This document shows, one piece after another, positions 1-64,000 of a stretch of 64,000 bases of DNA (its first letter is position 1; each line of letters starts with the position of its first letter). The notes under the pieces were generated by a model. That model had not been told where the DNA came from, made no database searches, and worked only from the letters and a program-made list of their open reading frames with translations. The DNA is from Candidatus Bathyarchaeota archaeon (GTDB lineage Archaea > Thermoproteota > Bathyarchaeia > Bathyarchaeales > Bathycorpusculaceae). The stretch lies in the NCBI GenBank assembly GCA_026014615.1, contig JAOZHZ010000027.1:18920-82919 (forward strand). Direction: 5' to 3'. A program made the position numbers and the translations under genes.

Positions 1-866
1 AGACCGGCGAGAAATTGTGGGATTTCTATGCTGACCCAAGCGGAGCCGACTTCCCCGGGTACAGCACCCTTCCCTTCGAGACTAACATGCTATTTACCGT
101 TGCCGACGGAAAAGTCATTGCATCTACAGGCGATTCTCACGGGGTCCCCTTATACAGAGGGGCACGATTATACGTTGTTGATGTATACTCTGGAGAAGAA
201 GTGTGGAGTGTAAACGGGTGCTTTGAGCAGTCTTTACCAGTTGCAGACGGCTACTTAGTTGGATTCAACTTGTATGACAACTTGCTCTATTGCTTTGGTA
301 AGGGACAGACGGCAACTACAGTTACAGCGCCAAACACAGCAGTACCCAAAGGCACACCCGTTCTGATACAGGGAACAATCACTGATCAGTCGCCAGGCGA
401 AACTTGCTTAGGCGTTCCAACCGCAGGCACTCCAGCAGTTTCTGATGATTGTATGAGTGCGTGGATGGAGTACTTGTACATGCAACAGCCAAAGCCGACC
501 GATGTTACTGGTGTTGAGGTGCATTTGACGGCAGTTGACCCTAACGGCAATACACAAGAAATCGGCACAGTCACAAGCGACATTAAAGGCAACTATAAGA
601 CCTCTTGGACTCCCCCCGTTGAAGGCATCTACACAATCATAGCCGAATTTGCAGGCACTGAATCCTATTACAGCTCTGACGCAGAAACAGGTTTAGTAGT
701 GTCCAGCGCAGGCTCAGCGGCACCAGTTGTTACTTCGCCATCGCCCAGTCCAGCAGTTCAGCCACCAGCAAGCAGTACCCAAACAACGACCTACATAGCA
801 ATCGCAGCAGAAATAGTAATCATTGCTGTAGCCGCAGCAATAATAGTGCTAAGAAAACGCAAGTGA
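1..866 (+). CDS. Secreted PQQ-like beta-propeller surface protein, C-terminal part (5' end outside window); paralog of 2213..4807
   Basis: The ORF is open to the window edge. By eye it aligns with the last ~280 aa of 2213..4807 (AWMEYLYMQQPKPTDVTGVEVHLTAVDPNGN vs QWMEYVYKQQSKPTNVTGVPVHLTAIDPNGN). It ends with an S/P/T linker, a hydrophobic helix and an RKRK tail. Confidence 0.8.
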   Translation, partial: TGEKLWDFYADPSGADFPGYSTLPFETNMLFTVADGKVIASTGDSHGVPLYRGARLYVVDVYSGEEVWSVNGCFEQSLPVADGYLVGFNLYDNLLYCFGKGQTATTVTAPNTAVPKGTPVLIQGTITDQSPGETCLGVPTAGTPAVSDDCMSAWMEYLYMQQPKPTDVTGVEVHLTAVDPNGNTQEIGTVTSDIKGNYKTSWTPPVEGIYTIIAEFAGTESYYSSDAETGLVVSSAGSAAPVVTSPSPSPAVQPPASSTQTTTYIAIAAEIVIIAVAAAIIVLRKRK

Positions 867-927
867 CCAGCTGAAAAACAATATTCCTTTTCTTTTTTGT
901 TTAAGGAGAAACATCGGACGGAGAAGG

Positions 928-1030
928 TGGGCTGAGTGGGCTTTGGAGTTTGATTTCCAACTTTGCTTGTTGTTTTTCATATCCTTTTCTCCTAATGGTT
1001 GTGTTCCAGAGCCCCAGTAAACCTTATTCC
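928..1030. repeat. Conserved ~100-nt non-coding element, copy A (after the T-rich terminator of the propeller gene)
   Basis: About 80% identical by eye to 4878..4975. Shared blocks are GGGCTGAGTGGGCTTTGG, TTGATTTCCAACTT and AGCCCCAG.AAACC. Confidence 0.7.
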
Positions 1031-1219
1031 TTCTGAAAGCGTCGTCCCATTAAGAAACATGGCAAATGGTTTTAAAAGTCCAAAAGATTTCGTTTAAAAA
1101 ATTATGTGGTGACGATAAAATTCTTGAGGGTAGAATTTGATTATATGTCTATTAAAAGGCATTGCATATTCTGTTCTTCGGGGGAAAGACAATTTTTTTC
1201 AAAAGTGAAAGCTGAAAAC

Positions 1220-1936
1220 CTACATATTCTCCACGGCTGCTGTTTCAAGTGCCATTTCAAAGTAACTTTTAGCCAACTCTACGATCTGAGGGTTGTTTGA
1301 CACTATTCTAGAGCTTTCGCAACAACGTTCAGTTGAAGTTGTTACCCACACTTTTCTGTCATCAAAAATGCTTAAAATGACCCCATCAGAATAAGGAAGA
1401 ACTCTCAGTAGGAAATTTTTGTATTGGGTTAATTCCTTTAAGCACTCAGGGATACCTTCTTCTTTGCTAGGTTTATACAACACTACGGTTACTTTCACTC
1501 CTCTCTTTAATGCATCATGATATGCATCACGTAACTTTTCCCTGAAGAGGGGCAGGCCAAATTCTTGTACACTTCTTACTGAAGTAAGGTAATCTGCGCT
1601 TCTCTCCAACTTGTAAAGCTCCTTTTCTATAGCTTGATAAATCATTTCTACTTTTGGAGCATAGATGGTGCGTTCTTCTTCTTGCAAAATTTCCTTCTGA
1701 CCAAGTGAATGCTCAAGAATGCGGGTGGCGTCTTTCTGAATTTGGGCGACTTCAGTTTTCTGTTTGTCAAACAAGATTTGCAGTAGCTCTTTTATCGGGA
1801 CCGCCTTGTATTCGACTGGATTTGCTAGGATCTTTAGCAGGAACCCTTTCTCTTCAAGTTGAGTGATCGAGCGGTATGTTTCTGCCCTGTCTAAATGTGT
1901 GATCTTTGCGATAGTGCTTACTTTTGATTTGTCCAA
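1220..1936 (-). CDS. TrmB-family transcriptional regulator
   Basis: The TrmB-type wHTH reads LGFTSSQAKVYLTLAKLDKSKVSTIAKITHLDRAETYRSITQLEEKGFL. The listed TTG start (1936) lies inside this motif, so the true start is probably upstream (the frame is open to 2056). TAG stop. Confidence 0.75.
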   Translation of the reverse strand: MDKSKVSTIAKITHLDRAETYRSITQLEEKGFLLKILANPVEYKAVPIKELLQILFDKQKTEVAQIQKDATRILEHSLGQKEILQEEERTIYAPKVEMIYQAIEKELYKLERSADYLTSVRSVQEFGLPLFREKLRDAYHDALKRGVKVTVVLYKPSKEEGIPECLKELTQYKNFLLRVLPYSDGVILSIFDDRKVWVTTSTERCCESSRIVSNNPQIVELAKSYFEMALETAAVENM

Positions 1937-2212
1937 TTTGGCAAGTGTTAAATAGACCTTAGCCTGCGAAGAGGTGAAGCCTAATTTAGTTAATACCTGA
2001 ATGCTTTCATTCTCCGCCGTGGCCAGTTCTCTCCTATCTTGGTTCTTGCGGAGAGGTCATATTTATAAAAAGTATTTATCGCTTTCGAATCTCGCTCTAA
2101 CGATTGCTTCTTGAATTTGTCGCCATATGCCTGCGGTTGAAACTTTCAATCGCAACACGTTATATTTCATGACCTGCACACCCCTTCTGAAAAAAATTGA
2201 GGAGAAATAAGT

Positions 2213-4807
2213 TTGAAAAATTGCTTTAAGAACGAACTAAAAAAGGCAGCATCCACTTTTGTTCTAATGCTGCTAATCATTGCGACGCTAATGACTTGCT
2301 TATCAACGGCAAATGCCCAGACAAACCTGCCTACCTACACATATCTTAGTGTTTCCCCAGACCCTGCAGAGATCAACCAGCAAGTAACTATGTCAATGTG
2401 GCTGAATATTATCAATCCATCAGCATCAGCTTCGTCTGGTGGCAGATGGCAAGATTTCACAGTAGCAATAACAAAACCCGATGGAACAAGTCAGACCTTG
2501 GGGCCGTTCACAGCTGACGACGCATCATTCGCACATGCTCTATACACGCCTGACCAACTCGGCACATACACTCTTGAGTTCAGTTTTCCGGGACAGCACG
2601 TTACAGGTCCCTCAGTTCTCGGACTACCTTTAGATGCTTATTACGCGGCTAGCAGTTTCTCGACAACGCTTACAGTACAAAAAGAGCCATCTTCATCAAC
2701 GCCTCAGGCTTCGCTTCCCACAAGCTACTGGACGCGTCCAATAAACTCTCAAAACACAGAGTGGTATGCAATTTCAGGAAATTGGTTGGGTACCCTCCCT
2801 GCACGGGCTGATAGTTACAGTGAAAATGTTGCTCCCTATTCATTGGGGCCTGATAGTGCTCATGTTCTTTGGACAAAGCCTTTGATGTATGGAGGATTGA
2901 TTGGAGGCGAATTCGGAAACACTCTCAGAAGTAATTACTACACGGGTCGGGATTATCAGATGGCTTTCACTCCGCCAGTCGTAGTTAATGGGGTGCTTTA
3001 CTATAATGCGCCTATTGCGCCTTACGAGGGATACTATGCGGTAAATCTGAAAACAGGAGAGACCTTATGGTATAGCAATGCCACCAGTATAGGAACTGGT
3101 CGACCGCAAGCGATTACATTAGGTCAAATTTACAATTATCAATCCCCAAATCAAGAGGGTGGTACTCCATACTTATGGAATACTGTAGGTTCTACATGGA
3201 TTATGTACGATGCTAACACAGGCAATCAGATACTAGAAATTAACGATGTAAAAGGCGGTACTACTGCTACGGGTCCTAACGGTGAGCTGTTAGTCTATGT
3301 TATTGGCAATGGTTGGATAGGAATGTGGAACTCATCTCTATGCATAATGGCATCCACCCCATACAGCCTTGCGGCTAACATCAACGAATGGACTTGGAGA
3401 CCTGGAATTAATGCGAGTCTTCACTGGAGCGCTGGCTTACAATGGAACGTTTCGGTGACACCTTGCTCTGGACTATCCATAGTGAATATCAATTCAGGAG
3501 TAGTAATTGCGACCCAACTCAGTGGTGGCCTGTCATCTGTTACTCCACGAGGCTCTGGGGTGGTCGTAGGTTATAACTCGACAACAGGGCAACAGCTTTG
3601 GGCTAATAACCTAACGCTCCCATCTGGACCCGCAACGTCATATGCTTATATGTTTGGGCCTATGGCTGACGGCGTGTTTACTACGTATGATGCTTATGCT
3701 ATGCAGTGGTATGGCTGGAATGCTTACACTGGAGAGGCGCTGTGGGGCCCGACAGCTTCTGATACTGATCCGTGGGGTTCACTACCAACAACTGGCGTTT
3801 CTGCAATCTCAAACGGAATTCTATACGGAGTAACTGTGGCTGGTGTTCGCGCCTTTGATTTGACAAATGGCGAGGAATTGTGGTCCTTTAAGGGACTTCA
3901 GAGTGGCGCGGACTTTCCGAGTTTCAACTACTATCCCTTCATGCACGCTGGTATGGTGGTTGCTGACGGAAAAGTATACGTAACAACAGCTGTCTCGCAC
4001 GGTGACCCGCAGTTTCGAGGTGCACAACTTTACTGTGTAAACGCTACTTCTGGAGCCTTACTTTGGAGCACTAATTCGTTCACCCTCGATTATCTTGCTA
4101 TTGCAGATGGTGTCCTCTTAGCCTTCAATGAGTATGACAATCAGATTTACGCTTATGGCAAAGGTCCAAGCGCCACAACAGTTACGGCACCCGACTCTGT
4201 TCAACTGCTGGGCAATAACATTCTGCTTCATGGTACAGTGACTGATATCTCTGCCGGATCTGATCAAGAAGCGGTTACAGCGAACTTTCCTTATGGGCTT
4301 CCATGTGTTTCTGAAGCGAGCATGTCTCAATGGATGGAATACGTGTACAAGCAGCAGTCAAAGCCAACTAACGTGACTGGTGTACCCGTGCATTTGACGG
4401 CTATTGACCCGAACGGTAACTTCCAAGACATCGGCTACACTACAAGCAATACGTTAGGTAACTATGCGATTGAATGGACGCCGCCGGTTCCCGGAGTGTA
4501 CACCGTAACTGCTACGTTTGAAGGCTCAAACTCTTACTATAAGAGTGAGGCTGGAACGTCATTTATCGTTTCTGAACCCGCCACAGCAGCACCTTCAGTC
4601 GTTACACCAACTCAAGCACCCGAACAGTCATCAACACCCACTGCCCCTGCTCCGACATCTGCGCAGTCTGTTTCGCCTTCGCCTAGTGAGGCTCCACAGC
4701 CCTCCACCGCCGCAGCTACCTCAACCCTGACCTACATAGCCATAGGCGCAGCAGTCATAATCGTGGTCGCCGCCGCAGCAGTACTGATCCTTAGACGAAG
4801 AAAATAA
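2213..4807 (+). CDS. Secreted PQQ-like beta-propeller surface protein with C-terminal membrane anchor
   Basis: 864-aa ORF with a GAGGAG RBS before the TTG start and an N-terminal signal/TM. PQQ-like blade motifs recur (VVNGVLYYNA, SNGILYGVT, VADGKVYVTT, IADGVLLAFN). An S/P/T linker and a hydrophobic helix with RRRK follow. Confidence 0.85.
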   Translation: MKNCFKNELKKAASTFVLMLLIIATLMTCLSTANAQTNLPTYTYLSVSPDPAEINQQVTMSMWLNIINPSASASSGGRWQDFTVAITKPDGTSQTLGPFTADDASFAHALYTPDQLGTYTLEFSFPGQHVTGPSVLGLPLDAYYAASSFSTTLTVQKEPSSSTPQASLPTSYWTRPINSQNTEWYAISGNWLGTLPARADSYSENVAPYSLGPDSAHVLWTKPLMYGGLIGGEFGNTLRSNYYTGRDYQMAFTPPVVVNGVLYYNAPIAPYEGYYAVNLKTGETLWYSNATSIGTGRPQAITLGQIYNYQSPNQEGGTPYLWNTVGSTWIMYDANTGNQILEINDVKGGTTATGPNGELLVYVIGNGWIGMWNSSLCIMASTPYSLAANINEWTWRPGINASLHWSAGLQWNVSVTPCSGLSIVNINSGVVIATQLSGGLSSVTPRGSGVVVGYNSTTGQQLWANNLTLPSGPATSYAYMFGPMADGVFTTYDAYAMQWYGWNAYTGEALWGPTASDTDPWGSLPTTGVSAISNGILYGVTVAGVRAFDLTNGEELWSFKGLQSGADFPSFNYYPFMHAGMVVADGKVYVTTAVSHGDPQFRGAQLYCVNATSGALLWSTNSFTLDYLAIADGVLLAFNEYDNQIYAYGKGPSATTVTAPDSVQLLGNNILLHGTVTDISAGSDQEAVTANFPYGLPCVSEASMSQWMEYVYKQQSKPTNVTGVPVHLTAIDPNGNFQDIGYTTSNTLGNYAIEWTPPVPGVYTVTATFEGSNSYYKSEAGTSFIVSEPATAAPSVVTPTQAPEQSSTPTAPAPTSAQSVSPSPSEAPQPSTAAATSTLTYIAIGAAVIIVVAAAAVLILRRRK

Positions 4808-4877
4808 ACAACAAACACAATCAACCTTTCCTTCTTCTTTTTTGATGAAGAAATGTATGCGTTGGTCAAGTTTAAAG

Positions 4878-4975
4878 GGGCTGAGTGGGCTTTGGCGCTT
4901 GATTTCCAACTTGTTTGTTGGTTTTCATTCTCTTCTCTCCTAAGAATTCCAATCCAAAGCCCCAGCAAACCCTAC
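4878..4975. repeat. Conserved ~100-nt non-coding element, copy B
   Basis: Same position relative to its propeller gene as copy A. GGGCTTTGG (4887-4895) can pair with CCAAAGCCC (4954-4962). Confidence 0.7.
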
Positions 4976-5143
4976 TTTGGTCTATATATTGTCCCTATAT
5001 TTTTGGGTTGGTTTGACCCTTTTTCTGCCTTTTCTGACCTTTTCTAGCCGCGGGTTAAACCCATTTTGAACGCTGAATTGGAAAAGCAGCCCAAAATGGA
5101 CGTTTCAAAAAGGTAGGGGTAGGTGTGAAAGAAAAAAACAGAG

Positions 5144-5767
5144 TTACTTCTTTTTTTGTTTCTGCATTATTTGTTTGGCAATCTCTAAATCCTTGACTGT
5201 GTTGATGTTGAGCATGACTTCTTTGTCTTGGGTTATGATGGCGCTTGTTTCGATTTTGCCTTCTTCCTGCACCCGCAACCCATTAACGATGTTCACGCCC
5301 GAAACCGCGTACCACACCCCCTTATACTCGTCCGTGGAGGAAATCGACAACCCCAACTCCCGCCGCTTCTCGATGGGCACAAACACCGCCAAATAGTCCC
5401 TCCCGCACCTTTCGTAAGCCGTCACAATCTTGTCTAAAGCTTCCCCAGTCAAAGCGGGAACATCTGCAGGAATCGTCAAAATCGGACAACGCAACTCACC
5501 CCTAACCACGACTTGTTTAAGGTCCTCATGATACCCTTTAGCGTCCGTCGGGAGAACCCGCCACCCCTTCTTCTGGCAGTAAAGCTGCGTTTTAGGCGTA
5601 TTTGGGCTAGTAACCACATAAAACCGCGAGACCTTCTTCGCCGAAGTCAACGCATTCACCACCCAATCAATCAACGGCTTACCCAGAAACGGCACCAACG
5701 GCTTCTCTATAGCTAACCCCATGCGGGTGCCTTTGCCGCCCGCCATAATCAACGCAGGAATCCTCAC
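5144..5767 (-). CDS. cobY: Adenosylcobinamide-phosphate guanylyltransferase (archaeal CobY type)
   Basis: NTP-transferase N-terminus ALIMAGGKGTRMG..EKPL. The GTG start overlaps the cobS TGA stop (GTGA). The gene is adjacent to cobS. Confidence 0.8.
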   Translation of the reverse strand: MRIPALIMAGGKGTRMGLAIEKPLVPFLGKPLIDWVVNALTSAKKVSRFYVVTSPNTPKTQLYCQKKGWRVLPTDAKGYHEDLKQVVVRGELRCPILTIPADVPALTGEALDKIVTAYERCGRDYLAVFVPIEKRRELGLSISSTDEYKGVWYAVSGVNIVNGLRVQEEGKIETSAIITQDKEVMLNINTVKDLEIAKQIMQKQKKK

Positions 5768-6612
5768 AGCAACAGCCCTCCCCAAAACAGACCCGAAACA
5801 AAAACAAACACCGCAGCCACCAAAACCAAAACCACTGCTCTGGCGGTCTCATTGGTTGCACCAATAATGTCGCCACTGACGCCGCCAAACATAAAGTTCG
5901 CGACCTTCTCCATAAAAAGACCGCACCCAACCGAAGCCAAAACCGCCAGCAACCCCACAAACCCCAGCAAAACATAGCCAATCAGGAAAGCCGCGGTGTA
6001 TCCTGCGATGTTGATTTTTCGTTTGGCGTTGCGCATAAATCTTGCACCTAAGCCCTCGTGGGAGGGTTTGCCGCGCCAAACAATGGTTAACATCGCAAGT
6101 TTCGCGCCGATCTCGGCCACAATCAAAGCCCGAAGCGCAAGGTTCCAGTTCAAAAGGAATAGCCCTGCAAACGCGCAGAACTCCACAAAAAACGCCAACA
6201 AAGCTCCCTTGTAGGTGACTATCCATCTGTGGGCGATTTCCCGTCGGTCCTCCATTTTTTTCAGTCCGATTGCGTTGCCCAAGTCAATTAAGCCGTCAAA
6301 ATGCTGAAACCCCGTAAGCACCAGCAGAAACGCCAGCGTCATGGCAGCAGGCAAAACCCCCGCCAACCAACCCACAGGAACCTGAAGCAAGAAATCAACT
6401 GCTCCCACCAGAAACGAAACAATTACGCTGCAACCCCAAAAATAGCTTGCAGCAAACAACCCTAAAAGTCCCCCGACCAACGGAAAGAGGAACATATTAC
6501 GTGCACTTGAAGCAATGAAATCTTCCGTTTTCCCCAAAGGGATAATCGTAAGGAACGCTAGCAAATCCCTAAAAGTATTTATAGCATTCAACTTCGACAT
6601 ATACCCATTCAC
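5764..6612 (-). CDS. cobS: Adenosylcobinamide-GDP ribazoletransferase (cobalamin synthase)
   Basis: Polytopic membrane protein with CobS motifs LAFLTIIPLG, HFDGLIDLGNA and GGVSGDIIGATNE. Confidence 0.9.
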   Translation of the reverse strand: MNGYMSKLNAINTFRDLLAFLTIIPLGKTEDFIASSARNMFLFPLVGGLLGLFAASYFWGCSVIVSFLVGAVDFLLQVPVGWLAGVLPAAMTLAFLLVLTGFQHFDGLIDLGNAIGLKKMEDRREIAHRWIVTYKGALLAFFVEFCAFAGLFLLNWNLALRALIVAEIGAKLAMLTIVWRGKPSHEGLGARFMRNAKRKINIAGYTAAFLIGYVLLGFVGLLAVLASVGCGLFMEKVANFMFGGVSGDIIGATNETARAVVLVLVAAVFVFVSGLFWGGLLL

Positions 6613-6650
6613 AGGTCTACAATGGGATATAGACTTTATCGTGAGGCTTC

Positions 6651-7580
6651 ATGACAGAAATCAAGGGGAAAAAAATCTTGGTGACTGGTGGCGCAGGATT
6701 CATCGGGTTCCACCTCACCAAGAAACTGCTCGATTTAGGCGCAGACGTGACCATTTATGATAACTTATCCAGCGGCAAAATGGAAAACGTCAACGACAAC
6801 CCAACCGCCACTTTTGTTGAAGGCGACATACTTGACCTCCCAAAACTTCTCAGCTTACCAAAATTTGAGTTGATTTACCATTTGGCAGCCCAAGTTGTAG
6901 TTCCCTACAGCATGGAAAACCCAACTGAAGACTTCGAAACTAACGCACGCGGAACCCTCAACGTTTTAGAAAAAGCCCGTAAAGACAAAACCAGAATAGT
7001 CTTCGCATCCAGTGCAGCAGTCTACGGTAACCCAACGGTTTTTCCCACCCCTGAAAGCTACGGTTTTCACCCCTTCAGCTGCTACGGCTTAAGCAAAGTT
7101 GTCGGCGAGGAATACTGCCAAATCTACACGCTTCAATACGGCTTAGACATAACTGTGGTACGGTTCAGCAACGTTTACGGTTCACGCTGCCACGGAGTTA
7201 TTAATGACTTTCTGGATAAACTCCAAAAAGACCCTTCCAAACTGGAAATCATCGGTACGGGTGAACAAGCCAGAGACTTCGTGCATGTTTCTGACATCGC
7301 AGACGCTTTAGTGCTTTGCGCTGGCGAAAACGCTTCTGGAAAAATCTTCAACTTGGGCTTTGGCAAAACCACAAAAATACTTGACCTCGCCCAAATGATT
7401 CTTAACATCCTTAACTTAACTGAGAAAACAAAGGTGACAACCACTGGGCAATCTTGGCAGGGCGACATCAAAACCATATGGTTTGACATAACCAAAGTCA
7501 AGACTGAAATTAGGTGGACACCGAAAATTCGTCTTGAAGACCATCTGCGAAACCTCATAGCTGAGAGGCAAATGATTTGA
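6651..7580 (+). CDS. NAD-dependent nucleotide-sugar epimerase/dehydratase (SDR family)
   Basis: GGAGFIGFHL Rossmann motif and YGLSK catalytic YxxxK. The ~310-aa length is typical. Confidence 0.85.
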   Translation: MTEIKGKKILVTGGAGFIGFHLTKKLLDLGADVTIYDNLSSGKMENVNDNPTATFVEGDILDLPKLLSLPKFELIYHLAAQVVVPYSMENPTEDFETNARGTLNVLEKARKDKTRIVFASSAAVYGNPTVFPTPESYGFHPFSCYGLSKVVGEEYCQIYTLQYGLDITVVRFSNVYGSRCHGVINDFLDKLQKDPSKLEIIGTGEQARDFVHVSDIADALVLCAGENASGKIFNLGFGKTTKILDLAQMILNILNLTEKTKVTTTGQSWQGDIKTIWFDITKVKTEIRWTPKIRLEDHLRNLIAERQMI

Positions 7581-8455
7581 CCAACTCTTCAGCCAAAGGG
7601 CTAATCACACTTCTTCGGCTTCCCTACTGGCTTATGACTGGTGGACTTGCGCTTTTAACAGCGTTTGCCCTAACAAAAGGCGACTTCGCCAACCTACAGA
7701 CCATCCCGCTGATTTTTTTCTCCATGGCGTGCGTAACCTCAGCTGGATTTGCCTTAAACGACTACTTTGACAAAGAAAGCGACGCAGTTATTAAACCAAA
7801 ACGCCCGCTTCCTTCAGGTGCATTGACGCTTAAACAGGTCATAGCGGTTTCCACAGTTCTTTTCGTGTTAGGTTTGTTTCTGGCTGCGCTTATCAACTGG
7901 CTAAGTTTTGCTATTCTTGCGGTGGATTCTTTATTGCTTCTAGTTTACTCGGCGGCGGTTAAGAAAAAGTCAGGCTTCGTAGCCAACGCTTTAGTCGGCA
8001 TTTTAACTGGAACGGCTTTCCTTTACGGCGAAGCCGCAATCGCAAACACGATAACGCTGATTTCCGTAAGTTTGTATCCTGTTGCTTTTGGAACCATAGG
8101 TGGCAACGTTCTACGTGACATCTTGAGCCTTGAAGGAGACTCCAAAGTGGGGTACCCAACGCTTCCACAGAGGATCGGTAACCCCAAATCAGTGAAGGTT
8201 GCAGCCGTTTTCTTTGTGGTTTGTGGTTTGCTTACGCCTCTGCCTTTCCTGCTTGGCGAATTCACGGTTTACTATTTGCCGTTTATTCTGCTTTGGAGCG
8301 CGCTTCTGCTTTACTCTTCCGTGCGTCTGGTAATTTCAGCTTTCACAGTTGTGAACGTGCGGAAATACGAGCGGATAATCACCATGTCGATGATTCTGCT
8401 TCCTTTGGCTCTGATTCTTGAGGCTCTGTCAACGGTGCTTGGAGGTTTACTGTAA
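7577..8455 (+). CDS. UbiA-family prenyltransferase (DGGGP-synthase-like)
   Basis: Multi-TM protein with NDYFDKESDAVIKPKRPLPSG (NxxxDxxxD plus RPLPSG). The TTG start overlaps the stop of 6651..7580. Confidence 0.8.
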   Translation: MTNSSAKGLITLLRLPYWLMTGGLALLTAFALTKGDFANLQTIPLIFFSMACVTSAGFALNDYFDKESDAVIKPKRPLPSGALTLKQVIAVSTVLFVLGLFLAALINWLSFAILAVDSLLLLVYSAAVKKKSGFVANALVGILTGTAFLYGEAAIANTITLISVSLYPVAFGTIGGNVLRDILSLEGDSKVGYPTLPQRIGNPKSVKVAAVFFVVCGLLTPLPFLLGEFTVYYLPFILLWSALLLYSSVRLVISAFTVVNVRKYERIITMSMILLPLALILEALSTVLGGLL

Positions 8456-8520
8456 TTTCCAAAACGAAAACGAAAAGTATCTGTCCAGAATGCCAAAAAC
8501 TAGTCGAAGCAGAATTAACA

Positions 8521-9924
8521 GTGAAAGACGGCAAAATCAACATCACTAAGAAATGCAAAGAACACGGAACCTTTACAGCTACACACTGGCAGAGCCCAGC
8601 AGTTTACAACTTCACAGAAGAACATGACTACTTCAAATACTTCCCCGAATCCATCGCACACAAACTTCCCAAAAGCTGCCCCTACACCTGTGGCTCATGC
8701 AAATCCCACATCTCCAACACCGTTATAGGCGTCATGGACGTAACCAAAGAATGTAATCTTCACTGCCCTATATGCTTCTCAACGTTTAGCGACCACATAG
8801 TCGACTACGAACCCACCCGCCAAGAACTCGTCGACATGCTAGAGTTTCTTAGCAAACAAGACCCCAAGCCCCCCGCAATTTTGTTCTCAGGTGGTGAACC
8901 TTTAGAGCGCAAGGACATGCCTGAAATCATCGGAGTAGCACATAAGCTAAAATTCATGACGATTTTGGCGACCAACGACATCAACTTGGCACAGGACCCC
9001 GAGTTGGCGGCTAGGCTCAAGAAAAACGGCTTAAATATCGTATATTTACAGTTTGACACCTTTAGCGATGAGACCTACATGAAGATACGCGGCAAAAAAC
9101 TGCTCCAACTCAAATACAAAGCCATTGAGGTCTGCCGCAAACTTGACATGGAAGTCATCCTAGTCACCACGCTCATGAACGGCTTTAACGACCACGAAGT
9201 CGGAAAAATCATAAAATTCGCTGCCGCCAACACCGACATTATACGCGGCTTGATTTTTCAGCCTATAGCTTTCACGGGACGCGCCACAGATAACCCCTTT
9301 CAGGAAGCATGGCGGGACTGGCAATTTGCCGAACAAGTGGAAACCCAAACCGATGGGGAAGTCAAAGTCTCTGATTTGTATCCGCTGTCCGTGATGAGTT
9401 CGCCCATAAAGATTATGCGAAAATTCATGAAAAAGCCCTGGCCGCTGTTTTCATGCAGTCCCCACTGTGGCGTTGTGAACTGGGTTTACGTTTCCAGAAG
9501 CGGCAAAATGATTCCCATTAACCATTTCGTTAACTTCAGCAAATTCTTCAAGGGTATTTTGAAACTGGCTCAAAGTGCACAGGAACAAGGCAAGTTTTCC
9601 ATAATGTCAACCCTGTTCATGTCCTCCATGCTCTCCATGAACATGCTCCTAGTCACCAAAGAAGTTGGCATCTTTACGCTAATGAAAGCCATCCTCAAAA
9701 TGTTTATATCCCCCAGCTACCAATCTCTTGGACCAATACGCAGACGACTCTTCCTACTAGGCTGCATGGCCTTCATGGACCCCTACACCTTCGACGTAAA
9801 CCACGTCAAACGCTGCGTCGTCCACTATATCACACCAAACCTCAAAATCATACCCTTCTGTGCCTACAACAATATCCACAGAATCCACACCGAAGAAACC
9901 TACGCCCAAAAACAACAACGCTAA
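8521..9924 (+). CDS. Radical SAM protein with N-terminal zinc ribbon (MJ0619/Tes-like family)
   Basis: The CNLHCPICF motif is CxxxCxxC. The N-terminal KKCKEHG pairs with an upstream in-frame CPEC (8482-8493) that lies before the first GTG, so the true start is probably upstream. Confidence 0.75.
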   Translation: MKDGKINITKKCKEHGTFTATHWQSPAVYNFTEEHDYFKYFPESIAHKLPKSCPYTCGSCKSHISNTVIGVMDVTKECNLHCPICFSTFSDHIVDYEPTRQELVDMLEFLSKQDPKPPAILFSGGEPLERKDMPEIIGVAHKLKFMTILATNDINLAQDPELAARLKKNGLNIVYLQFDTFSDETYMKIRGKKLLQLKYKAIEVCRKLDMEVILVTTLMNGFNDHEVGKIIKFAAANTDIIRGLIFQPIAFTGRATDNPFQEAWRDWQFAEQVETQTDGEVKVSDLYPLSVMSSPIKIMRKFMKKPWPLFSCSPHCGVVNWVYVSRSGKMIPINHFVNFSKFFKGILKLAQSAQEQGKFSIMSTLFMSSMLSMNMLLVTKEVGIFTLMKAILKMFISPSYQSLGPIRRRLFLLGCMAFMDPYTFDVNHVKRCVVHYITPNLKIIPFCAYNNIHRIHTEETYAQKQQR

Positions 9925-10062
9925 ACAAACTAGTGTTGAAACACAATTTTTTCTTTCTATATGTTTAGAGTTTGCCTGTTGAGTTAGTTTACATCTGAAA
10001 AAAGTGATTGTGGCAGCCCACTTTTTAGGCTGTTCTTTGTAGCTGCCTCTGTTGCTCCTGTT

Positions 10063-10931
10063 TTATGGCATATTTTTTTGCAAATAAACACGCCGCCTAA
10101 AACTGACAGAGTGACGCCCTGCATAAAGCAAAAATTGAATTAGAATGAGAGTAGCAGCTGGGAAATACCTTGCAGCTAGGTTTGTTGGTAAATAGCTACC
10201 AAAGGATGCAAAAGTAATAGTTAATCCAATCACGATCATTAATGTACCCGGAACTATCATTGAGGTACCTAAAAGGCGCTTGGGAAGGCGCTTCATTCCG
10301 TTAGTTCTGACATCCTCAGGTACTATTGATGGAAACGCGCGGGCCGCCACTGCTACTAATGCAGGCACCACAAGAAGCACAAAAGGTAGCATAGTCACAA
10401 ACCAAAATACTATAAGACCCAACGAAAGCGCAATCAAAGCACCCTCGAAGAAACGCTGCAGACTGCGTATATAACAGCTTATAGGTAAACACGTAAAGAA
10501 AAGCAACGATAACGTTAGCGCGAATCAAGGATACATTAGTTACTGTTATGAACTTTGCCCAATTGAACTTCTTACGCAAGAGATAACCAAACACGGAAAA
10601 GCCAATGAAGTTACCTGGAACAGCCGCAAGCAAGAGGATAAAAAATCAAGGCAGGCAGCAGAAACTAAAATCCCGCCAGGAAATACGCAAAACGCCCAAT
10701 GCGCCGTACACGGTTGCTCTAAGCAGTAGTCCGTCGATGACGCTTTTAACTGGTGGCTTTCGTTCCGTGTATTGTATAATCCTGCACATATCTGAAGGCG
10801 ATTATCTGATCCACCAAGCCCAACAGTATAACTACAAAAATTAGCAGACTGGATATTCTTTGAGCGTTTAAAGCTACAATCAATGAGGTGTTAAAAATTC
10901 CCACAGACAGGAAGAAAATACAAATTGTCAA
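10063..10931 (-). pseudogene. Polytopic membrane protein gene broken into at least 3 reading frames
   Basis: Three consecutive hydrophobic ORFs (10746..10931, 10316..10633, 10063..10506) sit in different frames on the same strand. Further TM-like sequence in other frames lies between them. The family is not recognised. Confidence 0.45.
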
Positions 10932-11144
10932 ATAGAGCCGCGGGATGCGTCTTGTGAGTTCGTGTTGCAGTTTTCTGAATATGAGTGTGAAGTCTTTTTG
11001 CTTGGGGTTTTTAGGACGAAGTAGGGGAATTGCATAGCCCGTAGAAGAAGCTTGGTTCGTGCAAAGTTAGGACTTTGCGTTCAAACACCCCTTCAGGGTC
11101 CTCAATCAAAACAGCCGCAATGCCCGCAGAACTAACTCAATGCT

Positions 11145-11672
11145 TCAAATGGCTACCTGTTCTGCGGCAACCTGCACGTTTAAAACACAGTAATTATCTG
11201 AAAACTCCATTTTACCCGTGTCTTCGTTGGGTATCCACAACTCAAATGCGACAAGGTAATCAGCGGGTTGATTTAGACCCATTGTCACTACGGTACTCGT
11301 AGCTTCGCCATCTTTTAAGGTTCCTGTAATTGTCTGTGTAGCGTTAACATCTTCTATGGGAAACGTAGGGTTCACGTCAGTGGTAGCTTTAACCAGAACT
11401 TGGAAGTCATCTAAAGTTCTGCCCAAGTGATTTTCAACGTTAACGTAAACGCTGAATGTGCTGTTGACGTTGGCAACCAAAAACTCAGGGTAATCTGAAG
11501 CTTTCTTGTTGCTGTCTAGCAGGTAAATCGTCGTGTACTCGTCAGGTTCAGGTCTAAGCGCCACATAATAAGTCACAAGCAGAACAGACGCCAGCAGAAG
11601 AGCAATCGCAACGGAAACTGCGAAGGCGTTTTTGTTTTCTTTGATGTTGAGTTTTCTGCTTAAGGTCTGCAT
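11145..11672 (-). CDS. DUF1616-like archaeal membrane-anchored protein
   Basis: An N-terminal TM is followed by a beta-rich domain, YTTIYLLDSNKKASDYPEFLVANVNSTFSVYVNVENHLGRTLDDFQVLV. This resembles DUF1616 proteins found next to archaeal glycosyltransferases. Confidence 0.6.
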   Translation of the reverse strand: MQTLSRKLNIKENKNAFAVSVAIALLLASVLLVTYYVALRPEPDEYTTIYLLDSNKKASDYPEFLVANVNSTFSVYVNVENHLGRTLDDFQVLVKATTDVNPTFPIEDVNATQTITGTLKDGEATSTVVTMGLNQPADYLVAFELWIPNEDTGKMEFSDNYCVLNVQVAAEQVAI

Positions 11673-11690
11673 TGTTTTTTCTGAACACTC

Positions 11691-12371
11691 TCAGCTTCTT
11701 AGACCCTTAAGTATGGTCGTTAAAATTTCTATTCCAGAATTGAACGGGTTCAGCGTAGTTTTACCGTACCTGCGGAACTTGTACGTTGAAGGAACCTCAA
11801 CCATTTTAAAGCGTTTTCTAGAAAATTTGATGAGCATTTCAGTGGCAAACGGCATGTCAGTTTCTTTAAACTCCACTTTCTCCAAAGCCGCATGCGAAAT
11901 AGCCCGAAAACCAGATTGAGTGTCGCTGATATTCTGTTTGTAAAGCATGTTGAAGCAGAACGTGATTACCTTGTTGCCGACGAAGTTGAAAAGTCCCATC
12001 GCTTTGTTTGGGTCATACATCCGCGATGCTAAACACATTTCTGCGTCGGTTTCCAGCATTCTTTGAACTAAACGGTTAACGTGTTTAAACTCGTAGGTGC
12101 CGTCGCCGTCAACCATTATGACTATGTCTCCTTTGGCTGCCTTCATGCCTACTCGAAGAGCTAACCCGTAGCCGCGTCTGGGCTCAATAATAAGCCGCGC
12201 ATTTGAATCCTTAACGATTTCTATGGTGCCGTCGGTCGAATTTCCGTCAACAACAATAATTTCCTTTGGGTACGCCAATTCCCTGTCTAGGGTATCCAGC
12301 GCATCACGGATGTTGCCCGCCTCATTAAGGGTCGGAATGACTACCGAGACCATATCTACTTTTGATGTCAT
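11691..12371 (-). CDS. Family 2 glycosyltransferase (dolichyl-phosphate sugar synthase-like)
   Basis: VSVVIPTLNEAGNI, IIVVDGNSTDGT and DGDGTY motifs. Confidence 0.85.
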   Translation of the reverse strand: MTSKVDMVSVVIPTLNEAGNIRDALDTLDRELAYPKEIIVVDGNSTDGTIEIVKDSNARLIIEPRRGYGLALRVGMKAAKGDIVIMVDGDGTYEFKHVNRLVQRMLETDAEMCLASRMYDPNKAMGLFNFVGNKVITFCFNMLYKQNISDTQSGFRAISHAALEKVEFKETDMPFATEMLIKFSRKRFKMVEVPSTYKFRRYGKTTLNPFNSGIEILTTILKGLRS

Positions 12372-12422
12372 GGGAAGTGCAGCTTCCTAGTGTGTGGGAG
12401 TTTTATATAATTTTCATAGGGT

Positions 12423-13580
12423 TTAAATAACTTCCTCATAGACCTTCATTAACTTCTCCACGTTAACATCCCAGTTGTACCTTTCAGTTATGATTTGCCG
12501 AAGTTTGCCTTTGAGTTTAGATGGTTTCGCCTCAGCAGTTTCGAGCAGCGCCTCAGCCATCGCTTGCGGACAGTTAGGCGACACAATCGTGCCGTAACCC
12601 CTTATGATGATTTCTCTGATTCCCCCTACATCCGTGGCTACCAACGGTAACCCACATGCCATCGCTTCAAGCGCCACCAAGGGTAATCCTTCGCCTGATT
12701 TGCTGGGCAAAACAAAAAAGTCTGCGGCGTTGTAGTAGCGCGGCAAATCTTCATCTGAAACAAAACCTGCCAACACAAAATTCTTTTCAATGCCCATCTG
12801 CGCCGCCTTGGCTTTCACGTCTTGGAAGTCAGGTCCTTTGCCGATGACTAAGTATACCAGATGAGGATTCTCTTTTAAAGCTATTTTTGCGCTCTCCAGC
12901 AGAGTGTCGATTCCGTTTTTGTACACAAGTCTGCGTACTGTTGCAACCACAACTGCCTCCTTGGGGATGCCCAGTTTTTTCCTCACTTCCCATCTAGCGC
13001 CTGCTATGGGTTTAAAGCGGTCTAAATCTACCCCGTTATAAATCAACTGAACCTTCTCTGGGTCAGCACCCAACCGTAGAACATAGTTTCTGGTGGCGTT
13101 GCTGATAACAATGACTCTTTTTGCTTCTTTGAGCGTTTGCTTGCCCACAGCGAGGTCGTTAAGTTTCTCCACGTTATCCCACACGCCATTGTACTCAATG
13201 AAGGTGTTATGCTGAGTTAGCAGGAAGGGCTTCTTGTAGCGCTTTGACAGTTTCGCAGCGGCTAATGAGGACAAGTAGGGATGTCCATGAGCGTGGATGA
13301 GGCTGCTGGATTTAACTGCCTCTAAAAAAGGCTTGTAGCCTGTAATGTTAGGGATTGGGTATGGAATTCCAAGTCTGAACCCAAGATTCAAGGCATCATA
13401 ACATTGAACTTTTATGCCATCAAAAGTGTATTCGTCGGGGGTGTAGTTTTTGTGAGTAAGCACCTTGAGGTCAAATTGTTTCTTCATTAACCGCTTGCTC
13501 TGCTCGTATACAACTCTTTCAATACCGCCGACATGAGGCAGAAACGTGTGAGTGACGATGCACAGTTTCGTGGGTTGCAT
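12423..13580 (-). CDS. Family 4 (GT-B) glycosyltransferase
   Basis: The C-terminal EGLPLVALEAMACGLPLVATDVGG motif is typical of GT4. Confidence 0.85.
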   Translation of the reverse strand: MQPTKLCIVTHTFLPHVGGIERVVYEQSKRLMKKQFDLKVLTHKNYTPDEYTFDGIKVQCYDALNLGFRLGIPYPIPNITGYKPFLEAVKSSSLIHAHGHPYLSSLAAAKLSKRYKKPFLLTQHNTFIEYNGVWDNVEKLNDLAVGKQTLKEAKRVIVISNATRNYVLRLGADPEKVQLIYNGVDLDRFKPIAGARWEVRKKLGIPKEAVVVATVRRLVYKNGIDTLLESAKIALKENPHLVYLVIGKGPDFQDVKAKAAQMGIEKNFVLAGFVSDEDLPRYYNAADFFVLPSKSGEGLPLVALEAMACGLPLVATDVGGIREIIIRGYGTIVSPNCPQAMAEALLETAEAKPSKLKGKLRQIITERYNWDVNVEKLMKVYEEVI

Positions 13581-13700
13581 GGTGTCCGCTGCTTAGTCCC
13601 TCAACAAAGAAACTATTAGAACTTTCTGGTAAACTGCTCCGCTGAAATAGCCACCTGTAAAATGTGGTCACTGTGTAGTCATCTTGGTAATGCATACAAT

Positions 13701-14109
13701 TCAGTAGGTTGCAAGCAAAACTGTGTTCTTCTCTCTGCCAGCTTTTTCTTCAAAATCTCCAAAAGAATTGTAGGGTCTAACAGGTTTTGTCAGAAAAGCG
13801 TCTGCACCGTACTTTGCAGTTTTGGAAGCCGCCTCAGAGGTGGGCAAGCCAGTTATCACAATTTTCACCATTTGTGGCGCCCTCCGATGCATTTGCAACA
13901 GCAAAATCCACTCTGTTCATGCCCGAAAGTCTAACGTCAACCAACACAGCATCGTAGTCTTGATTGCCCAGTTTTTCTTCTGCTTCTTTTGCTGATTCAG
14001 CACCTGTTACCGAGTACCCGTTTCTTTCAAAAATGCGGCTGAAAACATTCAGGATAGTCCTATCATCGTCTACAACAAGTATTCTGCTGTTTGGCTTATC
14101 TAAAACCAT
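13701..14109 (-). pseudogene. CheY-like response regulator receiver, frameshifted
   Basis: RILVVDDD...DAVLVDVRLSGMN is in one frame and MVKIVITG...KYGADAFLTKPV in another. The junction is at an A4/T4 run (13913-13916). Confidence 0.7.
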
Positions 14110-14361
14110 ACCTATAATTTTCCCCTGAATACACCACTTCTGCAGGATATACAAGTCGGACTAGCTAATAGTGGTTTGTTGTCGTATGAACGCAATCACA
14201 CAATGCAACAGAACCGTTTTTTCAAAAAGATGTGGCTACAGTAAGTGCCAACATAGGCTTAACTACATTTTTCAGCATACATAAGTCACGATCGCGGTAT
14301 GAACCTGAACGCCGCAGATAACACTTTATTCAAGCTTCCGAATAGAAAAAAATGTTTCGTC

Positions 14362-14440
14362 AAAAATGTTAAGGATTGCAGCCAGCAGTTCGAGTTTCGG
14401 TTAACATTTTTTCTCCTTTGATCGGGCTGCTGGCTTTTTT
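14362..14440 (+). promoter_or_regulatory. Pseudoknot-capable pair of stems followed by T6 in the leader of 14610..15257
   Basis: 14362-14372 pairs with 14401-14411 (11 bp) and 14380-14388 pairs with 14427-14435 (9 bp). The two stems interleave. TTTTTT lies at 14435-14440. Confidence 0.35.
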
Positions 14441-14609
14441 CCCTAAAATGTTTCTTGTTTGCTTATGCTGAGATTCTTCTATGTGCATCTAAATCAGTTA
14501 TAGCTACTCTTAGGCTGTTTTTGGGTTGCGTAGTGTTTGCGGGAACCCTTAATACTTTCGAGCTGGATGAGCTATTCAGTAGCTGGCTAAGCTGGTGTGA
14601 GGGAAAACC

Positions 14610-15257
14610 TTGAATCTAATCGTTGGTGGCGGTAAATACGGGTGTTACGCAGTTGAGTTCCTTAGAGAAAAACGCAAAAGCTTCATTGTAGTTGACACTG
14701 ACCCAAACTGTAAGGCAGTAACTCGATTTAACCTAAAGAACCCTGAAGACCTTAGCTGTGACGGGGAACATTTTGTTCTGGGTGACCTCCAAAAAGTCGT
14801 AGAGTTAATTGACGCCTTGCAGCCCGAATACGTTTTCCCCACCGCCCCAGTGCACATAGCCGCTGACATGGCAAAAACAAAGTTCTCTTTGGAACCATGG
14901 CCCGAAGCTATAAACGACATACTGCCCAACCTTCCACCCACCGTTGTGTTACTGGCTGGAAAAGGTAAACTCATCGTCAGCTTCAACAGAGACAACGAAT
15001 GCCAAGAAAAATGCTCCATGCCTGAGGTTTGTCCAACTTCAAAAGTAAAAAAGCCCTGCACTATAACCAAACTAATGCAGTACGCTAGCCCCGAAGCCTT
15101 CATTTTGATAAGCCATTCGATGGCTCCTGGCATGGGTGCACTCAAAGGCTCAGAACTTTCGGAATTCTTTAACTGGGCAAAAACCAAAGACCAGTTTATA
15201 GTAGGAACCGCATGCGATTGCCACGGGGTCTTTTCCGCTTTCAAAAAGACGAGTTAA
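14610..15257 (+). CDS. Hypothetical protein with a Rossmann-like N-terminus and Cys cluster
   Basis: 215-aa ORF with a GGTGTGAGGG RBS. It contains IVGGGKYG, the Cx3Cx5Cx9C cluster CQEKCSMPEVCPTSKVKKPC, and CDCHG. The family is not recognised. Confidence 0.6.
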   Translation: MNLIVGGGKYGCYAVEFLREKRKSFIVVDTDPNCKAVTRFNLKNPEDLSCDGEHFVLGDLQKVVELIDALQPEYVFPTAPVHIAADMAKTKFSLEPWPEAINDILPNLPPTVVLLAGKGKLIVSFNRDNECQEKCSMPEVCPTSKVKKPCTITKLMQYASPEAFILISHSMAPGMGALKGSELSEFFNWAKTKDQFIVGTACDCHGVFSAFKKTS

Positions 15258-15277
15258 CTCAAAGAAGAATGTGTTTT

Positions 15278-15757
15278 CTATTTGTGGTTGCTGCGGGTTG
15301 CTTTGGTATACATGTTAGAAGATACGCCGGCAATTAACCCGCCGATTGCGTCGTTTGTCATCGGACCTAATTTCTTTAGGATGCCGGGTTTGGCTTGGTC
15401 AAACCGTGTGAATTCGAATAGTCCCCTTGCGCCTGCTATGTAACCTGCTACTGCCATGCCAATTAATTCGTCTGCGACAAGACCCGGGCGCCCCAAAAAT
15501 ACTTCTTTTGTCAACCCGGGGATTCGTCCAGCTTCTGCCTCCTGTTGCGTCAGATAAGCGGCGGCAATCAACGTGGCAATGTTAGGATCCTGTAGGGCTT
15601 CGAGGATTTCTTCGGTCAGCGTTTGGGTGGCTTTCTCTTTTGTTTCCACACCTGGATGAGGTACATAGAACTCTAATGCGGTGTCCAAAAGGTCTTGAAG
15701 TGTTACGCCTTTTTCTTCAAGAAACTTTAGCAGTGGCGGCACATTTACAGGTTTCAT
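15278..15757 (-). CDS. cobZ: PgpA-like phosphatase, probable alpha-ribazole-phosphate phosphatase (CobZ-like)
   Basis: PgpA-type motifs ADELIGMAVAGY and NDAIGGLIAGV. The gene is divergent from the btuF operon in a cobamide context. The start was chosen at the internal ATG; the longer TTG ORF extends to 15817. Confidence 0.55.
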   Translation of the reverse strand: MKPVNVPPLLKFLEEKGVTLQDLLDTALEFYVPHPGVETKEKATQTLTEEILEALQDPNIATLIAAAYLTQQEAEAGRIPGLTKEVFLGRPGLVADELIGMAVAGYIAGARGLFEFTRFDQAKPGILKKLGPMTNDAIGGLIAGVSSNMYTKATRSNHK

Positions 15758-15932
15758 AGCTATCAACCCAACAAATACCGTAAGCCTTTTCTTAAGTATT
15801 ACGTGCGCTGCTGGCAAATTTGTTTTGTGTTTCCTGTAGAGCTGCCGGTGTCCCTTTGCTTTTGTTTTTGGGAACGTTTATATCCGCTGTCATGGTTGGC
15901 TAATCCATCTACGTCTAAAAGAGTGTAAAACG

Positions 15933-16916
15933 ATGGTTAATGCACGTATAGTCGCAATCATAGGGATTGTAATAATCGCTGTAGCCTCAATCGGCGCTTT
16001 CATGTACTATCAGGGGATAAGCGGTGATTCGGCTTCGCCTAGTCCATCTTCTCCGATATCTGTAGTTGATGACGAAGGCAATACCTTAACGATGACCGAG
16101 TATCCAGAGCGAATAGTTTCTTTAGCTCCGGCTAACACGCAGATGATTTTCGCCGTGGGCGCAGGTGATAACGTTGTGGGCGTGACCGACTTCTGTACCT
16201 ACCCCTACAACTTTTCCGCCTGGATTGAAGCAGGGAACATGACCAGCATCGGAAACTATTACCAACCCGCAGTTGAGCCAATAGTTTCCTTAAACCCTGA
16301 CCTGGTGGTGGCAAGCTTGGGAAGCGTCGACACTGCAGAACAACTTCGAACATTAGGCTACAATGTTTTAACTTTAAACCCCGACAACCTTGATGGCGTC
16401 ATGGCGGACATGCTCAAAATAGGTCAAGCAACAGGACACGAAGCTGAAGCTCAAAGTGAAGTGGCCGACATGCAGCGCAGAATCGATGTCGTAGTAGAGG
16501 GTGTAGCACAAACAACTACTCGACCTACCGTCTACCACGAAATCTGGAGTGACCCCTACATGAGCGTCGGAGGAGACTCGTTCGTGACTGACATAATAAA
16601 CATGGCTGGCGGACAAAACATCTTCGAAAACGCGACTGAAGCATACCCTGTTGTGAGTTCAGAGTCAATAATATCTGAAAACCCTGAAATCATGGTTTTC
16701 CCGACCCATATGGGTGTAGAAAGCTTCTGGGGAAACTATGAAACCGTGGCTGATAGACCTGGATGGAATTCCATAAGCGCTGTGGTCAACAATAAGTTGT
16801 ACACTGTTGACGGAGACGTAATCGACGAACCTGGACCCCGACAAGTAGACTCACTTGAGATACTGGCGAAGATAATTCACCCTGAAATATTTGGATCCTA
16901 CAACGACACATCATAA
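15933..16916 (+). CDS. btuF: ABC transporter periplasmic-type binding protein, BtuF/FecB family
   Basis: Signal anchor followed by RIVSLAPANTQMIFAVGAGDNVVGVTDFCTYP. It is the first gene of the operon containing the permease and ATPase. Confidence 0.8.
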   Translation: MVNARIVAIIGIVIIAVASIGAFMYYQGISGDSASPSPSSPISVVDDEGNTLTMTEYPERIVSLAPANTQMIFAVGAGDNVVGVTDFCTYPYNFSAWIEAGNMTSIGNYYQPAVEPIVSLNPDLVVASLGSVDTAEQLRTLGYNVLTLNPDNLDGVMADMLKIGQATGHEAEAQSEVADMQRRIDVVVEGVAQTTTRPTVYHEIWSDPYMSVGGDSFVTDIINMAGGQNIFENATEAYPVVSSESIISENPEIMVFPTHMGVESFWGNYETVADRPGWNSISAVVNNKLYTVDGDVIDEPGPRQVDSLEILAKIIHPEIFGSYNDTS

Positions 16917-16959
16917 ATACCACCTCTTTTTTATTTTCTGCACTTGATGGGAACGGACC

Positions 16960-18045
16960 TTGAGAACACAAAAGAAGCAAAGCGGCGGTCCAATTCGCAC
17001 TTCACGGTGGAAAACCTACTTCCTATTATTGATTGTGGTTTTTCTGGTAACCATTTTTGTAGCGCTTAACATGGGTTTTAGCCAGATACCGCCTCTAGAC
17101 ACGTTGCAGATACTTCTAAAGAATACGCCCATAATAGGTAACTCTGTGGACCTTACGCCGTTTCAAGTCGCCAAAGAACCCATAATAATGCTTGTTAGGC
17201 TACCACGAATTTTATGCGGGGCGCTGGTCGGAGCGGCGTTGGCTACGTCTGGCATGATTTTTCAAGGTTTATTCCGAAACCCAATGGCTGATCCTTACAC
17301 TACAAGTGCCTCTTCAGGTGCTTCCTTGGGTGCAGCGTTGGCTATAGTTTTCGGAATCTCCGCTTTTGGGCTAGGAACTGTCTCTATTCTTGCTTTCGTA
17401 GGATGCATGGTTTCAGTACTTTTTGTCTACTCCATTTCAAGAGTTGGGTCTAGAGTTCCGATAACCACTTTACTTTTATCAGGTATAGCAGTAAGCATTT
17501 TTGAGTTAGCTATAGTCACTTACCTACAGACCATTGCAGGCGACAGGCTTGGACCTTTAACTTTCTGGTTAATCGGCAGCTTAAGCTCCACCCGAACAAC
17601 ATGGGCTGGCGTTATGACCATACTGCCCTTTGTTTTGTTTGGCATATCCGTAGCTTTCCTTTAGTCCCGAGACCTAAACCTTCTCACGTTAGGCGAAGAC
17701 CAAGCTCAACACTTAGGCCTAAACTTAGAACGCACAAAACTTGTCCTCATGGTTATCGGTGCCCTGTTAGCTGGAGCCGCGGTTTCCATAAGTGGCTTAA
17801 TCGGCTTCATAGGTTTGATGGTTCCTCACCTTGCACGATTGCTGGTGGGTCCTGACCATAGGGTTTTGCTTCCAGCATCGGTGTTTCTGGGTGCGACGTT
17901 TCTTGTCCTCTGTGACGGTGTAACCCGATTCTTGACGTCTCCCACTTCTCCCAGCGAAGTGCCTGTTGGAGTAATAACCGCCGTGACTGGAGTGGTGTTC
18001 TTCTTGTTCCTGTTGCGTAGAAAGAAACGGGTTGATGCGCTTTGA
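16960..18045 (+). pseudogene. btuC: BtuC/FecCD-family permease interrupted by one in-frame TAG (17662-17664)
   Basis: 16960..17664 and 17749..18045 share a frame. Read-through gives continuous FecCD sequence ...VAFL*SRDLNLLTLGEDQAQHLGLNLERTKLVLMVIGALLAGAAVSISG... Confidence 0.7.
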
Positions 18046-19414
18046 GGTGGAAAACATGGTGAACTTAAAGATTGAAGATGTCGATTGCAACTATGACTCA
18101 GTTCAAATTCTAGAAAACGTTCGTTTTTCGATTGAAACTGGAACTTTTCTCGGTATTTTGGGTCCTAACGGTTCAGGAAAAACAACAATGCTCAAGAGCA
18201 TAAGTCGAGTGCTAAAGCCACGTAACGGCGCAATCCTCATTGACGAAGCTAACGTTTACAAGATGAAAACTGGTGAAGTTGCCAAGCATATGGCTGTGGT
18301 GCCTCAGGACAGCTCCATTGCTTTCAGCTTCACAGCATTGCAGGTTGTGCTTATGGGTCGTGCGCCTCACCTTTCTAGGCTGCAGTCGGAAAGCGAAAAA
18401 GACATGGCTATCGCCAAGCAAGCTATGGAGTATACTGACACGTGGAATCTGGCTGATCGTTTGGTAACCGAATTAAGCGGCGGCGAAAGGCAGCGCGTAA
18501 TTATCGCACGTGCTTTGACTCAGGAGCCTAAAATCTTGCTGCTTGATGAACCCACAAGCCACCTAGACATCTGTAACCAACTGGAAATCATGGATTTGCT
18601 CAAGCAGCTTTGTGACGAGAATAAGATTCTAATTGTGGGCGTTTTCCACGATTTTAATTTGGCCGCACGATACTGTGACTCCCTAATTTTGCTTAAGGAC
18701 GGAAAAATTGTGGCTGCTGGAAAAGCCTCAGAAACCTTAACGAGCGAAAACATCAAGAACGTTTTTGGAATTGACGTTATCGTAAACAAGCATCCCGTAA
18801 CCGATTTGCCCTTTGTTATCCCCATTTCCAAGCCTAAGGACAAAAAGCAAAGAGGGTTGTCTGTTCATCTTATATGTGGAGCTGGAACAGGAAGTATGCT
18901 TATGAAGACCTTGACTGACTCTGGCTACAACGTCACCGCAGGGGTTTTGAACCTGTTGGACACTGACTGCGAATCAGCTCAATACCTTAAGGTTCGTGTG
19001 GCAACTGAAGCCCCGTTTTCTCCGCTAACTGAAAAAGCCCGAAAGGCTAATCTTGAAATGATTTGTCAATCGAACGTGATTGTGGTGACTTCAGTTCCGT
19101 TTGGACAGGGAAACCTGCAAAATTTGGAAGCCGCAAAGGAAGCCCTGAAACGGGGAATCCCAACTTACATACTTGACGAAGTGCCCATTGAAATTCGGGA
19201 CTTCACAGGAGGCAAAGCAAAAACGCTGCTTTCTGAGCTTGAAAAGCTGGGCGCAGTTTTTGTGCGCAGCCAAGCTGAGCTTTTGCATTTGCTTAACGTT
19301 TCTGAAGAAAAAGCCAAATTGGGCTCGGAATCTGCTTTGGTTGCGGACCACCTGAAATCCAATGCGACATCCAAGGAAAACGATATAACAAGCCAAGCGA
19401 AAAAACATAGTTGA
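18032..19414 (+). CDS. btuD: ABC transporter ATPase (BtuD/FepC type) fused to an uncharacterised ~190-aa C-terminal domain
   Basis: GPNGSGKTT, LSGGERQRV and LLLDEPTSHLD are present. After about aa 265 comes an extra domain starting RGLSVHLICGAGTGS. An alternative ATG start lies at 18056. Confidence 0.85.
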   Translation: MMRFEVENMVNLKIEDVDCNYDSVQILENVRFSIETGTFLGILGPNGSGKTTMLKSISRVLKPRNGAILIDEANVYKMKTGEVAKHMAVVPQDSSIAFSFTALQVVLMGRAPHLSRLQSESEKDMAIAKQAMEYTDTWNLADRLVTELSGGERQRVIIARALTQEPKILLLDEPTSHLDICNQLEIMDLLKQLCDENKILIVGVFHDFNLAARYCDSLILLKDGKIVAAGKASETLTSENIKNVFGIDVIVNKHPVTDLPFVIPISKPKDKKQRGLSVHLICGAGTGSMLMKTLTDSGYNVTAGVLNLLDTDCESAQYLKVRVATEAPFSPLTEKARKANLEMICQSNVIVVTSVPFGQGNLQNLEAAKEALKRGIPTYILDEVPIEIRDFTGGKAKTLLSELEKLGAVFVRSQAELLHLLNVSEEKAKLGSESALVADHLKSNATSKENDITSQAKKHS

Positions 19415-19431
19415 ATGAGGAGGACAAGATT

Positions 19432-20103
19432 GTGAAAGTCGTTGCCGCGTGGAGTGGTGGAAAAGACGGTTGTTCTGCATACTATAAAGCCTTGAAAGAG
19501 GGGTTTGAAGTCGTTAGCCTTCTGACCTCTATGCAGAGCGAAGCAAAAACTAATTTTCATGGCATACGCTCTGACCTTTTGGACGCTCAGGTTCAGGCTA
19601 TTGAGGTGCCAGTGTTTAAGCAGGTCACAACCCCCGAAACGTATGAGCAGCTGTTTAAGGAAGCCCTGTTGCACTTTAAAGCTCAGGGCGTTGAGGGCTT
19701 AGTTACTGGCGACATCTACGAGGTTGGAGGTCACGAGGAACGTTGGCTAGAACGCGTCTGTAGAGAAGTAGGTTTAAAACCGATTAGACCACTGTGGCAA
19801 GCAAACACAACCGAACTCTTCAAGGAATTCGTTGCTGCAGGCTTCAAAGCAATAGTTGTCCGAACAAACCTGTCCATCTTGGGCGAAGAATGGCTCGGAA
19901 AACAGTTAGACGCAGACTTCCTTTCAGAGATTCAGAAGATGCCTAACGTGGACCCCTGCGGCGAAGGCGGAGAATACCACACCATAGTCACAGACGGACC
20001 AATATTCAAAAACCGCATACAACTGACAGAGACGAAGCCCCTTTCCATCAACGGCTTTGGTAGCTTAGAGATTCTTAACTTCACGGTAACACCGAAAAAA
20101 TAA
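19432..20103 (+). CDS. MJ0570/Dph6-like N-type ATP pyrophosphatase (PP-loop family)
   Basis: VVAAWSGGKDGCSAYYKAL, EGGEYHT. A GTG start follows a GAGGAGG RBS. The TTG at 19411 overlaps the btuD stop and is an alternative start. Confidence 0.75.
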   Translation: MKVVAAWSGGKDGCSAYYKALKEGFEVVSLLTSMQSEAKTNFHGIRSDLLDAQVQAIEVPVFKQVTTPETYEQLFKEALLHFKAQGVEGLVTGDIYEVGGHEERWLERVCREVGLKPIRPLWQANTTELFKEFVAAGFKAIVVRTNLSILGEEWLGKQLDADFLSEIQKMPNVDPCGEGGEYHTIVTDGPIFKNRIQLTETKPLSINGFGSLEILNFTVTPKK

Positions 20104-20121
20104 AGGACCCGAGAAATCGCA

Positions 20122-20895
20122 ATGTGGAAAGAACTCAAAAACCTCTTTGCTTTTCTCACTGTCTTGCCACTCCAGATGGACATGGATTGCCTGACGGATT
20201 CAGCTAAGCTTATGTGGTGCTTTCCACTTGTGGGCGCCGTTATCGGTTTGCTGGCTGGCTTGTTTGGTTGGGCAGTCAGCTTTTTTCTTCCCGCTTTAGT
20301 GACTGGCGCCCTAGCTTTAGGCGTCCTTTTGCTACTTACGGGTTTGCACCATGCGGATGGACTGCTAGATTTCGGTGACGCTGCAATGTATCATGGCACG
20401 ACGGAACGCAAAATCGAAATCATGCACGACCAACTCACAGGCGCAGGCGCAATCGGGCTTGGAGTGATGACTTACTTGGTTACGGCTTTGACGTTTGGTT
20501 CACTAAACCAAACCGTAGCCATCGGTGGTTTTGAGGTTCCTGTGCTTCTCCCCGCGTTAATCGTGGTTGAAACGTCGGCTAAGCTTTCAATGGTGGTTGG
20601 CACTTGGGCTGGCAAAGCAATCCACAAAGGCATGAACTCCCCCTTCATGGACGCCATGCACGGCAGAAACGGCAATCTCCGCTTGGCTGCTGCTTTTGTT
20701 GTATCTTTGGCGGTTGCGGTTCCGCTTTTGTGGCTTGCAGGTTTGGTGACGGTTTTGACAGCGGTCATCTCTGGGCTCATAATGGTGGTTATTGCGCATC
20801 GGCATTTTGGCGGTGTCACAGGCGATGTGTTGGGTGCTACGAACGAGCTTACCCGTATGGTGTGTGTGATTGTGTTGTTGGCGATGTTACCATGA
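20122..20895 (+). CDS. cobS: Cobalamin synthase, second copy
   Basis: LFAFLTVLPL, HHADGLLDFGDA and GGVTGDVLGATNE. Confidence 0.9.
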   Translation: MWKELKNLFAFLTVLPLQMDMDCLTDSAKLMWCFPLVGAVIGLLAGLFGWAVSFFLPALVTGALALGVLLLLTGLHHADGLLDFGDAAMYHGTTERKIEIMHDQLTGAGAIGLGVMTYLVTALTFGSLNQTVAIGGFEVPVLLPALIVVETSAKLSMVVGTWAGKAIHKGMNSPFMDAMHGRNGNLRLAAAFVVSLAVAVPLLWLAGLVTVLTAVISGLIMVVIAHRHFGGVTGDVLGATNELTRMVCVIVLLAMLP

Positions 20896-21518
20896 CGACA
20901 ACTGCACTTGTTATGGCAGGAGGTAAAGGCACAAGGATGGCGTTGGCAGAGGAAAAACCAATGCTGCAAGTCGGTGGAAAACCCGTGGTTTCGCTGGTTC
21001 TTGAAGCGTTGAAAAACGCAAAGAAGGTGGATTCCGTGGTTGTTGCCGTAAGCAGCTACACCCCAAAAACTGCGGCGTATCTTGATGGTTTTCCCGTTAA
21101 GGTCTTGAAAACTCCCGGCAAAGAATACGTTTCTGACATGGGCTACGCCGTTAAAGCACTTAACATGCAGACGGTTTTGGCGATTGCCGCTGACATGCCT
21201 TTAATCACAGGCGAAATCATCGACGCCGTCTTAGATGAATATGCATCGTGTGGGAAGCCCGCGCTGGTTGTGGCTGTACCTTTGAAGACTAAACGTAAAC
21301 TTGGCATGAGCTTAGGCTACGCTTTTGACTTCGACAATGAACAAGTCGTTCCTGCAGGAATCAACATAAACGACGGCAGAAGAATAGACGAAGAAGAACT
21401 GGAGCAAGACGTTTATGTGCTCGATAAGGTGGAGGTCGCCGTGAACATCAACACGGTGGATGAGCTGAAGAGAGCAAAGGAACTTTTCAGCCAACTGCGA
21501 AAACCTTCTGAGCTTTGA
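20892..21518 (+). CDS. cobY: CobY-type adenosylcobinamide-phosphate guanylyltransferase, second copy
   Basis: MTTTALVMAGGKGTRMALAEEKPM. ATGA start/stop overlap with cobS. The longer 20604 start overlaps cobS in another frame and was rejected. Confidence 0.8.
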   Translation: MTTTALVMAGGKGTRMALAEEKPMLQVGGKPVVSLVLEALKNAKKVDSVVVAVSSYTPKTAAYLDGFPVKVLKTPGKEYVSDMGYAVKALNMQTVLAIAADMPLITGEIIDAVLDEYASCGKPALVVAVPLKTKRKLGMSLGYAFDFDNEQVVPAGININDGRRIDEEELEQDVYVLDKVEVAVNINTVDELKRAKELFSQLRKPSEL

Positions 21519-21846
21519 CCCGCGATTTCAACTTAGCCCCTTCAAAGGGACAATTGATGCGTTGTCCTATTTTGATTCATTAATAAGTGTTTTTTCGGCG
21601 CTAATTTGCGTTTTGTAGGCGCTTAACTCATTTTTGCAGGGCGGTTAGTTTGATGGCGTTTGTGTGGATAACAACGGTGCCCTGAAAAAAGGTTAGCTAC
21701 ATCGTTTTTGTCCAGTTATTGACAGACCTTTTTTTCGTTTTGAATTTTGATTCGTTTACGCCTCAAAAAAAGGTGAGTTGATGCGAAAGCCGTAATTCTT
21801 AAAAATAAAGCTACAATAGGTTGTACTTGTGGGTGAACAAGGGGAA

Positions 21847-23772
21847 ATGAAATCAAAATTAAACTTGCTTTTGATATCCTTGCTGGTTTTTTCTCTAGTT
21901 GTGGGTGGTAATCTTACTTTTGCTGGTGCAACGACTTATTCGGCGCCTCCTTGGGAAACACAAACCCTGCGGGTATCTCTGGATTTGGGGTTCGAGTACT
22001 CCATAGCTGTTGATTCCCATAATCACCCTCATATTGCCTACGTCGAGTTATACAATAACTACTTAGGTATACGCGGGAATTTATCCTACACTTACTACGA
22101 CGGCTCCAGATGGGTCACCACTAGAATTCCAACAGTCTCAAACGCTGGAGATGTTTCAATAGCATTGGACTCAAGCGATCGCCCGCATATCGTTTTTCTT
22201 AGTCAGGAAGAGAATTCAAACTCAATACTGAAGTATGCAAGTTGGACCGGTTCGGCATGGACTGTTGAAAAAGTGGACCCTGACCCTTCGGGTGGTGAGT
22301 GTTCCCTTGTTATAGACTCCCAAAATAATCCGCACATTAGCTACAAATCCTCTTATAACATCTTCACAGGTGGTGGTGATTTGAGGTATGCGGTCAACAC
22401 TGGTTCAGGTTGGCAAATCCATGTGGTTGACGACACAGGAGCAGTCAGTTGGGATAACTCTATAGCTGTTGATTCAGCAGGAAACCCCCACGTAGCATAC
22501 TCAAATTCAACTGGAGACCTGCAGTATTCCAGTTATGACGGATCATCATGGACCACCGAAACAGTTTACTCCCCACAAAAAGAGGTTGGTTTGTACCTAT
22601 CTTTTGCTATGGACCATAACGATAAACCCCACATATGTTTCATGGACCACCAAAACCACACAGTAAATCACGCAACATGGAATGGTCCAAGCTGGACAAT
22701 TGAAACCGTCGCCGCCTTTTCTTATGGGTCAAACACTAGAATAATTGTTGTAGATTCCCAAGACAATCCACACATAATCTACGGAATATACTCTGGGAGA
22801 TACACTAAAAACATAATCAATTATGCGTCAAGAAATGCCTTTGGCTGGACAATCCAAGAAACAAACGGGCGAAACGACCCAGTATACGACGTTACTTCCG
22901 ACCTTTATATCGCCCTTGTTCTCGACTCCAACGACGTACCCCACATATGTTTCCACGAAAAAACAGGTACAGGAAGGTACCTGATTTACGCGACAAATCC
23001 CTCCCTCAAACCAACCACAACAGGCGCTACTTCAACACCGACTTCAACGCAGACTCCTGTACCAAACGCAACTTCAACGCCGACTCCAACACCAACTCCT
23101 GCACCTAATGTAACCTCCACACCGACTCCCACCCCAACTCCCACACCAAGTTCCACTCCCTCACCGACTCCCACACCAGTTCCAACCCAAACGCCCACTC
23201 CCACACCAACACCGACTTCTACACCTGCCGCAACCCCTACTGCAACCCCCACCCCAAGTTCAGTTGTCACGCTGACTCCTACCTCAACTCCAACGCACAC
23301 ACCAGCGCCTACTTCAACCCCAACGCCTGCACTCACATTTACGCCGACCTCAACCAGTCTACCCAACGAGGACACGAACGTTTTCTTTGTGGAGTCAAAC
23401 AGCACCGTTTCGGAACTTGTTTTCAACAGCACCAGTTCCGAGTTATGCTTCACAGTTAGCGGTCCTTCAGGAACGACTGGCTATGTTGAGTTGACTATAG
23501 CGAAAACTCTTGTTCCCAAAATTGAAGACATAAGAGTGTACCTGGACGGAGACCAACTGTACTATGAGGCAGTATCTAAAGACAACTCTTGGCTACTCAA
23601 ATTCAACTACCAACACAGCATACATCAGGTGACAGTTGACTTGGCTGCAAACTCAGTTGAAGCACCAAGCGCCAACAACTGGGACTGGGCTGTGTTAGCA
23701 ACGGCTGCTGTTGCTTTGGTTGTTGTTGCGCTTACCGTTTGGCAAACAAAACGGAAAAAGAACAACCACTAA
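21847..23772 (+). CDS. Secreted 7-repeat (beta-propeller-like) protein with a long Thr/Pro linker and C-terminal anchor
   Basis: A signal peptide is followed by seven ~50-aa repeats, each ending (I/L)(A/V)(V/L)DSxxxPHI(x)(Y/F). A TPTPTP linker, a C-terminal domain, then a TM with KRKK follow. Confidence 0.8.
   Translation: MKSKLNLLLISLLVFSLVVGGNLTFAGATTYSAPPWETQTLRVSLDLGFEYSIAVDSHNHPHIAYVELYNNYLGIRGNLSYTYYDGSRWVTTRIPTVSNAGDVSIALDSSDRPHIVFLSQEENSNSILKYASWTGSAWTVEKVDPDPSGGECSLVIDSQNNPHISYKSSYNIFTGGGDLRYAVNTGSGWQIHVVDDTGAVSWDNSIAVDSAGNPHVAYSNSTGDLQYSSYDGSSWTTETVYSPQKEVGLYLSFAMDHNDKPHICFMDHQNHTVNHATWNGPSWTIETVAAFSYGSNTRIIVVDSQDNPHIIYGIYSGRYTKNIINYASRNAFGWTIQETNGRNDPVYDVTSDLYIALVLDSNDVPHICFHEKTGTGRYLIYATNPSLKPTTTGATSTPTSTQTPVPNATSTPTPTPTPAPNVTSTPTPTPTPTPSSTPSPTPTPVPTQTPTPTPTPTSTPAATPTATPTPSSVVTLTPTSTPTHTPAPTSTPTPALTFTPTSTSLPNEDTNVFFVESNSTVSELVFNSTSSELCFTVSGPSGTTGYVELTIAKTLVPKIEDIRVYLDGDQLYYEAVSKDNSWLLKFNYQHSIHQVTVDLAANSVEAPSANNWDWAVLATAAVALVVVALTVWQTKRKKNNH
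23030..23340 (+). repeat. Low-complexity ACN/CCN repeat DNA encoding the Thr/Pro linker
   Basis: Reiterated acaccaac/acgccgac units inside the CDS. They also generate an antisense shadow ORF (22986..23453). Confidence 0.8.
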
Positions 23773-23799
23773 CTTTTCTCTTCTAAGAGAACTGGCAGC

Positions 23800-24558
23800 T
23801 TATTTGTTCAGAGATTTGCGGTATTCCTCAAGCTTTTTCATGTCAAAATCCTTTGTTAACACGGAATCCTCCAGCGCGTCCGAAACTTCCTGCTCTATTC
23901 CCCACGGGGTAATGAAGGCACTTCGTCCTCCTCGGGCGTTGCTGCTGACGTTGCCGATTTTTATGAGGTAGATGCCGTTTTCCATGGCAAGCTTGAACGT
24001 TAACGGATGTCCCTTAACAGGCGGGTGGGTTCCCATTGCAGCAACGGGTAGGAAAACCAGTTCCGCGCCCAAGTCTGCCACAGCTTTGATTGTTGGTGGA
24101 TCAAACATGTCTGCGCAGACTAGCATGCCGACTTTGCAGTGTTCCGTGTCAAATACAGCGGGGTCATCGCCTCGGCTTACGCCTGCATCCAGTTCGGCTT
24201 TGATGGGGTTTCGTTTGTGATATTTTCCGATCAGGTCACCATTTCTCCAGAGCGTGCTGGTGTTGTAGTATTTGCCATCTTCTTCTTCCAATACAGTGCC
24301 GCCCATTAGGTACAGTTCAGGGAACTCTTTGCTTATCTGTTTAAGGAAATTGAAGGTGGCGGTGTAGGTTTCTTTGCTTATGCGGGCGGCGTCTTTAAAG
24401 TGCTCCATGTTGTTGGGTACTGAGAAGTATTCTGGGAGTGCAATGAACGCAGGGGTTTGCTGTGCGGCTTGGGTTATGCCTGTTTTTGCTGCGTTGAGGT
24501 TTTCTTGGAGGTCGCTGCGGACTTTCATGTGGATGAGGCTTACTTTCACACTTTCCAC
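23800..24558 (-). CDS. Carbon-nitrogen hydrolase (nitrilase superfamily) protein
   Basis: ALPEYF, HKRNP and the GMLVCADMFDP catalytic Cys context are typical of CN hydrolases. Confidence 0.8.
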   Translation of the reverse strand: MESVKVSLIHMKVRSDLQENLNAAKTGITQAAQQTPAFIALPEYFSVPNNMEHFKDAARISKETYTATFNFLKQISKEFPELYLMGGTVLEEEDGKYYNTSTLWRNGDLIGKYHKRNPIKAELDAGVSRGDDPAVFDTEHCKVGMLVCADMFDPPTIKAVADLGAELVFLPVAAMGTHPPVKGHPLTFKLAMENGIYLIKIGNVSSNARGGRSAFITPWGIEQEVSDALEDSVLTKDFDMKKLEEYRKSLNK

Positions 24559-24850
24559 CTAACTGTTGAACTAATTGAAGAGTTATTGTATCTTAAATTG
24601 TTTCGCGGTCTTCTGTTATAGAGTGTCTTGTTAGGTTTGCGGTTTTTGTTGCTTGGTTTTGGTGGGTTTGTTTTGGCTGGTTTTTTACAGTTGTCAACGT
24701 CTCTTTCGTTTTGCAGGTTATCTGTCTGTTGGTTGTTCATTATTTTCTTTGTTTTCGCCACATATGTTTATTCTGCAAAGGTTTTTGTATGCATATGGAT
24801 AACCTTAAATAGCTCCGAAGAGACAAAACAGGTATTTACGGGGAATCGAA

Positions 24851-25837
24851 ATGGTACTTGACCAAAAAGAATACATCAACATTATTCCCGAAGTTAAACC
24901 CTTAGTCAACAAGGTTGTCCAAAATAACCTCGCCGATTGCATGCTCTTCTCAGCAGGAACCGACACCTCCATAATCGCCTACGAAGCCGTCAAATACAAA
25001 CCCGACATCCCATGCCTAACAATGGCTTTTAAGCATGGAAACCCAAAAGACGCCCAGTACGTCAAAGAAATGGTTGACTTTCTGAAGCTCAAGCAGAAAA
25101 CACACACTTTTGGCCGCGAAGAAGTTCTTCAGTTCTTCCCCAAAGTGGTGGAAGCCCTCAAAAAATTTGACCCCATGGAAATCCGAAACAGTCTTCCAGT
25201 TTACATCGGTCTAACATTACTCAAACCCAAAGGTTACACGAGCGTGTTCACTGGCGACGCTTTAGACGAGCTTTTTGGTTACCCTTGGCAATTCAACTTG
25301 ACCCAAGAGGAATTCTCCAAGAAGCAGGAAGAAATGTGGGCGGAAATGGGTTTCTCCAGTATACCCATGGCAGAGTCTCTGGGCATGACCATCAAGGCGC
25401 CTTATCTTGACCCTGCATTCATGGAATGGGCAAAGAAGCTACCAATCAAAGTCAAAATCAACTTGGGCGAAGACGGTCAAAGATACAGCAAGTGGCTTCT
25501 ACGCAAAGCCTACGAAGACGTGCTGCCACGCAGTGTAGTGTGGCGTCCTAAAGCACCGCTGGAAGAAGGCACAGGAACAGCAATTCTAAGGACACACTTC
25601 AACGACATGATTACAGATGAAGAGTTCGCGGAAAAGAAGAAGGCAATTATGGAAGCTGACGAAGTCGACATCCTAGACAAAGAACAACTGCTTTACTACG
25701 AACACTTCCGCAAAGTTTTCGGCAAACCCAAAGACGTTTACCCCAAGACTGAAGGCGCAATTCAGTGTCCAAAATGCAAGAGCTACATCAAAACTAAGAT
25801 TCACTTCTGCAAAATCTGCGGAGCCTACCCCATCTAA
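24851..25837 (+). CDS. Asparagine-synthase-domain (adenylating) protein without a glutaminase domain, with a C-terminal zinc ribbon
   Basis: SAGTDTS is a degenerate SGGxDS PP-loop. FTGDALDELFGYPW matches the AsnB GEGADELFGGY region. The C-terminus carries CPKC...CKIC. Confidence 0.7.
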   Translation: MVLDQKEYINIIPEVKPLVNKVVQNNLADCMLFSAGTDTSIIAYEAVKYKPDIPCLTMAFKHGNPKDAQYVKEMVDFLKLKQKTHTFGREEVLQFFPKVVEALKKFDPMEIRNSLPVYIGLTLLKPKGYTSVFTGDALDELFGYPWQFNLTQEEFSKKQEEMWAEMGFSSIPMAESLGMTIKAPYLDPAFMEWAKKLPIKVKINLGEDGQRYSKWLLRKAYEDVLPRSVVWRPKAPLEEGTGTAILRTHFNDMITDEEFAEKKKAIMEADEVDILDKEQLLYYEHFRKVFGKPKDVYPKTEGAIQCPKCKSYIKTKIHFCKICGAYPI

Positions 25838-26043
25838 ACCTTCTTTTCTTTTTTATTTGTTGCTGCCGTCTGGTTGCTTAGCTACAACAACTTTGGGCTT
25901 GTGTTTTGTTTTCTGGGTTGTTTGATTCTTTTTTGATTGTGCTGTTTGCCACAAACTCTTCTGATGCCACATCTGGTCAGGTAGGTAGACTACGTTTCCG
26001 ATAGACCCCTACCCTATACCTCTTCTGCTTCTCAGGCTGGCTT

Positions 26044-27282
26044 TTACTGGTTTCTCTTTTGTGAAACCCTTTTTTTGAAGGCACCCACAAACACACACGA
26101 CAAAGCAGCTACTACTGCCAAGACCGTGGTGGGGTTCATTTCTGGAATTGTCGGAGAAGGCGAAGGCGTATCTGGCGGTGAAGTCAGAAGTGGCGCGTCA
26201 GAGTCAGGCATCGCTTGTGGGTTAGGTTCTGTCAAGAAAGGAACAAAATTGACCGTGCCCAGAGAAAAATCCTTCTTAAAATCGTAAATGGACTGATTAA
26301 TAGCTTCAACGTCTGTTGTACCCCACCAATTATAAGCGGCATCAACATCAAAATTCGCTTTCTCCGCAAGAGCCACACTATCTCTTCCGCCAACTGTAGC
26401 GAATGGGAAATTATTATAAGCAATTACAGGCGTGGACGAAGCCTGCACTAAAATGTTTGTGACACTTTCAATCGTGTTATTCCTAATAATACCGTTTCCA
26501 ACTTCAACTCCAATATTGGCGCTTGAAATAAAGTTTCTTTCGACAACCCCATATGCGGCAGAAATGCCTATGCGGCAGTTAACTATGTTATTGTTTGAGA
26601 TGTATGGGTTGCCTCTCATCACTTCAATGCATGCACGCACATCATCGGGGCTTTGAATGCTATTATTGAAAATTATCGGTGAACCATCCTCAACGATAAC
26701 TCGAAAACTGGATAATTTGTTGCCAGAGACTATGGGGATTCCGCAATTGATAGTTAATGATGTTATAGGTCCACGGAAGCGGTTGTTTACTATTAGAGGC
26801 GAACCATCATTGATTACAATTACTGGTCGCCCATAGCTTGAATCAATCTTTGGCGATGCCCCATTAATTGTGATTTTGAACGACGAGGGCATATTTCCAT
26901 ACTTGATCACGCTGCCCACGCCAGTTTGTTTATCCCAACTCTTGCTAGAAGGCATAAACCTGATTTCACCATCAGTCAAAAAAGAAACTGGTTCACTATC
27001 ACTGCCTTTTGCAACCAAAGTGCCATTCACTTGCATGTACATATCAGAATTAAAATCAACGTGGACTCCTGCCTCAATAGTTAAGGTTACCCCCTCGTTT
27101 ACAGCAACTGGACCCGTTAACCGATAAGGGCTGTTTGATTTTGTCCAAGTTGTATCCGAACGAATAACGCCAACTACATCAGTATATGTCTGGGCAGTTC
27201 CAAAATTAGCGGTAAAAACCGAAACGAAAACACAAATCAGTGTCGCCATCAAAACCCCCGTCAAGAGATAAGAGTTCTTCAT
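26044..27282 (-). CDS. Secreted right-handed beta-helix repeat protein with a PEF-CTERM-like tail (PEM variant)
   Basis: A signal peptide is followed by reiterated ~22-aa I/V-x-N-N/G repeats. The tail is PSPTIPEMNPTTVLAVVAALSCVFVGAFKKR. Confidence 0.8.
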   Translation of the reverse strand: MKNSYLLTGVLMATLICVFVSVFTANFGTAQTYTDVVGVIRSDTTWTKSNSPYRLTGPVAVNEGVTLTIEAGVHVDFNSDMYMQVNGTLVAKGSDSEPVSFLTDGEIRFMPSSKSWDKQTGVGSVIKYGNMPSSFKITINGASPKIDSSYGRPVIVINDGSPLIVNNRFRGPITSLTINCGIPIVSGNKLSSFRVIVEDGSPIIFNNSIQSPDDVRACIEVMRGNPYISNNNIVNCRIGISAAYGVVERNFISSANIGVEVGNGIIRNNTIESVTNILVQASSTPVIAYNNFPFATVGGRDSVALAEKANFDVDAAYNWWGTTDVEAINQSIYDFKKDFSLGTVNFVPFLTEPNPQAMPDSDAPLLTSPPDTPSPSPTIPEMNPTTVLAVVAALSCVFVGAFKKRVSQKRNQ

Positions 27283-27318
27283 GCCGCAGCCACCAATTAA
27301 CTATGGGTTTATTTTGCA

Positions 27319-27356
27319 TAAAAGCGTGTTTGTTAAGATTTATTGACGCAAAAAAC
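27319..27356 (-). promoter_or_regulatory. Conserved upstream element, copy 4 (most diverged)
   Basis: TAAAAGCGTGTTTGTTAAGATTTATTGACGCAAAAAAC aligns without gaps to 52901, 53921 and 63732. It lies 36 nt upstream of the ATG at 27282. Confidence 0.5.
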
Positions 27357-27520
27357 CTGCTAAAACAACCACATTTTTAGCAAAGACTTTGCAGATTGCT
27401 TTTTCTTTATTCTGTTTTTCATGGAAAAGTGCCTCATGAATACCGAGACTCCGTTGGTTTTTGGGAAAAGCTTAATTCTGCAATTGTTCCTGTCACTTAA
27501 ACCATAAGAGTGGATTTTGT

Positions 27521-28588
27521 ATGGCTAGGCTTTCGGAATTAAAGTTCGCGATGGGAACCAGCATATTCGCAACTGCCTTCATATTTGGCGCTTTCTTAAT
27601 CGGCGTCATATTTCTCATTCAATACTACGTCGTAGGCTTCAACATAGTTACAGGGCTGCTTCTGGCTTTGGGCGGTACAGCCCTTTTCATTCTGTTTGAA
27701 TACTTCATCGGGCCCGTAATCGTCAGCGCCACTACCCACTTGCACTACCTTAAGCCTGGCGAGAATCCGTGGCTGGAAAACATGGTTAAAGACCTCGCTG
27801 CAAAAAGCGGTATACCTATGCCCAAACTTGCTACGGTGCCCAATAACACGCCCAACGCTTTCACTTACGGCAGAAGTCAAAGTAGTGCTGTTCTGGCGGT
27901 TCATGAGGGTCTTTTGCGGCAGCTTAACGAAGATGAAGTGCGTGGGGTCATAGCCCACGAGTTGGGGCACATAAAACACAAAGATTACATTGTCATGACG
28001 GTTCTGTCTGCTTTGCCTCTGCTTGCCTACTGGATATCCCAAATCACCCTAACTGCTAGCTGGTTTAGCGGCGGCTCCCGTAGGCGGGGCAGGGACGAGG
28101 GAAATGCAGGTATCATACTAATCGCGATAGGCGTAATTTCCTTTGTAGTTTACATCGTTTCGTTCTTGGCCGTCATGCGGCTTAGCAGGCTGCGGGAGCA
28201 TTACGCGGACTCCTACAGCGCCTACCTCACCCACAATCCCCGAAGCCTCCAAAGCGCCCTGTCAAAAATCACTTACGGCTTATCCATAGCGCCCAAACCT
28301 GCCACTAGCGCCAGAAGCTTCTACATCGAAGACCCCTCCCAGGCGAAACGGGAAATTGCTCGGATAATGGAGAAGAAAAACCAGTACGACCTAGACCGCG
28401 ACGGCGTCTTAGACGAGCGCGAACTGGAGCATGCTATGGAGAAGGAAGCTAAATCCACTTGGGCGCAAATGAACCGCGTGTTCGCGACGCACCCGCCCAC
28501 TTTCAAGAGGATTCTGCTGCTTCGGGAAATTGAACGCGAAATGAACACGGGCAAGTACAGCAATGACCGCATCTATGCCCACGTTTAA
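27521..28588 (+). CDS. htpX: HtpX-like M48 zinc metalloprotease
   Basis: TM helices plus HELGHIKHKD (HExxH) and a downstream EHYADSYSA. Confidence 0.85.
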   Translation: MARLSELKFAMGTSIFATAFIFGAFLIGVIFLIQYYVVGFNIVTGLLLALGGTALFILFEYFIGPVIVSATTHLHYLKPGENPWLENMVKDLAAKSGIPMPKLATVPNNTPNAFTYGRSQSSAVLAVHEGLLRQLNEDEVRGVIAHELGHIKHKDYIVMTVLSALPLLAYWISQITLTASWFSGGSRRRGRDEGNAGIILIAIGVISFVVYIVSFLAVMRLSRLREHYADSYSAYLTHNPRSLQSALSKITYGLSIAPKPATSARSFYIEDPSQAKREIARIMEKKNQYDLDRDGVLDERELEHAMEKEAKSTWAQMNRVFATHPPTFKRILLLREIEREMNTGKYSNDRIYAHV

Positions 28589-28674
28589 ACCTGCATCTGC
28601 CTATCTAGAAATGCTCGTATTCACGACAAAGAAGCGGTAAGCTCTTAAACCTAAGTGTCGAGGGATAACTAAAG

Positions 28675-29946
28675 ATGGTGACCTCTCCAGAAAGCAGCCC
28701 AACCGACAATTTTGTTTACCCCTGCTACGAAAGAGACTGCATCTCCAACTTACCCAACGCGATTCTTGACCTGTTTAACGTTAAATGCAGCAAACCCCGA
28801 CTGCCCTTGACAGAGCTTGGAGAAATCGGCTTAGAAACAGTAAGTAAAGTGGTGCTTTTGGTTCTGGACGGGTTTGGATTTAACCAGTTTCTGCAGCGCA
28901 AAAGCATTTTTCGTTTTCTATCTAATCTTTCTTGTAAAGGCACTGTTTTTCCTTTAACAAGTGTTTTTCCTTCCCAAACCACCAATGCGTTGACTACTTT
29001 GAATACGGGTTTAATGCCCCAAGAACACGGGCTCTTTGAATACTTAATCTACCTTAAAGAAGCAGGACAAATCGTAGACAGCCTATCGTTCACGCCCATA
29101 AGTAACCCTCCACATTCCTATGGGTCCCAAACCAAGGTATCAAATGTCTCTTTTAAAGGCAAAACTATCTATACGGCGCTCAAAGCTGCAGGCATCAAAA
29201 GTTACACTCATGCATACAGGCTCCACGCATACAGTGCTTGCTCAAACCTGCTCTTTGAAGGCAGCACTATTGTGCCATCCCTAAAATCCTCCGACCTAGT
29301 TGTGAACCTGCGGCGCACCCTAGAAGACAGTCAAGGTCAAGCCTACTTCTTTGCACATTTCGACACGCTGGACACAATCGCGCACGAATACGGACCCGAC
29401 AGCCCTGAATACAGCGCAGAATTATCCGTGATTTTCCACTTGTTAAGCAAGGAATTAGCTGAAAAAATCGACCCGCAAACCGCAAAAGAAACCCTAATTT
29501 TAGTCACAGCAGACCACGGCGAAGCAAACATTGCCCCCGAACTAACTACTTACCTGAACCAGTTTCCCGAGGTGCTCAAGAACCTGCAATGCGGCGGAGA
29601 CGGGAAACCGATTTTGCCTACAGGTGGTCCCCGAGACGTTTTTCTTCATGTTAAAGAGGAAAAGTTGGTGGAGACGCAGGATTTGCTGTCCAAGAAAATC
29701 GGTGACAAAGCTCAAATTCTTCAAACTGCAGAAGCAGTACGGAAAGGTTTCTTTGGTATTGGTGAGGCGTCAGAGGCGTTTCTTGAGCGTGCTGGAAACT
29801 TGATGATTCTACCTTACAGTAATGAGACTGTGTGGTTTGAGTTCTTTGAGGGTAGAAAGCTCAATCTTCGGGGTCATCATGGAGGCTTAAGTAAAGAGGA
29901 AATGCTTGTTCCTTTCGGAATGGCTAAGCTAAGCGACCTTAAATAA
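28675..29946 (+). CDS. Alkaline-phosphatase-superfamily protein (type I phosphodiesterase/nucleotide pyrophosphatase-like)
   Basis: LVLDGFG, FPSQTTNALTTLNTG, FDTLDTIAHEYGP, TADHGE and GHHGG. Confidence 0.75.
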   Translation: MVTSPESSPTDNFVYPCYERDCISNLPNAILDLFNVKCSKPRLPLTELGEIGLETVSKVVLLVLDGFGFNQFLQRKSIFRFLSNLSCKGTVFPLTSVFPSQTTNALTTLNTGLMPQEHGLFEYLIYLKEAGQIVDSLSFTPISNPPHSYGSQTKVSNVSFKGKTIYTALKAAGIKSYTHAYRLHAYSACSNLLFEGSTIVPSLKSSDLVVNLRRTLEDSQGQAYFFAHFDTLDTIAHEYGPDSPEYSAELSVIFHLLSKELAEKIDPQTAKETLILVTADHGEANIAPELTTYLNQFPEVLKNLQCGGDGKPILPTGGPRDVFLHVKEEKLVETQDLLSKKIGDKAQILQTAEAVRKGFFGIGEASEAFLERAGNLMILPYSNETVWFEFFEGRKLNLRGHHGGLSKEEMLVPFGMAKLSDLK

Positions 29947-30099
29947 TTAAGTATAAGCCTGAAGGAGTTGACTTATCCTTTCTCTGCACTACGGTGGCTT
30001 TTGGAGTTTCAACTGGTAGATAGCGAAAATCTTCGGTTTTAGGGCGAAGACTAATATCTGCCTAGCCACGTTTATTGTAAAAACAGAGGGAAAATGTAG

Positions 30100-30306
30100 A
30101 TGCCGTATTGTCCTGAATGTGGCGGCGAAATGATTTACAACATAGCCACCAAGCACTTCACGTGCAAAAGTTGCGGTTTAACTGTCACTCAACAGGAACT
30201 TATGGACCTCAGGGAACGTAACCGTCCCCCAGAAGAAACCGAGGATGAAATTCGGCAGAACCGCAGAAAAGAGTACTTGAAGTGGTATCTCAGCAGCAAG
30301 AAGTAG
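30100..30306 (+). CDS. Small zinc-ribbon protein
   Basis: 68 aa, MPYCPECGGEM...CKSCG, with a basic C-terminal tail. The RBS is GAGGGA. TAG stop. Confidence 0.6.
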   Translation: MPYCPECGGEMIYNIATKHFTCKSCGLTVTQQELMDLRERNRPPEETEDEIRQNRRKEYLKWYLSSKK

Positions 30307-30401
30307 CAGCCGCTCTGAAGCGGTTTTTAGCGATTGGTTAGCAAACAGTATAAAAGTCAAACTTCCTTCTATGAAGCTATCACCAAAAACGGGGCAAGAC
30401 A

Positions 30402-31223
30402 ATGACGGTTGACATGGAGATAGTTTGCATCGGCAATGAACTTCTTATAGGCAAAGTCGTAAACACCAACGCCAGTTGGATGGGCAAGCGCGCCACCTCA
30501 CTGGGTGTTGCCGTGAAACGAATAACAGTTGTCGCAGACAACATCGAAGAAATGGCGACGGCGTTCCATGAAGTTCTCGCCCGAAAACCACGATTTGTGG
30601 TAACTACGGGTGGGTTAGGACCAACATTTGACGACAAAACTTTAGAAGGCATCGCCAAAGCCCTCAACCGAAACCTCGCAGTGAATCAAGAAGCCCTTGA
30701 CATGGTCAAAGCGAAATACGCAAAGTACGCCAAAACACGAAACATCCCCGAAGGCGAGCTAACTCCTGCTCAAGTGAAAATGGCGACCCTTCCCGAAGGC
30801 ACTATGCCCCTTGTGAACCCTGTTGGAACCGCCCCTGGTGTCCGCGTAGACGTTGACGGCGCTGTCTTGTTTGTGTTGCCTGGGGTGCCGCGGGAAATGG
30901 AGGCTATTTTTGAAGCATCTTTGATGCCTCTTTTGCGGTCAGCGACTGGGGATGTAGGTTTCTTTGAACTCAGCTTGTATGTCGATAACCTCATGGAGTC
31001 CGTTCTAGCTCCACTCATAGACAACGTGATGCATGAGAACCCTCTGGTTTACATAAAATCCCACCCCAAAGGCAGAGAAGGTACCCCTAACATGGGGGAG
31101 CTGCACCTTTCGACGTCTGGTTTGCCTTCAGAGAATCCTCAGGAACGGCTAAAGAAGGCTGCTGTTCAGCTTTCCGTTTTGATGGAGAAGACAGGAGCCA
31201 AAGTAGTAAGGTCAGAAACGTAA
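30402..31223 (+). CDS. CinA-like molybdopterin-binding (MoCF) domain protein
   Basis: IVCIGNELLIGKVVNTNASWMGK...VVTTGGLGPTFDDKT. Confidence 0.8.
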   Translation: MTVDMEIVCIGNELLIGKVVNTNASWMGKRATSLGVAVKRITVVADNIEEMATAFHEVLARKPRFVVTTGGLGPTFDDKTLEGIAKALNRNLAVNQEALDMVKAKYAKYAKTRNIPEGELTPAQVKMATLPEGTMPLVNPVGTAPGVRVDVDGAVLFVLPGVPREMEAIFEASLMPLLRSATGDVGFFELSLYVDNLMESVLAPLIDNVMHENPLVYIKSHPKGREGTPNMGELHLSTSGLPSENPQERLKKAAVQLSVLMEKTGAKVVRSET

Positions 31224-31283
31224 GGGTAGTTTAGCGGTTGCTTTTTCGTAATGCTTATTTGCCCTTCAACCTTTGAATATGTA

Positions 31284-31323
31284 GAGTACGTTTAGACGCG
31301 GATGAGTACGTTTAGAAGCGGAT
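31284..31323 (+). repeat. Tandem 20-nt direct repeat (2 units, 1 mismatch) just upstream of the start codon
   Basis: GAGTACGTTTAGACGCGGAT / GAGTACGTTTAGAAGCGGAT. Confidence 0.9.
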
Positions 31324-31328
31324 TAGAG

Positions 31329-32474
31329 ATGAAAGTTTTTGTGAAGTTTGTGGTTGTAGTGTTTTTGGCTTTTATGTTGTTTAGCGTGGTGCCTACGGTT
31401 TCAGCTCAGGATGCTGCCTCGTCGTTTAAGCTTCTAAACCAAGAAGACGCAACTTTCAGTCATACACTTACTGTTATCGTTCCTCAGTCCCTTTACGAGT
31501 ATTATGGTGAACTCAGTCACAAATCCACTGTAACCTCGGATTTCCCAAAATTTGTTACCCCTTACTCTGTACAGCCCATAGCCGACTGTCTACGGCAGAT
31601 TTACCCTGACGATGAAGACTTCGCCAACGGTGTACTCACTTTGGTACATCAAATTCCTTACGAAGAAATCCGCGAGCAGTACTATCCTGTTGAGACTCTG
31701 CAGAAAAACAGTGGTGACTGTGACATGTTTTCGCTTCTTGCTGCGTCAATTTTGAAGGGAGGTGGCTTAGACGTTAAACTGCTGCATTACCCCAGCGAGG
31801 ATCACATGAACGTGGGTGTCCACCTTGACAGTTTCCCACAAGATGCGCGTACGGACGTTTACTCGTTTAAAAACCAAGACATAACCTACTACGTTGGGGA
31901 GTGTACTAGTTCAAACTGGCAGAAAGGCTGGAGAGTCGGAGAGTGCCCTGAAGACCTAATTAATGTTCCCATGAAAATTGTGCCGCTTGAGGACTCTGAA
32001 TCGATTGCGCCTGGACAGGTTTCTGCAAGCTTTAAGAAACTGCAGTCTACGACGCTGGATGTTGAGTTTTCTACTTTCTTTGCTCTTCAAGGCTCAGTAG
32101 TTACTGTGAATGGTCAAATTGCTCCTGCGGTGTCCAACCAGAATGTTACTCTTTACGTGAACTCTAATGGTTCCCCGTGGTGGGTTCTGGATACAACAGT
32201 TACAGAGGCGAACGGGCGGTTTTCATATGTTTGGGAGTCGGATGCGTTGGGCGCGGTGGGAGTGCGTGCAAGCTGGAACGGCAACGACCAGTACGCGGGA
32301 ACCACCAGCGGCACCCAACACACGCTGATTCTGCCTTTCTACATCGTGGCACTTGGCGCCCTCGCATTAACCTGCATAATTGTCTGTATCGTCGCGTTTG
32401 CGGTTTCAAGAAGGAACCGGCAAAAACGGCTTGTCCAACAGATGGAAACAGCATCTTACTCCTATGACATCTAA
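31329..32474 (+). CDS. Secreted transglutaminase-like cysteine protease-fold protein with an Ig-like domain and C-terminal TM
   Basis: A signal peptide is followed by NSGDCDMFSLLAASIL...DHMNVGVH, a Cys/His arrangement like transglutaminase cores. The tail is hydrophobic. Confidence 0.6.
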   Translation: MKVFVKFVVVVFLAFMLFSVVPTVSAQDAASSFKLLNQEDATFSHTLTVIVPQSLYEYYGELSHKSTVTSDFPKFVTPYSVQPIADCLRQIYPDDEDFANGVLTLVHQIPYEEIREQYYPVETLQKNSGDCDMFSLLAASILKGGGLDVKLLHYPSEDHMNVGVHLDSFPQDARTDVYSFKNQDITYYVGECTSSNWQKGWRVGECPEDLINVPMKIVPLEDSESIAPGQVSASFKKLQSTTLDVEFSTFFALQGSVVTVNGQIAPAVSNQNVTLYVNSNGSPWWVLDTTVTEANGRFSYVWESDALGAVGVRASWNGNDQYAGTTSGTQHTLILPFYIVALGALALTCIIVCIVAFAVSRRNRQKRLVQQMETASYSYDI

Positions 32475-32773
32475 AGCCGTCACTTCGGAATTTTTTGCCT
32501 TCTACCAAACCTATTTGGATCCTAAATATCCATTGTATGCAGAAAACGGGGGAGGGGGGGGGTCAAATAACACCTTTTTTGGCAAAGAAACGCTGAGTCT
32601 ATTTGGTTGCTACTATTATTTCTATGCAGAAACGATGGGGGTAGGTCTACAGGCGCCTTTTTGAAAACAAGAGCTCTCTGTCAGTATTGACGTTTTTCGG
32701 GTCTAAAAGTTTGTTGAAAACTATTGGCGTGGAAGAGACGAAAAACAAATGGGAAAAGAGAGGGCTTGGTCGC

Positions 32774-33937
32774 CTATTTGAGGGCTTTTGCAAGTTCTTG
32801 GGCTTTGTCGGTTCGCTCCCAGGGGAGGTCGATGTCTTCTCTGCCGAAGTGCCCAAACACTGCAGTTTGCCTGTAAATTGGTCGCAGCAACTGCAGGTGT
32901 TCGATGATGGCTTTGGGTCGCATGTCAAAGTTTTTGTGGACCAACGCTAGGATTTCTTCGTCGCTGCATTTGCCTGTGCCAAACGTGTTTACGAGGACGC
33001 TGATGGGTTGGGCGACGCCGATGGCGTAGCTGATTTGGATTTCGCATTGTTCTGCTAGTCCTGCGGCGATGATGTTTTTGGCGATGTAGCGTGCCATGTA
33101 GCATCCGCTGCGGTCTACTTTGCTGGGGTCTTTGCCGCTGAAGCATCCGCCACCGTGGCTGCCGACGCCTCCGTAGGTGTCGACGATGATTTTTCTGCCT
33201 GTGAGTCCTGAGTCGGCGAGGGTTCCGCCGATGACGAAGCGTCCGGTGCCGTTGATGATGTATTTGGTGTCTGGTCGGAGCAGGTTTTTGGGGATGATGT
33301 GTTTGATGACTTTTTCGATGATTTCTTTTTTGAGTTCTGTGTCGTTTAACCCGCCGTTGTTCTGCGCGGCGATGACGACTGCGGTTACGCATTGGGGTTT
33401 GCCGTCGAGGTATTCGACGGTGACTTGGCTTTTGCAGTCGGGGCGTAGGCAGGGGATGATTTTTTTGTGTCTGCATTCCGCCAGTCGCTTCACCAGTTTG
33501 TGTGAGAGCATGATGGGTAGGGGCATGAGTTCTTTGGTTTCGTTGGTGGCGTATCCGAAGACCATGCCTTGGTCTCCTGCGCCTTGTTCGTGTCCTTCCG
33601 ACTCGGTGACTCCCATCGAAATGTCCGGGCTCTGCTCGGTGAGGGAGACAAGTATGCCGCAGGTTTCCCAGTCTAAGCCGTCTTTGGCGTTGTCTAAGCC
33701 GATTTCTTTGAGGGCGACTCGGACGATTTTTGGGATGTTTACGTAGGTTTTGGTGGTGATTTGTCCGGTGACGACGACGGTTCCCTGCATGACGAGGGTT
33801 TCGGCGTCTACGCGGGCTTTGGGGTCTTTACATAAGATTGCGTCTAAGATGCTGTCGGAGACTTGGTCAGAAACCTTGTCTGGGTGACCTTCCCCGACTG
33901 ATTCAGACGTAAACAAGTATTTGCCGTCTTTTTTCAT
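32774..33937 (-). CDS. metK: S-adenosylmethionine synthetase, bacterial/eukaryal MetK type
   Basis: [43 protein letters not shown]. 387 aa. Confidence 0.95.
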
Positions 33938-34067
33938 AGCAACATCCTTCAGGCTTTGGTATGATGAGAGTTCTTATAACCAGACATTTTTCTTAAAAGC
34001 CTTTCTACAAAACCAACAACCCAACAAGCGCTTGACTCACGGAAAAGATGGGAAAAGATGGCTATGC

Positions 34068-34102
34068 TGTGAATTTGTCGATTTGCAAGCAGAAACAAAT
34101 TG
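34068..34102. promoter_or_regulatory. Shared upstream sequence blocks (also at 46319..46345)
   Basis: TGTGAATTTGT (34068-34078) and AAGCAGAAACAAATTG (34087-34102) are identical to 46319-46329 and 46330-46345. Confidence 0.45.
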
Positions 34103-34201
34103 AAACTTTTCTGTTATTTTTTGTGCTTTTTTCACTCAATGGGGCGTAGTAGGTTATATGGGGGGTTGCTGAACGTGTTTCAAAAAACAAAACAAAGGTG
34201 A

Positions 34202-35530
34202 ATGCTTATCATCCAGCAAGTACACAACTACAAAACGGAGTTTTCCGACATGGATGCTGCAATTGCTGCCCAAAACGGCCTCGAATGTGTGCTTGAAGCC
34301 AAGGCTGGCGAGCGTATAGTTATTTTCTGTGATGATAGCCGTGCTCAGGTGGGAGAAGCCTTCGAGGCAGGCGCATTGAATCTGAAGCTTGACACCAAGC
34401 TGGTTCTTCTTGAAACCCGTTCTGACGTTTTTCGCACTGAAATCCCCCCGCAGCTAAACAAGTACCTAAATGAGGAACGCCCACACATCTACATCAACCT
34501 GTTCCGTGGAACTCATCAAGAAACCCCTTTCCGTATAAAGTTCATTCAAGCCGAAACCCGCGACAAAAAAACTCGCTTAGGACACTGCCCCGGCGTAAAC
34601 CCTGAAATGCTCACAGACGGTGCGTTGGCTTTGACCGCAGATGAGCATAGGGAAATGCAGACGTTTGCACAGATGCTCATGGGAAAACTTCACGACGCCC
34701 AAAAAATTGAGATAACTACCCCTGCGGGAACTAAACTGCGTCTAAGCGTTAAAGCGCGCGCCTTCATTACGGATACGGCGTTGGATTGGGAGTTGATGAA
34801 GTGGATGAACCTGCCCACCGGAGAAGTCTTTGTTGCACCTGTTGAGGACTCGCTGGAGGGCAAGATGGTGTGTGACATGGCAATCGGCGGCATCGGACCC
34901 GTAGACAAACTCGTTGGCATCAAAGTTCGCAAGGGGAAAGTGGAAGCCGTAACCTGCGACAACCCCGAAACCCTGCGCAAAGTCCAAAACTCCCTACACA
35001 TAGACGACATGGCAAAAGTTGTGGGTGAATTCGCGTTTGGCATAAACCCCAAAGCTCGATTCGTCAAAGAATTCTTGGAAGCTGAAAAGCTGCTTGGTAC
35101 GGTGCATATTGCGTTTGGGGCCAACTTGGACATGCCTGGAGGTAAAAATGACTCCGCGAACCACATGGACTTCATGATGAACAAGCCCACGGTAAAAGCC
35201 ATTCTGCAGGGCGGCACAAAAATCACCCTGCTTGCCGACGGAGTATTCCAAACAGACAACCCGCCGCCCGCCCCAGAGCAAGAAGAGACGCTGCCCATCA
35301 GCGACTTCTACAAAGTCATCGACTACCAGACCATATACAAAACCGATGTCTGGTGGGAAGCCGTCGTCATCTTCGAAACCTATAACAGACGCCAAATAGG
35401 CATGTATCTGTGGCAGAAACGCGGCGGCGTGTGGAAACGCAAAAACAAGTTCAGCATCCGAAACCTCTATGAATGGGGCAAAATCAAAAACGTCGTAGAC
35501 CAACTGTTCCAAAAAATAGCCAATGAATAG
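34202..35530 (+). CDS. M29-family aminopeptidase (aminopeptidase T/PepS-like) with an extra C-terminal domain
   Basis: LPTGEVFVAPVE and GTVHIAFGAN. After a PPPAPEQEE linker comes an ~85-aa W/K-rich tail. The start may be the ATG at 34250. Confidence 0.75.
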   Translation: MLIIQQVHNYKTEFSDMDAAIAAQNGLECVLEAKAGERIVIFCDDSRAQVGEAFEAGALNLKLDTKLVLLETRSDVFRTEIPPQLNKYLNEERPHIYINLFRGTHQETPFRIKFIQAETRDKKTRLGHCPGVNPEMLTDGALALTADEHREMQTFAQMLMGKLHDAQKIEITTPAGTKLRLSVKARAFITDTALDWELMKWMNLPTGEVFVAPVEDSLEGKMVCDMAIGGIGPVDKLVGIKVRKGKVEAVTCDNPETLRKVQNSLHIDDMAKVVGEFAFGINPKARFVKEFLEAEKLLGTVHIAFGANLDMPGGKNDSANHMDFMMNKPTVKAILQGGTKITLLADGVFQTDNPPPAPEQEETLPISDFYKVIDYQTIYKTDVWWEAVVIFETYNRRQIGMYLWQKRGGVWKRKNKFSIRNLYEWGKIKNVVDQLFQKIANE

Positions 35531-35620
35531 CTGTTTTGGCTTAGAATATGTGTTTTCGTCGGTTTGGGTGATAAATTATAATAGTTAATTGTCGAAATAG
35601 AGAGTAAGGCGGTTTAATAT

Positions 35621-36271
35621 ATGGCGATAGCAACTTTAGATTTCAAGAAATACATCACAAACTTAGTGAGCGAGAAAGCTCCTGGACCCTCAACAACTTT
35701 TAGCATGTTCCACATTTTCTATGCCTTGGAGCTTATGGAACAAAAACCAATTGGGCGCAATCGTCTAGCCCAGAAGCTAAACGTCGGCGAAGGCGCCATT
35801 CGCACAATTATAAACCGCCTCAAAGACGAACAGCTCATAACCACCGCCAAGGAAGGCTGCAGCCTTACCCCCAAAGGCTTGGAGGTCTGGCATAAATTCG
35901 AGGCTGTTTTCCCGCAGCGCGCAGAAATCGAGCAGACAGAGCTGACGCGTTCACTGTTTAATTATGCGTTTTTGGTGAAGAACAGTGGACAAAAGATAGG
36001 GTCAGGTATCGAACAGCGGGATGCTGCCATTATGGGTGGAGCCCAACGTGCCATAGCTCTGGTTTTCCGAGGGGGACATCTTGTTATCGGTTCAGTAAGC
36101 GGTAGCATCGAAAAAGAGTTTCCGGACGCCGCAAACAAAATCCTCAAAAACCTCAAACCCGAAGAAAACGACGTCATAATAATCGCAGGTGCCGACAACG
36201 CGGTGAGAGCGAAGCGAGGCGCGTTTGCTGCAGCGTGGGTCCTAATAGGCGAAACAGAAACAACTAATTAG
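35621..36271 (+). CDS. Archaeal winged-helix protein (DUF4443-like)
   Basis: The N-terminal wHTH reads IGRNRLAQKLNVGEGAIRTIINRLKDEQLI. A conserved C-terminal domain follows. Confidence 0.5.
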   Translation: MAIATLDFKKYITNLVSEKAPGPSTTFSMFHIFYALELMEQKPIGRNRLAQKLNVGEGAIRTIINRLKDEQLITTAKEGCSLTPKGLEVWHKFEAVFPQRAEIEQTELTRSLFNYAFLVKNSGQKIGSGIEQRDAAIMGGAQRAIALVFRGGHLVIGSVSGSIEKEFPDAANKILKNLKPEENDVIIIAGADNAVRAKRGAFAAAWVLIGETETTN

Positions 36272-36272
36272 T

Positions 36273-37043
36273 TTAAGTGGTGTATTTTTCGCCCTGCATC
36301 AATATGCGTTCCAAAATTGTATTCACAGCAATTAAGTCGTCATTAGTTTTCGCGGAAACAGGCGTCAAATGGAACTGTAACCCCAACTGCCAGATGGCGC
36401 GCATCATGTTCTGACTGAAAATCCGTTTGCTCTCCTCCACCTTGCTGGTGATAGCGTCTTCTAACGCATGCGGGTTGCCTGACCACTCCACAATCTGCCC
36501 CACATCCTTTTTAGGCAACAGGTCTGTTTTGCTAAGCAGGTGCAGTTGAGGCTGGAAAAACCTGTTGTAAACTGCAGCGGAAAGGAACATGTTGCTGACA
36601 TAGTTAAACGGGTTCGCACTGAACACGGCGTCAAACAGGTAAATTAGTGCCTTAGGTTCTTTGGTTAATTCGCTAACGATGTAGGGTCCACTGGCGCGGA
36701 ACGCAAAAAGCTCCATCTGCCCCGGTGTGTCCACGATGACCATGTCGGCGTGGGCTTCGTTTATATCGCGGGTGAGGTTCTCAATTTCGTCTGCGATGAG
36801 ATCTGCAGCCATGATGGCGGCACCGTTAGGTCCCAACCCGTATTTTTCCATTATGTCGGTCGCGTCCACGTAGTTGCGGACATCCACGTCAGGCGAGTAC
36901 GGCAGCTTCAAGGCGCCTGGATCCAAGTTGACTACGGCTGTGTCTTGCTTGTTCATTTTAAGCCAGTCGCTTAGGGCGGCGGTGAAGAGGCTTTTGCCGC
37001 TGCCTGCGGTTCCGATGACGAATACAACGGGCACTTCATACAT
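36273..37043 (-). CDS. GPN-loop GTPase
   Basis: Walker A GTAGSGKS, GLGPNGA (the GPN motif) and DTPGQMELF. Confidence 0.9.
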   Translation of the reverse strand: MYEVPVVFVIGTAGSGKSLFTAALSDWLKMNKQDTAVVNLDPGALKLPYSPDVDVRNYVDATDIMEKYGLGPNGAAIMAADLIADEIENLTRDINEAHADMVIVDTPGQMELFAFRASGPYIVSELTKEPKALIYLFDAVFSANPFNYVSNMFLSAAVYNRFFQPQLHLLSKTDLLPKKDVGQIVEWSGNPHALEDAITSKVEESKRIFSQNMMRAIWQLGLQFHLTPVSAKTNDDLIAVNTILERILMQGEKYTT

Positions 37044-37330
37044 CTCCTAACTTGACGCAAGTATGCTTCAGAGGTAATAATGTTTCCGTTATCATCGTTT
37101 TCCAGTGATGAAGAGACTATGTCCTGCGTTCTGCGTTTTAGATAGGCTTATACATGATTTTTAGCATTTCATGATTTGAGCGTCGAAGCCGCTTTTTCTT
37201 TTTTCTGCGGTTCAAATGTTAATTGGGGCGGATGTGTAAGGAAAATTTTTGTCGTTTTGTTTGTTTTAAGTATCGCTATCTGGTAATATTTATAACTAAA
37301 CTTTACATATTATACGTCAGAGGTGTTTTT

Positions 37331-37939
37331 ATGACTGAGAGGGGAGACTTACCTAAAGCAGAGAAAAACGAGAATCAAACAAAAAAGTTCGGCAAAGAGG
37401 TATACGAGGAATCCGCAAGAGCAGTGCGCGAAGTAGGTGCAAGAGTTGTCCTGTCAGTAGGCGCAGCCATACTTATCTGGCTAGCTGGTAAACTGATCTT
37501 TCTTCCGTTAGCTGAAGGCGTATCAAATCAATTGCTCGGCTATCCAGTAGCCGCCATCGTAAGTGCAGTAGTCGCAGTTGCTTTAGCCGTGATAATTTTC
37601 ACCGTATTCATCGACATCCGACGATTAACTGGCGGTCTAGCGGGCTTGTTAGCTTACCACTTCGAAAAAGCCAGTGGAGAAATCACGCGGTCAGAATTCA
37701 ACAATTACCGAACCGCCCTGGACGGAGTAATCTACGTAATTGTAATCTCACTCACATACCTGCTGTTCCAAGATTACCTAGCAATGATACACCCAGCAAT
37801 ACCTGCAATCCTATTAGTGCTGATTGTGATATGGGCGATTTTCGCTCTGTACCGAAGCACAAGAGTCGTCGCAAACATCATCGGAAAATATACTTCAAAA
37901 GCAGCTGACGAACTAGAAAAACAAGCACGAGTACAGTAA
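37331..37939 (+). CDS. Hypothetical membrane protein
   Basis: An AGAGGTG RBS precedes the ATG. The protein has 4 predicted TM helices. A TATA-like AATATTTATAAC lies ~40 nt upstream. Confidence 0.6.
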   Translation: MTERGDLPKAEKNENQTKKFGKEVYEESARAVREVGARVVLSVGAAILIWLAGKLIFLPLAEGVSNQLLGYPVAAIVSAVVAVALAVIIFTVFIDIRRLTGGLAGLLAYHFEKASGEITRSEFNNYRTALDGVIYVIVISLTYLLFQDYLAMIHPAIPAILLVLIVIWAIFALYRSTRVVANIIGKYTSKAADELEKQARVQ

Positions 37940-38003
37940 CAAACAACCCTCACCACCTTTTTTTTAAAAAAAAATAAACGATTAACCTTTGAAGTGCACA
38001 AAT

Positions 38004-38495
38004 ATGAGCAACACAAGCGAAGTAGAAAACCTAAAACGGGAATTCCGAGTTCACGGCGCAAAAACAGTTCAAGAATTACTGTCTGCACTGTTAATTTGGC
38101 TTTTTGGCATTCTGGTTTTCATACCCATATCTGCTTCTCTTGGCTCAAACGTTGAGCTTGTGTGCACCCTGCTAATCCTTGTCTCATTTACAGTTCTTAT
38201 CTCAAGAACAATGGGCAACCTGAAATGCCTTATTGACGCGTTTGCGTTTCTACCCGCCAAAAAATACATGACCAAAAGAGGCTGGAACTACAAGAACGCA
38301 ACAATAGTTTCAAAACAAATCTTGTACTTGGTTTTTGCAGTAATTTTATATCTGTTGTACTTGCCTTTTCTTGTTCGTATCCACCCTGCGGTAAGTGGAA
38401 TCGCATTGATATTCGTTATAGTTTTTGTTTTCTTCCTCGCAGTACGAGCTCTACGCGCTTCAGGCGCCGCCATTACCTCTTGGCTCAACTCATAG
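38004..38495 (+). CDS. Hypothetical membrane protein (architecture similar to 37331..37939)
   Basis: It follows its neighbour in tandem, with a polar N-terminus and 4 TM helices. Confidence 0.55.
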   Translation: MSNTSEVENLKREFRVHGAKTVQELLSALLIWLFGILVFIPISASLGSNVELVCTLLILVSFTVLISRTMGNLKCLIDAFAFLPAKKYMTKRGWNYKNATIVSKQILYLVFAVILYLLYLPFLVRIHPAVSGIALIFVIVFVFFLAVRALRASGAAITSWLNS

Positions 38496-38539
38496 CCAAA
38501 ACCGCTATTTCAAAGCGCGAGTGAACTTCTATCAGATGC

Positions 38540-39103
38540 TTAGGTTACCCAATCAGCCAAAACCACTTTGTTCGTGTTATAATACTTCTCCACCTGCACT
38601 ATACGTCTAGCCACGAGCCTTGCTATGACTCGGTGTGTTTTGACTCTGGACAGCCCCGTTTTCCAGCGAATGTCCTTTTGAAGCATAGTTCTGTTCTCGG
38701 TAGCGGCAAGAGCCTCAACCACTTTCCGCTCGTCTGGACTAAGAACCCGCAGAACTGCCTCAAGCGTTTGGCTGCTTTCCTTCGGGGTTTGAACGGGAAC
38801 CGACGAAACAGGCGAAACAGCTGTCTCCTTTTCTGCTTCTGTGGCAAGGGCTGGTTTCTTCTCAACCTTTCTCTCAGGATACAAAACCCCATAAATCACC
38901 ACCACCGCCGCAATAGCCAAAGGAACAACAAAAACTAGAAGCCAAACCCCACGCAAATCAACGGAAGTAGACATCATCTGTGAACCGTGTCCCCTGCCCT
39001 CTGAAACGCCGCCCTCAGAGAAAAACAGAACCAGCCCAACCAAACTTACAACAACCAGCACCGCCGCGACGGCTAAAACAGCTTTCCGCATCCTGTCAAC
39101 CAC
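38540..39103 (-). CDS. Membrane-anchored winged-helix regulator
   Basis: Two N-terminal TM helices and a linker are followed by the C-terminal wHTH LSPDERKVVEALAATENRTMLQKDIRWKTGLSRVKTHRVIARLVARRIV. Confidence 0.65.
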   Translation of the reverse strand: MVDRMRKAVLAVAAVLVVVSLVGLVLFFSEGGVSEGRGHGSQMMSTSVDLRGVWLLVFVVPLAIAAVVVIYGVLYPERKVEKKPALATEAEKETAVSPVSSVPVQTPKESSQTLEAVLRVLSPDERKVVEALAATENRTMLQKDIRWKTGLSRVKTHRVIARLVARRIVQVEKYYNTNKVVLADWVT

Positions 39104-39226
39104 TGAAACATTATACCCGCATGGACATATAAGGTGTTTCAGTTTTTGAAACGCACGTTACAGCCAACAACTAAACCATGTTTCAGCTCTAATGGGTTCC
39201 AGCAGAAAAGTGGAGGTGAAAAAAGA

Positions 39227-39664
39227 ATGAACCGCAAACTAATCCTGTTGGCTGGACTCGCAATCGCCCTCATAGTCGTACCACTCGCGGCAGCGGCTCC
39301 CTCATCTTTGCAGAACATGGCTCAAAACGGCGACGCCTTGCAGCTTCAAGACCAACAGCAAGACCAAACTCAGCTACAAACCCAAGACTGCAACCAAACC
39401 GCAGAATGTACTGGTCAGCAGACTCAAAACAGACAACAACTCCAAACCCGAGACTGTAACAGCACAGGCACCTGCACCGAAGGCTGCAACCAGACACAAC
39501 AACAAACCCAAACCCGCCTGCAAGCCTGTACAGAAAACCAAACCAGCACCGGCGCATCGGGAAACAATAACGCTGAAGCCCACTGCTACTGCTACGCCTA
39601 CAGCCAACAGAATCAAAACCCGCAAGGCAGTCAAGGAAACCAAGCAAGCAGACAAAACCGCTAA
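39227..39664 (+). CDS. Small secreted Gln/Thr-rich protein with 8 Cys
   Basis: A GGAGGTG RBS precedes the ATG. The signal peptide reads MNRKLILLAGLAIALIVVPLAAAAP. Reiterated DCN(Q/S)T and CT(G/E) motifs follow, and the protein ends HCYCYAY... Confidence 0.6.
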   Translation: MNRKLILLAGLAIALIVVPLAAAAPSSLQNMAQNGDALQLQDQQQDQTQLQTQDCNQTAECTGQQTQNRQQLQTRDCNSTGTCTEGCNQTQQQTQTRLQACTENQTSTGASGNNNAEAHCYCYAYSQQNQNPQGSQGNQASRQNR

Positions 39665-39767
39665 CTTTGCGGGGTACCTGCTAAATTCGTAGTTTCCCTT
39701 CTTTTCATTAAAATTAAAACAGCAGAAGGTTTCTTTTAACAAGTAAGAAAACTGGAAAAGAAGCGGT

Positions 39768-40847
39768 TTATTGCTTCTTGAGGTAGTTGGGGTCCTCGCG
39801 GAGAACCTTTGGTATGTAGTTGCAGGCGGGGTCTGATTCGAACAGGTCGCCTGTGTAGTATTCAGCGCGTGTTCGGCAGCCACCGCAAATTTCGCGGTAC
39901 TCACAAACACCACACTTACCCTTAATGTTGCTCTTATCCCGAAGCTTTAGGTGAAGTTCGCTTTGCTGCAGTTCATCCCACACTTGGGTCAGTTTCTTGT
40001 CCTTGACGTTGCCCAGACGGTAACCTTCGTGGAAGCCACAGCTGCGGTAGTCACCGTTTTCGGTTATACTAACGTAGTTGCCGCCGATGGTGCATCTGCC
40101 CAAGTAACCGTTCTGGTACCACTCCCAGAAGTCCACAGGGTTCTTCTGGCGCACGATTCGCGCGTAAAAGGGTGAGTAAACGTTGATTTTGGTCCTGCCC
40201 ATAAGTTTGCGTTGCAAGTCATAGATTTCATCAAAAGCCTTCTCGTACTGTTCGGGGGTTGGAGCCAAATCAGGCATGTTGCTACCTGCTCTACCCACAG
40301 GCACAAGGTTATGGTACACAACCATGCGGGCTCTGTATTCTTCTCCTAATGCTGCAGGGTGAGCCATGTCGTTAATGTTGTACTTAGTCATAGTTGTGAC
40401 GATGCAGTCCAGAAGGTCATTTTCAGAAAGTTTCTTCATGGCATGAAGCGCTTTATCGTAGCCACCTTTGCGTCGGATAATATCGTTTGACTCGCGGTTT
40501 CCGTCCACACTGACTGCAGTGTGTACCTCGTATTTGGCGAGTTTGTCGAGGCGTTCTTGGTCAAACACGAAGCCGCTGGTGATGAGGCTGACTTCCATGC
40601 CGTACTCCTTTTCGGCGTAGGCAATGATGTCAAAAATGTCGTCACGAATCATAGGTTCTCCGCCGCTGATTCCAAACCATGGAGAACCAAATTCGTGAAT
40701 CTCGTCAACCATGTGATAAGCTTCTTTCGTGCTTAATTCTTGGTCTTTGGCGTATTCTTTAGTGTAGCTGCAGTACATGCAGCTGCCGACACAGTTCCTT
40801 GTACATCGCCATGTTACCATGAACAATGGCGCTTTAGAGTTAGCCAT
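39768..40847 (-). CDS. Radical SAM/SPASM-domain enzyme (AhbC/AhbD/NirJ-like), paralog 1
   Basis: CVGSCMYC is the CxxxCxxC motif. GISGGEP is present. The C-terminal auxiliary-cluster region is GKCGVCEYREICGGCRTRAEYYTGDLFESDPAC. Confidence 0.8.
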   Translation of the reverse strand: MANSKAPLFMVTWRCTRNCVGSCMYCSYTKEYAKDQELSTKEAYHMVDEIHEFGSPWFGISGGEPMIRDDIFDIIAYAEKEYGMEVSLITSGFVFDQERLDKLAKYEVHTAVSVDGNRESNDIIRRKGGYDKALHAMKKLSENDLLDCIVTTMTKYNINDMAHPAALGEEYRARMVVYHNLVPVGRAGSNMPDLAPTPEQYEKAFDEIYDLQRKLMGRTKINVYSPFYARIVRQKNPVDFWEWYQNGYLGRCTIGGNYVSITENGDYRSCGFHEGYRLGNVKDKKLTQVWDELQQSELHLKLRDKSNIKGKCGVCEYREICGGCRTRAEYYTGDLFESDPACNYIPKVLREDPNYLKKQ

Positions 40848-41183
40848 CAAACTCACAACTTCAAATAGATGAAATCTTTGCGATATAAGATTTCCTATTA
40901 AAACGGGCATGTTAAGGCGCGCCGTTTTTAACCTGTTTAATGTTATCTGCAGAAATAAGCGGTTTTTACCCTAAAACCGTTTGTATTTTAAAGTTTTCTC
41001 GGAAACCTGCAAAGTGCGCTTATTTCTTTGTCTAAAAAAGCTTTTGGCATGTTTCTGTTCACAACGACACTTTTGCTTGCTCATATTTGCATTATTGTTG
41101 CCGTTAAGAATCATCTTACTAGAAAATCTTATAAACCAAGTGCCATAGAGCTTTTTTAGATTTCCAACAAAGGAGATTAGGAA

Positions 41184-42560
41184 ATGTCTAAACCAAAAGA
41201 ATACTCGTCTATGACCAAAGATAAACTGATGACCTACACTTTCGTTGCACTCTTGATTCTCGCAATAGTTACATCCATCATGTGGTCAGGAATAGGCACA
41301 GAATCCTTGATAACAACTCCATCAGGCTGGAACCTAGGGCTTACAGTTGCCCTTAGCTGCATAATCGCCGTCGGAATTGCTGTCGGACTCGACTTGTTCC
41401 TCCACAAAATCGCCGTCGACAGCCAACTGAACACAATGTCCTCAGCAGTTTTCGGTTTAATCGTTGCACTCTCGTACACCCTTGGCATCCCCGCAATGAA
41501 TTCAGGCGAAATGTTACCTATAGAAGCCCCTGGAGCATTCATTTACATCGCGCTTATCTCTACAGTCGGTCTGGTTGTCTTCAAGAAAGTCCTTGGCGGA
41601 TCGGGCAAGAAACCTGTAAACCCCGCAGCAGCCGCAAAATTCCTCGTACTCCTACCAATGCTCAACTCTATGCTAATTGTTTCCGACCACCTCAAAACAG
41701 GTATGCTAGGTGTACCTTCACTGGCTGGTCCCATAGGGTATGACATTATAAACGGAAACGGGTTCGGTTCATTTGCAGGTTATATTCAAACATGCTATGC
41801 TAATCCAACTCTTGCTCTTCCAAGTGTCACCACAACTAACGACGTACTCAACCTCATGCTGCTGCAAAAGTTCCACGGGTGGATTGGTGGAGCCTCAAGC
41901 ATCGCTGTTATTGTTGTAGGTTTAGGACTCTTCATAGTCGCACGCCGATACATCAAATGGAGAATCACATTCTCATACCTTGTAGCCACTGCATTATTCG
42001 CGTTTCTCATGAGCTATGCTTACGGCGGAGACCCACTGCTACGCATAATTTTCCACCTGTTCATGGGCAGCTCAATATTCCTAGCGTTCTTCATGGCAAC
42101 TGATCCCGCAAGCACACCAATAACGTATGCTGGTCAAATATTGTTCGGTATAGGCTTAGCCGCTATCACCATAGTGCTGCAAACATATGCAAGCTTCTTC
42201 GGAGGATCAATACTTGCGTTAATAATCATGAACTTAGTGGCGTCAAAGCTGGACATTATCGGAAAACTTAAACCCACCACCGAAACAAAAGAACCTAAAC
42301 TTCCAAAAGCCAAAGCCTTCCCGCCAGAAGCAATCAAAGAATATCCCTGCATGAGATGCGGTGCTTGTATGCGTGTGTGCTGCCACAAACTGAGTCCAAT
42401 CCTGATTAAGCAAGCCTTCGACAAGCAAGACTTCGATGCTCTCATAAAACTCCACCCTGACTACTGTACTGGTTGTGGACACTGCACTTTCGTTTGCCCC
42501 GCAAGAATCGACCTGCGAAAGAGTGTACTTCAAGCAAAAGGCGCGCTACGCGGAGAGTAG
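41184..42560 (+). CDS. RnfD/NqrB-family membrane protein fused to a C-terminal 2x[4Fe-4S] ferredoxin domain
   Basis: The polytopic part has NPAAAAKFLVL and FFMATDPASTP (RnfD-like). The C-terminus has CMRCGACMRVC and CTGCGHCTFVCP. Confidence 0.7.
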   Translation: MSKPKEYSSMTKDKLMTYTFVALLILAIVTSIMWSGIGTESLITTPSGWNLGLTVALSCIIAVGIAVGLDLFLHKIAVDSQLNTMSSAVFGLIVALSYTLGIPAMNSGEMLPIEAPGAFIYIALISTVGLVVFKKVLGGSGKKPVNPAAAAKFLVLLPMLNSMLIVSDHLKTGMLGVPSLAGPIGYDIINGNGFGSFAGYIQTCYANPTLALPSVTTTNDVLNLMLLQKFHGWIGGASSIAVIVVGLGLFIVARRYIKWRITFSYLVATALFAFLMSYAYGGDPLLRIIFHLFMGSSIFLAFFMATDPASTPITYAGQILFGIGLAAITIVLQTYASFFGGSILALIIMNLVASKLDIIGKLKPTTETKEPKLPKAKAFPPEAIKEYPCMRCGACMRVCCHKLSPILIKQAFDKQDFDALIKLHPDYCTGCGHCTFVCPARIDLRKSVLQAKGALRGE

Positions 42561-42776
42561 CAAGCCTCCTTTTTCCTTTTTTGTTAATAAATTCGTTTCT
42601 TGTTCTCTTGTTTTTCTTGTTTGTTAAACAACATTGGTGCCATGGGCGTCCAATCGGTTTGCTGTTTGTTTTCAATTCCTTATTTAGTTGCCGTAATCAG
42701 GTGCCTTCTGCTATGAGTAGGCATTAAATTTATAAACGCGCCCAAACGTATAGATGAATCAAAAGAGGGAAAACAA

Positions 42777-43484
42777 TTGGAAACAGAGAGATTTAAAATT
42801 AAAGACATCGGCTACGGTCTAGTAGTACCAGTAGTAGTTGGCCTGATTATCATCGCTTTCCCCGCAATTCTCCGTCCCGCTTTAGACAGTTGGTTCCCCG
42901 CTGCAGACATGATGATGGGCGTAGAAGGATCACCCTACGCGTTCATAACTGCAATCTTGACACACGGCTTTGCGCAGATGGTCATATTTGCGATTCCGCT
43001 TATTCTAGGTTTGATTTGGAACAAGTGGGCTGGTGGCGCAGCAGGCTTCCTGATGGGTACATTGTATTACGTTGCTAACGCTGGCTACAACATCATGCTT
43101 AGCTCAACGATAGGCATACAAGTCGTACAGGCATATGGCATTGAAGCACTTGACGCAAGCTTATTCCCGAATCTTTTCGCAGACCCAAGTTTCATCGGAA
43201 ACTACATCGTTGGCGGAATACTGGTAGGCTACATTGCAGGGTCACTGAATAACGGCTCCTACAGCTTTAAACGCATGCTCGGCGCAGGACTCACAGCCGC
43301 AATCACCGTCGGAGTGCTTCAGTTCGTCCTCAACATGACCGTTGCATATGGAGCATGGATGTCACAAGGCGACCCATTCCAAGCGTTCTACTTGGTAATG
43401 CTGCCGATGGCAGTCCTTGGCGTACTTGCACCAGTCATCGGTAAAGTAATGACTTGGTATGGTCTACAGCCAGTAAGACAATAG
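42777..43484 (+). CDS. Hypothetical polytopic membrane protein
   Basis: 235 aa with ~6 TM helices and no Cys. It lies downstream of the RnfD-like gene, with a TATA-like AAATTTATAAAC ~45 nt upstream. Confidence 0.6.
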   Translation: METERFKIKDIGYGLVVPVVVGLIIIAFPAILRPALDSWFPAADMMMGVEGSPYAFITAILTHGFAQMVIFAIPLILGLIWNKWAGGAAGFLMGTLYYVANAGYNIMLSSTIGIQVVQAYGIEALDASLFPNLFADPSFIGNYIVGGILVGYIAGSLNNGSYSFKRMLGAGLTAAITVGVLQFVLNMTVAYGAWMSQGDPFQAFYLVMLPMAVLGVLAPVIGKVMTWYGLQPVRQ

Positions 43485-43625
43485 CAAGCCATTTTCCTTT
43501 CTCTTTTTCCTTTCTCTTTTCTTTTTATTAACGCAAACCAAAACTCGCTTTTGACGAAACCTAACTTCACGTTACGCAAAAAACTTGGATAAAAACGAAA
43601 GAAAAGAAAGGAAGTAAGTTCTTCT

Positions 43626-44924
43626 TTAATCGGTATGTTTAGGCGCGAATTCCCATGCGATGTTGCCTTTCCAGACTTCACCCTGCTTTGTCAAGCGAAC
43701 TTCTTTGTCGTCGATTTCAATTAAGCCCTTTGCCTTGAGCCGTTCAAGTTGTCGAGGGAAAACGTCTTCAGGAATCTTGCCGAATTTCTCCATGAACTCC
43801 TGTTTGCTCACTGGCAAACGAATGTAAAGCCTGCTCATTTCGCGGCGCATCATGTCGTCGTCAGTGGATTTCGAGAGCCTTTGAATTGGCAGTTTGCCTG
43901 ACTGCACTATCGACATGTAGGTGTTTATGTCGTCGGCGTTGCTGTAGCTGAACCGTTGCAGGTAACCCATAAAACAGCCTGCACCAGTCGTTAAAATTCC
44001 GCCCCATGGCCAACCATTGAGGCAGTTTTCGCGCATGTGCCATTCAACGCGGCTGAAGCGGTCGTGACCCACCGCCTTGTAGCCTGCTCCCGTTAAAAGC
44101 TTGTAGGCAGCAAGGTACATTTCCTTCTCAAAATCGCCGTCGCCCTGTGGTGGAACTACACCATTCTGAATCATTTTCTCCAGCGCTGTTCCAGGATCAA
44201 CATGCAGAGAATAGCAGTCAATTTCTACGTCAAGCTCAATGGCTTTTTTAAGGGTTTCTATCCAGCTTTCCATGGTTTGAGTTGGGAAGTTATACATAAA
44301 ATCCACGCAGACACACAAGCCCAGTTTGCGTGCATGGCGGATGGCTTTTTCTACGTTCTCTGCTGAGTCCGGCAGACACATCAACTTACGGAGTCCATCA
44401 TCGAAAGTTTGGGCACCCATATCCACCTGATAGGTGCCATATTCAGCTAACTTGTCAATTTTTTTGAGGTCCAACGTCTTGGATGAGGCGGATACTTTTA
44501 TGAAATATTCTTCGTTTAAGTTGAAGTTTGCTTTGCAGAAGTCAATGAGGTCAATCATCTGCTCAGCACTGAGTACACTGGGTGTTCCGCCGCCTAACAC
44601 AATCTCGTCGAACACGCTGGTTTTGATGTATTTGGTTTTAGCGTACATCAACAGCTCTTTCTTTAGCATCTTCAAGTATTGTTCTATTTGCACTTTGGTT
44701 GTTGCAGTGGTGGGGACGTAGCAGAATGCGCATCGGCTGTCACATATGGATATCCACGGCTGTAATTCCATCAGTCTGCCTGATGTGTTTTCTGTGTTCA
44801 GGAACTCCATAAATTCCTGATAAGTTTCAGGTTTGATGTCTGGGTAGTCCCTGTAAGTGTGTGGCGGCCAATTTGCTCGCTCTTCATAAGCTTCTGACTT
44901 ATTTTGCGTTGTGGAGTTTTTCAT
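43626..44924 (-). CDS. HemN/HemW-like radical SAM protein (coproporphyrinogen-III-oxidase family)
   Basis: CDSRCAFCY motif, LGGGTPS, and a C-terminal HemN_C-like region. Confidence 0.8.
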   Translation of the reverse strand: MKNSTTQNKSEAYEERANWPPHTYRDYPDIKPETYQEFMEFLNTENTSGRLMELQPWISICDSRCAFCYVPTTATTKVQIEQYLKMLKKELLMYAKTKYIKTSVFDEIVLGGGTPSVLSAEQMIDLIDFCKANFNLNEEYFIKVSASSKTLDLKKIDKLAEYGTYQVDMGAQTFDDGLRKLMCLPDSAENVEKAIRHARKLGLCVCVDFMYNFPTQTMESWIETLKKAIELDVEIDCYSLHVDPGTALEKMIQNGVVPPQGDGDFEKEMYLAAYKLLTGAGYKAVGHDRFSRVEWHMRENCLNGWPWGGILTTGAGCFMGYLQRFSYSNADDINTYMSIVQSGKLPIQRLSKSTDDDMMRREMSRLYIRLPVSKQEFMEKFGKIPEDVFPRQLERLKAKGLIEIDDKEVRLTKQGEVWKGNIAWEFAPKHTD

Positions 44925-45103
44925 TTTTGAAGCCTCAAACGTCCAACTTGGAAAAAAGCGTTTGATGACATAATAAAGTTTCCGTTGGAACTATAAACCC
45001 GCCGAAAATTCGTTTTTGACGTAGCTTTTTGAATAATGCAGAATTAAATCGGCTGATTACGAGCGGTGCAAAAAGAAAATGAAAACGAAATAAGGAAAAA
45101 TGG

Positions 45104-46183
45104 TTATTGTTGTTTTTCGCGTAGTGCTTTGGGTATGTATGGGCAGGCGGGGTCTGATTCGTACATGTCGCCCGTGTAGGCGTAGGCGCGGTTTCTGCAT
45201 CCGCCGCAGATGTCGCGGTATTCGCATACTCCACATTTGCCTTTGAGTAAGTTTCGGTCTTGGAAGCTGCTGTAGAAGGGTGAGGCTTTGACTTCTTTCC
45301 AAGCTTCTTGTAGGGTTTTGTTGCGGATGTTGCCGAGGCGTTGGTGATCTGTGGGGGTGAGGTCGGTGTAGAAGCAGGGGATGAGGTCGCCGTTTTCGGT
45401 GACGCTGACGTAACCGCCGAAAGCGAAGTAGGTGCATTTGCCGTGGAACTTGTGTTCGTACCATTCGTCAAAGTTGGGGATGTTGCGTTGCTTCACTACG
45501 CGGGCGAAGTGGGGGCAGTGAACGTGGATTTCGAATTTTTTCTCGTATTTGACGGTGAGGTCCCAGATGTGGTTTAGTGTCCACTCGTATTGTTCTGGTG
45601 AGGGTGCAAGCTCCATGGTTATTTTGGCTCTGCCGCTGGGCACCAGATGGTTGTACCAGACGAAGTTGGCGTGGTATTTGTCGGCGAGTTCGGCGACGTG
45701 GTCTAGGTGTTGGTAGTTTATGGTGGTTATGGCGCAGGCTAAGCCGTTGAGGATTTTGCCCTTTGACAGTTTTTCGATGGCTGCGAGGGCTTTTTTGTAG
45801 CTGCCTTTGCCGCGGAGTTGGTCGTTGATTTCTTCGGGTCCGTCGATGCTTACGCTGGTCCAGACTTGGTTTTTGACTAGGTTATCGTAGATTGAGCCGT
45901 CGACGAATACGCCGTTGGTGAGGAGGCAGACGTTGAGTCCTTTGCTTTTGGCGTAGGTTACGATTTCGAAGATGTCGGGTCGGGTGAGGGGTTCGCCGCC
46001 TTTGATGCCGAACCATCGGACGCCGAACTTGCTGACTTCGTCTACGAGGTGGAAGGCTTCTTTGGTGGTGAGTTCGTTGGGGGCTTTGGCGCCTGTGGCG
46101 TCTACGTTGCAGTATATGCATCGGGCGTTGCAAGCTCCTGTGGCTCGCCAAGAAGTCATAAGTAACGGACCTTCATGTTTCAT
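45104..46183 (-). CDS. Radical SAM/SPASM-domain enzyme, paralog 2
   Basis: CNARCIYC, GIKGGEP and GKCGVCEYRDICGGCRNRAYAYTGDMYESDPAC. It is roughly half identical by eye to 39768..40847. Confidence 0.8.
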   Translation of the reverse strand: MKHEGPLLMTSWRATGACNARCIYCNVDATGAKAPNELTTKEAFHLVDEVSKFGVRWFGIKGGEPLTRPDIFEIVTYAKSKGLNVCLLTNGVFVDGSIYDNLVKNQVWTSVSIDGPEEINDQLRGKGSYKKALAAIEKLSKGKILNGLACAITTINYQHLDHVAELADKYHANFVWYNHLVPSGRAKITMELAPSPEQYEWTLNHIWDLTVKYEKKFEIHVHCPHFARVVKQRNIPNFDEWYEHKFHGKCTYFAFGGYVSVTENGDLIPCFYTDLTPTDHQRLGNIRNKTLQEAWKEVKASPFYSSFQDRNLLKGKCGVCEYRDICGGCRNRAYAYTGDMYESDPACPYIPKALREKQQ

Positions 46184-46318
46184 AAACAAGAATTCCCCTT
46201 TGTTTGTGTCCTGAATTATGTACGATAGTTTTAGAGTTGCCAACCTAAAAAAGATTATGCGGTTCATTTCGTTTTCGAAGTTGGCTTGTTGTTTAGTGTT
46301 TTTTGGTTTTTGTCGGAG

Positions 46319-46345
46319 TGTGAATTTGTAAGCAGAAACAAATTG
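46319..46345. promoter_or_regulatory. Shared upstream sequence blocks (second copy; see 34068..34102)
   Basis: The contiguous TGTGAATTTGTAAGCAGAAACAAATTG lies upstream of radical SAM paralog 2 on the minus strand. Confidence 0.45.
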
Positions 46346-46372
46346 GTTCTTTTTTGTGACTTTTTGTGAGTT

Positions 46373-48262
46373 CTAAATCTCGCCTGTCAGTTTTTTTCTA
46401 AACGTCGCCGCACCCAAACAGGTTGCCAAAGCCAAAACCAAAACTCCCAGAGGTGTTATTTCGGGAATTGTTGGTGATTCTGAAGGGATAGGTGTTTCGG
46501 TTGTTGAAGGACTGGGTGATGGGTTTGGTTTGGGCGCAGTAAAAGGAACCATGAGTGGGTAGCTGTCTTTGTTTTTGTTGTCCAGCACGTGGGGTGTATC
46601 GCCTCTGCCGTCGCCGTCTGTGTCTGTTCCGTTGTAGCTGCTCCAGTAGTTACCTATGGTATCGTTGCTCCAAATGTTCTCTGACTGTGTGGCTGCCGGT
46701 CTATGGTAAACGATGTCGTCAATTAGAGTTTGGTTTGTGATGAAGTTATTGTTATAGAAAACTGAGCGCGAAGAGGCGCTAAAAGAAATTGTGGCTTGTC
46801 TTGAATCGGTGAAATTGTTTTCTTTTATGATGTTTCGGAACGAGGATAAAAAGCCAAGGCTGACTGCATTTCCTGTCACGTTATTTCCAACTATTTCATT
46901 GTAGTACGACCCAGAAAGCTGTATACCGTAACCGCTTTGATTTACAACAGTGTTGCCTATGATGATGTTTCGGTCGGAGCCATCATTGACGATGGAAATT
47001 CCCGTGTACCCAACTCGATTATCCTCATAGGTGGTTGCGGTTATTTCATTTGCTTCTATTCTATTGTCAGATGCCGCGGAGAGGCTTATGCTCCAATCAT
47101 CGTTTGTCAATTGGTTCTTTAAGATAACGTTATTCGCGGATGAATCAAGACTAATTGCAGCGTTATCGATGTTCGTTAGGAAGTTTTCTGCTATCCTGTT
47201 GCCATCCGAATAGGTCACTGTGATTCCGTTCACTGCTGCGTCAATTGTGTTTTCAGTTATGTTTATGTCCTCGGACTGTTCCACTTGGATTGCTTGGGTG
47301 CTTGATTTCATGTTGTTGGCTGAGACTGTGCAGTTGGAGGAAAACTGAAGCCATATGTCAAACTGATTGCTGCTTAGACTGTTCCGCGTTACGGTAGTGT
47401 TCATGTTGTTAATGATTAGTATCCCAAAGTATTCTCGGTCAATGTTGAAGTCTTGAGCTGTCATACCTGTGCAGTTTACCATTGCCAAGACGCCAAGATT
47501 TGGGCATGAAGAGGGCGTAAGCACTTGGTCTCTTTGATAAATGAGGTAATAGATGCTTTTGCCATTAACCAGATTGGACGAGTCGACCTCGTTATCGTAA
47601 TGGGTCGTATCCGTGCCCGAAACAACAAACCCATAAGAGTTGTTCGTCATGCTGTTTTTGCTCAATGTGTTGCCCCAAGAAGCCGAAAGCTTTACGCCGT
47701 TCTTACCATTTGAAACGGTGTTTCCTGTGATGTTGTTGTCTGAGGCGTGGTCAATAATTATGCCGTTTTCATTATTCACCGCTGAATTGCTAAAAACGCT
47801 GTTGTCAGAAGCTCCGTATAGCCATATGCCATAGCGGCAGTCAACCACCTCATTATCGAACACCTGACAATTGCGGACATGAAGCAAGTGAATTCCAGCA
47901 AGTCTGCCCCGCGTGTGGTTTGTGTCAAGTGCGTCAGGTCCCCCATCTATTGTAAATCCCGTTATGGTAACACCGTCTCTGCGGACAAGCATCGTGGTTT
48001 CAACACTGAGTCCATAAACCTCCGTTAAGCCTTTGCCTTCACCCTTCAACGTTATAGCCTTGTTCACAACGACAGACTCAACGTATACGCCTGCCCTAAC
48101 AAACACGGTGTCGCCATCTACGGCGTTATCGATGGCTTCTTGAATTGTTGAATAATCGTCTGGAACGACGATTGTTCTGCTGGCATGTGCAGGTTGAAAG
48201 GCAAAGATGCTTAACGCAAACAGTACGATTAAAGTGAAAGCAAAAACGCTGGTTTTGTTCAT
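46373..48262 (-). CDS. Secreted right-handed beta-helix (NosD/CASH-like) protein with a PEF-CTERM-like tail (PEI variant)
   Basis: A signal peptide is followed by IVVPDDYSTIQEAIDNAVDGDTVFVRAGVY and many N-rich ~23-aa repeats. The tail is PTIPEITPLGVLVLALATCLGAATFRKK. Confidence 0.85.
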   Translation of the reverse strand: MNKTSVFAFTLIVLFALSIFAFQPAHASRTIVVPDDYSTIQEAIDNAVDGDTVFVRAGVYVESVVVNKAITLKGEGKGLTEVYGLSVETTMLVRRDGVTITGFTIDGGPDALDTNHTRGRLAGIHLLHVRNCQVFDNEVVDCRYGIWLYGASDNSVFSNSAVNNENGIIIDHASDNNITGNTVSNGKNGVKLSASWGNTLSKNSMTNNSYGFVVSGTDTTHYDNEVDSSNLVNGKSIYYLIYQRDQVLTPSSCPNLGVLAMVNCTGMTAQDFNIDREYFGILIINNMNTTVTRNSLSSNQFDIWLQFSSNCTVSANNMKSSTQAIQVEQSEDINITENTIDAAVNGITVTYSDGNRIAENFLTNIDNAAISLDSSANNVILKNQLTNDDWSISLSAASDNRIEANEITATTYEDNRVGYTGISIVNDGSDRNIIIGNTVVNQSGYGIQLSGSYYNEIVGNNVTGNAVSLGFLSSFRNIIKENNFTDSRQATISFSASSRSVFYNNNFITNQTLIDDIVYHRPAATQSENIWSNDTIGNYWSSYNGTDTDGDGRGDTPHVLDNKNKDSYPLMVPFTAPKPNPSPSPSTTETPIPSESPTIPEITPLGVLVLALATCLGAATFRKKLTGEI

Positions 48263-49974
48263 CGTTTTCTACCTTTTTTCAACGCTAGAAGTGCAACTGA
48301 AACTGTCGTTATAACAAGCAAAACCGATAGTGTAGTAAATTCTGGCACAGTCGGAGATGGCGAGGCAGTTGGAGCTGAGCTGGCAGCGCTTGTAGGTGAG
48401 AGTGAGAGCTTAGGAGTCGCTGGTGTGGCGTTGTTGCTTGTTGCGGCAGCTTTAATTTTTACGAGCCAAGCATAAGAATTTCCATCTTGAGAAGCGACGC
48501 CTGTGACTGCATATCCTCCGTCGCGGGTCTGAATTACCGAATGTGCTTGACCGCCTGGACCTACGCCTTTTGTCCATTCTATGGTGCCTTCGGAGTCAGT
48601 TTTGACAAGTGTTAGTCCTGAACATAGAATGTAGCCGCCGTCGGTTGTGCTTACCATGGATAAGGGTGTGCCGCCGGGGTACTTGTTCTTCCACAGTACG
48701 TTGCCGTTTGTGTCGGTCTTGACGAGTCCCGCCATATTGTCCCAGTTAGCGCGGTTCCACATCATACCTGCCAATACGTATGTGCCATCGCTGTTTTGAA
48801 CGATGGACCAGCCGTAATCTTTGTCGCTGCTACCGTAGGTTTTGCTCCACTCCAAATCGCCCGAAGAATTAGTCTTGACCAACAAGAAATCTGAGTTGAA
48901 ACTAGTGCTTCCTAACATTGCATATCCTCCGTCGAGAGTTTGGATGACTGAGTGAGCTTCGCCTGACGTGATATTAGTATATGTTTTGTTCCATACTGTT
49001 AGACCTTGTGAGTTGGTTTTGGCAAGCCAAACCTGGTCATTTGGGCCAAGCTCGTTTAGACCTGCGATTGTGAATCCGCCATCGTCCGTTTGGATAATTA
49101 AATAAGCTATGGCTCCTGCCAAAAGGGTTCTGTTCCACTCCAGATTTCCATAAGCATCGGTTTTAATCAGGTGAGCCCCGCTAACTATAGCGAACCCTTC
49201 ATCGGGTGTATTGACGAGACGAGTTTGGTCCCGACCCGAACTCAATAGGATATCATCGTATATTTTTGTCCATTCTGTATTTCCATTAGCATCGGTTTTC
49301 AAAATCAACTTTCCAGCTATTACATATCCGCCATCGTTGGATTGGATAAGTGAGTCAACATTTTTCAGAGCGGTTCCTTCATACGTTTGCACCCATTCTT
49401 CCGACGGGGAAGGAGATGGAGCAGAAGAATTTGCTGGTTGGTTCTCATTAGATGCGTTGGATGCTTCAGGAGTCAAATCCACCGTGAAGTAGACCGTTGA
49501 AATGCTCGTGACCCAATATAGGGTTGAGTTTCCGGGCAAAACGGGTCCTCCTGAATAGACTGTTACGCTGTGGTTGCCTTCCGATAAAGTCAAGTTTTCA
49601 GAGTGACTAAACCTTGGAATGCCCGGAGGTGACCTGGACCGGTATGATGTGCAATAGTATAATGTAACGTAGTTTGAGCCGTTTATGACGTTGGTGTCGT
49701 CTATGGCGTATCGGATTCTGGCTAAACCCGCATCTACGGATATGGGAGGCTCTGGTTTGCTTGTGTTGAAGTTGAATGGGATGTTGTTGGATATGTAGAC
49801 TGTGTTGTTTTGTGGGCTTGAAATCTCGATGCTTGGCGGGACTGTGTCGGGAATTGGTTCAGCTTCGCTGAAGATAATCCACGTATTAGCATTTGCCACA
49901 TCAACCAAGCTTCCCGACGAAGCCAGAAGAGCAGCTGCGAAAATCAAAGTCGGAAAGCATAATTTGTTTTTCAT
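48259..49974 (-). CDS. Secreted protein with an N-terminal Ig-like region plus a 7x 'DGGY' repeat propeller, PEF-CTERM
   Basis: Seven ~50-aa repeats (QSNDGGYVIAG ... QTRDGGYAVTG). The tail is PSPTVPEFTTLSVLLV...KKGRKR. ATGA overlap with the downstream gene. Confidence 0.85.
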   Translation of the reverse strand: MKNKLCFPTLIFAAALLASSGSLVDVANANTWIIFSEAEPIPDTVPPSIEISSPQNNTVYISNNIPFNFNTSKPEPPISVDAGLARIRYAIDDTNVINGSNYVTLYYCTSYRSRSPPGIPRFSHSENLTLSEGNHSVTVYSGGPVLPGNSTLYWVTSISTVYFTVDLTPEASNASNENQPANSSAPSPSPSEEWVQTYEGTALKNVDSLIQSNDGGYVIAGKLILKTDANGNTEWTKIYDDILLSSGRDQTRLVNTPDEGFAIVSGAHLIKTDAYGNLEWNRTLLAGAIAYLIIQTDDGGFTIAGLNELGPNDQVWLAKTNSQGLTVWNKTYTNITSGEAHSVIQTLDGGYAMLGSTSFNSDFLLVKTNSSGDLEWSKTYGSSDKDYGWSIVQNSDGTYVLAGMMWNRANWDNMAGLVKTDTNGNVLWKNKYPGGTPLSMVSTTDGGYILCSGLTLVKTDSEGTIEWTKGVGPGGQAHSVIQTRDGGYAVTGVASQDGNSYAWLVKIKAAATSNNATPATPKLSLSPTSAASSAPTASPSPTVPEFTTLSVLLVITTVSVALLALKKGRKR

Positions 49975-51536
49975 TGATGTCGCTTCCTTAAAGTAAACGC
50001 GGTTATGCCTGTTGTGGCTGCCAAAACCAAGATGGCTACTGAATTAAACTCAGGTACGGTGGGCGACGGCGATGCCAAAGTTATGTTGGGTGATGATGTA
50101 CTTGGCTGCTCGGTTGACTTTGGTGTTGATGTGGGCGTAGTTGAACTTGCTTCGCGGTATCCGATGGGTGTGTATTGGTCGTTTATGGAATAGTGGTTTT
50201 CTTCTTTGAAGATGCCTCCTATAGCGTACAACTGATCATTTAGGCATATGACGATTACGTCGCCAAAGTTTTCCATGCGGTTGGTTCTTTGTATAGGCGT
50301 AGCAAGTGTCCAGTTGTCGTTTGCTGGGTCGTAGACTTGGTTTAATCCTCCGCCGATAACGTAGATTCGCTTAGGCGCTAAAACTCCCGACGTAGTGGCT
50401 GCGCTTCGACCGCTTTCCGCATTTGGTATTGGTGTTCCTATCTTCCAAGTGTCCGTTTTGGGGTCGTAGATTTGGGTTAAGTTGACGCGGTTTAGGGTTG
50501 TGCTGTTGGCTTCTCGTGTGTAGCCGCCAATCACATAGATTTTGCCGTCAACTACCGCCGAAGCATAATAAGAAACAGGTGTCGGGATGGGCGTCTTTGT
50601 AGTCCAAGTATCCGTGATGGGGTCATAAACTTCGGTTACATTAATGATCTCGCGTGTTACTCTGTTGTCAATCCTTATCTCTTCGTTTGATGTGCCGCCT
50701 ATGAGGTAGATTTTGTCGTCTACAAGGTGTGCATTCATCCCTGACTTCTTAGTGGGCATTGGTGTTTTGCTTTGATTCCACGTATCCGCACTGGGATTGT
50801 AGGACCACACCGTGTCTGTGCCGCTTCCTGACAAAAACCAGCTTCCCCCAAAAACGTAGATTTCTCCTTCGTATGCAGCAACGCCAGAGCCTCCTCTTGT
50901 GCTGGGCATGGATTTTTTCGTAGTCCATTTGTCTGTTTCTGGGTTGTATTCTTGATTAACTTTGCATGGAACACCGCCGTCGCTAAACAGGCAACCGCCT
51001 AGAGCGTAAATTTTGTCATCAACAACCGCAAGACCCACCGCGTACCTTGTCGCCTGATACGCTGACTTTGCTGCCCATGAATCGGCATGCACCTCAGTGC
51101 TTTCGTATTCTACGATTAACGTGTAGGTTATCACGTTTGAGGCTGTTATATTCAGCTGGATGGTGACTTGACCTGTTTCGTTTCCCAAGTGTTCCAGCCC
51201 TATTATCCATGTTCTGTTACTTGCGCCTGTATTGTTTGAAATAGACCCTTTTCTTTCTGAACCGAAAGCTAACCACATTTCTGCTTGCCCGGAAGCAGTA
51301 TAGTTACCTCTAACACGCCAGTGAGCTTGATTGAGTACGAGTATGTCCACGGTTTGGCTTTGATTGCCCGTTATGGTCTGGACGTAAACCCACTGCGGCT
51401 CAGGCTGGTCCGGAGGTAGAGATGGCGGATAGCAGTAAGGATTGGCGTTAGTCACATTAGCAACCTGAATTACAGCCAAAACGGAAATTGCGAGAATAAG
51501 GCTGACCATTGCTGTTGAGGGTGTTTTTGTGTTCAT
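49971..51536 (-). CDS. Secreted Kelch-repeat beta-propeller protein, PEF-CTERM
   Basis: Six Kelch-type blades (DDKIYALGG, GEIYVFGG, DDKIYLIGG, DGKIYVIGG, KRIYVIGG, NDQLYAIGG). The tail is PSPTVPEFNSVAILVL...RKRHQ. Confidence 0.85.
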   Translation of the reverse strand: MNTKTPSTAMVSLILAISVLAVIQVANVTNANPYCYPPSLPPDQPEPQWVYVQTITGNQSQTVDILVLNQAHWRVRGNYTASGQAEMWLAFGSERKGSISNNTGASNRTWIIGLEHLGNETGQVTIQLNITASNVITYTLIVEYESTEVHADSWAAKSAYQATRYAVGLAVVDDKIYALGGCLFSDGGVPCKVNQEYNPETDKWTTKKSMPSTRGGSGVAAYEGEIYVFGGSWFLSGSGTDTVWSYNPSADTWNQSKTPMPTKKSGMNAHLVDDKIYLIGGTSNEEIRIDNRVTREIINVTEVYDPITDTWTTKTPIPTPVSYYASAVVDGKIYVIGGYTREANSTTLNRVNLTQIYDPKTDTWKIGTPIPNAESGRSAATTSGVLAPKRIYVIGGGLNQVYDPANDNWTLATPIQRTNRMENFGDVIVICLNDQLYAIGGIFKEENHYSINDQYTPIGYREASSTTPTSTPKSTEQPSTSSPNITLASPSPTVPEFNSVAILVLAATTGITAFTLRKRHQ

Positions 51537-52861
51537 TTGTACACCCTCTTTTTCTTGTACGCGAGGGAACCTGCTGTTGCAGTTGCAAGTAGGAGAAGGA
51601 TTGCGTAGATGGGAAACTCTGGAATTGACGGTGAAGGCTTTGGACTTGGAGATTGTGTCGGTGGAGACACTTGTGTTTGAGTTGGAATTGTTGTCGGTGA
51701 TTGTGAAGATGGCAAAGGAGAGGGAGACGTTTGAGCAGTCGGGTTGACGCTGGGAACAAGATTGATTTTAGCCAGCCAAGCACCAGACGAGTCACCTGCG
51801 ACCGCATAACCTCCGTCTTGTGTCTGAATAACGGAGTACGCTCGATTATTGCTAGAGAGGCATTCGTCAAAACTTACCGACCACTGTTCCTTTCCTAGAG
51901 CATCCGTTTTGACCAGAGCAGTACTCGATATTGCGAAGCCTTCGTCGCTTGTCTTTATCATGGACCAGCCTTGGTCTCCACCATAATTCTGTGTCCATTG
52001 AGTGTTACCCAATGCATCAGTTTTGACAATGGCAGTTCTTTTTGCGCTGCCTAAAGCATAGCCTCCGTCACTTGTTTGAACAAAGGCATAGACCCTTCCG
52101 AAGTCAGGGTACCTTTGGCTCCACTGCATAGTTCCATTTAAATCCATCTTTATAAGCCAACAATCGTTTTCAATTTCACCCTTACTTAAGAGTAATTTCG
52201 TTGTATGCCGTGTCAGTGCATATCCGTCATCACTTGTTTGGATAACCGAATCAGCATCGCCCTCTCCAAGAGTACTGTTCCATTGCTCATTTCCTAATAC
52301 ATCGGTTTTAAAGAGCCAAATGAAACTGGTTCCGTTTTCTGTAGGTATGCGTGAGTTACCTGTCACGACATACCCACAATCCTCAGTTTGGGCTATAGCC
52401 GATGCAGCGCCAATTCCTGTTCCGTTATAGGTTTGATTCCACTGCATATTGCCTTCGTTGTCTACTTTTACCAACAAACAACTGCCCGCTTGTTGACCCG
52501 CAAATGCGTATCCGCCATCGCTGGTTTGAATAAGCCATTTACCAAAAATGCCTGTTGCGCCTAAGTAGGTCTTGTTCCATATCGGGTTCCCCAAAGAATC
52601 AACCTTCAGCAGCCCAATGCCCGGAGTTGAATTGTTCGGTGGTCTCAAGCCGCCAAGCAAAAATCCCCCATCTGCAGCTTGAATTACAATCCAGACCGAC
52701 TCCAAATTGCTTTCTACATAAGTACGACTCCAAATTATCGAAGGCGTCATCGATGCTGACTTAGTGCTGGGCAAATTAGAAACAGAATGCACAATACTAA
52801 CAAAAACCAATCCAAAAATTATTACTGTGATCAGAAATACTTTTAGGATCGATTTCTTCAT
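51533..52861 (-). CDS. Secreted 7x 'DGGY' repeat propeller protein, PEF-CTERM (first gene of a 4-gene operon)
   Basis: A signal peptide is followed by repeats QAADGGFLLGG ... QTQDGGYAVAG. The tail is PSPSIPEFPIYAILLLL...KKKRVYK. Confidence 0.85.
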   Translation of the reverse strand: MKKSILKVFLITVIIFGLVFVSIVHSVSNLPSTKSASMTPSIIWSRTYVESNLESVWIVIQAADGGFLLGGLRPPNNSTPGIGLLKVDSLGNPIWNKTYLGATGIFGKWLIQTSDGGYAFAGQQAGSCLLVKVDNEGNMQWNQTYNGTGIGAASAIAQTEDCGYVVTGNSRIPTENGTSFIWLFKTDVLGNEQWNSTLGEGDADSVIQTSDDGYALTRHTTKLLLSKGEIENDCWLIKMDLNGTMQWSQRYPDFGRVYAFVQTSDGGYALGSAKRTAIVKTDALGNTQWTQNYGGDQGWSMIKTSDEGFAISSTALVKTDALGKEQWSVSFDECLSSNNRAYSVIQTQDGGYAVAGDSSGAWLAKINLVPSVNPTAQTSPSPLPSSQSPTTIPTQTQVSPPTQSPSPKPSPSIPEFPIYAILLLLATATAGSLAYKKKRVYK

Positions 52862-52900
52862 TGCTCAACGCCTACAATTAAATAATACTTCGTGTTTGCG

Positions 52901-52943
52901 TAAAAGCTTGTTTGTCAAGATTTCTTGCGTAAAGAAAAATTGT
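52901..52943 (-). promoter_or_regulatory. Conserved upstream element, copy 1
   Basis: TAAAAGCTTGTTTGTCAAGATTTCTTGCGTAAAGAAAAATTGT lies 39 nt upstream of the ATG at 52861. Confidence 0.55.
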
Positions 52944-52976
52944 GAGAACTTTACGCTCTGACTTAACGGCGTTATG

Positions 52977-53894
52977 CTACCAACTGGGTACACTAAACAA
53001 ATCCATCTTTGCCAGTTGGCTCTCAGAAAAATAGTTGTTACATACGAATCCGTCTTTAAACGGGGTGAGCTTTAATTCCACTATTTTCTCCAGCTTGTCA
53101 GGGTTTTCTTGGTATGACCCAAAGTTCCCGCCTGCAATAGTCCAGCCCATCCTGTAAATAGTCAACGTAACAGCGGTTGGAGTGCCAAACGCCCACAAAC
53201 CTGAACCTGTTTCTCTGCTACTATAAGAACCGAGGTCACTGATGGGTCCTCCTCGTACGCTCTGGTTCGGTTCAATGTCAAATCTGATTTCACCAGTAAA
53301 CACAACAATAGGATGTTCATCTAAAGAAGCTAAACGGTGACCTGTCAAGGGCAACGGGTCTTTAAAGTCAGGGTTTATGTTTGTGCCTTTAAAGTATCCG
53401 CAGTTTTGAACTGCTCCTGTGTCCGAGCGCAATTGAATCTGATATTGTTCGCTTACGCCGTCAGCCGAGGCGAATGCTCGGTTTGGAAGCCGGGTCATGT
53501 TGAGGTAGATCATGAAGGGGTAGTAGCTGACGGGAACCATGGGGTCTTCGAAGTCGTTGTAGGCGTTTTTGTTTTCTTTTGGTCCCACATATGCGTAACA
53601 CACGCTGACTTTGAAGACGGGCATAATTTCCTCCGTTGGAACCGTAGTGTTTTTGGCAGTTACATGCGCGGCGGTAGTTGGAGCCGCAGTTACAGAAGCT
53701 AAAAGTGTATGTGGCTCCGTCAAGTTTTCACTGGATGTGTGTGTCGCTACGGGTGTGGCAGAAGGTGTGGCTTCTGGGTTTAGTTCAAGCTTCGGCGTTT
53801 GCTGTGGCTGAACCCGCATAATTACCGAGAAGATAGCTATCAATGAAAACGCTAAGACAAAAGTCACAGCCAAACCCTTTTTGTTCATAAGCAT
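52977..53894 (-). CDS. Secreted or membrane-anchored hypothetical protein
   Basis: 305 aa with an N-terminal signal/anchor (KKGLAVTFVLAFSLIAIFSVIM) and a T/A/P-rich linker. The family is not recognised. Confidence 0.65.
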   Translation of the reverse strand: MLMNKKGLAVTFVLAFSLIAIFSVIMRVQPQQTPKLELNPEATPSATPVATHTSSENLTEPHTLLASVTAAPTTAAHVTAKNTTVPTEEIMPVFKVSVCYAYVGPKENKNAYNDFEDPMVPVSYYPFMIYLNMTRLPNRAFASADGVSEQYQIQLRSDTGAVQNCGYFKGTNINPDFKDPLPLTGHRLASLDEHPIVVFTGEIRFDIEPNQSVRGGPISDLGSYSSRETGSGLWAFGTPTAVTLTIYRMGWTIAGGNFGSYQENPDKLEKIVELKLTPFKDGFVCNNYFSESQLAKMDLFSVPSW

Positions 53895-53920
53895 CAGGTT
53901 GTGCTATGGCTTTTAGTGGC

Positions 53921-53963
53921 TAAAAGAATTTTTGTAAAGATTTATTGTGTAAAGAAAAATTTT
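53921..53963 (-). promoter_or_regulatory. Conserved upstream element, copy 2
   Basis: TAAAAGAATTTTTGTAAAGATTTATTGTGTAAAGAAAAATTTT lies 26 nt upstream of the ATG at 53894. Confidence 0.55.
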
Positions 53964-54005
53964 GCGAAGAATAATTTTTTTACAAAAGGGAAAGGGTGAA
54001 CGCCC

Positions 54006-55343
54006 TTAAGCTTTTTTGATGTAGTTTATGGCTCCTTCTGCGTTTTGGAACCCAAACTGTACGCCCGCAAACTCCTTGCGCAGCGCTTTTACGTCCTGCT
54101 GGACTTCTGCGGGTTTGCGTTTGCCCTTGATTACGTCGAGCATGAGGTCGCAGAGGTGCTTAATGTCGCCTTCCTTGAAGCCCCTGCGGGTTACGTCTTG
54201 GAAGCCGATGCGCAAGCCTGAGGGGTCGCCTTTACTGCCTTGGTCATCATAGGGCAACAGGTTCTTGTTGCACACTATGTTAGCATCTTCGAGGTCTTGA
54301 GCGATTTTGTTTCCACCGCCGTACGCTCGGATGTCCACGGCAATTTGGTGACTGCGCGTGAAACCTTTGTGTTCGCACAGGACTTTAACGCCGTTCTCGT
54401 ACAGGTACTGACCCGCCGTCTGCGCGTTCTTCACAATCTGCTTCGCCAACGCGTTTCCAAACAGCTTCATCTCCAACGCCGCTACACCCAAAGCAGGCAA
54501 CCTACCCAAGTGGGTGCTGGACGCGCTGAGTGGGAAGATGGCGTACTGGATTTTCTTAACCGCTTTATCCAGCCGCTTGCCGTCAGTGTTGCCCATGACC
54601 ACGCCGCCCTGTGGACCCGGAAAGGTCTTGTGAGTGGAAGATGTGATGAAGTCTGCGCCTTCGCGGAGGGGGTCTTGGAAGACGCCGCCTGCCACCAAAC
54701 CCAAAACATGCGAGGAATCGTAGGCAACGTATGCGCCGACTTCGTCGCACACTTCCTTAAGCTCCTTGATGGGGTGAGGGAACAAAAAGAGGCTGCCGCC
54801 GAAGGTGACGATGCCCGGTTTGGCTGCTCGGATGACGTCTGCTGAGCGGTCGGGGTCGATGTTCATTTCGTTTATGTCGTAAACGTGGCTGATGTTTTCT
54901 ATACCAAGGACAGCACCTGCCAAGCCCGTGTAGTCGTGGCTGATGTGCGCGCCACAGCTGAGGGGGGTAACAACCATTTTGCGGTTCTTAGTCGCCAATG
55001 ATAAGCCTTTGAAGGTTGCGAGGTTAGCGTGGGTGCCTGACACTAGGCGGGTGTCTGCCCAGTTGCATTTAAACAGGCTCTTCATAAGATCCGTGGCGTA
55101 GTCCTCGATGGGCGACATAAACTTTTGACCTTGATAGTAACGTTTCTTTACGTGTCCCTGAAGGTCGTTGTCGCCTTCCGCGTACCTGCCCTCCAAATCT
55201 GAAGCGGCGGCTTGCATTTCTTTGACTGCGGGCGATTTTATGCCTTCGCTAGCAATCATGTTTATGCATTCTTGGTCGCGGTATTGTTCATGGTTACGGG
55301 TGGCTTCTGCAAGTTTTAGAACGAGGTCGTAGAAGTCTTCCAT
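54006..55343 (-). CDS. glyA: Serine hydroxymethyltransferase (archaeal type)
   Basis: SSTHKTFPGPQGG is the PLP-lysine motif. 445 aa, with SHMT-like sequence throughout. Confidence 0.9.
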   Translation of the reverse strand: MEDFYDLVLKLAEATRNHEQYRDQECINMIASEGIKSPAVKEMQAAASDLEGRYAEGDNDLQGHVKKRYYQGQKFMSPIEDYATDLMKSLFKCNWADTRLVSGTHANLATFKGLSLATKNRKMVVTPLSCGAHISHDYTGLAGAVLGIENISHVYDINEMNIDPDRSADVIRAAKPGIVTFGGSLFLFPHPIKELKEVCDEVGAYVAYDSSHVLGLVAGGVFQDPLREGADFITSSTHKTFPGPQGGVVMGNTDGKRLDKAVKKIQYAIFPLSASSTHLGRLPALGVAALEMKLFGNALAKQIVKNAQTAGQYLYENGVKVLCEHKGFTRSHQIAVDIRAYGGGNKIAQDLEDANIVCNKNLLPYDDQGSKGDPSGLRIGFQDVTRRGFKEGDIKHLCDLMLDVIKGKRKPAEVQQDVKALRKEFAGVQFGFQNAEGAINYIKKA

Positions 55344-55459
55344 CTTAATCGTCCTCAGTAGTTACCAACCGAAAATACGGTGGTGATATTTAGCCCTTAC
55401 TGGAAAAGCCGACTGTAATCCGCCATGTTTCCAAACGCTCCCGCGTTCTTTTGCGTTTG

Positions 55460-55744
55460 CTAAACTTCGTTTGTTGGCTGCTTGTTCTTCGGGTTGGTCT
55501 TCTCTAAAACGTAGGCGGCAATCGCGGCGAAGGGCAACAGCAGAAACAGCAGGGGAATAGCCGATAACTCTTCGTTCCCAGAAAAACTTGAATCTGTTGC
55601 ATCTAACTCTTCAGATACTTCTGGCTGTGGTGCTGAGAATGCTTGAACCAGAAATAAAGACAACACAACCGCTACACATGCCACAGCGGCGGCAAGGCAA
55701 GTGGTTTTCTTTATGAAGTGTTTCTGTTTTTTCGTTTCCTGCAC
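55460..55744 (-). CDS. Small exported protein with a C-terminal hydrophobic anchor
   Basis: 94 aa with an N-terminal signal/TM, an acidic middle and the tail IPLLFLLLPFAAIAAYVL. Confidence 0.4.
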   Translation of the reverse strand: MQETKKQKHFIKKTTCLAAAVACVAVVLSLFLVQAFSAPQPEVSEELDATDSSFSGNEELSAIPLLFLLLPFAAIAAYVLEKTNPKNKQPTNEV

Positions 55745-55932
55745 CTCTCCCTAATCTTTCCCGAGTTAGGGCTTGCTTATTTTTAAGCCATTTTGTTAAC
55801 TCCGCTTTCGTGATTTGCAAAGCCCATTTGGAAAACAAAAGCCGCAAAAGAAACCCCGAAGAGCTTTGGGATGCCTCGTTCCGCTTCAACGACTGCATAA
55901 CGGTCTTATACCCTCAGTTGTCCATTGTTTAG

Positions 55933-56571
55933 TTGATGTTTATGAAGGACCAATGGAGCAAACCCTACCACGTTGTGTTGGAAGTGGAGAACCGTCAATG
56001 CACCATAGCCAAACGGCTGGCGCCTCTGGGGCTAAAACATGTCAAGGTCACAGATATACGCAGTTCAGACCCCAAATCCGTCAAGCACCTAATCGAATTG
56101 GACCCCGCCGAAGTCAAAAAGATAAAGAACCCGCCCGCTGAACTCAAAGCCGCCGTTCAAGGCAAAGCCTCAGTCTGGATGGAAAGCGAAGGCTGTGGTG
56201 TATGCCACAACATTCTTTCCAGCGACGCCTTTCTCGTGTCAGGCAAAAGCATCGAAGGCTACACCATAATGTACAGCTTCATGGTTCCCAGCTTTGAAGC
56301 CTTCCAAAAAATCATGTCCGCCATGCAAGCCGCAGGGCTCAAAGCGACAATCCTTAAAATGGGTAAATTTGAACCCAAAGAAGGAGTTTTGACCGAGAAG
56401 CAGGAACGGATCTTTTGGTTGGCGCTGAAAGGCGGCTTTTTTGATTACCCAAGAAAAATTGACTCCGCAGAGCTTGCGGCGAAACTGGGCATCAGTCCGT
56501 CTACGTTATCGGAGATTACCCGCCGAGGCACAAGACGCCTGCTCGAGTACTACTTCAAAAGCGAGACCTGA
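55933..56571 (+). CDS. HTH_10 (bacterio-opsin-activator-type) DNA-binding protein
   Basis: The C-terminal region is LTEKQERIFWLALKGGFFDYPRKIDSAELAAKLGISPSTLSEITRRGTRRLLEYY. Confidence 0.75.
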   Translation: MMFMKDQWSKPYHVVLEVENRQCTIAKRLAPLGLKHVKVTDIRSSDPKSVKHLIELDPAEVKKIKNPPAELKAAVQGKASVWMESEGCGVCHNILSSDAFLVSGKSIEGYTIMYSFMVPSFEAFQKIMSAMQAAGLKATILKMGKFEPKEGVLTEKQERIFWLALKGGFFDYPRKIDSAELAAKLGISPSTLSEITRRGTRRLLEYYFKSET

Positions 56572-56576
56572 AGCGT

Positions 56577-57689
56577 TCACGCGGTTTTTCTTTTTCTTAC
56601 TGCAAAGAATACAGTCGTGGCTGCCAAGGCGAGGGTTAATGCTGCGAAGATGTACATGTAATTTGTGGTTGCATCTAGCTGGCTGGTTTTTTCTTCATAT
56701 TCTGCTTCTAGGTTGTTGTAGTCTGTAACTGCTGTGTTGTAGTCGGCTTCAAGGGTTTCATGGTTTGCCTGTAAATCTTCGTATGTGTTCTGCAGGTCTT
56801 CGTAAGTGTTTACCATTTCCTCGTAATCCGCTTGTAACTCCTCGTAATCCGCTTGTAATTCTTGATGTGTCATGTTCAATGCTTGGAGTTCTGCCTGCAA
56901 TAAGCTGTATTGGGTATCCAGCGAACTGTAATTTGCATTCAACGAAGCAAACTCTTGTGTTAAGTTGTCATAGTCTCGTACAAGATCATTATACGTCGCA
57001 TCTAACGCCTGATACGTTGTGTTCAACTGGTCGCAGTCACCCTCTAAACTGGTGTAATTTGCATCCAACGCAGCAAGCTCCTGCGTCAATGTCTGAAACT
57101 CTAAATCCAGCGCTTCATGTTCCGCCATTAACTCCGCATATTCGCCATCCACCCAAACCTCAAGAGGCACCACTTCCACTGTGCACCCTGAAACCGTGTG
57201 AGAAATATTTGTCCCCGAGGACTCCATAATGACAGTATCCACCAAGTTAACTTGGGTCGAACCAGTTCCCACAACTTTGAAGTAATAAACAAACAGGGTA
57301 GCTGAACCAGAAAAACCAGGGGCTGAAGCAGAAAATGGTGCAATATCGAAATAATGAGAGTTGGGGGAAGGTCCACTTCCGAAGCCTGAACCGCCGTATC
57401 CACCTACTTTATCGTAAAAGTCTTGGTCCATTTTCCCAAAGACAGGTTCTAGAATGTTTGAATCATACCGCATGGTTAAGGAGACGTTGCGTAGTCCTAC
57501 TACGTTTTGGATGGCAAGGTTTATGGCTACAACTGTGGGGCCGTCGTCTTTGTCTAGATATGGAATGGTTATGTTTTGTGGTTCAAGAGATAGAACCGTT
57601 GTTTCGTCGTCTGCTTTTGTCTGCATTACTGGCATAGTCATTATCAACAATAAAGCTAAGAAAATTAAACCTTTAATTGGTCTGTTCAT
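56577..57689 (-). CDS. Surface protein with a cohesin-like N-terminal domain, long acidic coiled coil and C-terminal TM
   Basis: A signal peptide is followed by a beta-domain (VVAINLAIQNVVGLRNVSLTMRYDSNILEP). About 170 aa of Y/L/E/D/Q heptad-like repeats follow, including a tandem ELQADYEE duplication. The tail is a TM with RKRK. Confidence 0.65.
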   Translation of the reverse strand: MNRPIKGLIFLALLLIMTMPVMQTKADDETTVLSLEPQNITIPYLDKDDGPTVVAINLAIQNVVGLRNVSLTMRYDSNILEPVFGKMDQDFYDKVGGYGGSGFGSGPSPNSHYFDIAPFSASAPGFSGSATLFVYYFKVVGTGSTQVNLVDTVIMESSGTNISHTVSGCTVEVVPLEVWVDGEYAELMAEHEALDLEFQTLTQELAALDANYTSLEGDCDQLNTTYQALDATYNDLVRDYDNLTQEFASLNANYSSLDTQYSLLQAELQALNMTHQELQADYEELQADYEEMVNTYEDLQNTYEDLQANHETLEADYNTAVTDYNNLEAEYEEKTSQLDATTNYMYIFAALTLALAATTVFFAVRKRKTA

Positions 57690-57757
57690 ACTCCCCACTT
57701 GACCTTTTTCAGGTCTGAGCTGATATAAAGGTTTTGTATACAACCTTGACCGCTTTT

Positions 57758-58475
57758 CTACATTTCTTCCTTTCTACTTTTGCATCCAAACAAGCAACCC
57801 GGCCGCGGCTGCATCTGAACCTTCAAAACCCTAAGCGCTGCCCACAAAGTAGCAGAATTACTGTTGACCACGGGTTTTTGCAGTTTAGCTTCCAGCGCGG
57901 GAATTGCCTCAAGCGTCCTAAAATTTGTGCAGCTAACAAACACCGCCTCCGCCAATGGGTCGTCGGCTTTTTGCGCGGCGTCTGTAGCGTCCTGCGCGGT
58001 GAGTTTGCCGATTTGCAAGTCATCACGTAAACCCAACGAGTGCTCCTTGACTACTCAAAGCCGCTCTGCCCTAAGAACTCGACTTCCTTGCGTGTGACCT
58101 CAGAGATATAAGGCGTTGCCAACGAGATTTTACGGGCGTTTAAGTCGTTGAGGACATGTACCACCGCTCCCGAAGTAACGACTACGGGGCACTTGGCAAC
58201 CTCAGAGATTTTTTTGCTATTGTGGCGTCGTGACCCACACCCTTAATTAGGCTATCTGACGTGCAGGCAAATGTTACGGCTTCAACGGCGGCGTCTTTGA
58301 GGAGTTGCGCGGCGTTTTCAGTTTGCTTCTCCATGGCGGAAAGACCTTTGACGGTGACGTTTCTGAGGGGGGATTCGCGTGAAGTGGAGACTGATTTGGC
58401 TGCCTTGGAGCGCGGCAGAGAATTCGGTTTCAATTGTGGTGTTGGATGAGGGCAAGATGACGCCGAGGCGTTGCA
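57758..58475 (-). pseudogene. Maleate isomerase/Asp-Glu racemase-superfamily gene with 3 frameshifts
   Basis: Four consecutive segments lie in different frames: MQRLGVILPSSNTTIETEF.., ..LRNVTVKGLSAMEKQ..ACTSDSLIKG.., ..SEVAKCPVVVTSGAVV..FLGQSGFE, ..VVKEHSLGLRDD..VFVSCTNFRTLEAIPALEAKLQKPVVNSNSATLWAALR. Confidence 0.75.
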
Positions 58476-58697
58476 TAATTATCAGAAACGTTATGGTGAG
58501 TATTTCTTATTTTTTTTACGGCTATTTGCTTTCAAGAGTAAATTGTCCCAGAACCTCAAGGTGAACAAAATCGTTAAATCACGCATGTATTCTCTGGTAA
58601 TTGGGCAAAGCCCCTTCTAAAAGTTTTTAATCCCTTATATGTTCGGGATAAACACTATCTTTGCCCAACCCAAACATAACTTAAAGGTGAAAAACCT

Positions 58698-60353
58698 ATG
58701 AGTCAAACTAAACCCGAAACCCCCATGTTCTGTTGGCAATGCGAACAAACAGCCCACGGAACAGGCTGCTCAACTTTTGGCGTCTGCGGAAAATCTCCCG
58801 ACGTAGCCAACCTACAAGACCTTCTGATTTACCTGCTTCGAGGAACCAGCCAATTAGCCGTTGAAGGACGAAAAGTCGGCGTAACAAACGAAAAAACCGA
58901 CATCTTCATCGCCGAAGCAACCTTCGCAACCTTAACGAACGTGAACTTTGATCCTGAAGACCTTGCGAACCGTTACATCAAAAAAACCGTGGACCTACGG
59001 GAAGCCCTCAAGGAAAAGGTCAAGGCTGCAGGTGGAAAAACCGATTTCCAAGGAGCCGCAACCATATTCCCAGAACCAACCATCGAAGGTATGATTAGGC
59101 AAGGACCACAAGTCGGCATCAGAGCAGACTCGGCCGATAATCCTGATTTGCAGGGGCTTCATTGGTTGCTGATTTACGGCATCAAAGGTGTCGCTGCATA
59201 CGCGTACCACGCATACCGTTTCGGTAAAAAAGACGACAACGTCTTTGAGTTCATCGAACAGGGACTCGCCGCGACGCTGGATAAGTCTTTAGGCGTCAAC
59301 GACTTTGTTGGCTTAGCCCTGAGGTGCGGCGAAATTAACATTCGTGCCATGGAATTGCTTGATGCAGGAAACACCGAAACCTACGGTCACCCCGCCCCAA
59401 CCAAAGTTCCGCTTGGACACAAAAAAGGTAAAGCTATTCTCGTCTCTGGACACGACCTCATAGACTTAGAAGCAATTCTCAAACAAACCGAAGGTAAAGG
59501 TATCACCGTTTACACTCACGGCGAAATGCTTCCCACCCATGGTTACCCCAAACTCAAAGCCTACCCCCACTTCTACGGCCACTACGGCACCGCATGGCAA
59601 AACCAAACCCGCGAATTCCCCGCGTTCCCAGGCGCCATCCTCATGACCACCAACTGTATCCAAAAACCCGCCGAAACCTACAAAGCAAACATCTTTACCG
59701 CTGGACCAGTCGGCTGGCCAGGCGTCACACACGTACCCAACGACGACTTCTCTACAGTAATTGAACAAGCCCTCGAACTGCCAGGGTTCCCTGACGACGT
59801 CGAAGGCAAGACCGTAATGGTTGGCTTTGCAAGAAACGCAGTTTTAGGCTTAGCTGGCACCGTGATAGACGCGGTAAAGCAGGGTAAAATCAAGCACTTC
59901 TTCTTTGTTGGTGGTTGTGACGGCGCAAAACCTGGACGCAGTTACTACACTGAATTCGTGGAGAGCACCCCCAAAGACACGGTTATCTTGACTTTGGCTT
60001 GTGGCAAATTCCGCTTCTTTGACAAAGACCTTGGTGACATCGGCGGCATCCCCCGGCTGCTAGACATTGGACAATGCAACGACGCATACTCCGCTGTGGT
60101 GATTGCTCAAGCATTGGCAAAGGCTTTCAACGTGAGCTTAAACGAGTTGCCGCTGTCGATGATTCTGTCATGGTACGAGCAGAAAGCCTGCGCCATACTG
60201 CTTTCGCTGTTGTACTTAGGCGTAAAAAACATCCGCTTAGGACCAAGTTTGCCCGCGTTCATCACGCCGAACGTGCTGAAAGTGCTCGTGGACAACTTTA
60301 ACATCATGCCCACCACAACCGCCGACGAAGACCTCAAAGCAATCTTAGGCTAA
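58698..60353 (+). CDS. hcp: Hybrid cluster protein (hydroxylamine reductase)
   Basis: The N-terminus is MFCWQCEQTAHGTGCSTFGVCGK. 551 aa, with Hcp-like sequence throughout. The RBS is AAAGGTGA. Confidence 0.9.
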   Translation: MSQTKPETPMFCWQCEQTAHGTGCSTFGVCGKSPDVANLQDLLIYLLRGTSQLAVEGRKVGVTNEKTDIFIAEATFATLTNVNFDPEDLANRYIKKTVDLREALKEKVKAAGGKTDFQGAATIFPEPTIEGMIRQGPQVGIRADSADNPDLQGLHWLLIYGIKGVAAYAYHAYRFGKKDDNVFEFIEQGLAATLDKSLGVNDFVGLALRCGEINIRAMELLDAGNTETYGHPAPTKVPLGHKKGKAILVSGHDLIDLEAILKQTEGKGITVYTHGEMLPTHGYPKLKAYPHFYGHYGTAWQNQTREFPAFPGAILMTTNCIQKPAETYKANIFTAGPVGWPGVTHVPNDDFSTVIEQALELPGFPDDVEGKTVMVGFARNAVLGLAGTVIDAVKQGKIKHFFFVGGCDGAKPGRSYYTEFVESTPKDTVILTLACGKFRFFDKDLGDIGGIPRLLDIGQCNDAYSAVVIAQALAKAFNVSLNELPLSMILSWYEQKACAILLSLLYLGVKNIRLGPSLPAFITPNVLKVLVDNFNIMPTTTADEDLKAILG

Positions 60354-60385
60354 AGCATCGCAGCAGAGCTTAAGCTTAACACCAC

Positions 60386-60649
60386 TTACTTTCCTTTTCT
60401 TTCACGATTTTCTTTTGTTAAATGAAACAGGGAACCAAACAAAGCAACTATGGAGCCCACCAAAAGCCCCACGGCGACAGGAACGTTTCCGAAGACAACT
60501 GCACCAATTCCCACTGTGGTAAATGAAAGAGCGAAAATCACGAAAGCCACGCCCCGATTCTCACTTTCTGCAGGGTTAGCGTTTTTTGCAGTCACATCCA
60601 ACACGTTTCTCTTTATGACTTTTATTTCTTTATCTTTTTTATAAGCCAC
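60386..60649 (-). CDS. Small hypothetical membrane protein
   Basis: 87 aa with two hydrophobic helices. It overlaps the 3' end of the flavoprotein gene by 28 nt, so support is weak. Confidence 0.3.
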
Positions 60650-61197
60650 GCAATGTTCCTGCCCAAGTCCTCCATGGTTTTCATGCCTTCCTCGTCTGCT
60701 TCTACGTCTCCCTTATTTCGTCCTACACCGATGTTCCAGTACGAAGAACCTGGAATTATCATCTGGTTGATGAGAAAGAAATTGTTAATGGCGTTAAACG
60801 TGGGCATTCCACCTGCACGGCGGACAGCAACAACAGCCGCACCCACTTTAAACTTGAACGTGTCAGGTTGGGCTCTGACCACAAAGCCTGCCCTGTCAAT
60901 CAGTGCCTTCATCTCTGGAGACATCATCGAAAAGTACGTAGGCGAACCCAAAAGAATACCGTCAGCCTTCACCATCTTCTGTATGTACTAATTAACCATA
61001 TCGTCCTCGATTACACACCGCTGATTTTTTGTTTCAAAACAAGTCCTGCAAGCTGTACAGCCCCGGATTTGCTGCCCCGCCAACTGGACAAGCTCAGTTT
61101 CAAAACCTTCAGTTTCCAGAACTTTAAGGACGCGGTTTAGAAGTGCTGCGGTGTTTCCGTCTTTTCGCGCGCTCCCACTAAAAGCAACAACATACAT
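60622..61197 (-). pseudogene. Iron-sulfur flavoprotein (Isf)/NADPH-dependent FMN reductase interrupted by one in-frame TAG (60988-60990)
   Basis: MYVVAFSGSARKDGNT...GCTACRTCFETKNQRC (Cx2Cx2Cx7C) ...[25 protein letters not shown]... Both halves share one frame. Confidence 0.7.
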
Positions 61198-61742
61198 AAC
61201 ATCAGACGCTCCAAATTCAATAAGCATAAACGGAGCAGAGAACAATAAAAAACTACCGCGCAACAACAAAAACAACGTTTTCCATATCGTTAGGCGTTCC
61301 AAAAGTAGGGGTTGGCGGGTCGCGGTTCGTTAAGAGCCACGGATTAGAAAAATTTTTTGCTGGGGAATGAGGGGACTTGGGGACTTGGTTTCCGCGTCTT
61401 TATTAACGTCCAGACCCGCCAAAGCTTTCCGATGGCTTCAGGACACTAAATACAACTTATATTTCAAGGCTTATAACAACTTGTGACAGCACAATGCCTA
61501 CAACACACAATTAAAAATTGTAGAAAGCACTACTCCAAAAGAAAACCGCTGTACGGTTTTTCTTGGGCCGGTTTTTCGTAATAACTCCTCAAGCAGAACC
61601 ACTTTCTGCAGGCGACCTCCATTAGAATTCTTGAGGACACGAACATGAGCGCGTTAACGGAAAACGACGCTTAAAGCCTACTTTTTCAGCGCTAAAATTT
61701 ATAACTTAAATACACAGAAAAAGGAAACAAGGCGTAAATGCG

Positions 61743-62291
61743 ATGACATCGATTGGACAGACTCAAATCCTGCGTGAAACGACCAACAAGGAACCATCCA
61801 AGACAGTGGGCTTAATCAGCGACACTCACATTCCCACCCGTGCAAGAGCATTACCAAAGGCTGTTTTCAAATTTTTCGCAAAGGTTGACTACATCATACA
61901 CGCAGGAGATATAGTTGAACTCGAAGTCATTGATGAATTAGAGACGTTGGCTCCTGTTCTTGCGGTTCAAGGAAACATGGACGGACCCCGAGTGTGCGGT
62001 GCTTTGCCAAAGGTTAACTCCTTGAAAGTTATGAACTGGAAAATCGGCGTCACCCATGACCCAAGCGCCTTTTACGGCATGCATAAAATGCGGGAACTTG
62101 CCAAACAAAACCTGTTTAATGTCCTTGTTTACGGGCATACGCACAGATCCAACGTGAAATGGGAAGGCAAAACGCTATACATTAACCCTGGAAGCCCCAC
62201 AAATCCTGAACCCCCATTTCTCACTCGACCAACGGTTGGCTTGCTGAGAATAACAAAAGCAGCGATTATACCTGAAATCATGCAAATCTGA
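61743..62291 (+). CDS. YfcE/MJ0936-family metallophosphoesterase
   Basis: ISDTHIP, HAGDIV, GNMD and GHTH motifs. Confidence 0.85.
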   Translation: MTSIGQTQILRETTNKEPSKTVGLISDTHIPTRARALPKAVFKFFAKVDYIIHAGDIVELEVIDELETLAPVLAVQGNMDGPRVCGALPKVNSLKVMNWKIGVTHDPSAFYGMHKMRELAKQNLFNVLVYGHTHRSNVKWEGKTLYINPGSPTNPEPPFLTRPTVGLLRITKAAIIPEIMQI

Positions 62292-62403
62292 AAACAGAAA
62301 TTGCTTTTGCAAGAATTTCCTAATAATGTGGGGCTCGCAAAACAAATGATTGCCTCTTTGCCTTTAGCCTTTTTTCGTATTGTTTTGTGGAGTAACTGCT
62401 GGA

Positions 62404-63630
62404 CTACCCTGTAAGTCTGAGCCTTATCTTCACAGCCACTGCAACAACACAAACAGCAACAGCCAACGCTAAGAACGCTAAAGTTGTAAATTCAGGTATG
62501 GTTGGTGATGGGAATGCGGTTGGAGTTGGGTAGTCTGTTGCTGAGGGTGATGATGAGGTGGATGCTGTTGGACTGGGGATCGTAGATGAAAGAGCAGAAT
62601 CTCTCTCTATCTTAGCAAGCCAAGCTTGTTTGGCTGCCCTTCCTGCGGTTGAATACCCCCAATCTTGTGTTTGAACCAAAGAGTTCGCTCGTCCGTTCAA
62701 GTCTATTTCCCATTGAGAATTACCTTCAGCGTCAACTTTGATTAGTTTAGAACCAGCTATCGCAAATCCGCCATCAGTTGTGTTTGTCATTGTGAAAGCG
62801 GCGCCTTCACCATAATACTGTGTCCATTGCGTTTTACCCCTTGTGTCCGTTTTTAAAATAACAACGTTTGTTCCGCCTCCATTGGTGCGTAACCACATAC
62901 AACCACCCAAAGCATAACCCCCATCACTGGTTTGAACAACAGAGCTGACCTTATTCTTATCTCCGTTACCGTATGTTTGGTTCCACTCCATTTTCCCATT
63001 TGAGTCAATTTTGACGAGCATAAAGTTATGGTCAATAGCTAACGCGTAACCCCCATCGCTGGTTTGGATAAGCGAGTTAGCTTCGCCTTCACCAAGGGTT
63101 AGGTTCCATTGCTGGTTTCCACGCGAATCAGTTTTGACAAGCCACGCCGTGTAGTGTATCCCGCTGGGCTTGTAATCGTAGTTTGAGACTCCTGCAAGTG
63201 CATAACCTTCGTCGCGTGTTTGAATGACAATGCTTGCAGCGCAGGTTCCGGTTTCAGTGTAACTTTGATTCCATTGCTGGTTGCCCGAGGGGTCTATTTT
63301 TAGTAGAAGAAAATTGTTTTGGTATCCAGCAACCACTGCATAGCCCCCGTCTGCGGTTTGGACTACATTTTGTTCCTCGCCAAAGATGGTCCCAGCGTAT
63401 GTTCGGTTCCATTGCTGGTTTCCTGTGGAATCAACTTTTAACAAATAGAAAATGCCTGTTGGAGTCTGCAAGTTGTTTGGAGCAAAATATTCTGAGCACA
63501 CCAGAAGATAACCGTTGTCCCTTGTTTGGATAACTGCCCCTGCTTTATCAATTCCATCACCAGCATAGGTTCTACTCCACACAATTGAAGGAGGAACCTC
63601 AACAGCGTGAACCGCGTTGGTCACTAACAA
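62404..63630 (-). CDS. Secreted 7x 'DGGY' repeat propeller protein, PEF-CTERM
   Basis: Repeats QTRDNGYLLVC ... QTQDWGYSTAG. The tail is PSPTIPEFTTLAFLALAV. The signal-peptide h-region is encoded upstream of the listed TTG start (the frame is open to 63693). Confidence 0.8.
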   Translation of the reverse strand: MLVTNAVHAVEVPPSIVWSRTYAGDGIDKAGAVIQTRDNGYLLVCSEYFAPNNLQTPTGIFYLLKVDSTGNQQWNRTYAGTIFGEEQNVVQTADGGYAVVAGYQNNFLLLKIDPSGNQQWNQSYTETGTCAASIVIQTRDEGYALAGVSNYDYKPSGIHYTAWLVKTDSRGNQQWNLTLGEGEANSLIQTSDGGYALAIDHNFMLVKIDSNGKMEWNQTYGNGDKNKVSSVVQTSDGGYALGGCMWLRTNGGGTNVVILKTDTRGKTQWTQYYGEGAAFTMTNTTDGGFAIAGSKLIKVDAEGNSQWEIDLNGRANSLVQTQDWGYSTAGRAAKQAWLAKIERDSALSSTIPSPTASTSSSPSATDYPTPTAFPSPTIPEFTTLAFLALAVAVCVVAVAVKIRLRLTG

Positions 63631-63731
63631 GCCAAGAATTATTACAGTTAAGATTGAGGTTACCGCAATTCTCTGAATCCTTACGGGAACTGGTTACACC
63701 TCCAACATACAAATATAGCGCTGAACCAGCG

Positions 63732-63773
63732 TTAAAGTTTATTTGTCAAGATTGGTTGGGTAAAGAAAAATTG
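63732..63773 (-). promoter_or_regulatory. Conserved upstream element, copy 3
   Basis: TTAAAGTTTATTTGTCAAGATTGGTTGGGTAAAGAAAAATTG aligns without gaps to copies 1 and 2. Confidence 0.55.
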
Positions 63774-64000
63774 GTTAAACGGTGTTGGCAACTTTTTTTT
63801 GAGTCACAGAGCAAAACACGCTGCCACAGCAAAAACATGATTGTTGCGTGTAGCTTCTAGTGGGTCGGTGATGGACAATGAAGTTGAGCCGAGTAAAACT
63901 AGACACGTTGAATGAGGGATACGCATGGGCTTGGTAAAGCAGCACCCTGAACAGTTTAACTCCCATTAACTTTTACCATTTTTAAAAAAAGGTGACTTGC

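Follow-up and report, generated by a model that had tools for sequence, protein, structure and literature searches.

The permease gene of a predicted cobamide-uptake operon in a Bathyarchaeia genome is interrupted by an in-frame TAG, which is probably a genuine and very recent nonsense substitution, either fixed or polymorphic in the population sampled. The gene lies in a 64-kb stretch of DNA (referred to here as the window) with a G+C content of 46.6%; the best database matches for two of its proteins are in metagenome-assembled and complete Bathyarchaeia genomes, and its gene order is common to the complete genome CP166960.1 and an ENA contig. The sequence and its translation place the TAG at 17662-17664, in frame from a TTG at 16960 to a TGA at 18043-18045 on the forward strand, and the two open reading frames called there (16960..17664 and 17749..18045) do share one frame, as the initial annotation had it. 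The permease and the genes around it are arranged as follows (L numbers refer to orthologous loci in relatives):

15933-16916, forward strand: btuF-like substrate-binding protein (Peripla_BP_2), intact (PF01497, E 4.3e-39; 80% identity to the L001/L002 ortholog)
16960-17661, forward strand: N-terminal part of the permease, 234 codons up to the premature stop (87% identity to the L001-L003 orthologs over residues 1-234)
17662-17664, forward strand: in-frame TAG at permease codon 235 (ortholog alignment and codon comparisons)
17665-18045, forward strand: C-terminal part of the permease, 126 codons and the TGA, including the conserved SRDLNLLTLGEDQAQHLG and the last transmembrane helices
18056-19414, forward strand: btuD-like ABC ATPase fused to a C-terminal MJ0874-type domain, intact (Pfam ABC_tran, PF00005)
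19411-20103, forward strand: Diphthami_syn_2-family (ATP pyrophosphatase-like) gene, intact (PF01902, E 1.4e-51)
20122-20895, forward strand: cobS (cobalamin-5'-phosphate synthase), intact (PF02654, E 8e-41)
20892-21518, forward strand: cobY-like nucleotidyltransferase (NTP_transf_3), with an ATGA overlap with cobS (orthologs 205 aa)

When the TAG is read as X, the 361-aa permease product has a single Pfam match, to FecCD (PF01032), covering profile positions 2-311 of 311 with an E-value of 1.8e-85, and reading through the stop thus restores a full-length permease, as had been proposed. The product also matches in sequence the type II importer permeases FhuB, HmuU, HI1471 and BtuC, through the solved structures 7lb8, 4g1u, 2nq2, 5b57, 2qi9 and 1l7v (E 5e-56 to 9e-39), and its expected partners adjoin it, a cluster A (Peripla_BP_2) binding protein (PF01497) and an ABC ATPase (PF00005), in an order that is kept in the relatives. 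The permease is therefore a FecCD/BtuC type II ABC importer by descent, but one that is broken. In sequence it resembles FhuB and HmuU more closely than E. coli BtuC, and because of this cobamide as the substrate is a prediction drawn only from the cobS/cobY operon context.

An importer of this family should have an unbroken frame for all of the transmembrane helices and the ATPase-coupling segment, but here the TAG at codon 235 immediately precedes the conserved SRDLNLL.LGEDQA. The 84 nt at 17665-17748, which translate to SRDLNLLTLGEDQAQHLGLNLERTK, contain no in-frame ATG, GTG or TTG, and the next open reading frame starts at the ATG at 17749. The initial annotation claimed both that this gap lacks a start codon and that it encodes the most conserved part of FecCD, and the ortholog alignment agrees: the 28 codons between the TAG and the ATG are the best-conserved segment of the family, with eleven invariant residues (R237, L239, N240, L244, E246, Q248, A249, H251, L252, G253 and E257).

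The flanking btuF, btuD fusion, cobS and cobY genes had been described as intact and tightly spaced, and their Pfam matches agree with this; the operon has a further member that was not named there, the Diphthami_syn_2-family gene, which is also found between btuD and cobS in L001, L002 and L008. The btuD-like ATPase is 81% identical to its ortholog over residues 2-457, and its orthologs are 451-452 aa long and carry PF27219 (MJ0874 type). We note that neither the extra C-terminal domain of this ATPase (about 200 aa) nor the Diphthami_syn_2-family gene has an obvious role in cobamide salvage. At the left end of the operon, an N-terminal extension of btuF through the TAG at 15837 was considered and rejected, as it is not conserved and would run some 120 nt into the divergent gene at 15278-15817. 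A second, divergent cobY-like/cobS pair is present on the reverse strand about 10 kb upstream (5144-6612), with 38% and 34% identity to the copies at 20122-21518, and the relative L008 has it as well (144-1600); having the last steps of cobamide assembly in duplicate may allow for different lower ligands.

The initial annotation suggested alignment with orthologous BtuC proteins to see which residue occupies the TAG position, and among 23 orthologs with 55-88% identity it is tyrosine in 22 and phenylalanine in one. All four of the closest orthologous loci that were read (L001, L002, L003 and L008) use TAT here, and one third-position T>G transversion therefore suffices to generate the TAG. More distant members of the family differ at this position, with Gln in HmuU and Leu or Cys in FhuB. 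In a database of 5.8 billion proteins the close permease homologs are all full length (359-367 aa), and no fragment of around 234 aa is among them. A degenerate DNA pattern for FL-TAG-SRDLNLL[T/A]LGEDQA, which demands Phe-Leu ahead of the TAG and leaves out Tyr-Leu variants, has no match in 185,579 species-representative genomes and the JGI metagenome contigs, and an exact 28-mer with TAN at the permease site has none in either the genome or the metagenome contig collections. The permease TAG is private to this genome among the genomes and metagenome contigs searched. Elsewhere in the permease, none of the 95 columns that are invariant among the orthologs (53 upstream and 42 downstream of the TAG) carries a private change, from which it follows that the lesion is very young, is an artefact, or is read through.

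Two other genes in the window are interrupted, in different ways:

60622-61272, reverse strand: flavodoxin/iron-sulfur-flavoprotein (Isf)-like gene of the FMN_red family, interrupted by a TAG at 60988-60990
57788-58482, reverse strand: Asp/Glu-racemase/Amdase-family pseudogene with three 1-nt indels (tblastn and DNA alignment against the L007 ortholog)

The first of these contains the second in-frame TAG that had been reported at 60988, and it is there in the sequence on the minus strand. Orthologs of the flavodoxin-like gene are 191 aa long, belong to the FMN_red family and are intact in all of the relatives. The column of the TAG is variable among them (E, V, G, L, A, M or D), and the nearest ortholog, with 92% identity, has GAG, which is one base from TAG. 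Both interrupting stops are thus private and a single substitution away from the codons of close orthologs, and the relatives' genes are intact. Both also have a T on either side, as the initial annotation pointed out. However, the flanking codons (Leu-Tyr-Ser in the permease and Asn-Glu-Tyr in the flavodoxin-like gene) are unchanged in the orthologs, and the T-TAG-T context is no signal because its T's belong to these conserved codons; as a candidate recoding context it was rejected, since the true TAG stop at 36269 shares it. The flavodoxin-like gene adjoins and converges with an intact hybrid-cluster protein gene (Prismane; 58698-60353, forward strand) that is 87% identical to its ortholog, and L004, L005 and L007 all keep the pairing, suggesting that the two are functional redox partners and that this partnership has been disrupted in the window.

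The Amdase-family gene, which the initial annotation did not list, has an intact ortholog in CP166960.1 (L007 17728-18447) but is itself untranslatable because of its three separate indels, and every other gene in the window with an ortholog aligns end to end. Three indels in a single 0.7-kb gene out of 64 kb point to gene decay and not to scattered sequencing error, and this genome therefore does accumulate pseudogenes; as frameshifts are found nowhere else in the window, its base-level quality looks good.

TAG is a working terminator in the window. The initial annotation listed at least seven genes ending on it (stops at 1220, 15278, 30304, 32774, 35528, 36269 and 38493), all of which exist, and we count twelve. 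Those ends that can be checked coincide with the ends of orthologs or of Pfam models, which is in keeping with the earlier view that a genome-wide reassignment of TAG is unlikely. Thus the TAG of the gene at 15278-15817 lies within a few residues of its orthologs' stops; those of MetK (32774-33937), a DUF4443 gene (35621-36271) and an RnfD-Fer4 gene (41184-42560) lie just past the last position of the Pfam model; and that of a NosD/beta-helix surface protein follows a C-terminal membrane anchor. In 63 kb of relatives' sequence, TAG ends 15 of 59 called genes and none is found in frame within a conserved gene. A scan of the window for interrupting stops of any kind, with at least 70 open codons on each side, found no conserved gene interrupted by TAA or TGA, and the other same-frame pairs of open reading frames parted by TAG, TAA or TGA were set aside as adjacent independent genes, antisense frames or chance frames. 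One candidate for a third interruption, the TAG at 46373-46375 between two frames in register, is the true end of the NosD/beta-helix gene with its C-terminal anchor, and what follows is a radical SAM/SPASM gene in its own right. Of the possible single-substitution nonsense mutations in the window's genes, 34% give TAG, 43% TAA and 23% TGA, and two TAGs among two nonsense events have a probability of about 0.11, which is no evidence for a tolerance specific to TAG.

We also looked for components and signals of recoding. The 64-kb window has no tRNA and no Rfam match, and Pfam scans of about 50 of its proteins gave no pyrrolysine (Pyl)-related or methylamine methyltransferase family. Folding of the 120 nt downstream of each TAG is no more stable than that of shuffled sequence (z of +1.78 and +0.36), and a PYLIS-like stimulatory structure, which is helpful but not obligatory for Pyl recoding, is lacking after both. 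Pyl recoding also predicts that the TAG itself is conserved, and this fails at the permease site, where the orthologs have Tyr or Phe.

Several other features of the window deserve mention. The S-adenosylmethionine synthetase gene (32774-33937, reverse strand) has matches to the Pfam domains S-AdoMet_synt N, M and C, an architecture of the bacterial and eukaryotic type and not of the divergent archaeal one, and it may be a horizontal acquisition. The gene at 41184-42560 (forward strand) fuses an RnfD/NqrB-family membrane protein to a C-terminal 2x[4Fe-4S] ferredoxin domain, and there are no other rnf genes nearby. A run of predicted secreted or surface proteins on the reverse strand (45104-53894) includes the NosD/beta-helix protein with its C-terminal anchor, an arylsulfotransferase-like protein, a Kelch propeller and two proteins that lack any Pfam match. 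The radical SAM/SPASM gene (45104-46267) flanks the run and has a paralog at 39768-40910, and the run may represent a maturase-plus-surface-protein cluster. In CP166960.1 a HemN-like radical SAM gene lies between the CN_hydrolase and Asn_synthase genes (L001 16090-19337) and is absent at the corresponding place in the window (23800-25837); a paralog with 43% identity is found at 43626-44924.

The initial annotation offered a recent nonsense mutation, read-through or recoding, and a consensus error as possible explanations of the permease TAG, and with a Tyr TAT one base away, our tests favor the mundane ones. Most probably, a Tyr codon, TAT or TAC, became TAG when its T or C was replaced by G at 17664. 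Translation of the permease would then stop after residue 234, and the truncated product would lose the conserved segment SRDLNLL.LGEDQA.HLG (SRDLNLLTLGEDQAQHLG) together with the last transmembrane helices. In terms of the E. coli BtuCD structures, this segment would correspond to the cytoplasmic loop joining TM6 to TM7, which makes contact with the ATPase and couples it to the permease. Starting at the ATG at 17749 cannot restore it, and the predicted transporter would therefore be inactive or nearly so. The flavodoxin-like gene appears to have undergone the same kind of event, GAG to TAG, and the Amdase-family gene would be an older pseudogene; recoding would not be involved, with TAG acting as an ordinary terminator in this genome. 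There are, however, observations that sit less comfortably with a recent mutation. An otherwise flawless permease is just as compatible with a base-call error or functional read-through, both interrupting stops are TAG with none TAA or TGA (although p is about 0.11), and the operon is otherwise intact and tightly packed. A corrinoid-dependent anaerobe might moreover be expected to need such an importer.

An error in the consensus or assembly would mean that TAT or TAC is really present at 17662-17664 and GAG at 60988-60990, with a miscalled base or a minor allele reported in their place. The single-base nature of the change and the perfect conservation of the rest of the permease speak for this, but the number of errors that it requires is awkward. 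Of the single substitutions possible in the window's genes, only about 4% yield a stop codon (6689 of some 160,000 paths), and two nonsense errors therefore imply roughly 50 errors in 64 kb, a substitution error rate near 1e-3. So many errors fit poorly with the intact frames of the other genes, and there is no frameshift outside the one multi-lesion pseudogene, whose clustered indels represent decay. We thus regard an error as unlikely, although it is the more credible of the alternatives. A functional split permease, in which the 234-aa N-terminal part assembles with a 98-aa fragment re-initiated at the ATG at 17749, is barely credible: both fragments are open and conserved, but the 28-codon best-conserved segment with its eleven invariant residues would be lost, and the database contains no homolog with such a split.

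The remaining possibility, which is unsupported, is that UAG is decoded and some full-length permease is made, either through Pyl (a pylTSBCD lineage with ambiguous UAG) or through low-level near-cognate read-through; in the latter version a tRNA-Tyr misreading UAG would regenerate the wild-type permease. The two premature stops are both TAG, both interrupted genes are otherwise undecayed, and the residues of HmuU and FhuB indicate that the permease site may tolerate amino acids other than Tyr. PylRS is encoded in a few Bathyarchaeota (PMC9630628), high usage of TAG stops is compatible with Pyl machinery, notably when recently acquired (bioRxiv 10.1101/2024.09.30.615893), UAG has two meanings in Methanosarcina acetivorans, and drift can bring Pyl into ordinary proteins (PMC12626013). 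With PylRS in only a few Bathyarchaeota, however, the prior for Pyl decoding is low, and the window is not encouraging: its 64 kb contain neither a tRNA nor a Pyl gene or methylamine methyltransferase, neither the relatives' orthologs nor their 63 kb of sequence repeat an in-frame TAG, the twelve TAG-terminated genes end where they can be checked as expected, and neither the downstream RNA nor the two-of-two TAGs (p = 0.11) signals recoding. Functional decoding of the permease TAG therefore seems quite improbable, and there is only a slim chance of the more specific scenario in which a Pyl cassette or other amber suppressor decodes UAG ambiguously, with TAGs born by drift being tolerated and partly read through. 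If that scenario were true, the lineage would be early in the transition that has been described for archaea encoding Pyl, and amber codons would be spreading into the housekeeping genes of a TACK archaeon, although nothing that we found points there. With a recent nonsense mutation as the preferred explanation, the btuC-like and flavodoxin-like genes should be annotated as pseudogenes or as containing suspect bases, and a working cobamide importer should not be taken for granted when the metabolism of this Bathyarchaeia genome is reconstructed.

Comparison with known systems leads in the same direction. Archaeal genes in which UAG encodes Pyl (mtmB, mtbB and mttB, and the genes of 'Code 34' archaea) resemble the window permease in having an in-frame TAG in an otherwise intact gene, and some members of the window's phylum carry Pyl machinery. 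However, the window gene is not a methyltransferase, its TAG is present in no ortholog, and the ancestral residue is a conserved Tyr; the window also uses TAG as a terminator in twelve genes and shows no Pyl component. Under a genome-wide reassignment such as Code 34, genes would run through TAG to a TAA or TGA, whereas these twelve genes of the window terminate on it. The FecCD-family type II importers (E. coli BtuC, Yersinia HmuU, Haemophilus HI1471/MolB and E. coli FhuB) share with the window the full-length FecCD match and the operon with a Peripla_BP_2 binding protein and an ABC ATPase, and depart from it in that the window's permease frame is broken by the TAG at codon 235 and its ATPase has the extra MJ0874-type domain. 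The closest counterparts are two intact Bathyarchaeia permeases, P0001 in the complete genome CP166960.1 and P0002 in ERZ25039495 contig_11345, which are similar to the window copy (88% amino acid identity) and lie in loci where the genes from GT4 to cobY are ordered alike. Both are uninterrupted at 360 aa and have TAT (Tyr) where the window has TAG, and as the DNA identity is only about 73-77%, their hosts are different species from that of the window. Most likely, then, the window permease gene is a young nonsense pseudogene of an ordinary kind, in an archaeal genome derived from a metagenome.

Follow-up and report, generated by a model that had tools for sequence, protein, structure and literature searches.

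At this locus three radical SAM enzymes and two integral membrane proteins are encoded by a group of five genes. The window, that is, the whole 64-kb stretch of DNA that was analysed, contains all seven open reading frames of the cluster described in the original prediction, each at the coordinates given there (Table 1). Five of these form a conserved unit: SPASM-A, RnfD-Fd, TM6, the HemN-like enzyme and SPASM-B. The remaining two, a tethered regulator and a Cys-rich secreted protein, had been placed in the same cluster and fall outside it.

Table 1. Features of the locus, with positions counted from the first letter of the window.
Feature	Position	Strand	Basis
Membrane-anchored putative wHTH protein, outside conserved unit	38540..39103	-	weak HTH matches
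Signal-peptide-bearing Gln/Thr/Asn/Cys-rich protein, outside conserved unit	39227..39664	+	composition
SPASM-A, radical SAM/SPASM enzyme of the AhbD/NirJ/Gms-like clade	39768..40847	-	Pfam Radical_SAM + SPASM
BRE/TATA-like promoter element, GAAA[A/G]TCTTATAA, then AAGGAGAT	41122..41134	+	conserved upstream of RnfD-Fd
RnfD-Fd	41184..42560	+	Pfam NQR2_RnfD_RnfE + C-terminal 2x[4Fe-4S]
TM6, six-helix membrane protein, 235 aa	42777..43484	+	no Pfam or NCBIfam family
HemN-like radical SAM enzyme (class C methyltransferase/ChuW-like), 432 aa	43626..44924	-	Pfam Radical_SAM + HemN_C
SPASM-B, paralogous radical SAM/SPASM enzyme	45104..46183	-	Pfam Radical_SAM + SPASM

To compare gene neighbourhoods we used 82 related Bathyarchaeia loci, 80 of them from distinct GTDB species genomes, and limited the denominators to loci with a flank long enough to judge. 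SPASM-A is divergent from RnfD-Fd and at most 3 kb upstream of it in 58 of 70 loci. TM6 is found in 60 of 75 loci, lying on the same strand within 4 kb downstream of RnfD-Fd in 53, and is its constant operon partner. The HemN-like gene is found in 58 of 65 loci, and across the whole sample it is convergent and downstream in 61. SPASM-B is within 10 kb in 33 of 61 loci. No gene flanking the cluster in the window has counterparts in more than 11 of the related loci, and the five-gene order survives deep divergence, being kept at 48% RnfD identity with the flanks changed (L094). RnfD-Fd stands without nearby SPASM-A, SPASM-B, HemN-like gene or TM6 in four loci, only two of which (L027 and L044) have the full 10 kb on both sides. 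The five genes are together by more than chance and constitute a conserved module, found in this analysis only in Bathyarchaeia, which are very abundant sediment archaea. No description of the five-gene unit was found in the literature, in agreement with the original prediction, which knew of no described system of this composition; this radical SAM membrane redox cluster is undescribed.

The two genes outside the unit belong to the window rather than to the module. The regulator has two N-terminal transmembrane helices, in line with the proposed membrane anchor, and its winged-helix matches are weak (E about 3e-4, below cut-offs); the gene has matches in 2 of the 82 related loci. The Cys-rich product has the expected signal-peptide-like N-terminus and composition (32 Q, 15 T and 8 C in 145 aa), with no family match in Pfam or NCBIfam, and no match to its gene occurs in any of the 82 loci. 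In the closest relative examined, whose TM6 is 89% identical (L083), a P-type ATPase replaces both genes. Being a window-specific neighbour, the Cys-rich protein is not a conserved substrate, and we infer that neither product plays a part in the module. The adjacent four-gene PEF-CTERM operon is real: three products end in VPEF or IPEF followed by a transmembrane helix and a basic tail, and the C-terminus of the fourth reads PEITP.

Among related loci the recurrent neighbours are envelope genes, for example those encoding STT3-like proteins, surface proteins of the PEF-CTERM or PQQ-propeller type and glycosyltransferases. They include no ahbA/B, hem, sir or cbi genes and no peptidase, RiPP-recognition gene or exporter, and none of the genes for core lipid or quinone biosynthesis (UbiA, GGR, Tes, Grs) lies next to the cluster with any consistency. 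A conserved small ORF of 25-95 aa that might encode a precursor peptide was not found across the cluster loci; the best such family, present in 26 loci, is non-coding in appearance and missing from the window.

The paralogous SPASM pair has the predicted domains, with CX3CX2C and a complete seven-Cys SPASM motif in both proteins. Each is 359 aa long if it starts at the Met at 40847 (SPASM-A, whose ORF extends to 40910) or 46183 (SPASM-B, whose ORF extends to 46267), and the two are about 45-48% identical. SPASM-A scores 79 bits against Radical_SAM and 27.6 bits against SPASM in Pfam; its C19, C23, C26 and seven SPASM cysteines are at least 95% conserved among 61 orthologues, which have a median identity of 82% to the window protein (maximum 94%). 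SPASM-B, which shares the strand of the HemN-like gene and lies upstream of it, has orthologues 78-90% identical. The best NCBIfam match of SPASM-A is AhbD (201 bits against a cut-off of 500), a model that SPASM-B matches at 216 bits; each scores 147 bits against AhbC (cut-off 650), and neither reaches the AhbC, AhbD or NirJ cut-off. Matches to mycofactocin, PqqE and sactipeptide maturase models are likewise sub-threshold. Longer Gms-like SPASM genes (469-473 aa) in the same loci yield an identical ranking of models with higher scores, so the top AhbD match is not evidence of haem chemistry. An AhbC/AhbD haem framework had been offered for the paralogs. On both points named as refuting the original prediction the outcome was the opposite: neither paralog falls in AhbC or AhbD, and synteny of RnfD-Fd with the radical SAM genes is strongly conserved over the 82 loci.

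The HemN-like gene faces TM6 in convergent orientation and reads in the same direction as SPASM-B. Its general assignment held, with both Radical_SAM and HemN_C domains and a PDB match to HemN (1olt, 5e-26), and its orthologues have a median identity of 79%. It misses all three NCBIfam cut-offs tried: ChuW/HutW at 176 bits (cut-off 400), HemW at 146 (205) and HemN at 135.5 (325). The HNXXYW motif of HemW is absent, the sequence reading WHMRENCLNGW. Five additional cysteines are conserved (130, 183, 206, 301 and 317). A B12-binding radical SAM gene, overlooked previously, is part of the cluster in roughly half of the relatives: it occurs in 57 related loci, and in 32 of 65 it is the immediate neighbour of the HemN-like gene. 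Its nearest characterised family is BchE.

The proposed fusion of an RnfD/NqrB membrane protein to two [4Fe-4S] clusters is borne out by Pfam (125.6 bits to NQR2_RnfD_RnfE, cut-off 27.7). RnfD-Fd comprises a polytopic membrane domain of the RnfD/NqrB type (about aa 1-365) and an RnfC-type 2x[4Fe-4S] domain (about aa 382-458), the latter aligned to RnfC model positions 361-432; PDB matches are to RnfD (9eri_D, 8e-18) and RnfC (7zc6_C, 2e-6). The protein is an RnfD/NqrB-type scaffold that keeps only the C-terminal two-cluster domain of RnfC. Two CxxCxxCxxxC motifs, H169, C204 and H231 are invariant. The residue aligned to the FMN-binding threonine is S in 43, G in 30 and P in 10 of 84 sequences, and RnfD-Fd has lost this threonine, the site of covalent flavinylation, a feature that had escaped the original prediction. 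One subclade carries an additional F420-binding FrhB module, fused after the two-cluster domain, and these variants keep the same gene cluster.

TM6 is, as had been proposed, a six-helix protein of no known family. All 1566 homologues are labelled hypothetical and none has a Pfam domain; the family is unnamed and was found here only in Bathyarchaeia. In the AlphaFold2 model (pLDDT 75, 6 helices) the predicted fold weakly resembles ECF S-components, a likeness not remarked on before: the top ten Foldseek matches in the PDB are all S-components, RibU first (E 0.06-0.2, TM 0.33-0.59), and no sequence-level support for this assignment was found.

SPASM-A and RnfD-Fd diverge from a 336-bp intergenic region that holds the BRE/TATA-like element, about 50 nt upstream of the RnfD-Fd start. 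The 8-mers AAGTCTTA and AAATCTTA occur in 47 and 27, respectively, of the 82 upstream sequences. Within the window the pattern matches once; chance alone would give 0.38 matches, and at least one turns up in 31 of 100 shuffled windows, so this lone match proves little by itself.

We consider it possible, if short of probable, that the cluster encodes a radical SAM pathway which tailors a hydrophobic substrate residing in the membrane, an isoprenoid or something similar, and which a membrane-tethered ferredoxin module serves. The cytoplasmic radical SAM enzymes would act at the membrane with RnfD-Fd and TM6 as a dedicated redox and binding pair. The ferredoxin domain would sit on the cytoplasmic face, like RnfC on RnfD, and relay electrons between the membrane-docked enzymes and a donor in the cytoplasm, which would be ferredoxin or, for the FrhB variants, F420H2. 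This would either prime the SAM-cleaving clusters or drain an electron from oxidative steps via the auxiliary clusters of the SPASM enzymes. The role of TM6 would be to hold the substrate or to present it. The likeliest candidate may be a membrane-resident isoprenoid, either an ether lipid of the GDGT type or a redox carrier soluble in lipid, which the enzymes would cross-link, methylate or decarboxylate.

Several observations argue for this pathway. The five genes stay syntenic through deep divergence, both RnfD-Fd and TM6 are integral membrane proteins, and the genes recurring nearby belong to the envelope. A conserved element lies in the promoter region from which SPASM-A and RnfD-Fd diverge, and the conserved neighbourhood holds neither a precursor peptide nor a tetrapyrrole gene. 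The occurrence of FrhB-fused variants in the same cluster marks RnfD-Fd as the electron-input end of something and lends indirect support to the original proposal, which is still viable, that RnfD-Fd may be an electron-transfer partner of the radical SAM enzymes. For a lipid substrate speak the precedent of the AhbD homologue Gms, the B12 radical SAM genes of relatives, and the Gms-like SPASM and adjacent glycosyltransferase genes beside the cluster in L033, L039 and L094. Counter to this, no lipid or quinone gene is consistently adjacent, we know of no HemN-like enzyme that acts on archaeal lipids, and each radical SAM type is nearest to characterised tetrapyrrole enzymes (AhbD/NirJ, ChuW/HemN and BchE). 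For TM6 as substrate holder, the S-component likeness is weak (E about 0.06), and known S-components bind water-soluble vitamins, not lipids.

The closeness of all these enzymes to tetrapyrrole families could instead reflect a tetrapyrrole pathway, which we regard as rather unlikely. Here the two SPASM proteins would act together with the HemN-like enzyme and the BchE-like B12 enzyme on a haem-like or other porphyrinoid cofactor, modifying, salvaging or inserting it, with TM6 as its S-component-like binder or importer and RnfD-Fd as reductant or as recipient, for example via H169 and H231. S-components for haem and cobalamin exist, and in L001 the cluster adjoins cobS and a BtuFCD-like transporter. 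HemW, which brings haem to membrane-bound nitrate reductase (PMC10114718), offers a precedent. Against this, the scores of all three enzymes are far under the cut-offs, both paralogs are AhbD-like rather than an AhbC and AhbD pair, the HemW motif is missing, and the model ranking does not diagnose the substrate because Gms-like proteins give the same one. Nor do tetrapyrrole genes recur nearby, and AhbABCD and HemBCD are present in 0 of 3 surveyed Bathyarchaeota genomes (PMC8351635).

Less likely still, RnfD-Fd and TM6 may form an autonomous minimal Nqr/Rnf-like conduit whose electrons, supplied by ferredoxin or F420H2, reach an acceptor in the membrane or outside the cytoplasm. TM6 would then take the place of RnfG by binding a flavin non-covalently, or some other carrier, and the neighbouring radical SAM enzymes would make or mature the unusual cofactor or carrier of the conduit. 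The FrhB fusions resemble the FpoF input module, the best fold match of TM6 is a riboflavin binder, and the invariant H169, C204 and H231 lie around the loop on which RnfD bears its FMN. Distant relatives point the same way: a 34%-identical RnfD-Fd, whose closest named relative is from Bacillota (L088), is followed by an RnfG-like protein with two flavinylation motifs, a DOMON protein gene precedes a 40%-identical one, and others either carry a fused FDH-like catalytic domain or come as a pair with full RnfC. No radical SAM gene lies near these in the short stretches read; RnfD-Fd, pairing there with extracytoplasmic redox proteins, may therefore have a job of its own, which counts against the tailoring pathway. 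Bacterial two-subunit Nqr/Rnf-like complexes also have an RnfD-like subunit without the flavinylation threonine (PMC11334425). Counter to this, nothing points to which cofactor is meant, the Bathyarchaeia loci have no conserved extracytoplasmic redox partner, the RibU likeness is weak, and the geometry of the putative site is not readable from a poor AlphaFold2 model of RnfD-Fd (pLDDT 59.6). The need for three or four radical SAM chemistries is also unexplained.

Improbable, in our judgement, is that the genes are neighbours without a common function, their synteny inherited around a housekeeping RnfD-Fd/TM6 operon in genomes packed with radical SAM genes. Bathy-6 genomes do have about 17 SPASM-type and 7-20 B12-type radical SAM genes each (PMC11697101), SPASM-B and the B12 gene lie at variable distance, often cut off by inserted surface-protein genes, and four RnfD-Fd loci are partnerless. 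Yet the same highly similar orthologues recur around RnfD-Fd, their orientations unchanged, in about 58-61 loci where all the other flanking genes vary, and the arrangement persists in the divergent L094. SPASM enzymes are typically peptide or protein maturases, and together with a class C methyltransferase they might modify a substrate such as the adjoining Cys-rich protein, in line with the sub-threshold maturase matches; this second framework of the original prediction is very improbable and for that protein largely refuted, given its lack of counterparts in related loci, the closest relative included, and the missing precursor and RiPP genes.

The proposed tailoring of a membrane-resident substrate can be set beside two known systems. 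GMGT synthase (Gms), an AhbD homologue, is often clustered with the B12 radical SAM enzyme Gmm, and Bathyarchaeota are rich in both (PMC11214058). Gms is defined by an N-terminal lipid-pocket domain of about 100 aa, whereas SPASM-A and SPASM-B are without such a domain, which counts against a lipid. In solved Rnf complexes RnfC gives electrons to RnfD, and the C-terminal domain of RnfD-Fd is specifically RnfC-like, consistent with a ferredoxin module that would serve radical SAM enzymes at the membrane.

The unit described here consists of two paralogous radical SAM/SPASM enzymes (SPASM-A and SPASM-B), a HemN-like radical SAM enzyme, an RnfD/NqrB-type membrane protein that ends in a 2x[4Fe-4S] domain (RnfD-Fd) and a membrane protein with six predicted helices (TM6). 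The original prediction had grouped these five genes with two others, one for a membrane-anchored winged-helix (wHTH) regulator and one for a Cys-rich protein with a signal peptide, and ORF listing with translation confirmed all seven as they are tabulated below. A PEF-CTERM surface-protein operon said to lie beside the cluster is also real: three of its products end in VPEF or IPEF followed by a TM helix and a basic tail, and the C-terminal tail of its NosD-like protein reads PEITP, not the canonical PEF. In L083, the closest relative fetched for comparison, only the Kelch genes are found at this position. A gene for MetK, a bacterial-type S-adenosylmethionine synthetase, lies ~6 kb from the radical SAM cluster, and the same gene family occurs near the cluster in 8 related loci. 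Archaea usually have a MAT of a different type than bacterial MetK.

Features of the window and of related loci (L numbers) or RnfD-Fd homologues (P numbers) used for comparison
Feature	Source	Position	Strand	Description
SPASM-A	window	39768-40847	-	359 aa; Radical_SAM + SPASM
SPASM-B	window	45104-46183	-	359 aa; Radical_SAM + SPASM
HemN-like enzyme	window	43626-44924	-	Radical_SAM + HemN_C
RnfD-Fd	window	41184-42560	+	NQR2_RnfD_RnfE + C-terminal two-[4Fe-4S] domain
TM6	window	42777-43484	+	235 aa; six helices, no family match
wHTH gene	window	38540-39103	-	Two N-terminal TM helices; weak, sub-threshold wHTH matches
Cys-rich gene	window	39227-39664	+	Signal-peptide-like N-terminus; 32 Q, 15 T, 15 N and 8 C in 145 aa
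Secreted-protein operon, four genes	window	46373-52861	-	NosD/beta-helix, arylsulfotransferase-like, Kelch propeller, one without assignment
MetK	window	32774-33937	-	S-AdoMet_synt N, M and C domains
BRE/TATA-like element	window	41122-41134	+	Upstream of RnfD-Fd
Rejected ORF	window	39374-39913	-	Taken as shadow; overlap with real gene in another frame
Rejected ORF	window	44935-45471	-	Taken as shadow; overlap with real gene in another frame
HTH protein, 150-153 aa	L047	9320-9781	-	LexA/wHTH-like N-terminus, C-terminal TM helices
HTH protein, 150-153 aa	L040	9288-9740	-	LexA/wHTH-like N-terminus, C-terminal TM helices
Recurring adjoining block	L033	12024-17283		Gms-like SPASM, DUF362, GT4, GT2
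Recurring adjoining block	L039	99-5358		Gms-like SPASM, DUF362, GT4, GT2
Recurring adjoining block	L094	17094-22142		Gms-like SPASM, DUF362, GT4, GT2
Upstream-flank example	L029	19-2325
Upstream-flank example	L026	3336-5654
Upstream-flank example	L004	1834-2745
FrhB-fused RnfD-Fd	L091	970-3108
FrhB-fused RnfD-Fd	L094	10001-12142
FrhB-fused RnfD-Fd	P0060, P0102, P0242, P0446-P0510
Distant RnfD-Fd fusion	L088	1510-3593		34% identical to window protein
RnfD-like/molybdopterin oxidoreductase fusion	L085	6370-9765		1131 aa
RnfD-like/molybdopterin oxidoreductase fusion	L086	4243-7638		1131 aa
RnfD + full-length RnfC pair	L087	7805-10130
RnfD + full-length RnfC pair	L092	3859-6227		Promethearchaeia (Asgard)
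RnfD + full-length RnfC pair	L093	8001-10354		Thermoplasmata

Scanning one genome per GTDB species for RnfD-Fd returned relatives in 252 genomes. Almost all of the best 80 of these are labelled Bathyarchaeia, and the exceptions are a few oddly labelled MAGs. More than 1500 RnfD-Fd homologues are known, the best 69% identical, and where the source is named nearly all are from Bathyarchaeia. We compared the window proteins with related loci by tblastn, restricting each count to loci with sufficient flank. SPASM-A is divergent from RnfD-Fd and no more than 3 kb upstream of it in 58 of 70 loci. TM6 is present in 60 of 75, and in 53 loci it follows RnfD-Fd in the same orientation, no more than 4 kb away. 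The HemN-like gene is present in 58 of 65 loci and is convergent downstream of RnfD-Fd in 61 loci overall, and SPASM-B lies within 10 kb of RnfD-Fd in 33 of 61. The association of RnfD-Fd and TM6 with radical SAM genes, on which the original prediction turned, is thereby kept in most of the loci that could be judged. All-against-all ORF clustering found the genes that flank the cluster in the window in at most 11 related loci, so the five-gene cluster is conserved above background synteny. A deep-branching variant with an FrhB-fused RnfD-Fd keeps the cluster as well, at identities of 48% for RnfD, 64% for the HemN-like enzyme, 55-56% for the SPASM pair and 35% for TM6.

Median identity to the window proteins is 82% for SPASM-A (maximum 94%), 79% for the HemN-like enzyme and 84% for SPASM-B, whereas it is 61% for RnfD-Fd and 47% for TM6. 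The contrast between radical SAM enzymes held at ~80% and membrane partners at 47-61% points to a core function rather than an accessory one. The wHTH and Cys-rich genes do not share in this conservation: the wHTH gene is matched in 2 of the 82 loci of the main comparison set and the Cys-rich gene in none. In L083, whose TM6 is 89% identical, a P-type ATPase replaces both; the flanking DUF4443, ATP_bind_1, Kelch and SHMT genes are still there. Because the two genes are absent from related loci, including L083, they fall outside the unit to which they had been assigned. The conserved module has five genes, and six in about half of the relatives.

A gene for a B12-binding radical SAM enzyme is present in 57 loci and directly adjoins the HemN-like gene in 32 of 65. 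Its best models are BchE (271 bits against a cut-off of 481) and HpnJ (235 bits). The window holds no B12 radical SAM gene anywhere within its 64 kb. In 27 loci a membrane-anchored HTH protein of 150-153 aa is encoded between SPASM-A and RnfD-Fd; it may be a cluster-specific membrane-tethered regulator, unrelated to the wHTH protein of the window. Upstream of RnfD-Fd, some three quarters of the main-set loci have a BRE/TATA-like element, GAAA[A/G]TCTTATAA and then AAGGAGAT, that is conserved although the encoded RnfD-Fd proteins are just ~60% identical. It has a single match in the 64 kb of the window, where 0.38 are expected by chance, and a chance occurrence there would not surprise.

The surroundings of the cluster also recur in part. 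In ~34-38 loci, two STT3-like membrane proteins (~750-770 aa) with weak matches to the archaeosortase-A-associated oligosaccharyltransferase commonly flank it 4-9 kb upstream of RnfD-Fd; an MtrH/MtgA-like methyltransferase and a small B12-binding corrinoid protein are also common at that distance. In three lineages (L033, L039 and L094) the cluster is adjoined by a block encoding a Gms-like SPASM protein of 469-473 aa, a DUF362 protein and GT4 and GT2 glycosyltransferases. The UbiE-like methyltransferases of L094, considered as a clue to a quinone, are generic class I enzymes not conserved elsewhere, a weak hint at most.

The membrane protein at the centre of the cluster was predicted to join an RnfD/NqrB-family domain to a 2x[4Fe-4S] domain, and it does (Pfam NQR2_RnfD_RnfE, 125.6 bits). 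Only this superfamily model passes; the TIGR01946 RnfD model gives 78 bits against a cut-off of 207. Sequence matches include the RnfD chains 9eri_D (8e-18) and 8ahx_D (7e-14) as well as NqrB, and the last ~75 residues match the RnfC ferredoxin-like C-terminal domain (7zc6_C, 2e-6). At the position aligned with the FMN-bearing threonine, 43 of 84 family members have S, 30 have G and 10 have P, so covalent flavinylation is lost. Around the FMN loop, H169, C204 and H231 are invariant in the family. The recurrent neighbours in the related loci include no rnfA, rnfB, rnfE or rnfG. The family is compact, with only 34 representatives at E <=1e-30 among 1.84 billion cluster representatives. An AF2 model of RnfD-Fd (pLDDT 59.6) is too poor to give a view of the H169/C204/H231 site. 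In one subclade the protein reaches ~705-740 aa through a C-terminal FrhB/FdhB (F420-binding) module and has the same radical SAM and TM6 neighbours.

More distant relatives combine the RnfD-like domain with other partners. In L088, where the fusion has its closest named relative in Bacillota, the next gene encodes a membrane-anchored protein whose two FMN-binding repeats, of RnfG type, carry the flavinylation motifs DVVSGSTVTS and DIVTGATVTS, and in another distant relative a DOMON protein gene precedes the RnfD-like gene. L085 and L086 encode an RnfD-like membrane domain fused to a formate-dehydrogenase-like molybdopterin oxidoreductase, with genes for NuoE-like, NuoF-like and Fer2/Fer4 subunits downstream. 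Three loci pair an RnfD gene with a full-length RnfC gene; the stretches read around them contain no rnfA, rnfB, rnfE or rnfG and no nearby radical SAM gene, and the pairs suggest a minimal RnfCD enzyme. Minimal Nqr/Rnf-like complexes with an RnfD-like subunit lacking the threonine have been published (PMC11334425). The partners of the distant relatives agree with that idea, and they mark RnfD-Fd as the membrane terminus of a short electron-transfer chain whose electrons come from the cytoplasm. The module contains a membrane-tethered low-potential electron-transfer domain.

All 1566 members of the TM6 family are labelled hypothetical, and no Pfam domain matches any of them. The ten best Foldseek matches of its six-helix AF2 model (pLDDT 75) in the PDB are all ECF S-components, RibU first, and all weak (E 0.06-0.2, TM 0.33-0.59). 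No Pfam S-component match was obtained for 25 family members at E up to 10, and neither ecfT nor ecfA is among the recurrent neighbours of the related loci. We treat the modelled resemblance to S-components as a lead, one by which TM6 may bind a small ligand inside the membrane. An RnfA/E-like subunit was ruled out, as TM6 has no cysteines and no family match.

Family calls on the radical SAM enzymes were made with curated HMM cut-offs, in place of a phylogeny against authentic references. SPASM-A and SPASM-B are ~45-48% identical to each other. Both have the CX3CX2C motif and the C-terminal seven-Cys SPASM motif for two auxiliary [4Fe-4S] clusters, the cysteines of the two motifs are all at least 95% conserved in orthologues, and both proteins belong to the SPASM subfamily (Pfam SPASM, 27.6 and 28.7 bits; cut-off 21.5). 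Below that level no assignment holds. Their models rank AhbD first, then TIGR04053, NirJ1/NirJ2, AhbC and NirJ, with 201.1 and 215.6 bits for AhbD (TIGR04545, haem b synthase; cut-off 500), 147.0 and 146.6 for AhbC (TIGR04546, 12,18-didecarboxysiroheme deacetylase; cut-off 650) and 145-179 for NirJ, NirJ1 and NirJ2 (cut-offs 515, 650 and 500). The pair had been read as possible AhbC and AhbD of alternative haem biosynthesis; since both match AhbD best and AhbC reaches 147 of 650 bits, they are not an AhbC/AhbD pair. The recurrent genes that lie up to 10 kb to each side in the 82 loci include neither ahbA nor ahbB (siroheme decarboxylase). In a PDB sequence search SPASM-A matched PqqE (1e-14), SkfB, CteB and BlsE; the search gave no match to structures of tetraether synthase, AhbD or Gms.

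Gms, the GMGT synthase, is a lipid cross-linking AhbD homologue with a ~100-aa N-terminal extension. Its gene is often found in a cluster with that of Gmm, a B12 radical SAM enzyme, and both enzymes abound in Bathyarchaeota (PMC11214058). SPASM-A and SPASM-B are not Gms, because this extension (COG4001) is missing: their radical SAM motif starts at residues 15-26, and at 359 aa they are shorter than the >=400 aa of Gms. Genes that do have a Gms-like form (469-473 aa, with a 115-117-aa extension) lie elsewhere in L033, L039 and L094, and their products give the same model ranking with higher AhbD scores (288-316 bits). Resemblance to AhbD is therefore no guide to substrate, because the lipid enzyme Gms is itself an AhbD homologue and Gms-like genes rank alike.

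The HemN-like enzyme is a HemN superfamily member (Radical_SAM 81.9 and HemN_C 35.9 bits, both above cut-off; E 4.6e-26 to HemN 1olt in the PDB). Its scores stay below the cut-offs for ChuW/HutW (TIGR04107, 176.4 of 400 bits), HemW (TIGR00539, 146.0 of 205) and HemN (TIGR00538, 135.5 of 325). It had been likened to the haem chaperone HemW, an identity that does not survive: the HNXXYW motif is missing (the enzyme has W295-H-M-R-E-N-C-L-N-G-W305 there), and a region precedes the radical SAM motif, the ChuW/HutW match beginning at residue 11. HemW lacks the N-terminal extension of HemN. Outside CX3CX2C, five cysteines (C130, C183, C206, C301 and C317) reach at least 95% conservation among 65 orthologues and may form an auxiliary cluster or redox site novel for HemN. 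Judged by sequence models, SPASM-A, SPASM-B and the HemN-like enzyme fit no named family, and the module contains three or four different radical SAM chemistries.

For the function of the module we infer, tentatively, that the radical SAM enzymes are partnered by the ferredoxin domain on its RnfD scaffold and that TM6 holds a membrane-resident isoprenoid substrate. The ferredoxin domain would serve as their redox partner at the membrane, either priming the radical SAM clusters or accepting an electron from oxidative steps, and the substrate held by TM6 would be an ether lipid or a lipid-soluble carrier. The Gms/Gmm precedent, the B12 radical SAM enzyme associated with the cluster, the Gms-like and glycosyltransferase blocks beside it in three lineages, the envelope-related neighbourhood and the missing peptide and tetrapyrrole genes all favour this reading. 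Against it, SPASM-A and SPASM-B lack the lipid-pocket domain, canonical lipid or quinone genes are not nearby, the closest characterised relatives are all tetrapyrrole enzymes, and the stretches read around distant RnfD-Fd relatives, many of them short, show no partner of radical SAM type.

Those characterised relatives raise the alternative of a tetrapyrrole pathway, which we consider unlikely. Similarities to AhbD/NirJ, ChuW/HemN and BchE speak for it, as does the fact that some S-components bind haem or cobalamin; yet every family threshold failed and no ahbA/B or hem genes are nearby. Also counting against it, AhbABCD and HemBCD were found in none of three Bathyarchaeota genomes surveyed (PMC8351635).

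It is similarly doubtful that RnfD-Fd and TM6 form a previously unrecognised, minimal ferredoxin- or F420H2-driven membrane oxidoreductase of RnfD type, whose redox carrier or cofactor the SPASM, HemN-like and B12 radical SAM enzymes encoded next to it would make. Their product could be an isoprenoid carrier that is soluble in lipid, or a new prosthetic group bound at H169/C204/H231 or in TM6. Were this true, Bathyarchaeia, an abundant and poorly understood class, would have their own membrane electron-transfer chemistry. An autonomous transmembrane conduit with a cofactor built by the adjacent radical SAM enzymes would suit the RibU-like fold of TM6 as well as the pairing of distant relatives with RnfG-like or DOMON proteins, but it leaves the cofactor unnamed and we rate it as quite improbable. 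That the genes are mere neighbours without shared function is very unlikely, because specific orthologues persist in fixed orientations while the flanks turn over. Maturation of a RiPP or protein by the SPASM enzymes, the other framework first proposed, is largely excluded and has hardly any probability left: the Cys-rich gene is not conserved, no credible precursor emerged when every intergenic ORF of 25-95 aa, from the related loci and from the window, was clustered, and a 72-aa candidate ORF of L083 looks non-coding.

The cluster is a core, class-wide trait of a globally abundant archaeal group, carried by most of the best 80 relatives. Bathyarchaeia are among the most abundant archaea of anoxic sediments, peat and soils; how they conserve energy has yet to be settled, and the majority of their radical SAM genes lack a functional assignment. 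We know of no enzymes identified as making their distinctive membrane lipids, such as BDGTs. The pairing itself is unusual, in that radical SAM chemistry is coupled with a reduced version of Rnf, made up of RnfD and the ferredoxin domain of RnfC and in some cases an F420 module. The module might prove to be a membrane-tethered reductant or electron sink serving radical SAM enzymes. It might instead be a pathway, new to science, that tailors lipids or quinones and bears on sediment biomarkers, or a minimal form of Rnf/Nqr that resembles an ancestor. The full-text literature searched holds no description of the five-gene cluster; one survey of Bathyarchaeota MAGs lists blast matches to RnfB, RnfC and RnfD as an incomplete Rnf complex (PMC9534799). 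By their sequences the parts are from known superfamilies, and curated family-level tests all failed. The combination, too, appears undescribed: an RnfD-RnfC-ferredoxin fusion that may or may not include FrhB, an S-component-like partner, an AhbD-clade SPASM pair and a HemN-like enzyme, in many loci joined by a B12 radical SAM enzyme.

Several known systems resemble parts of it. Like the ECF S-components RibU, ThiT and PanT, TM6 is a small six-helix membrane protein, but at 235 aa it exceeds the usual S-component length, and it has an additional loop and RnfD-Fd as operon partner. The HemN-like enzyme shares Radical_SAM and HemN_C domains and the GGGTP SAM-binding motif with the class C methyltransferases ChuW/HutW and MenK/MqnK; ChuW/HutW is its best full-length match, yet unlike the characterised class C systems it has the five additional cysteines and SPASM and RnfD-Fd genomic partners. 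Systems with AhbC/AhbD and HemW likewise combine two SPASM paralogs, here best matched by AhbD, with a HemN-family protein, but in the present cluster both paralogs are AhbD-like and ahbA/B is not nearby. Gms/Gmm, which cross-links and methylates tetraethers (PMC11214058), offers an AhbD-clade SPASM enzyme with two auxiliary clusters and a B12 radical SAM enzyme beside it, as here. In contrast to Gms, SPASM-A and SPASM-B score lower against AhbD and have no COG4001 lipid pocket, and the cluster brings together two SPASM paralogs, a HemN-like enzyme and two membrane proteins.

The electron-transfer half has its closest counterparts in Rnf and its relatives. In the Rnf complex (PDB 7zc6, 8ahx and 9eri) the RnfC ferredoxin-like domain hands electrons to RnfD, and RnfD-Fd is homologous to both, without the N-terminal NADH/FMN part of RnfC and without the covalent-FMN site. 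The two-subunit Nqr/Rnf-like complexes (PMC11334425) likewise have a stand-alone RnfD/NqrB-type subunit without the flavinylation threonine, a C-terminally fused cytosolic electron-input domain and one small downstream operon partner. Their input domain is an NAD-binding PF00175 and their partner an NqrC/RnfG-like flavinylated subunit, such as is seen here only in the distant L088, whereas the input domain of RnfD-Fd is an RnfC-type 2x[4Fe-4S] domain, with or without FrhB, and its partner is the cysteine-free TM6. Those complexes are bacterial; RnfD-Fd has an archaeal host, and its gene is linked with three or four that encode radical SAM enzymes.
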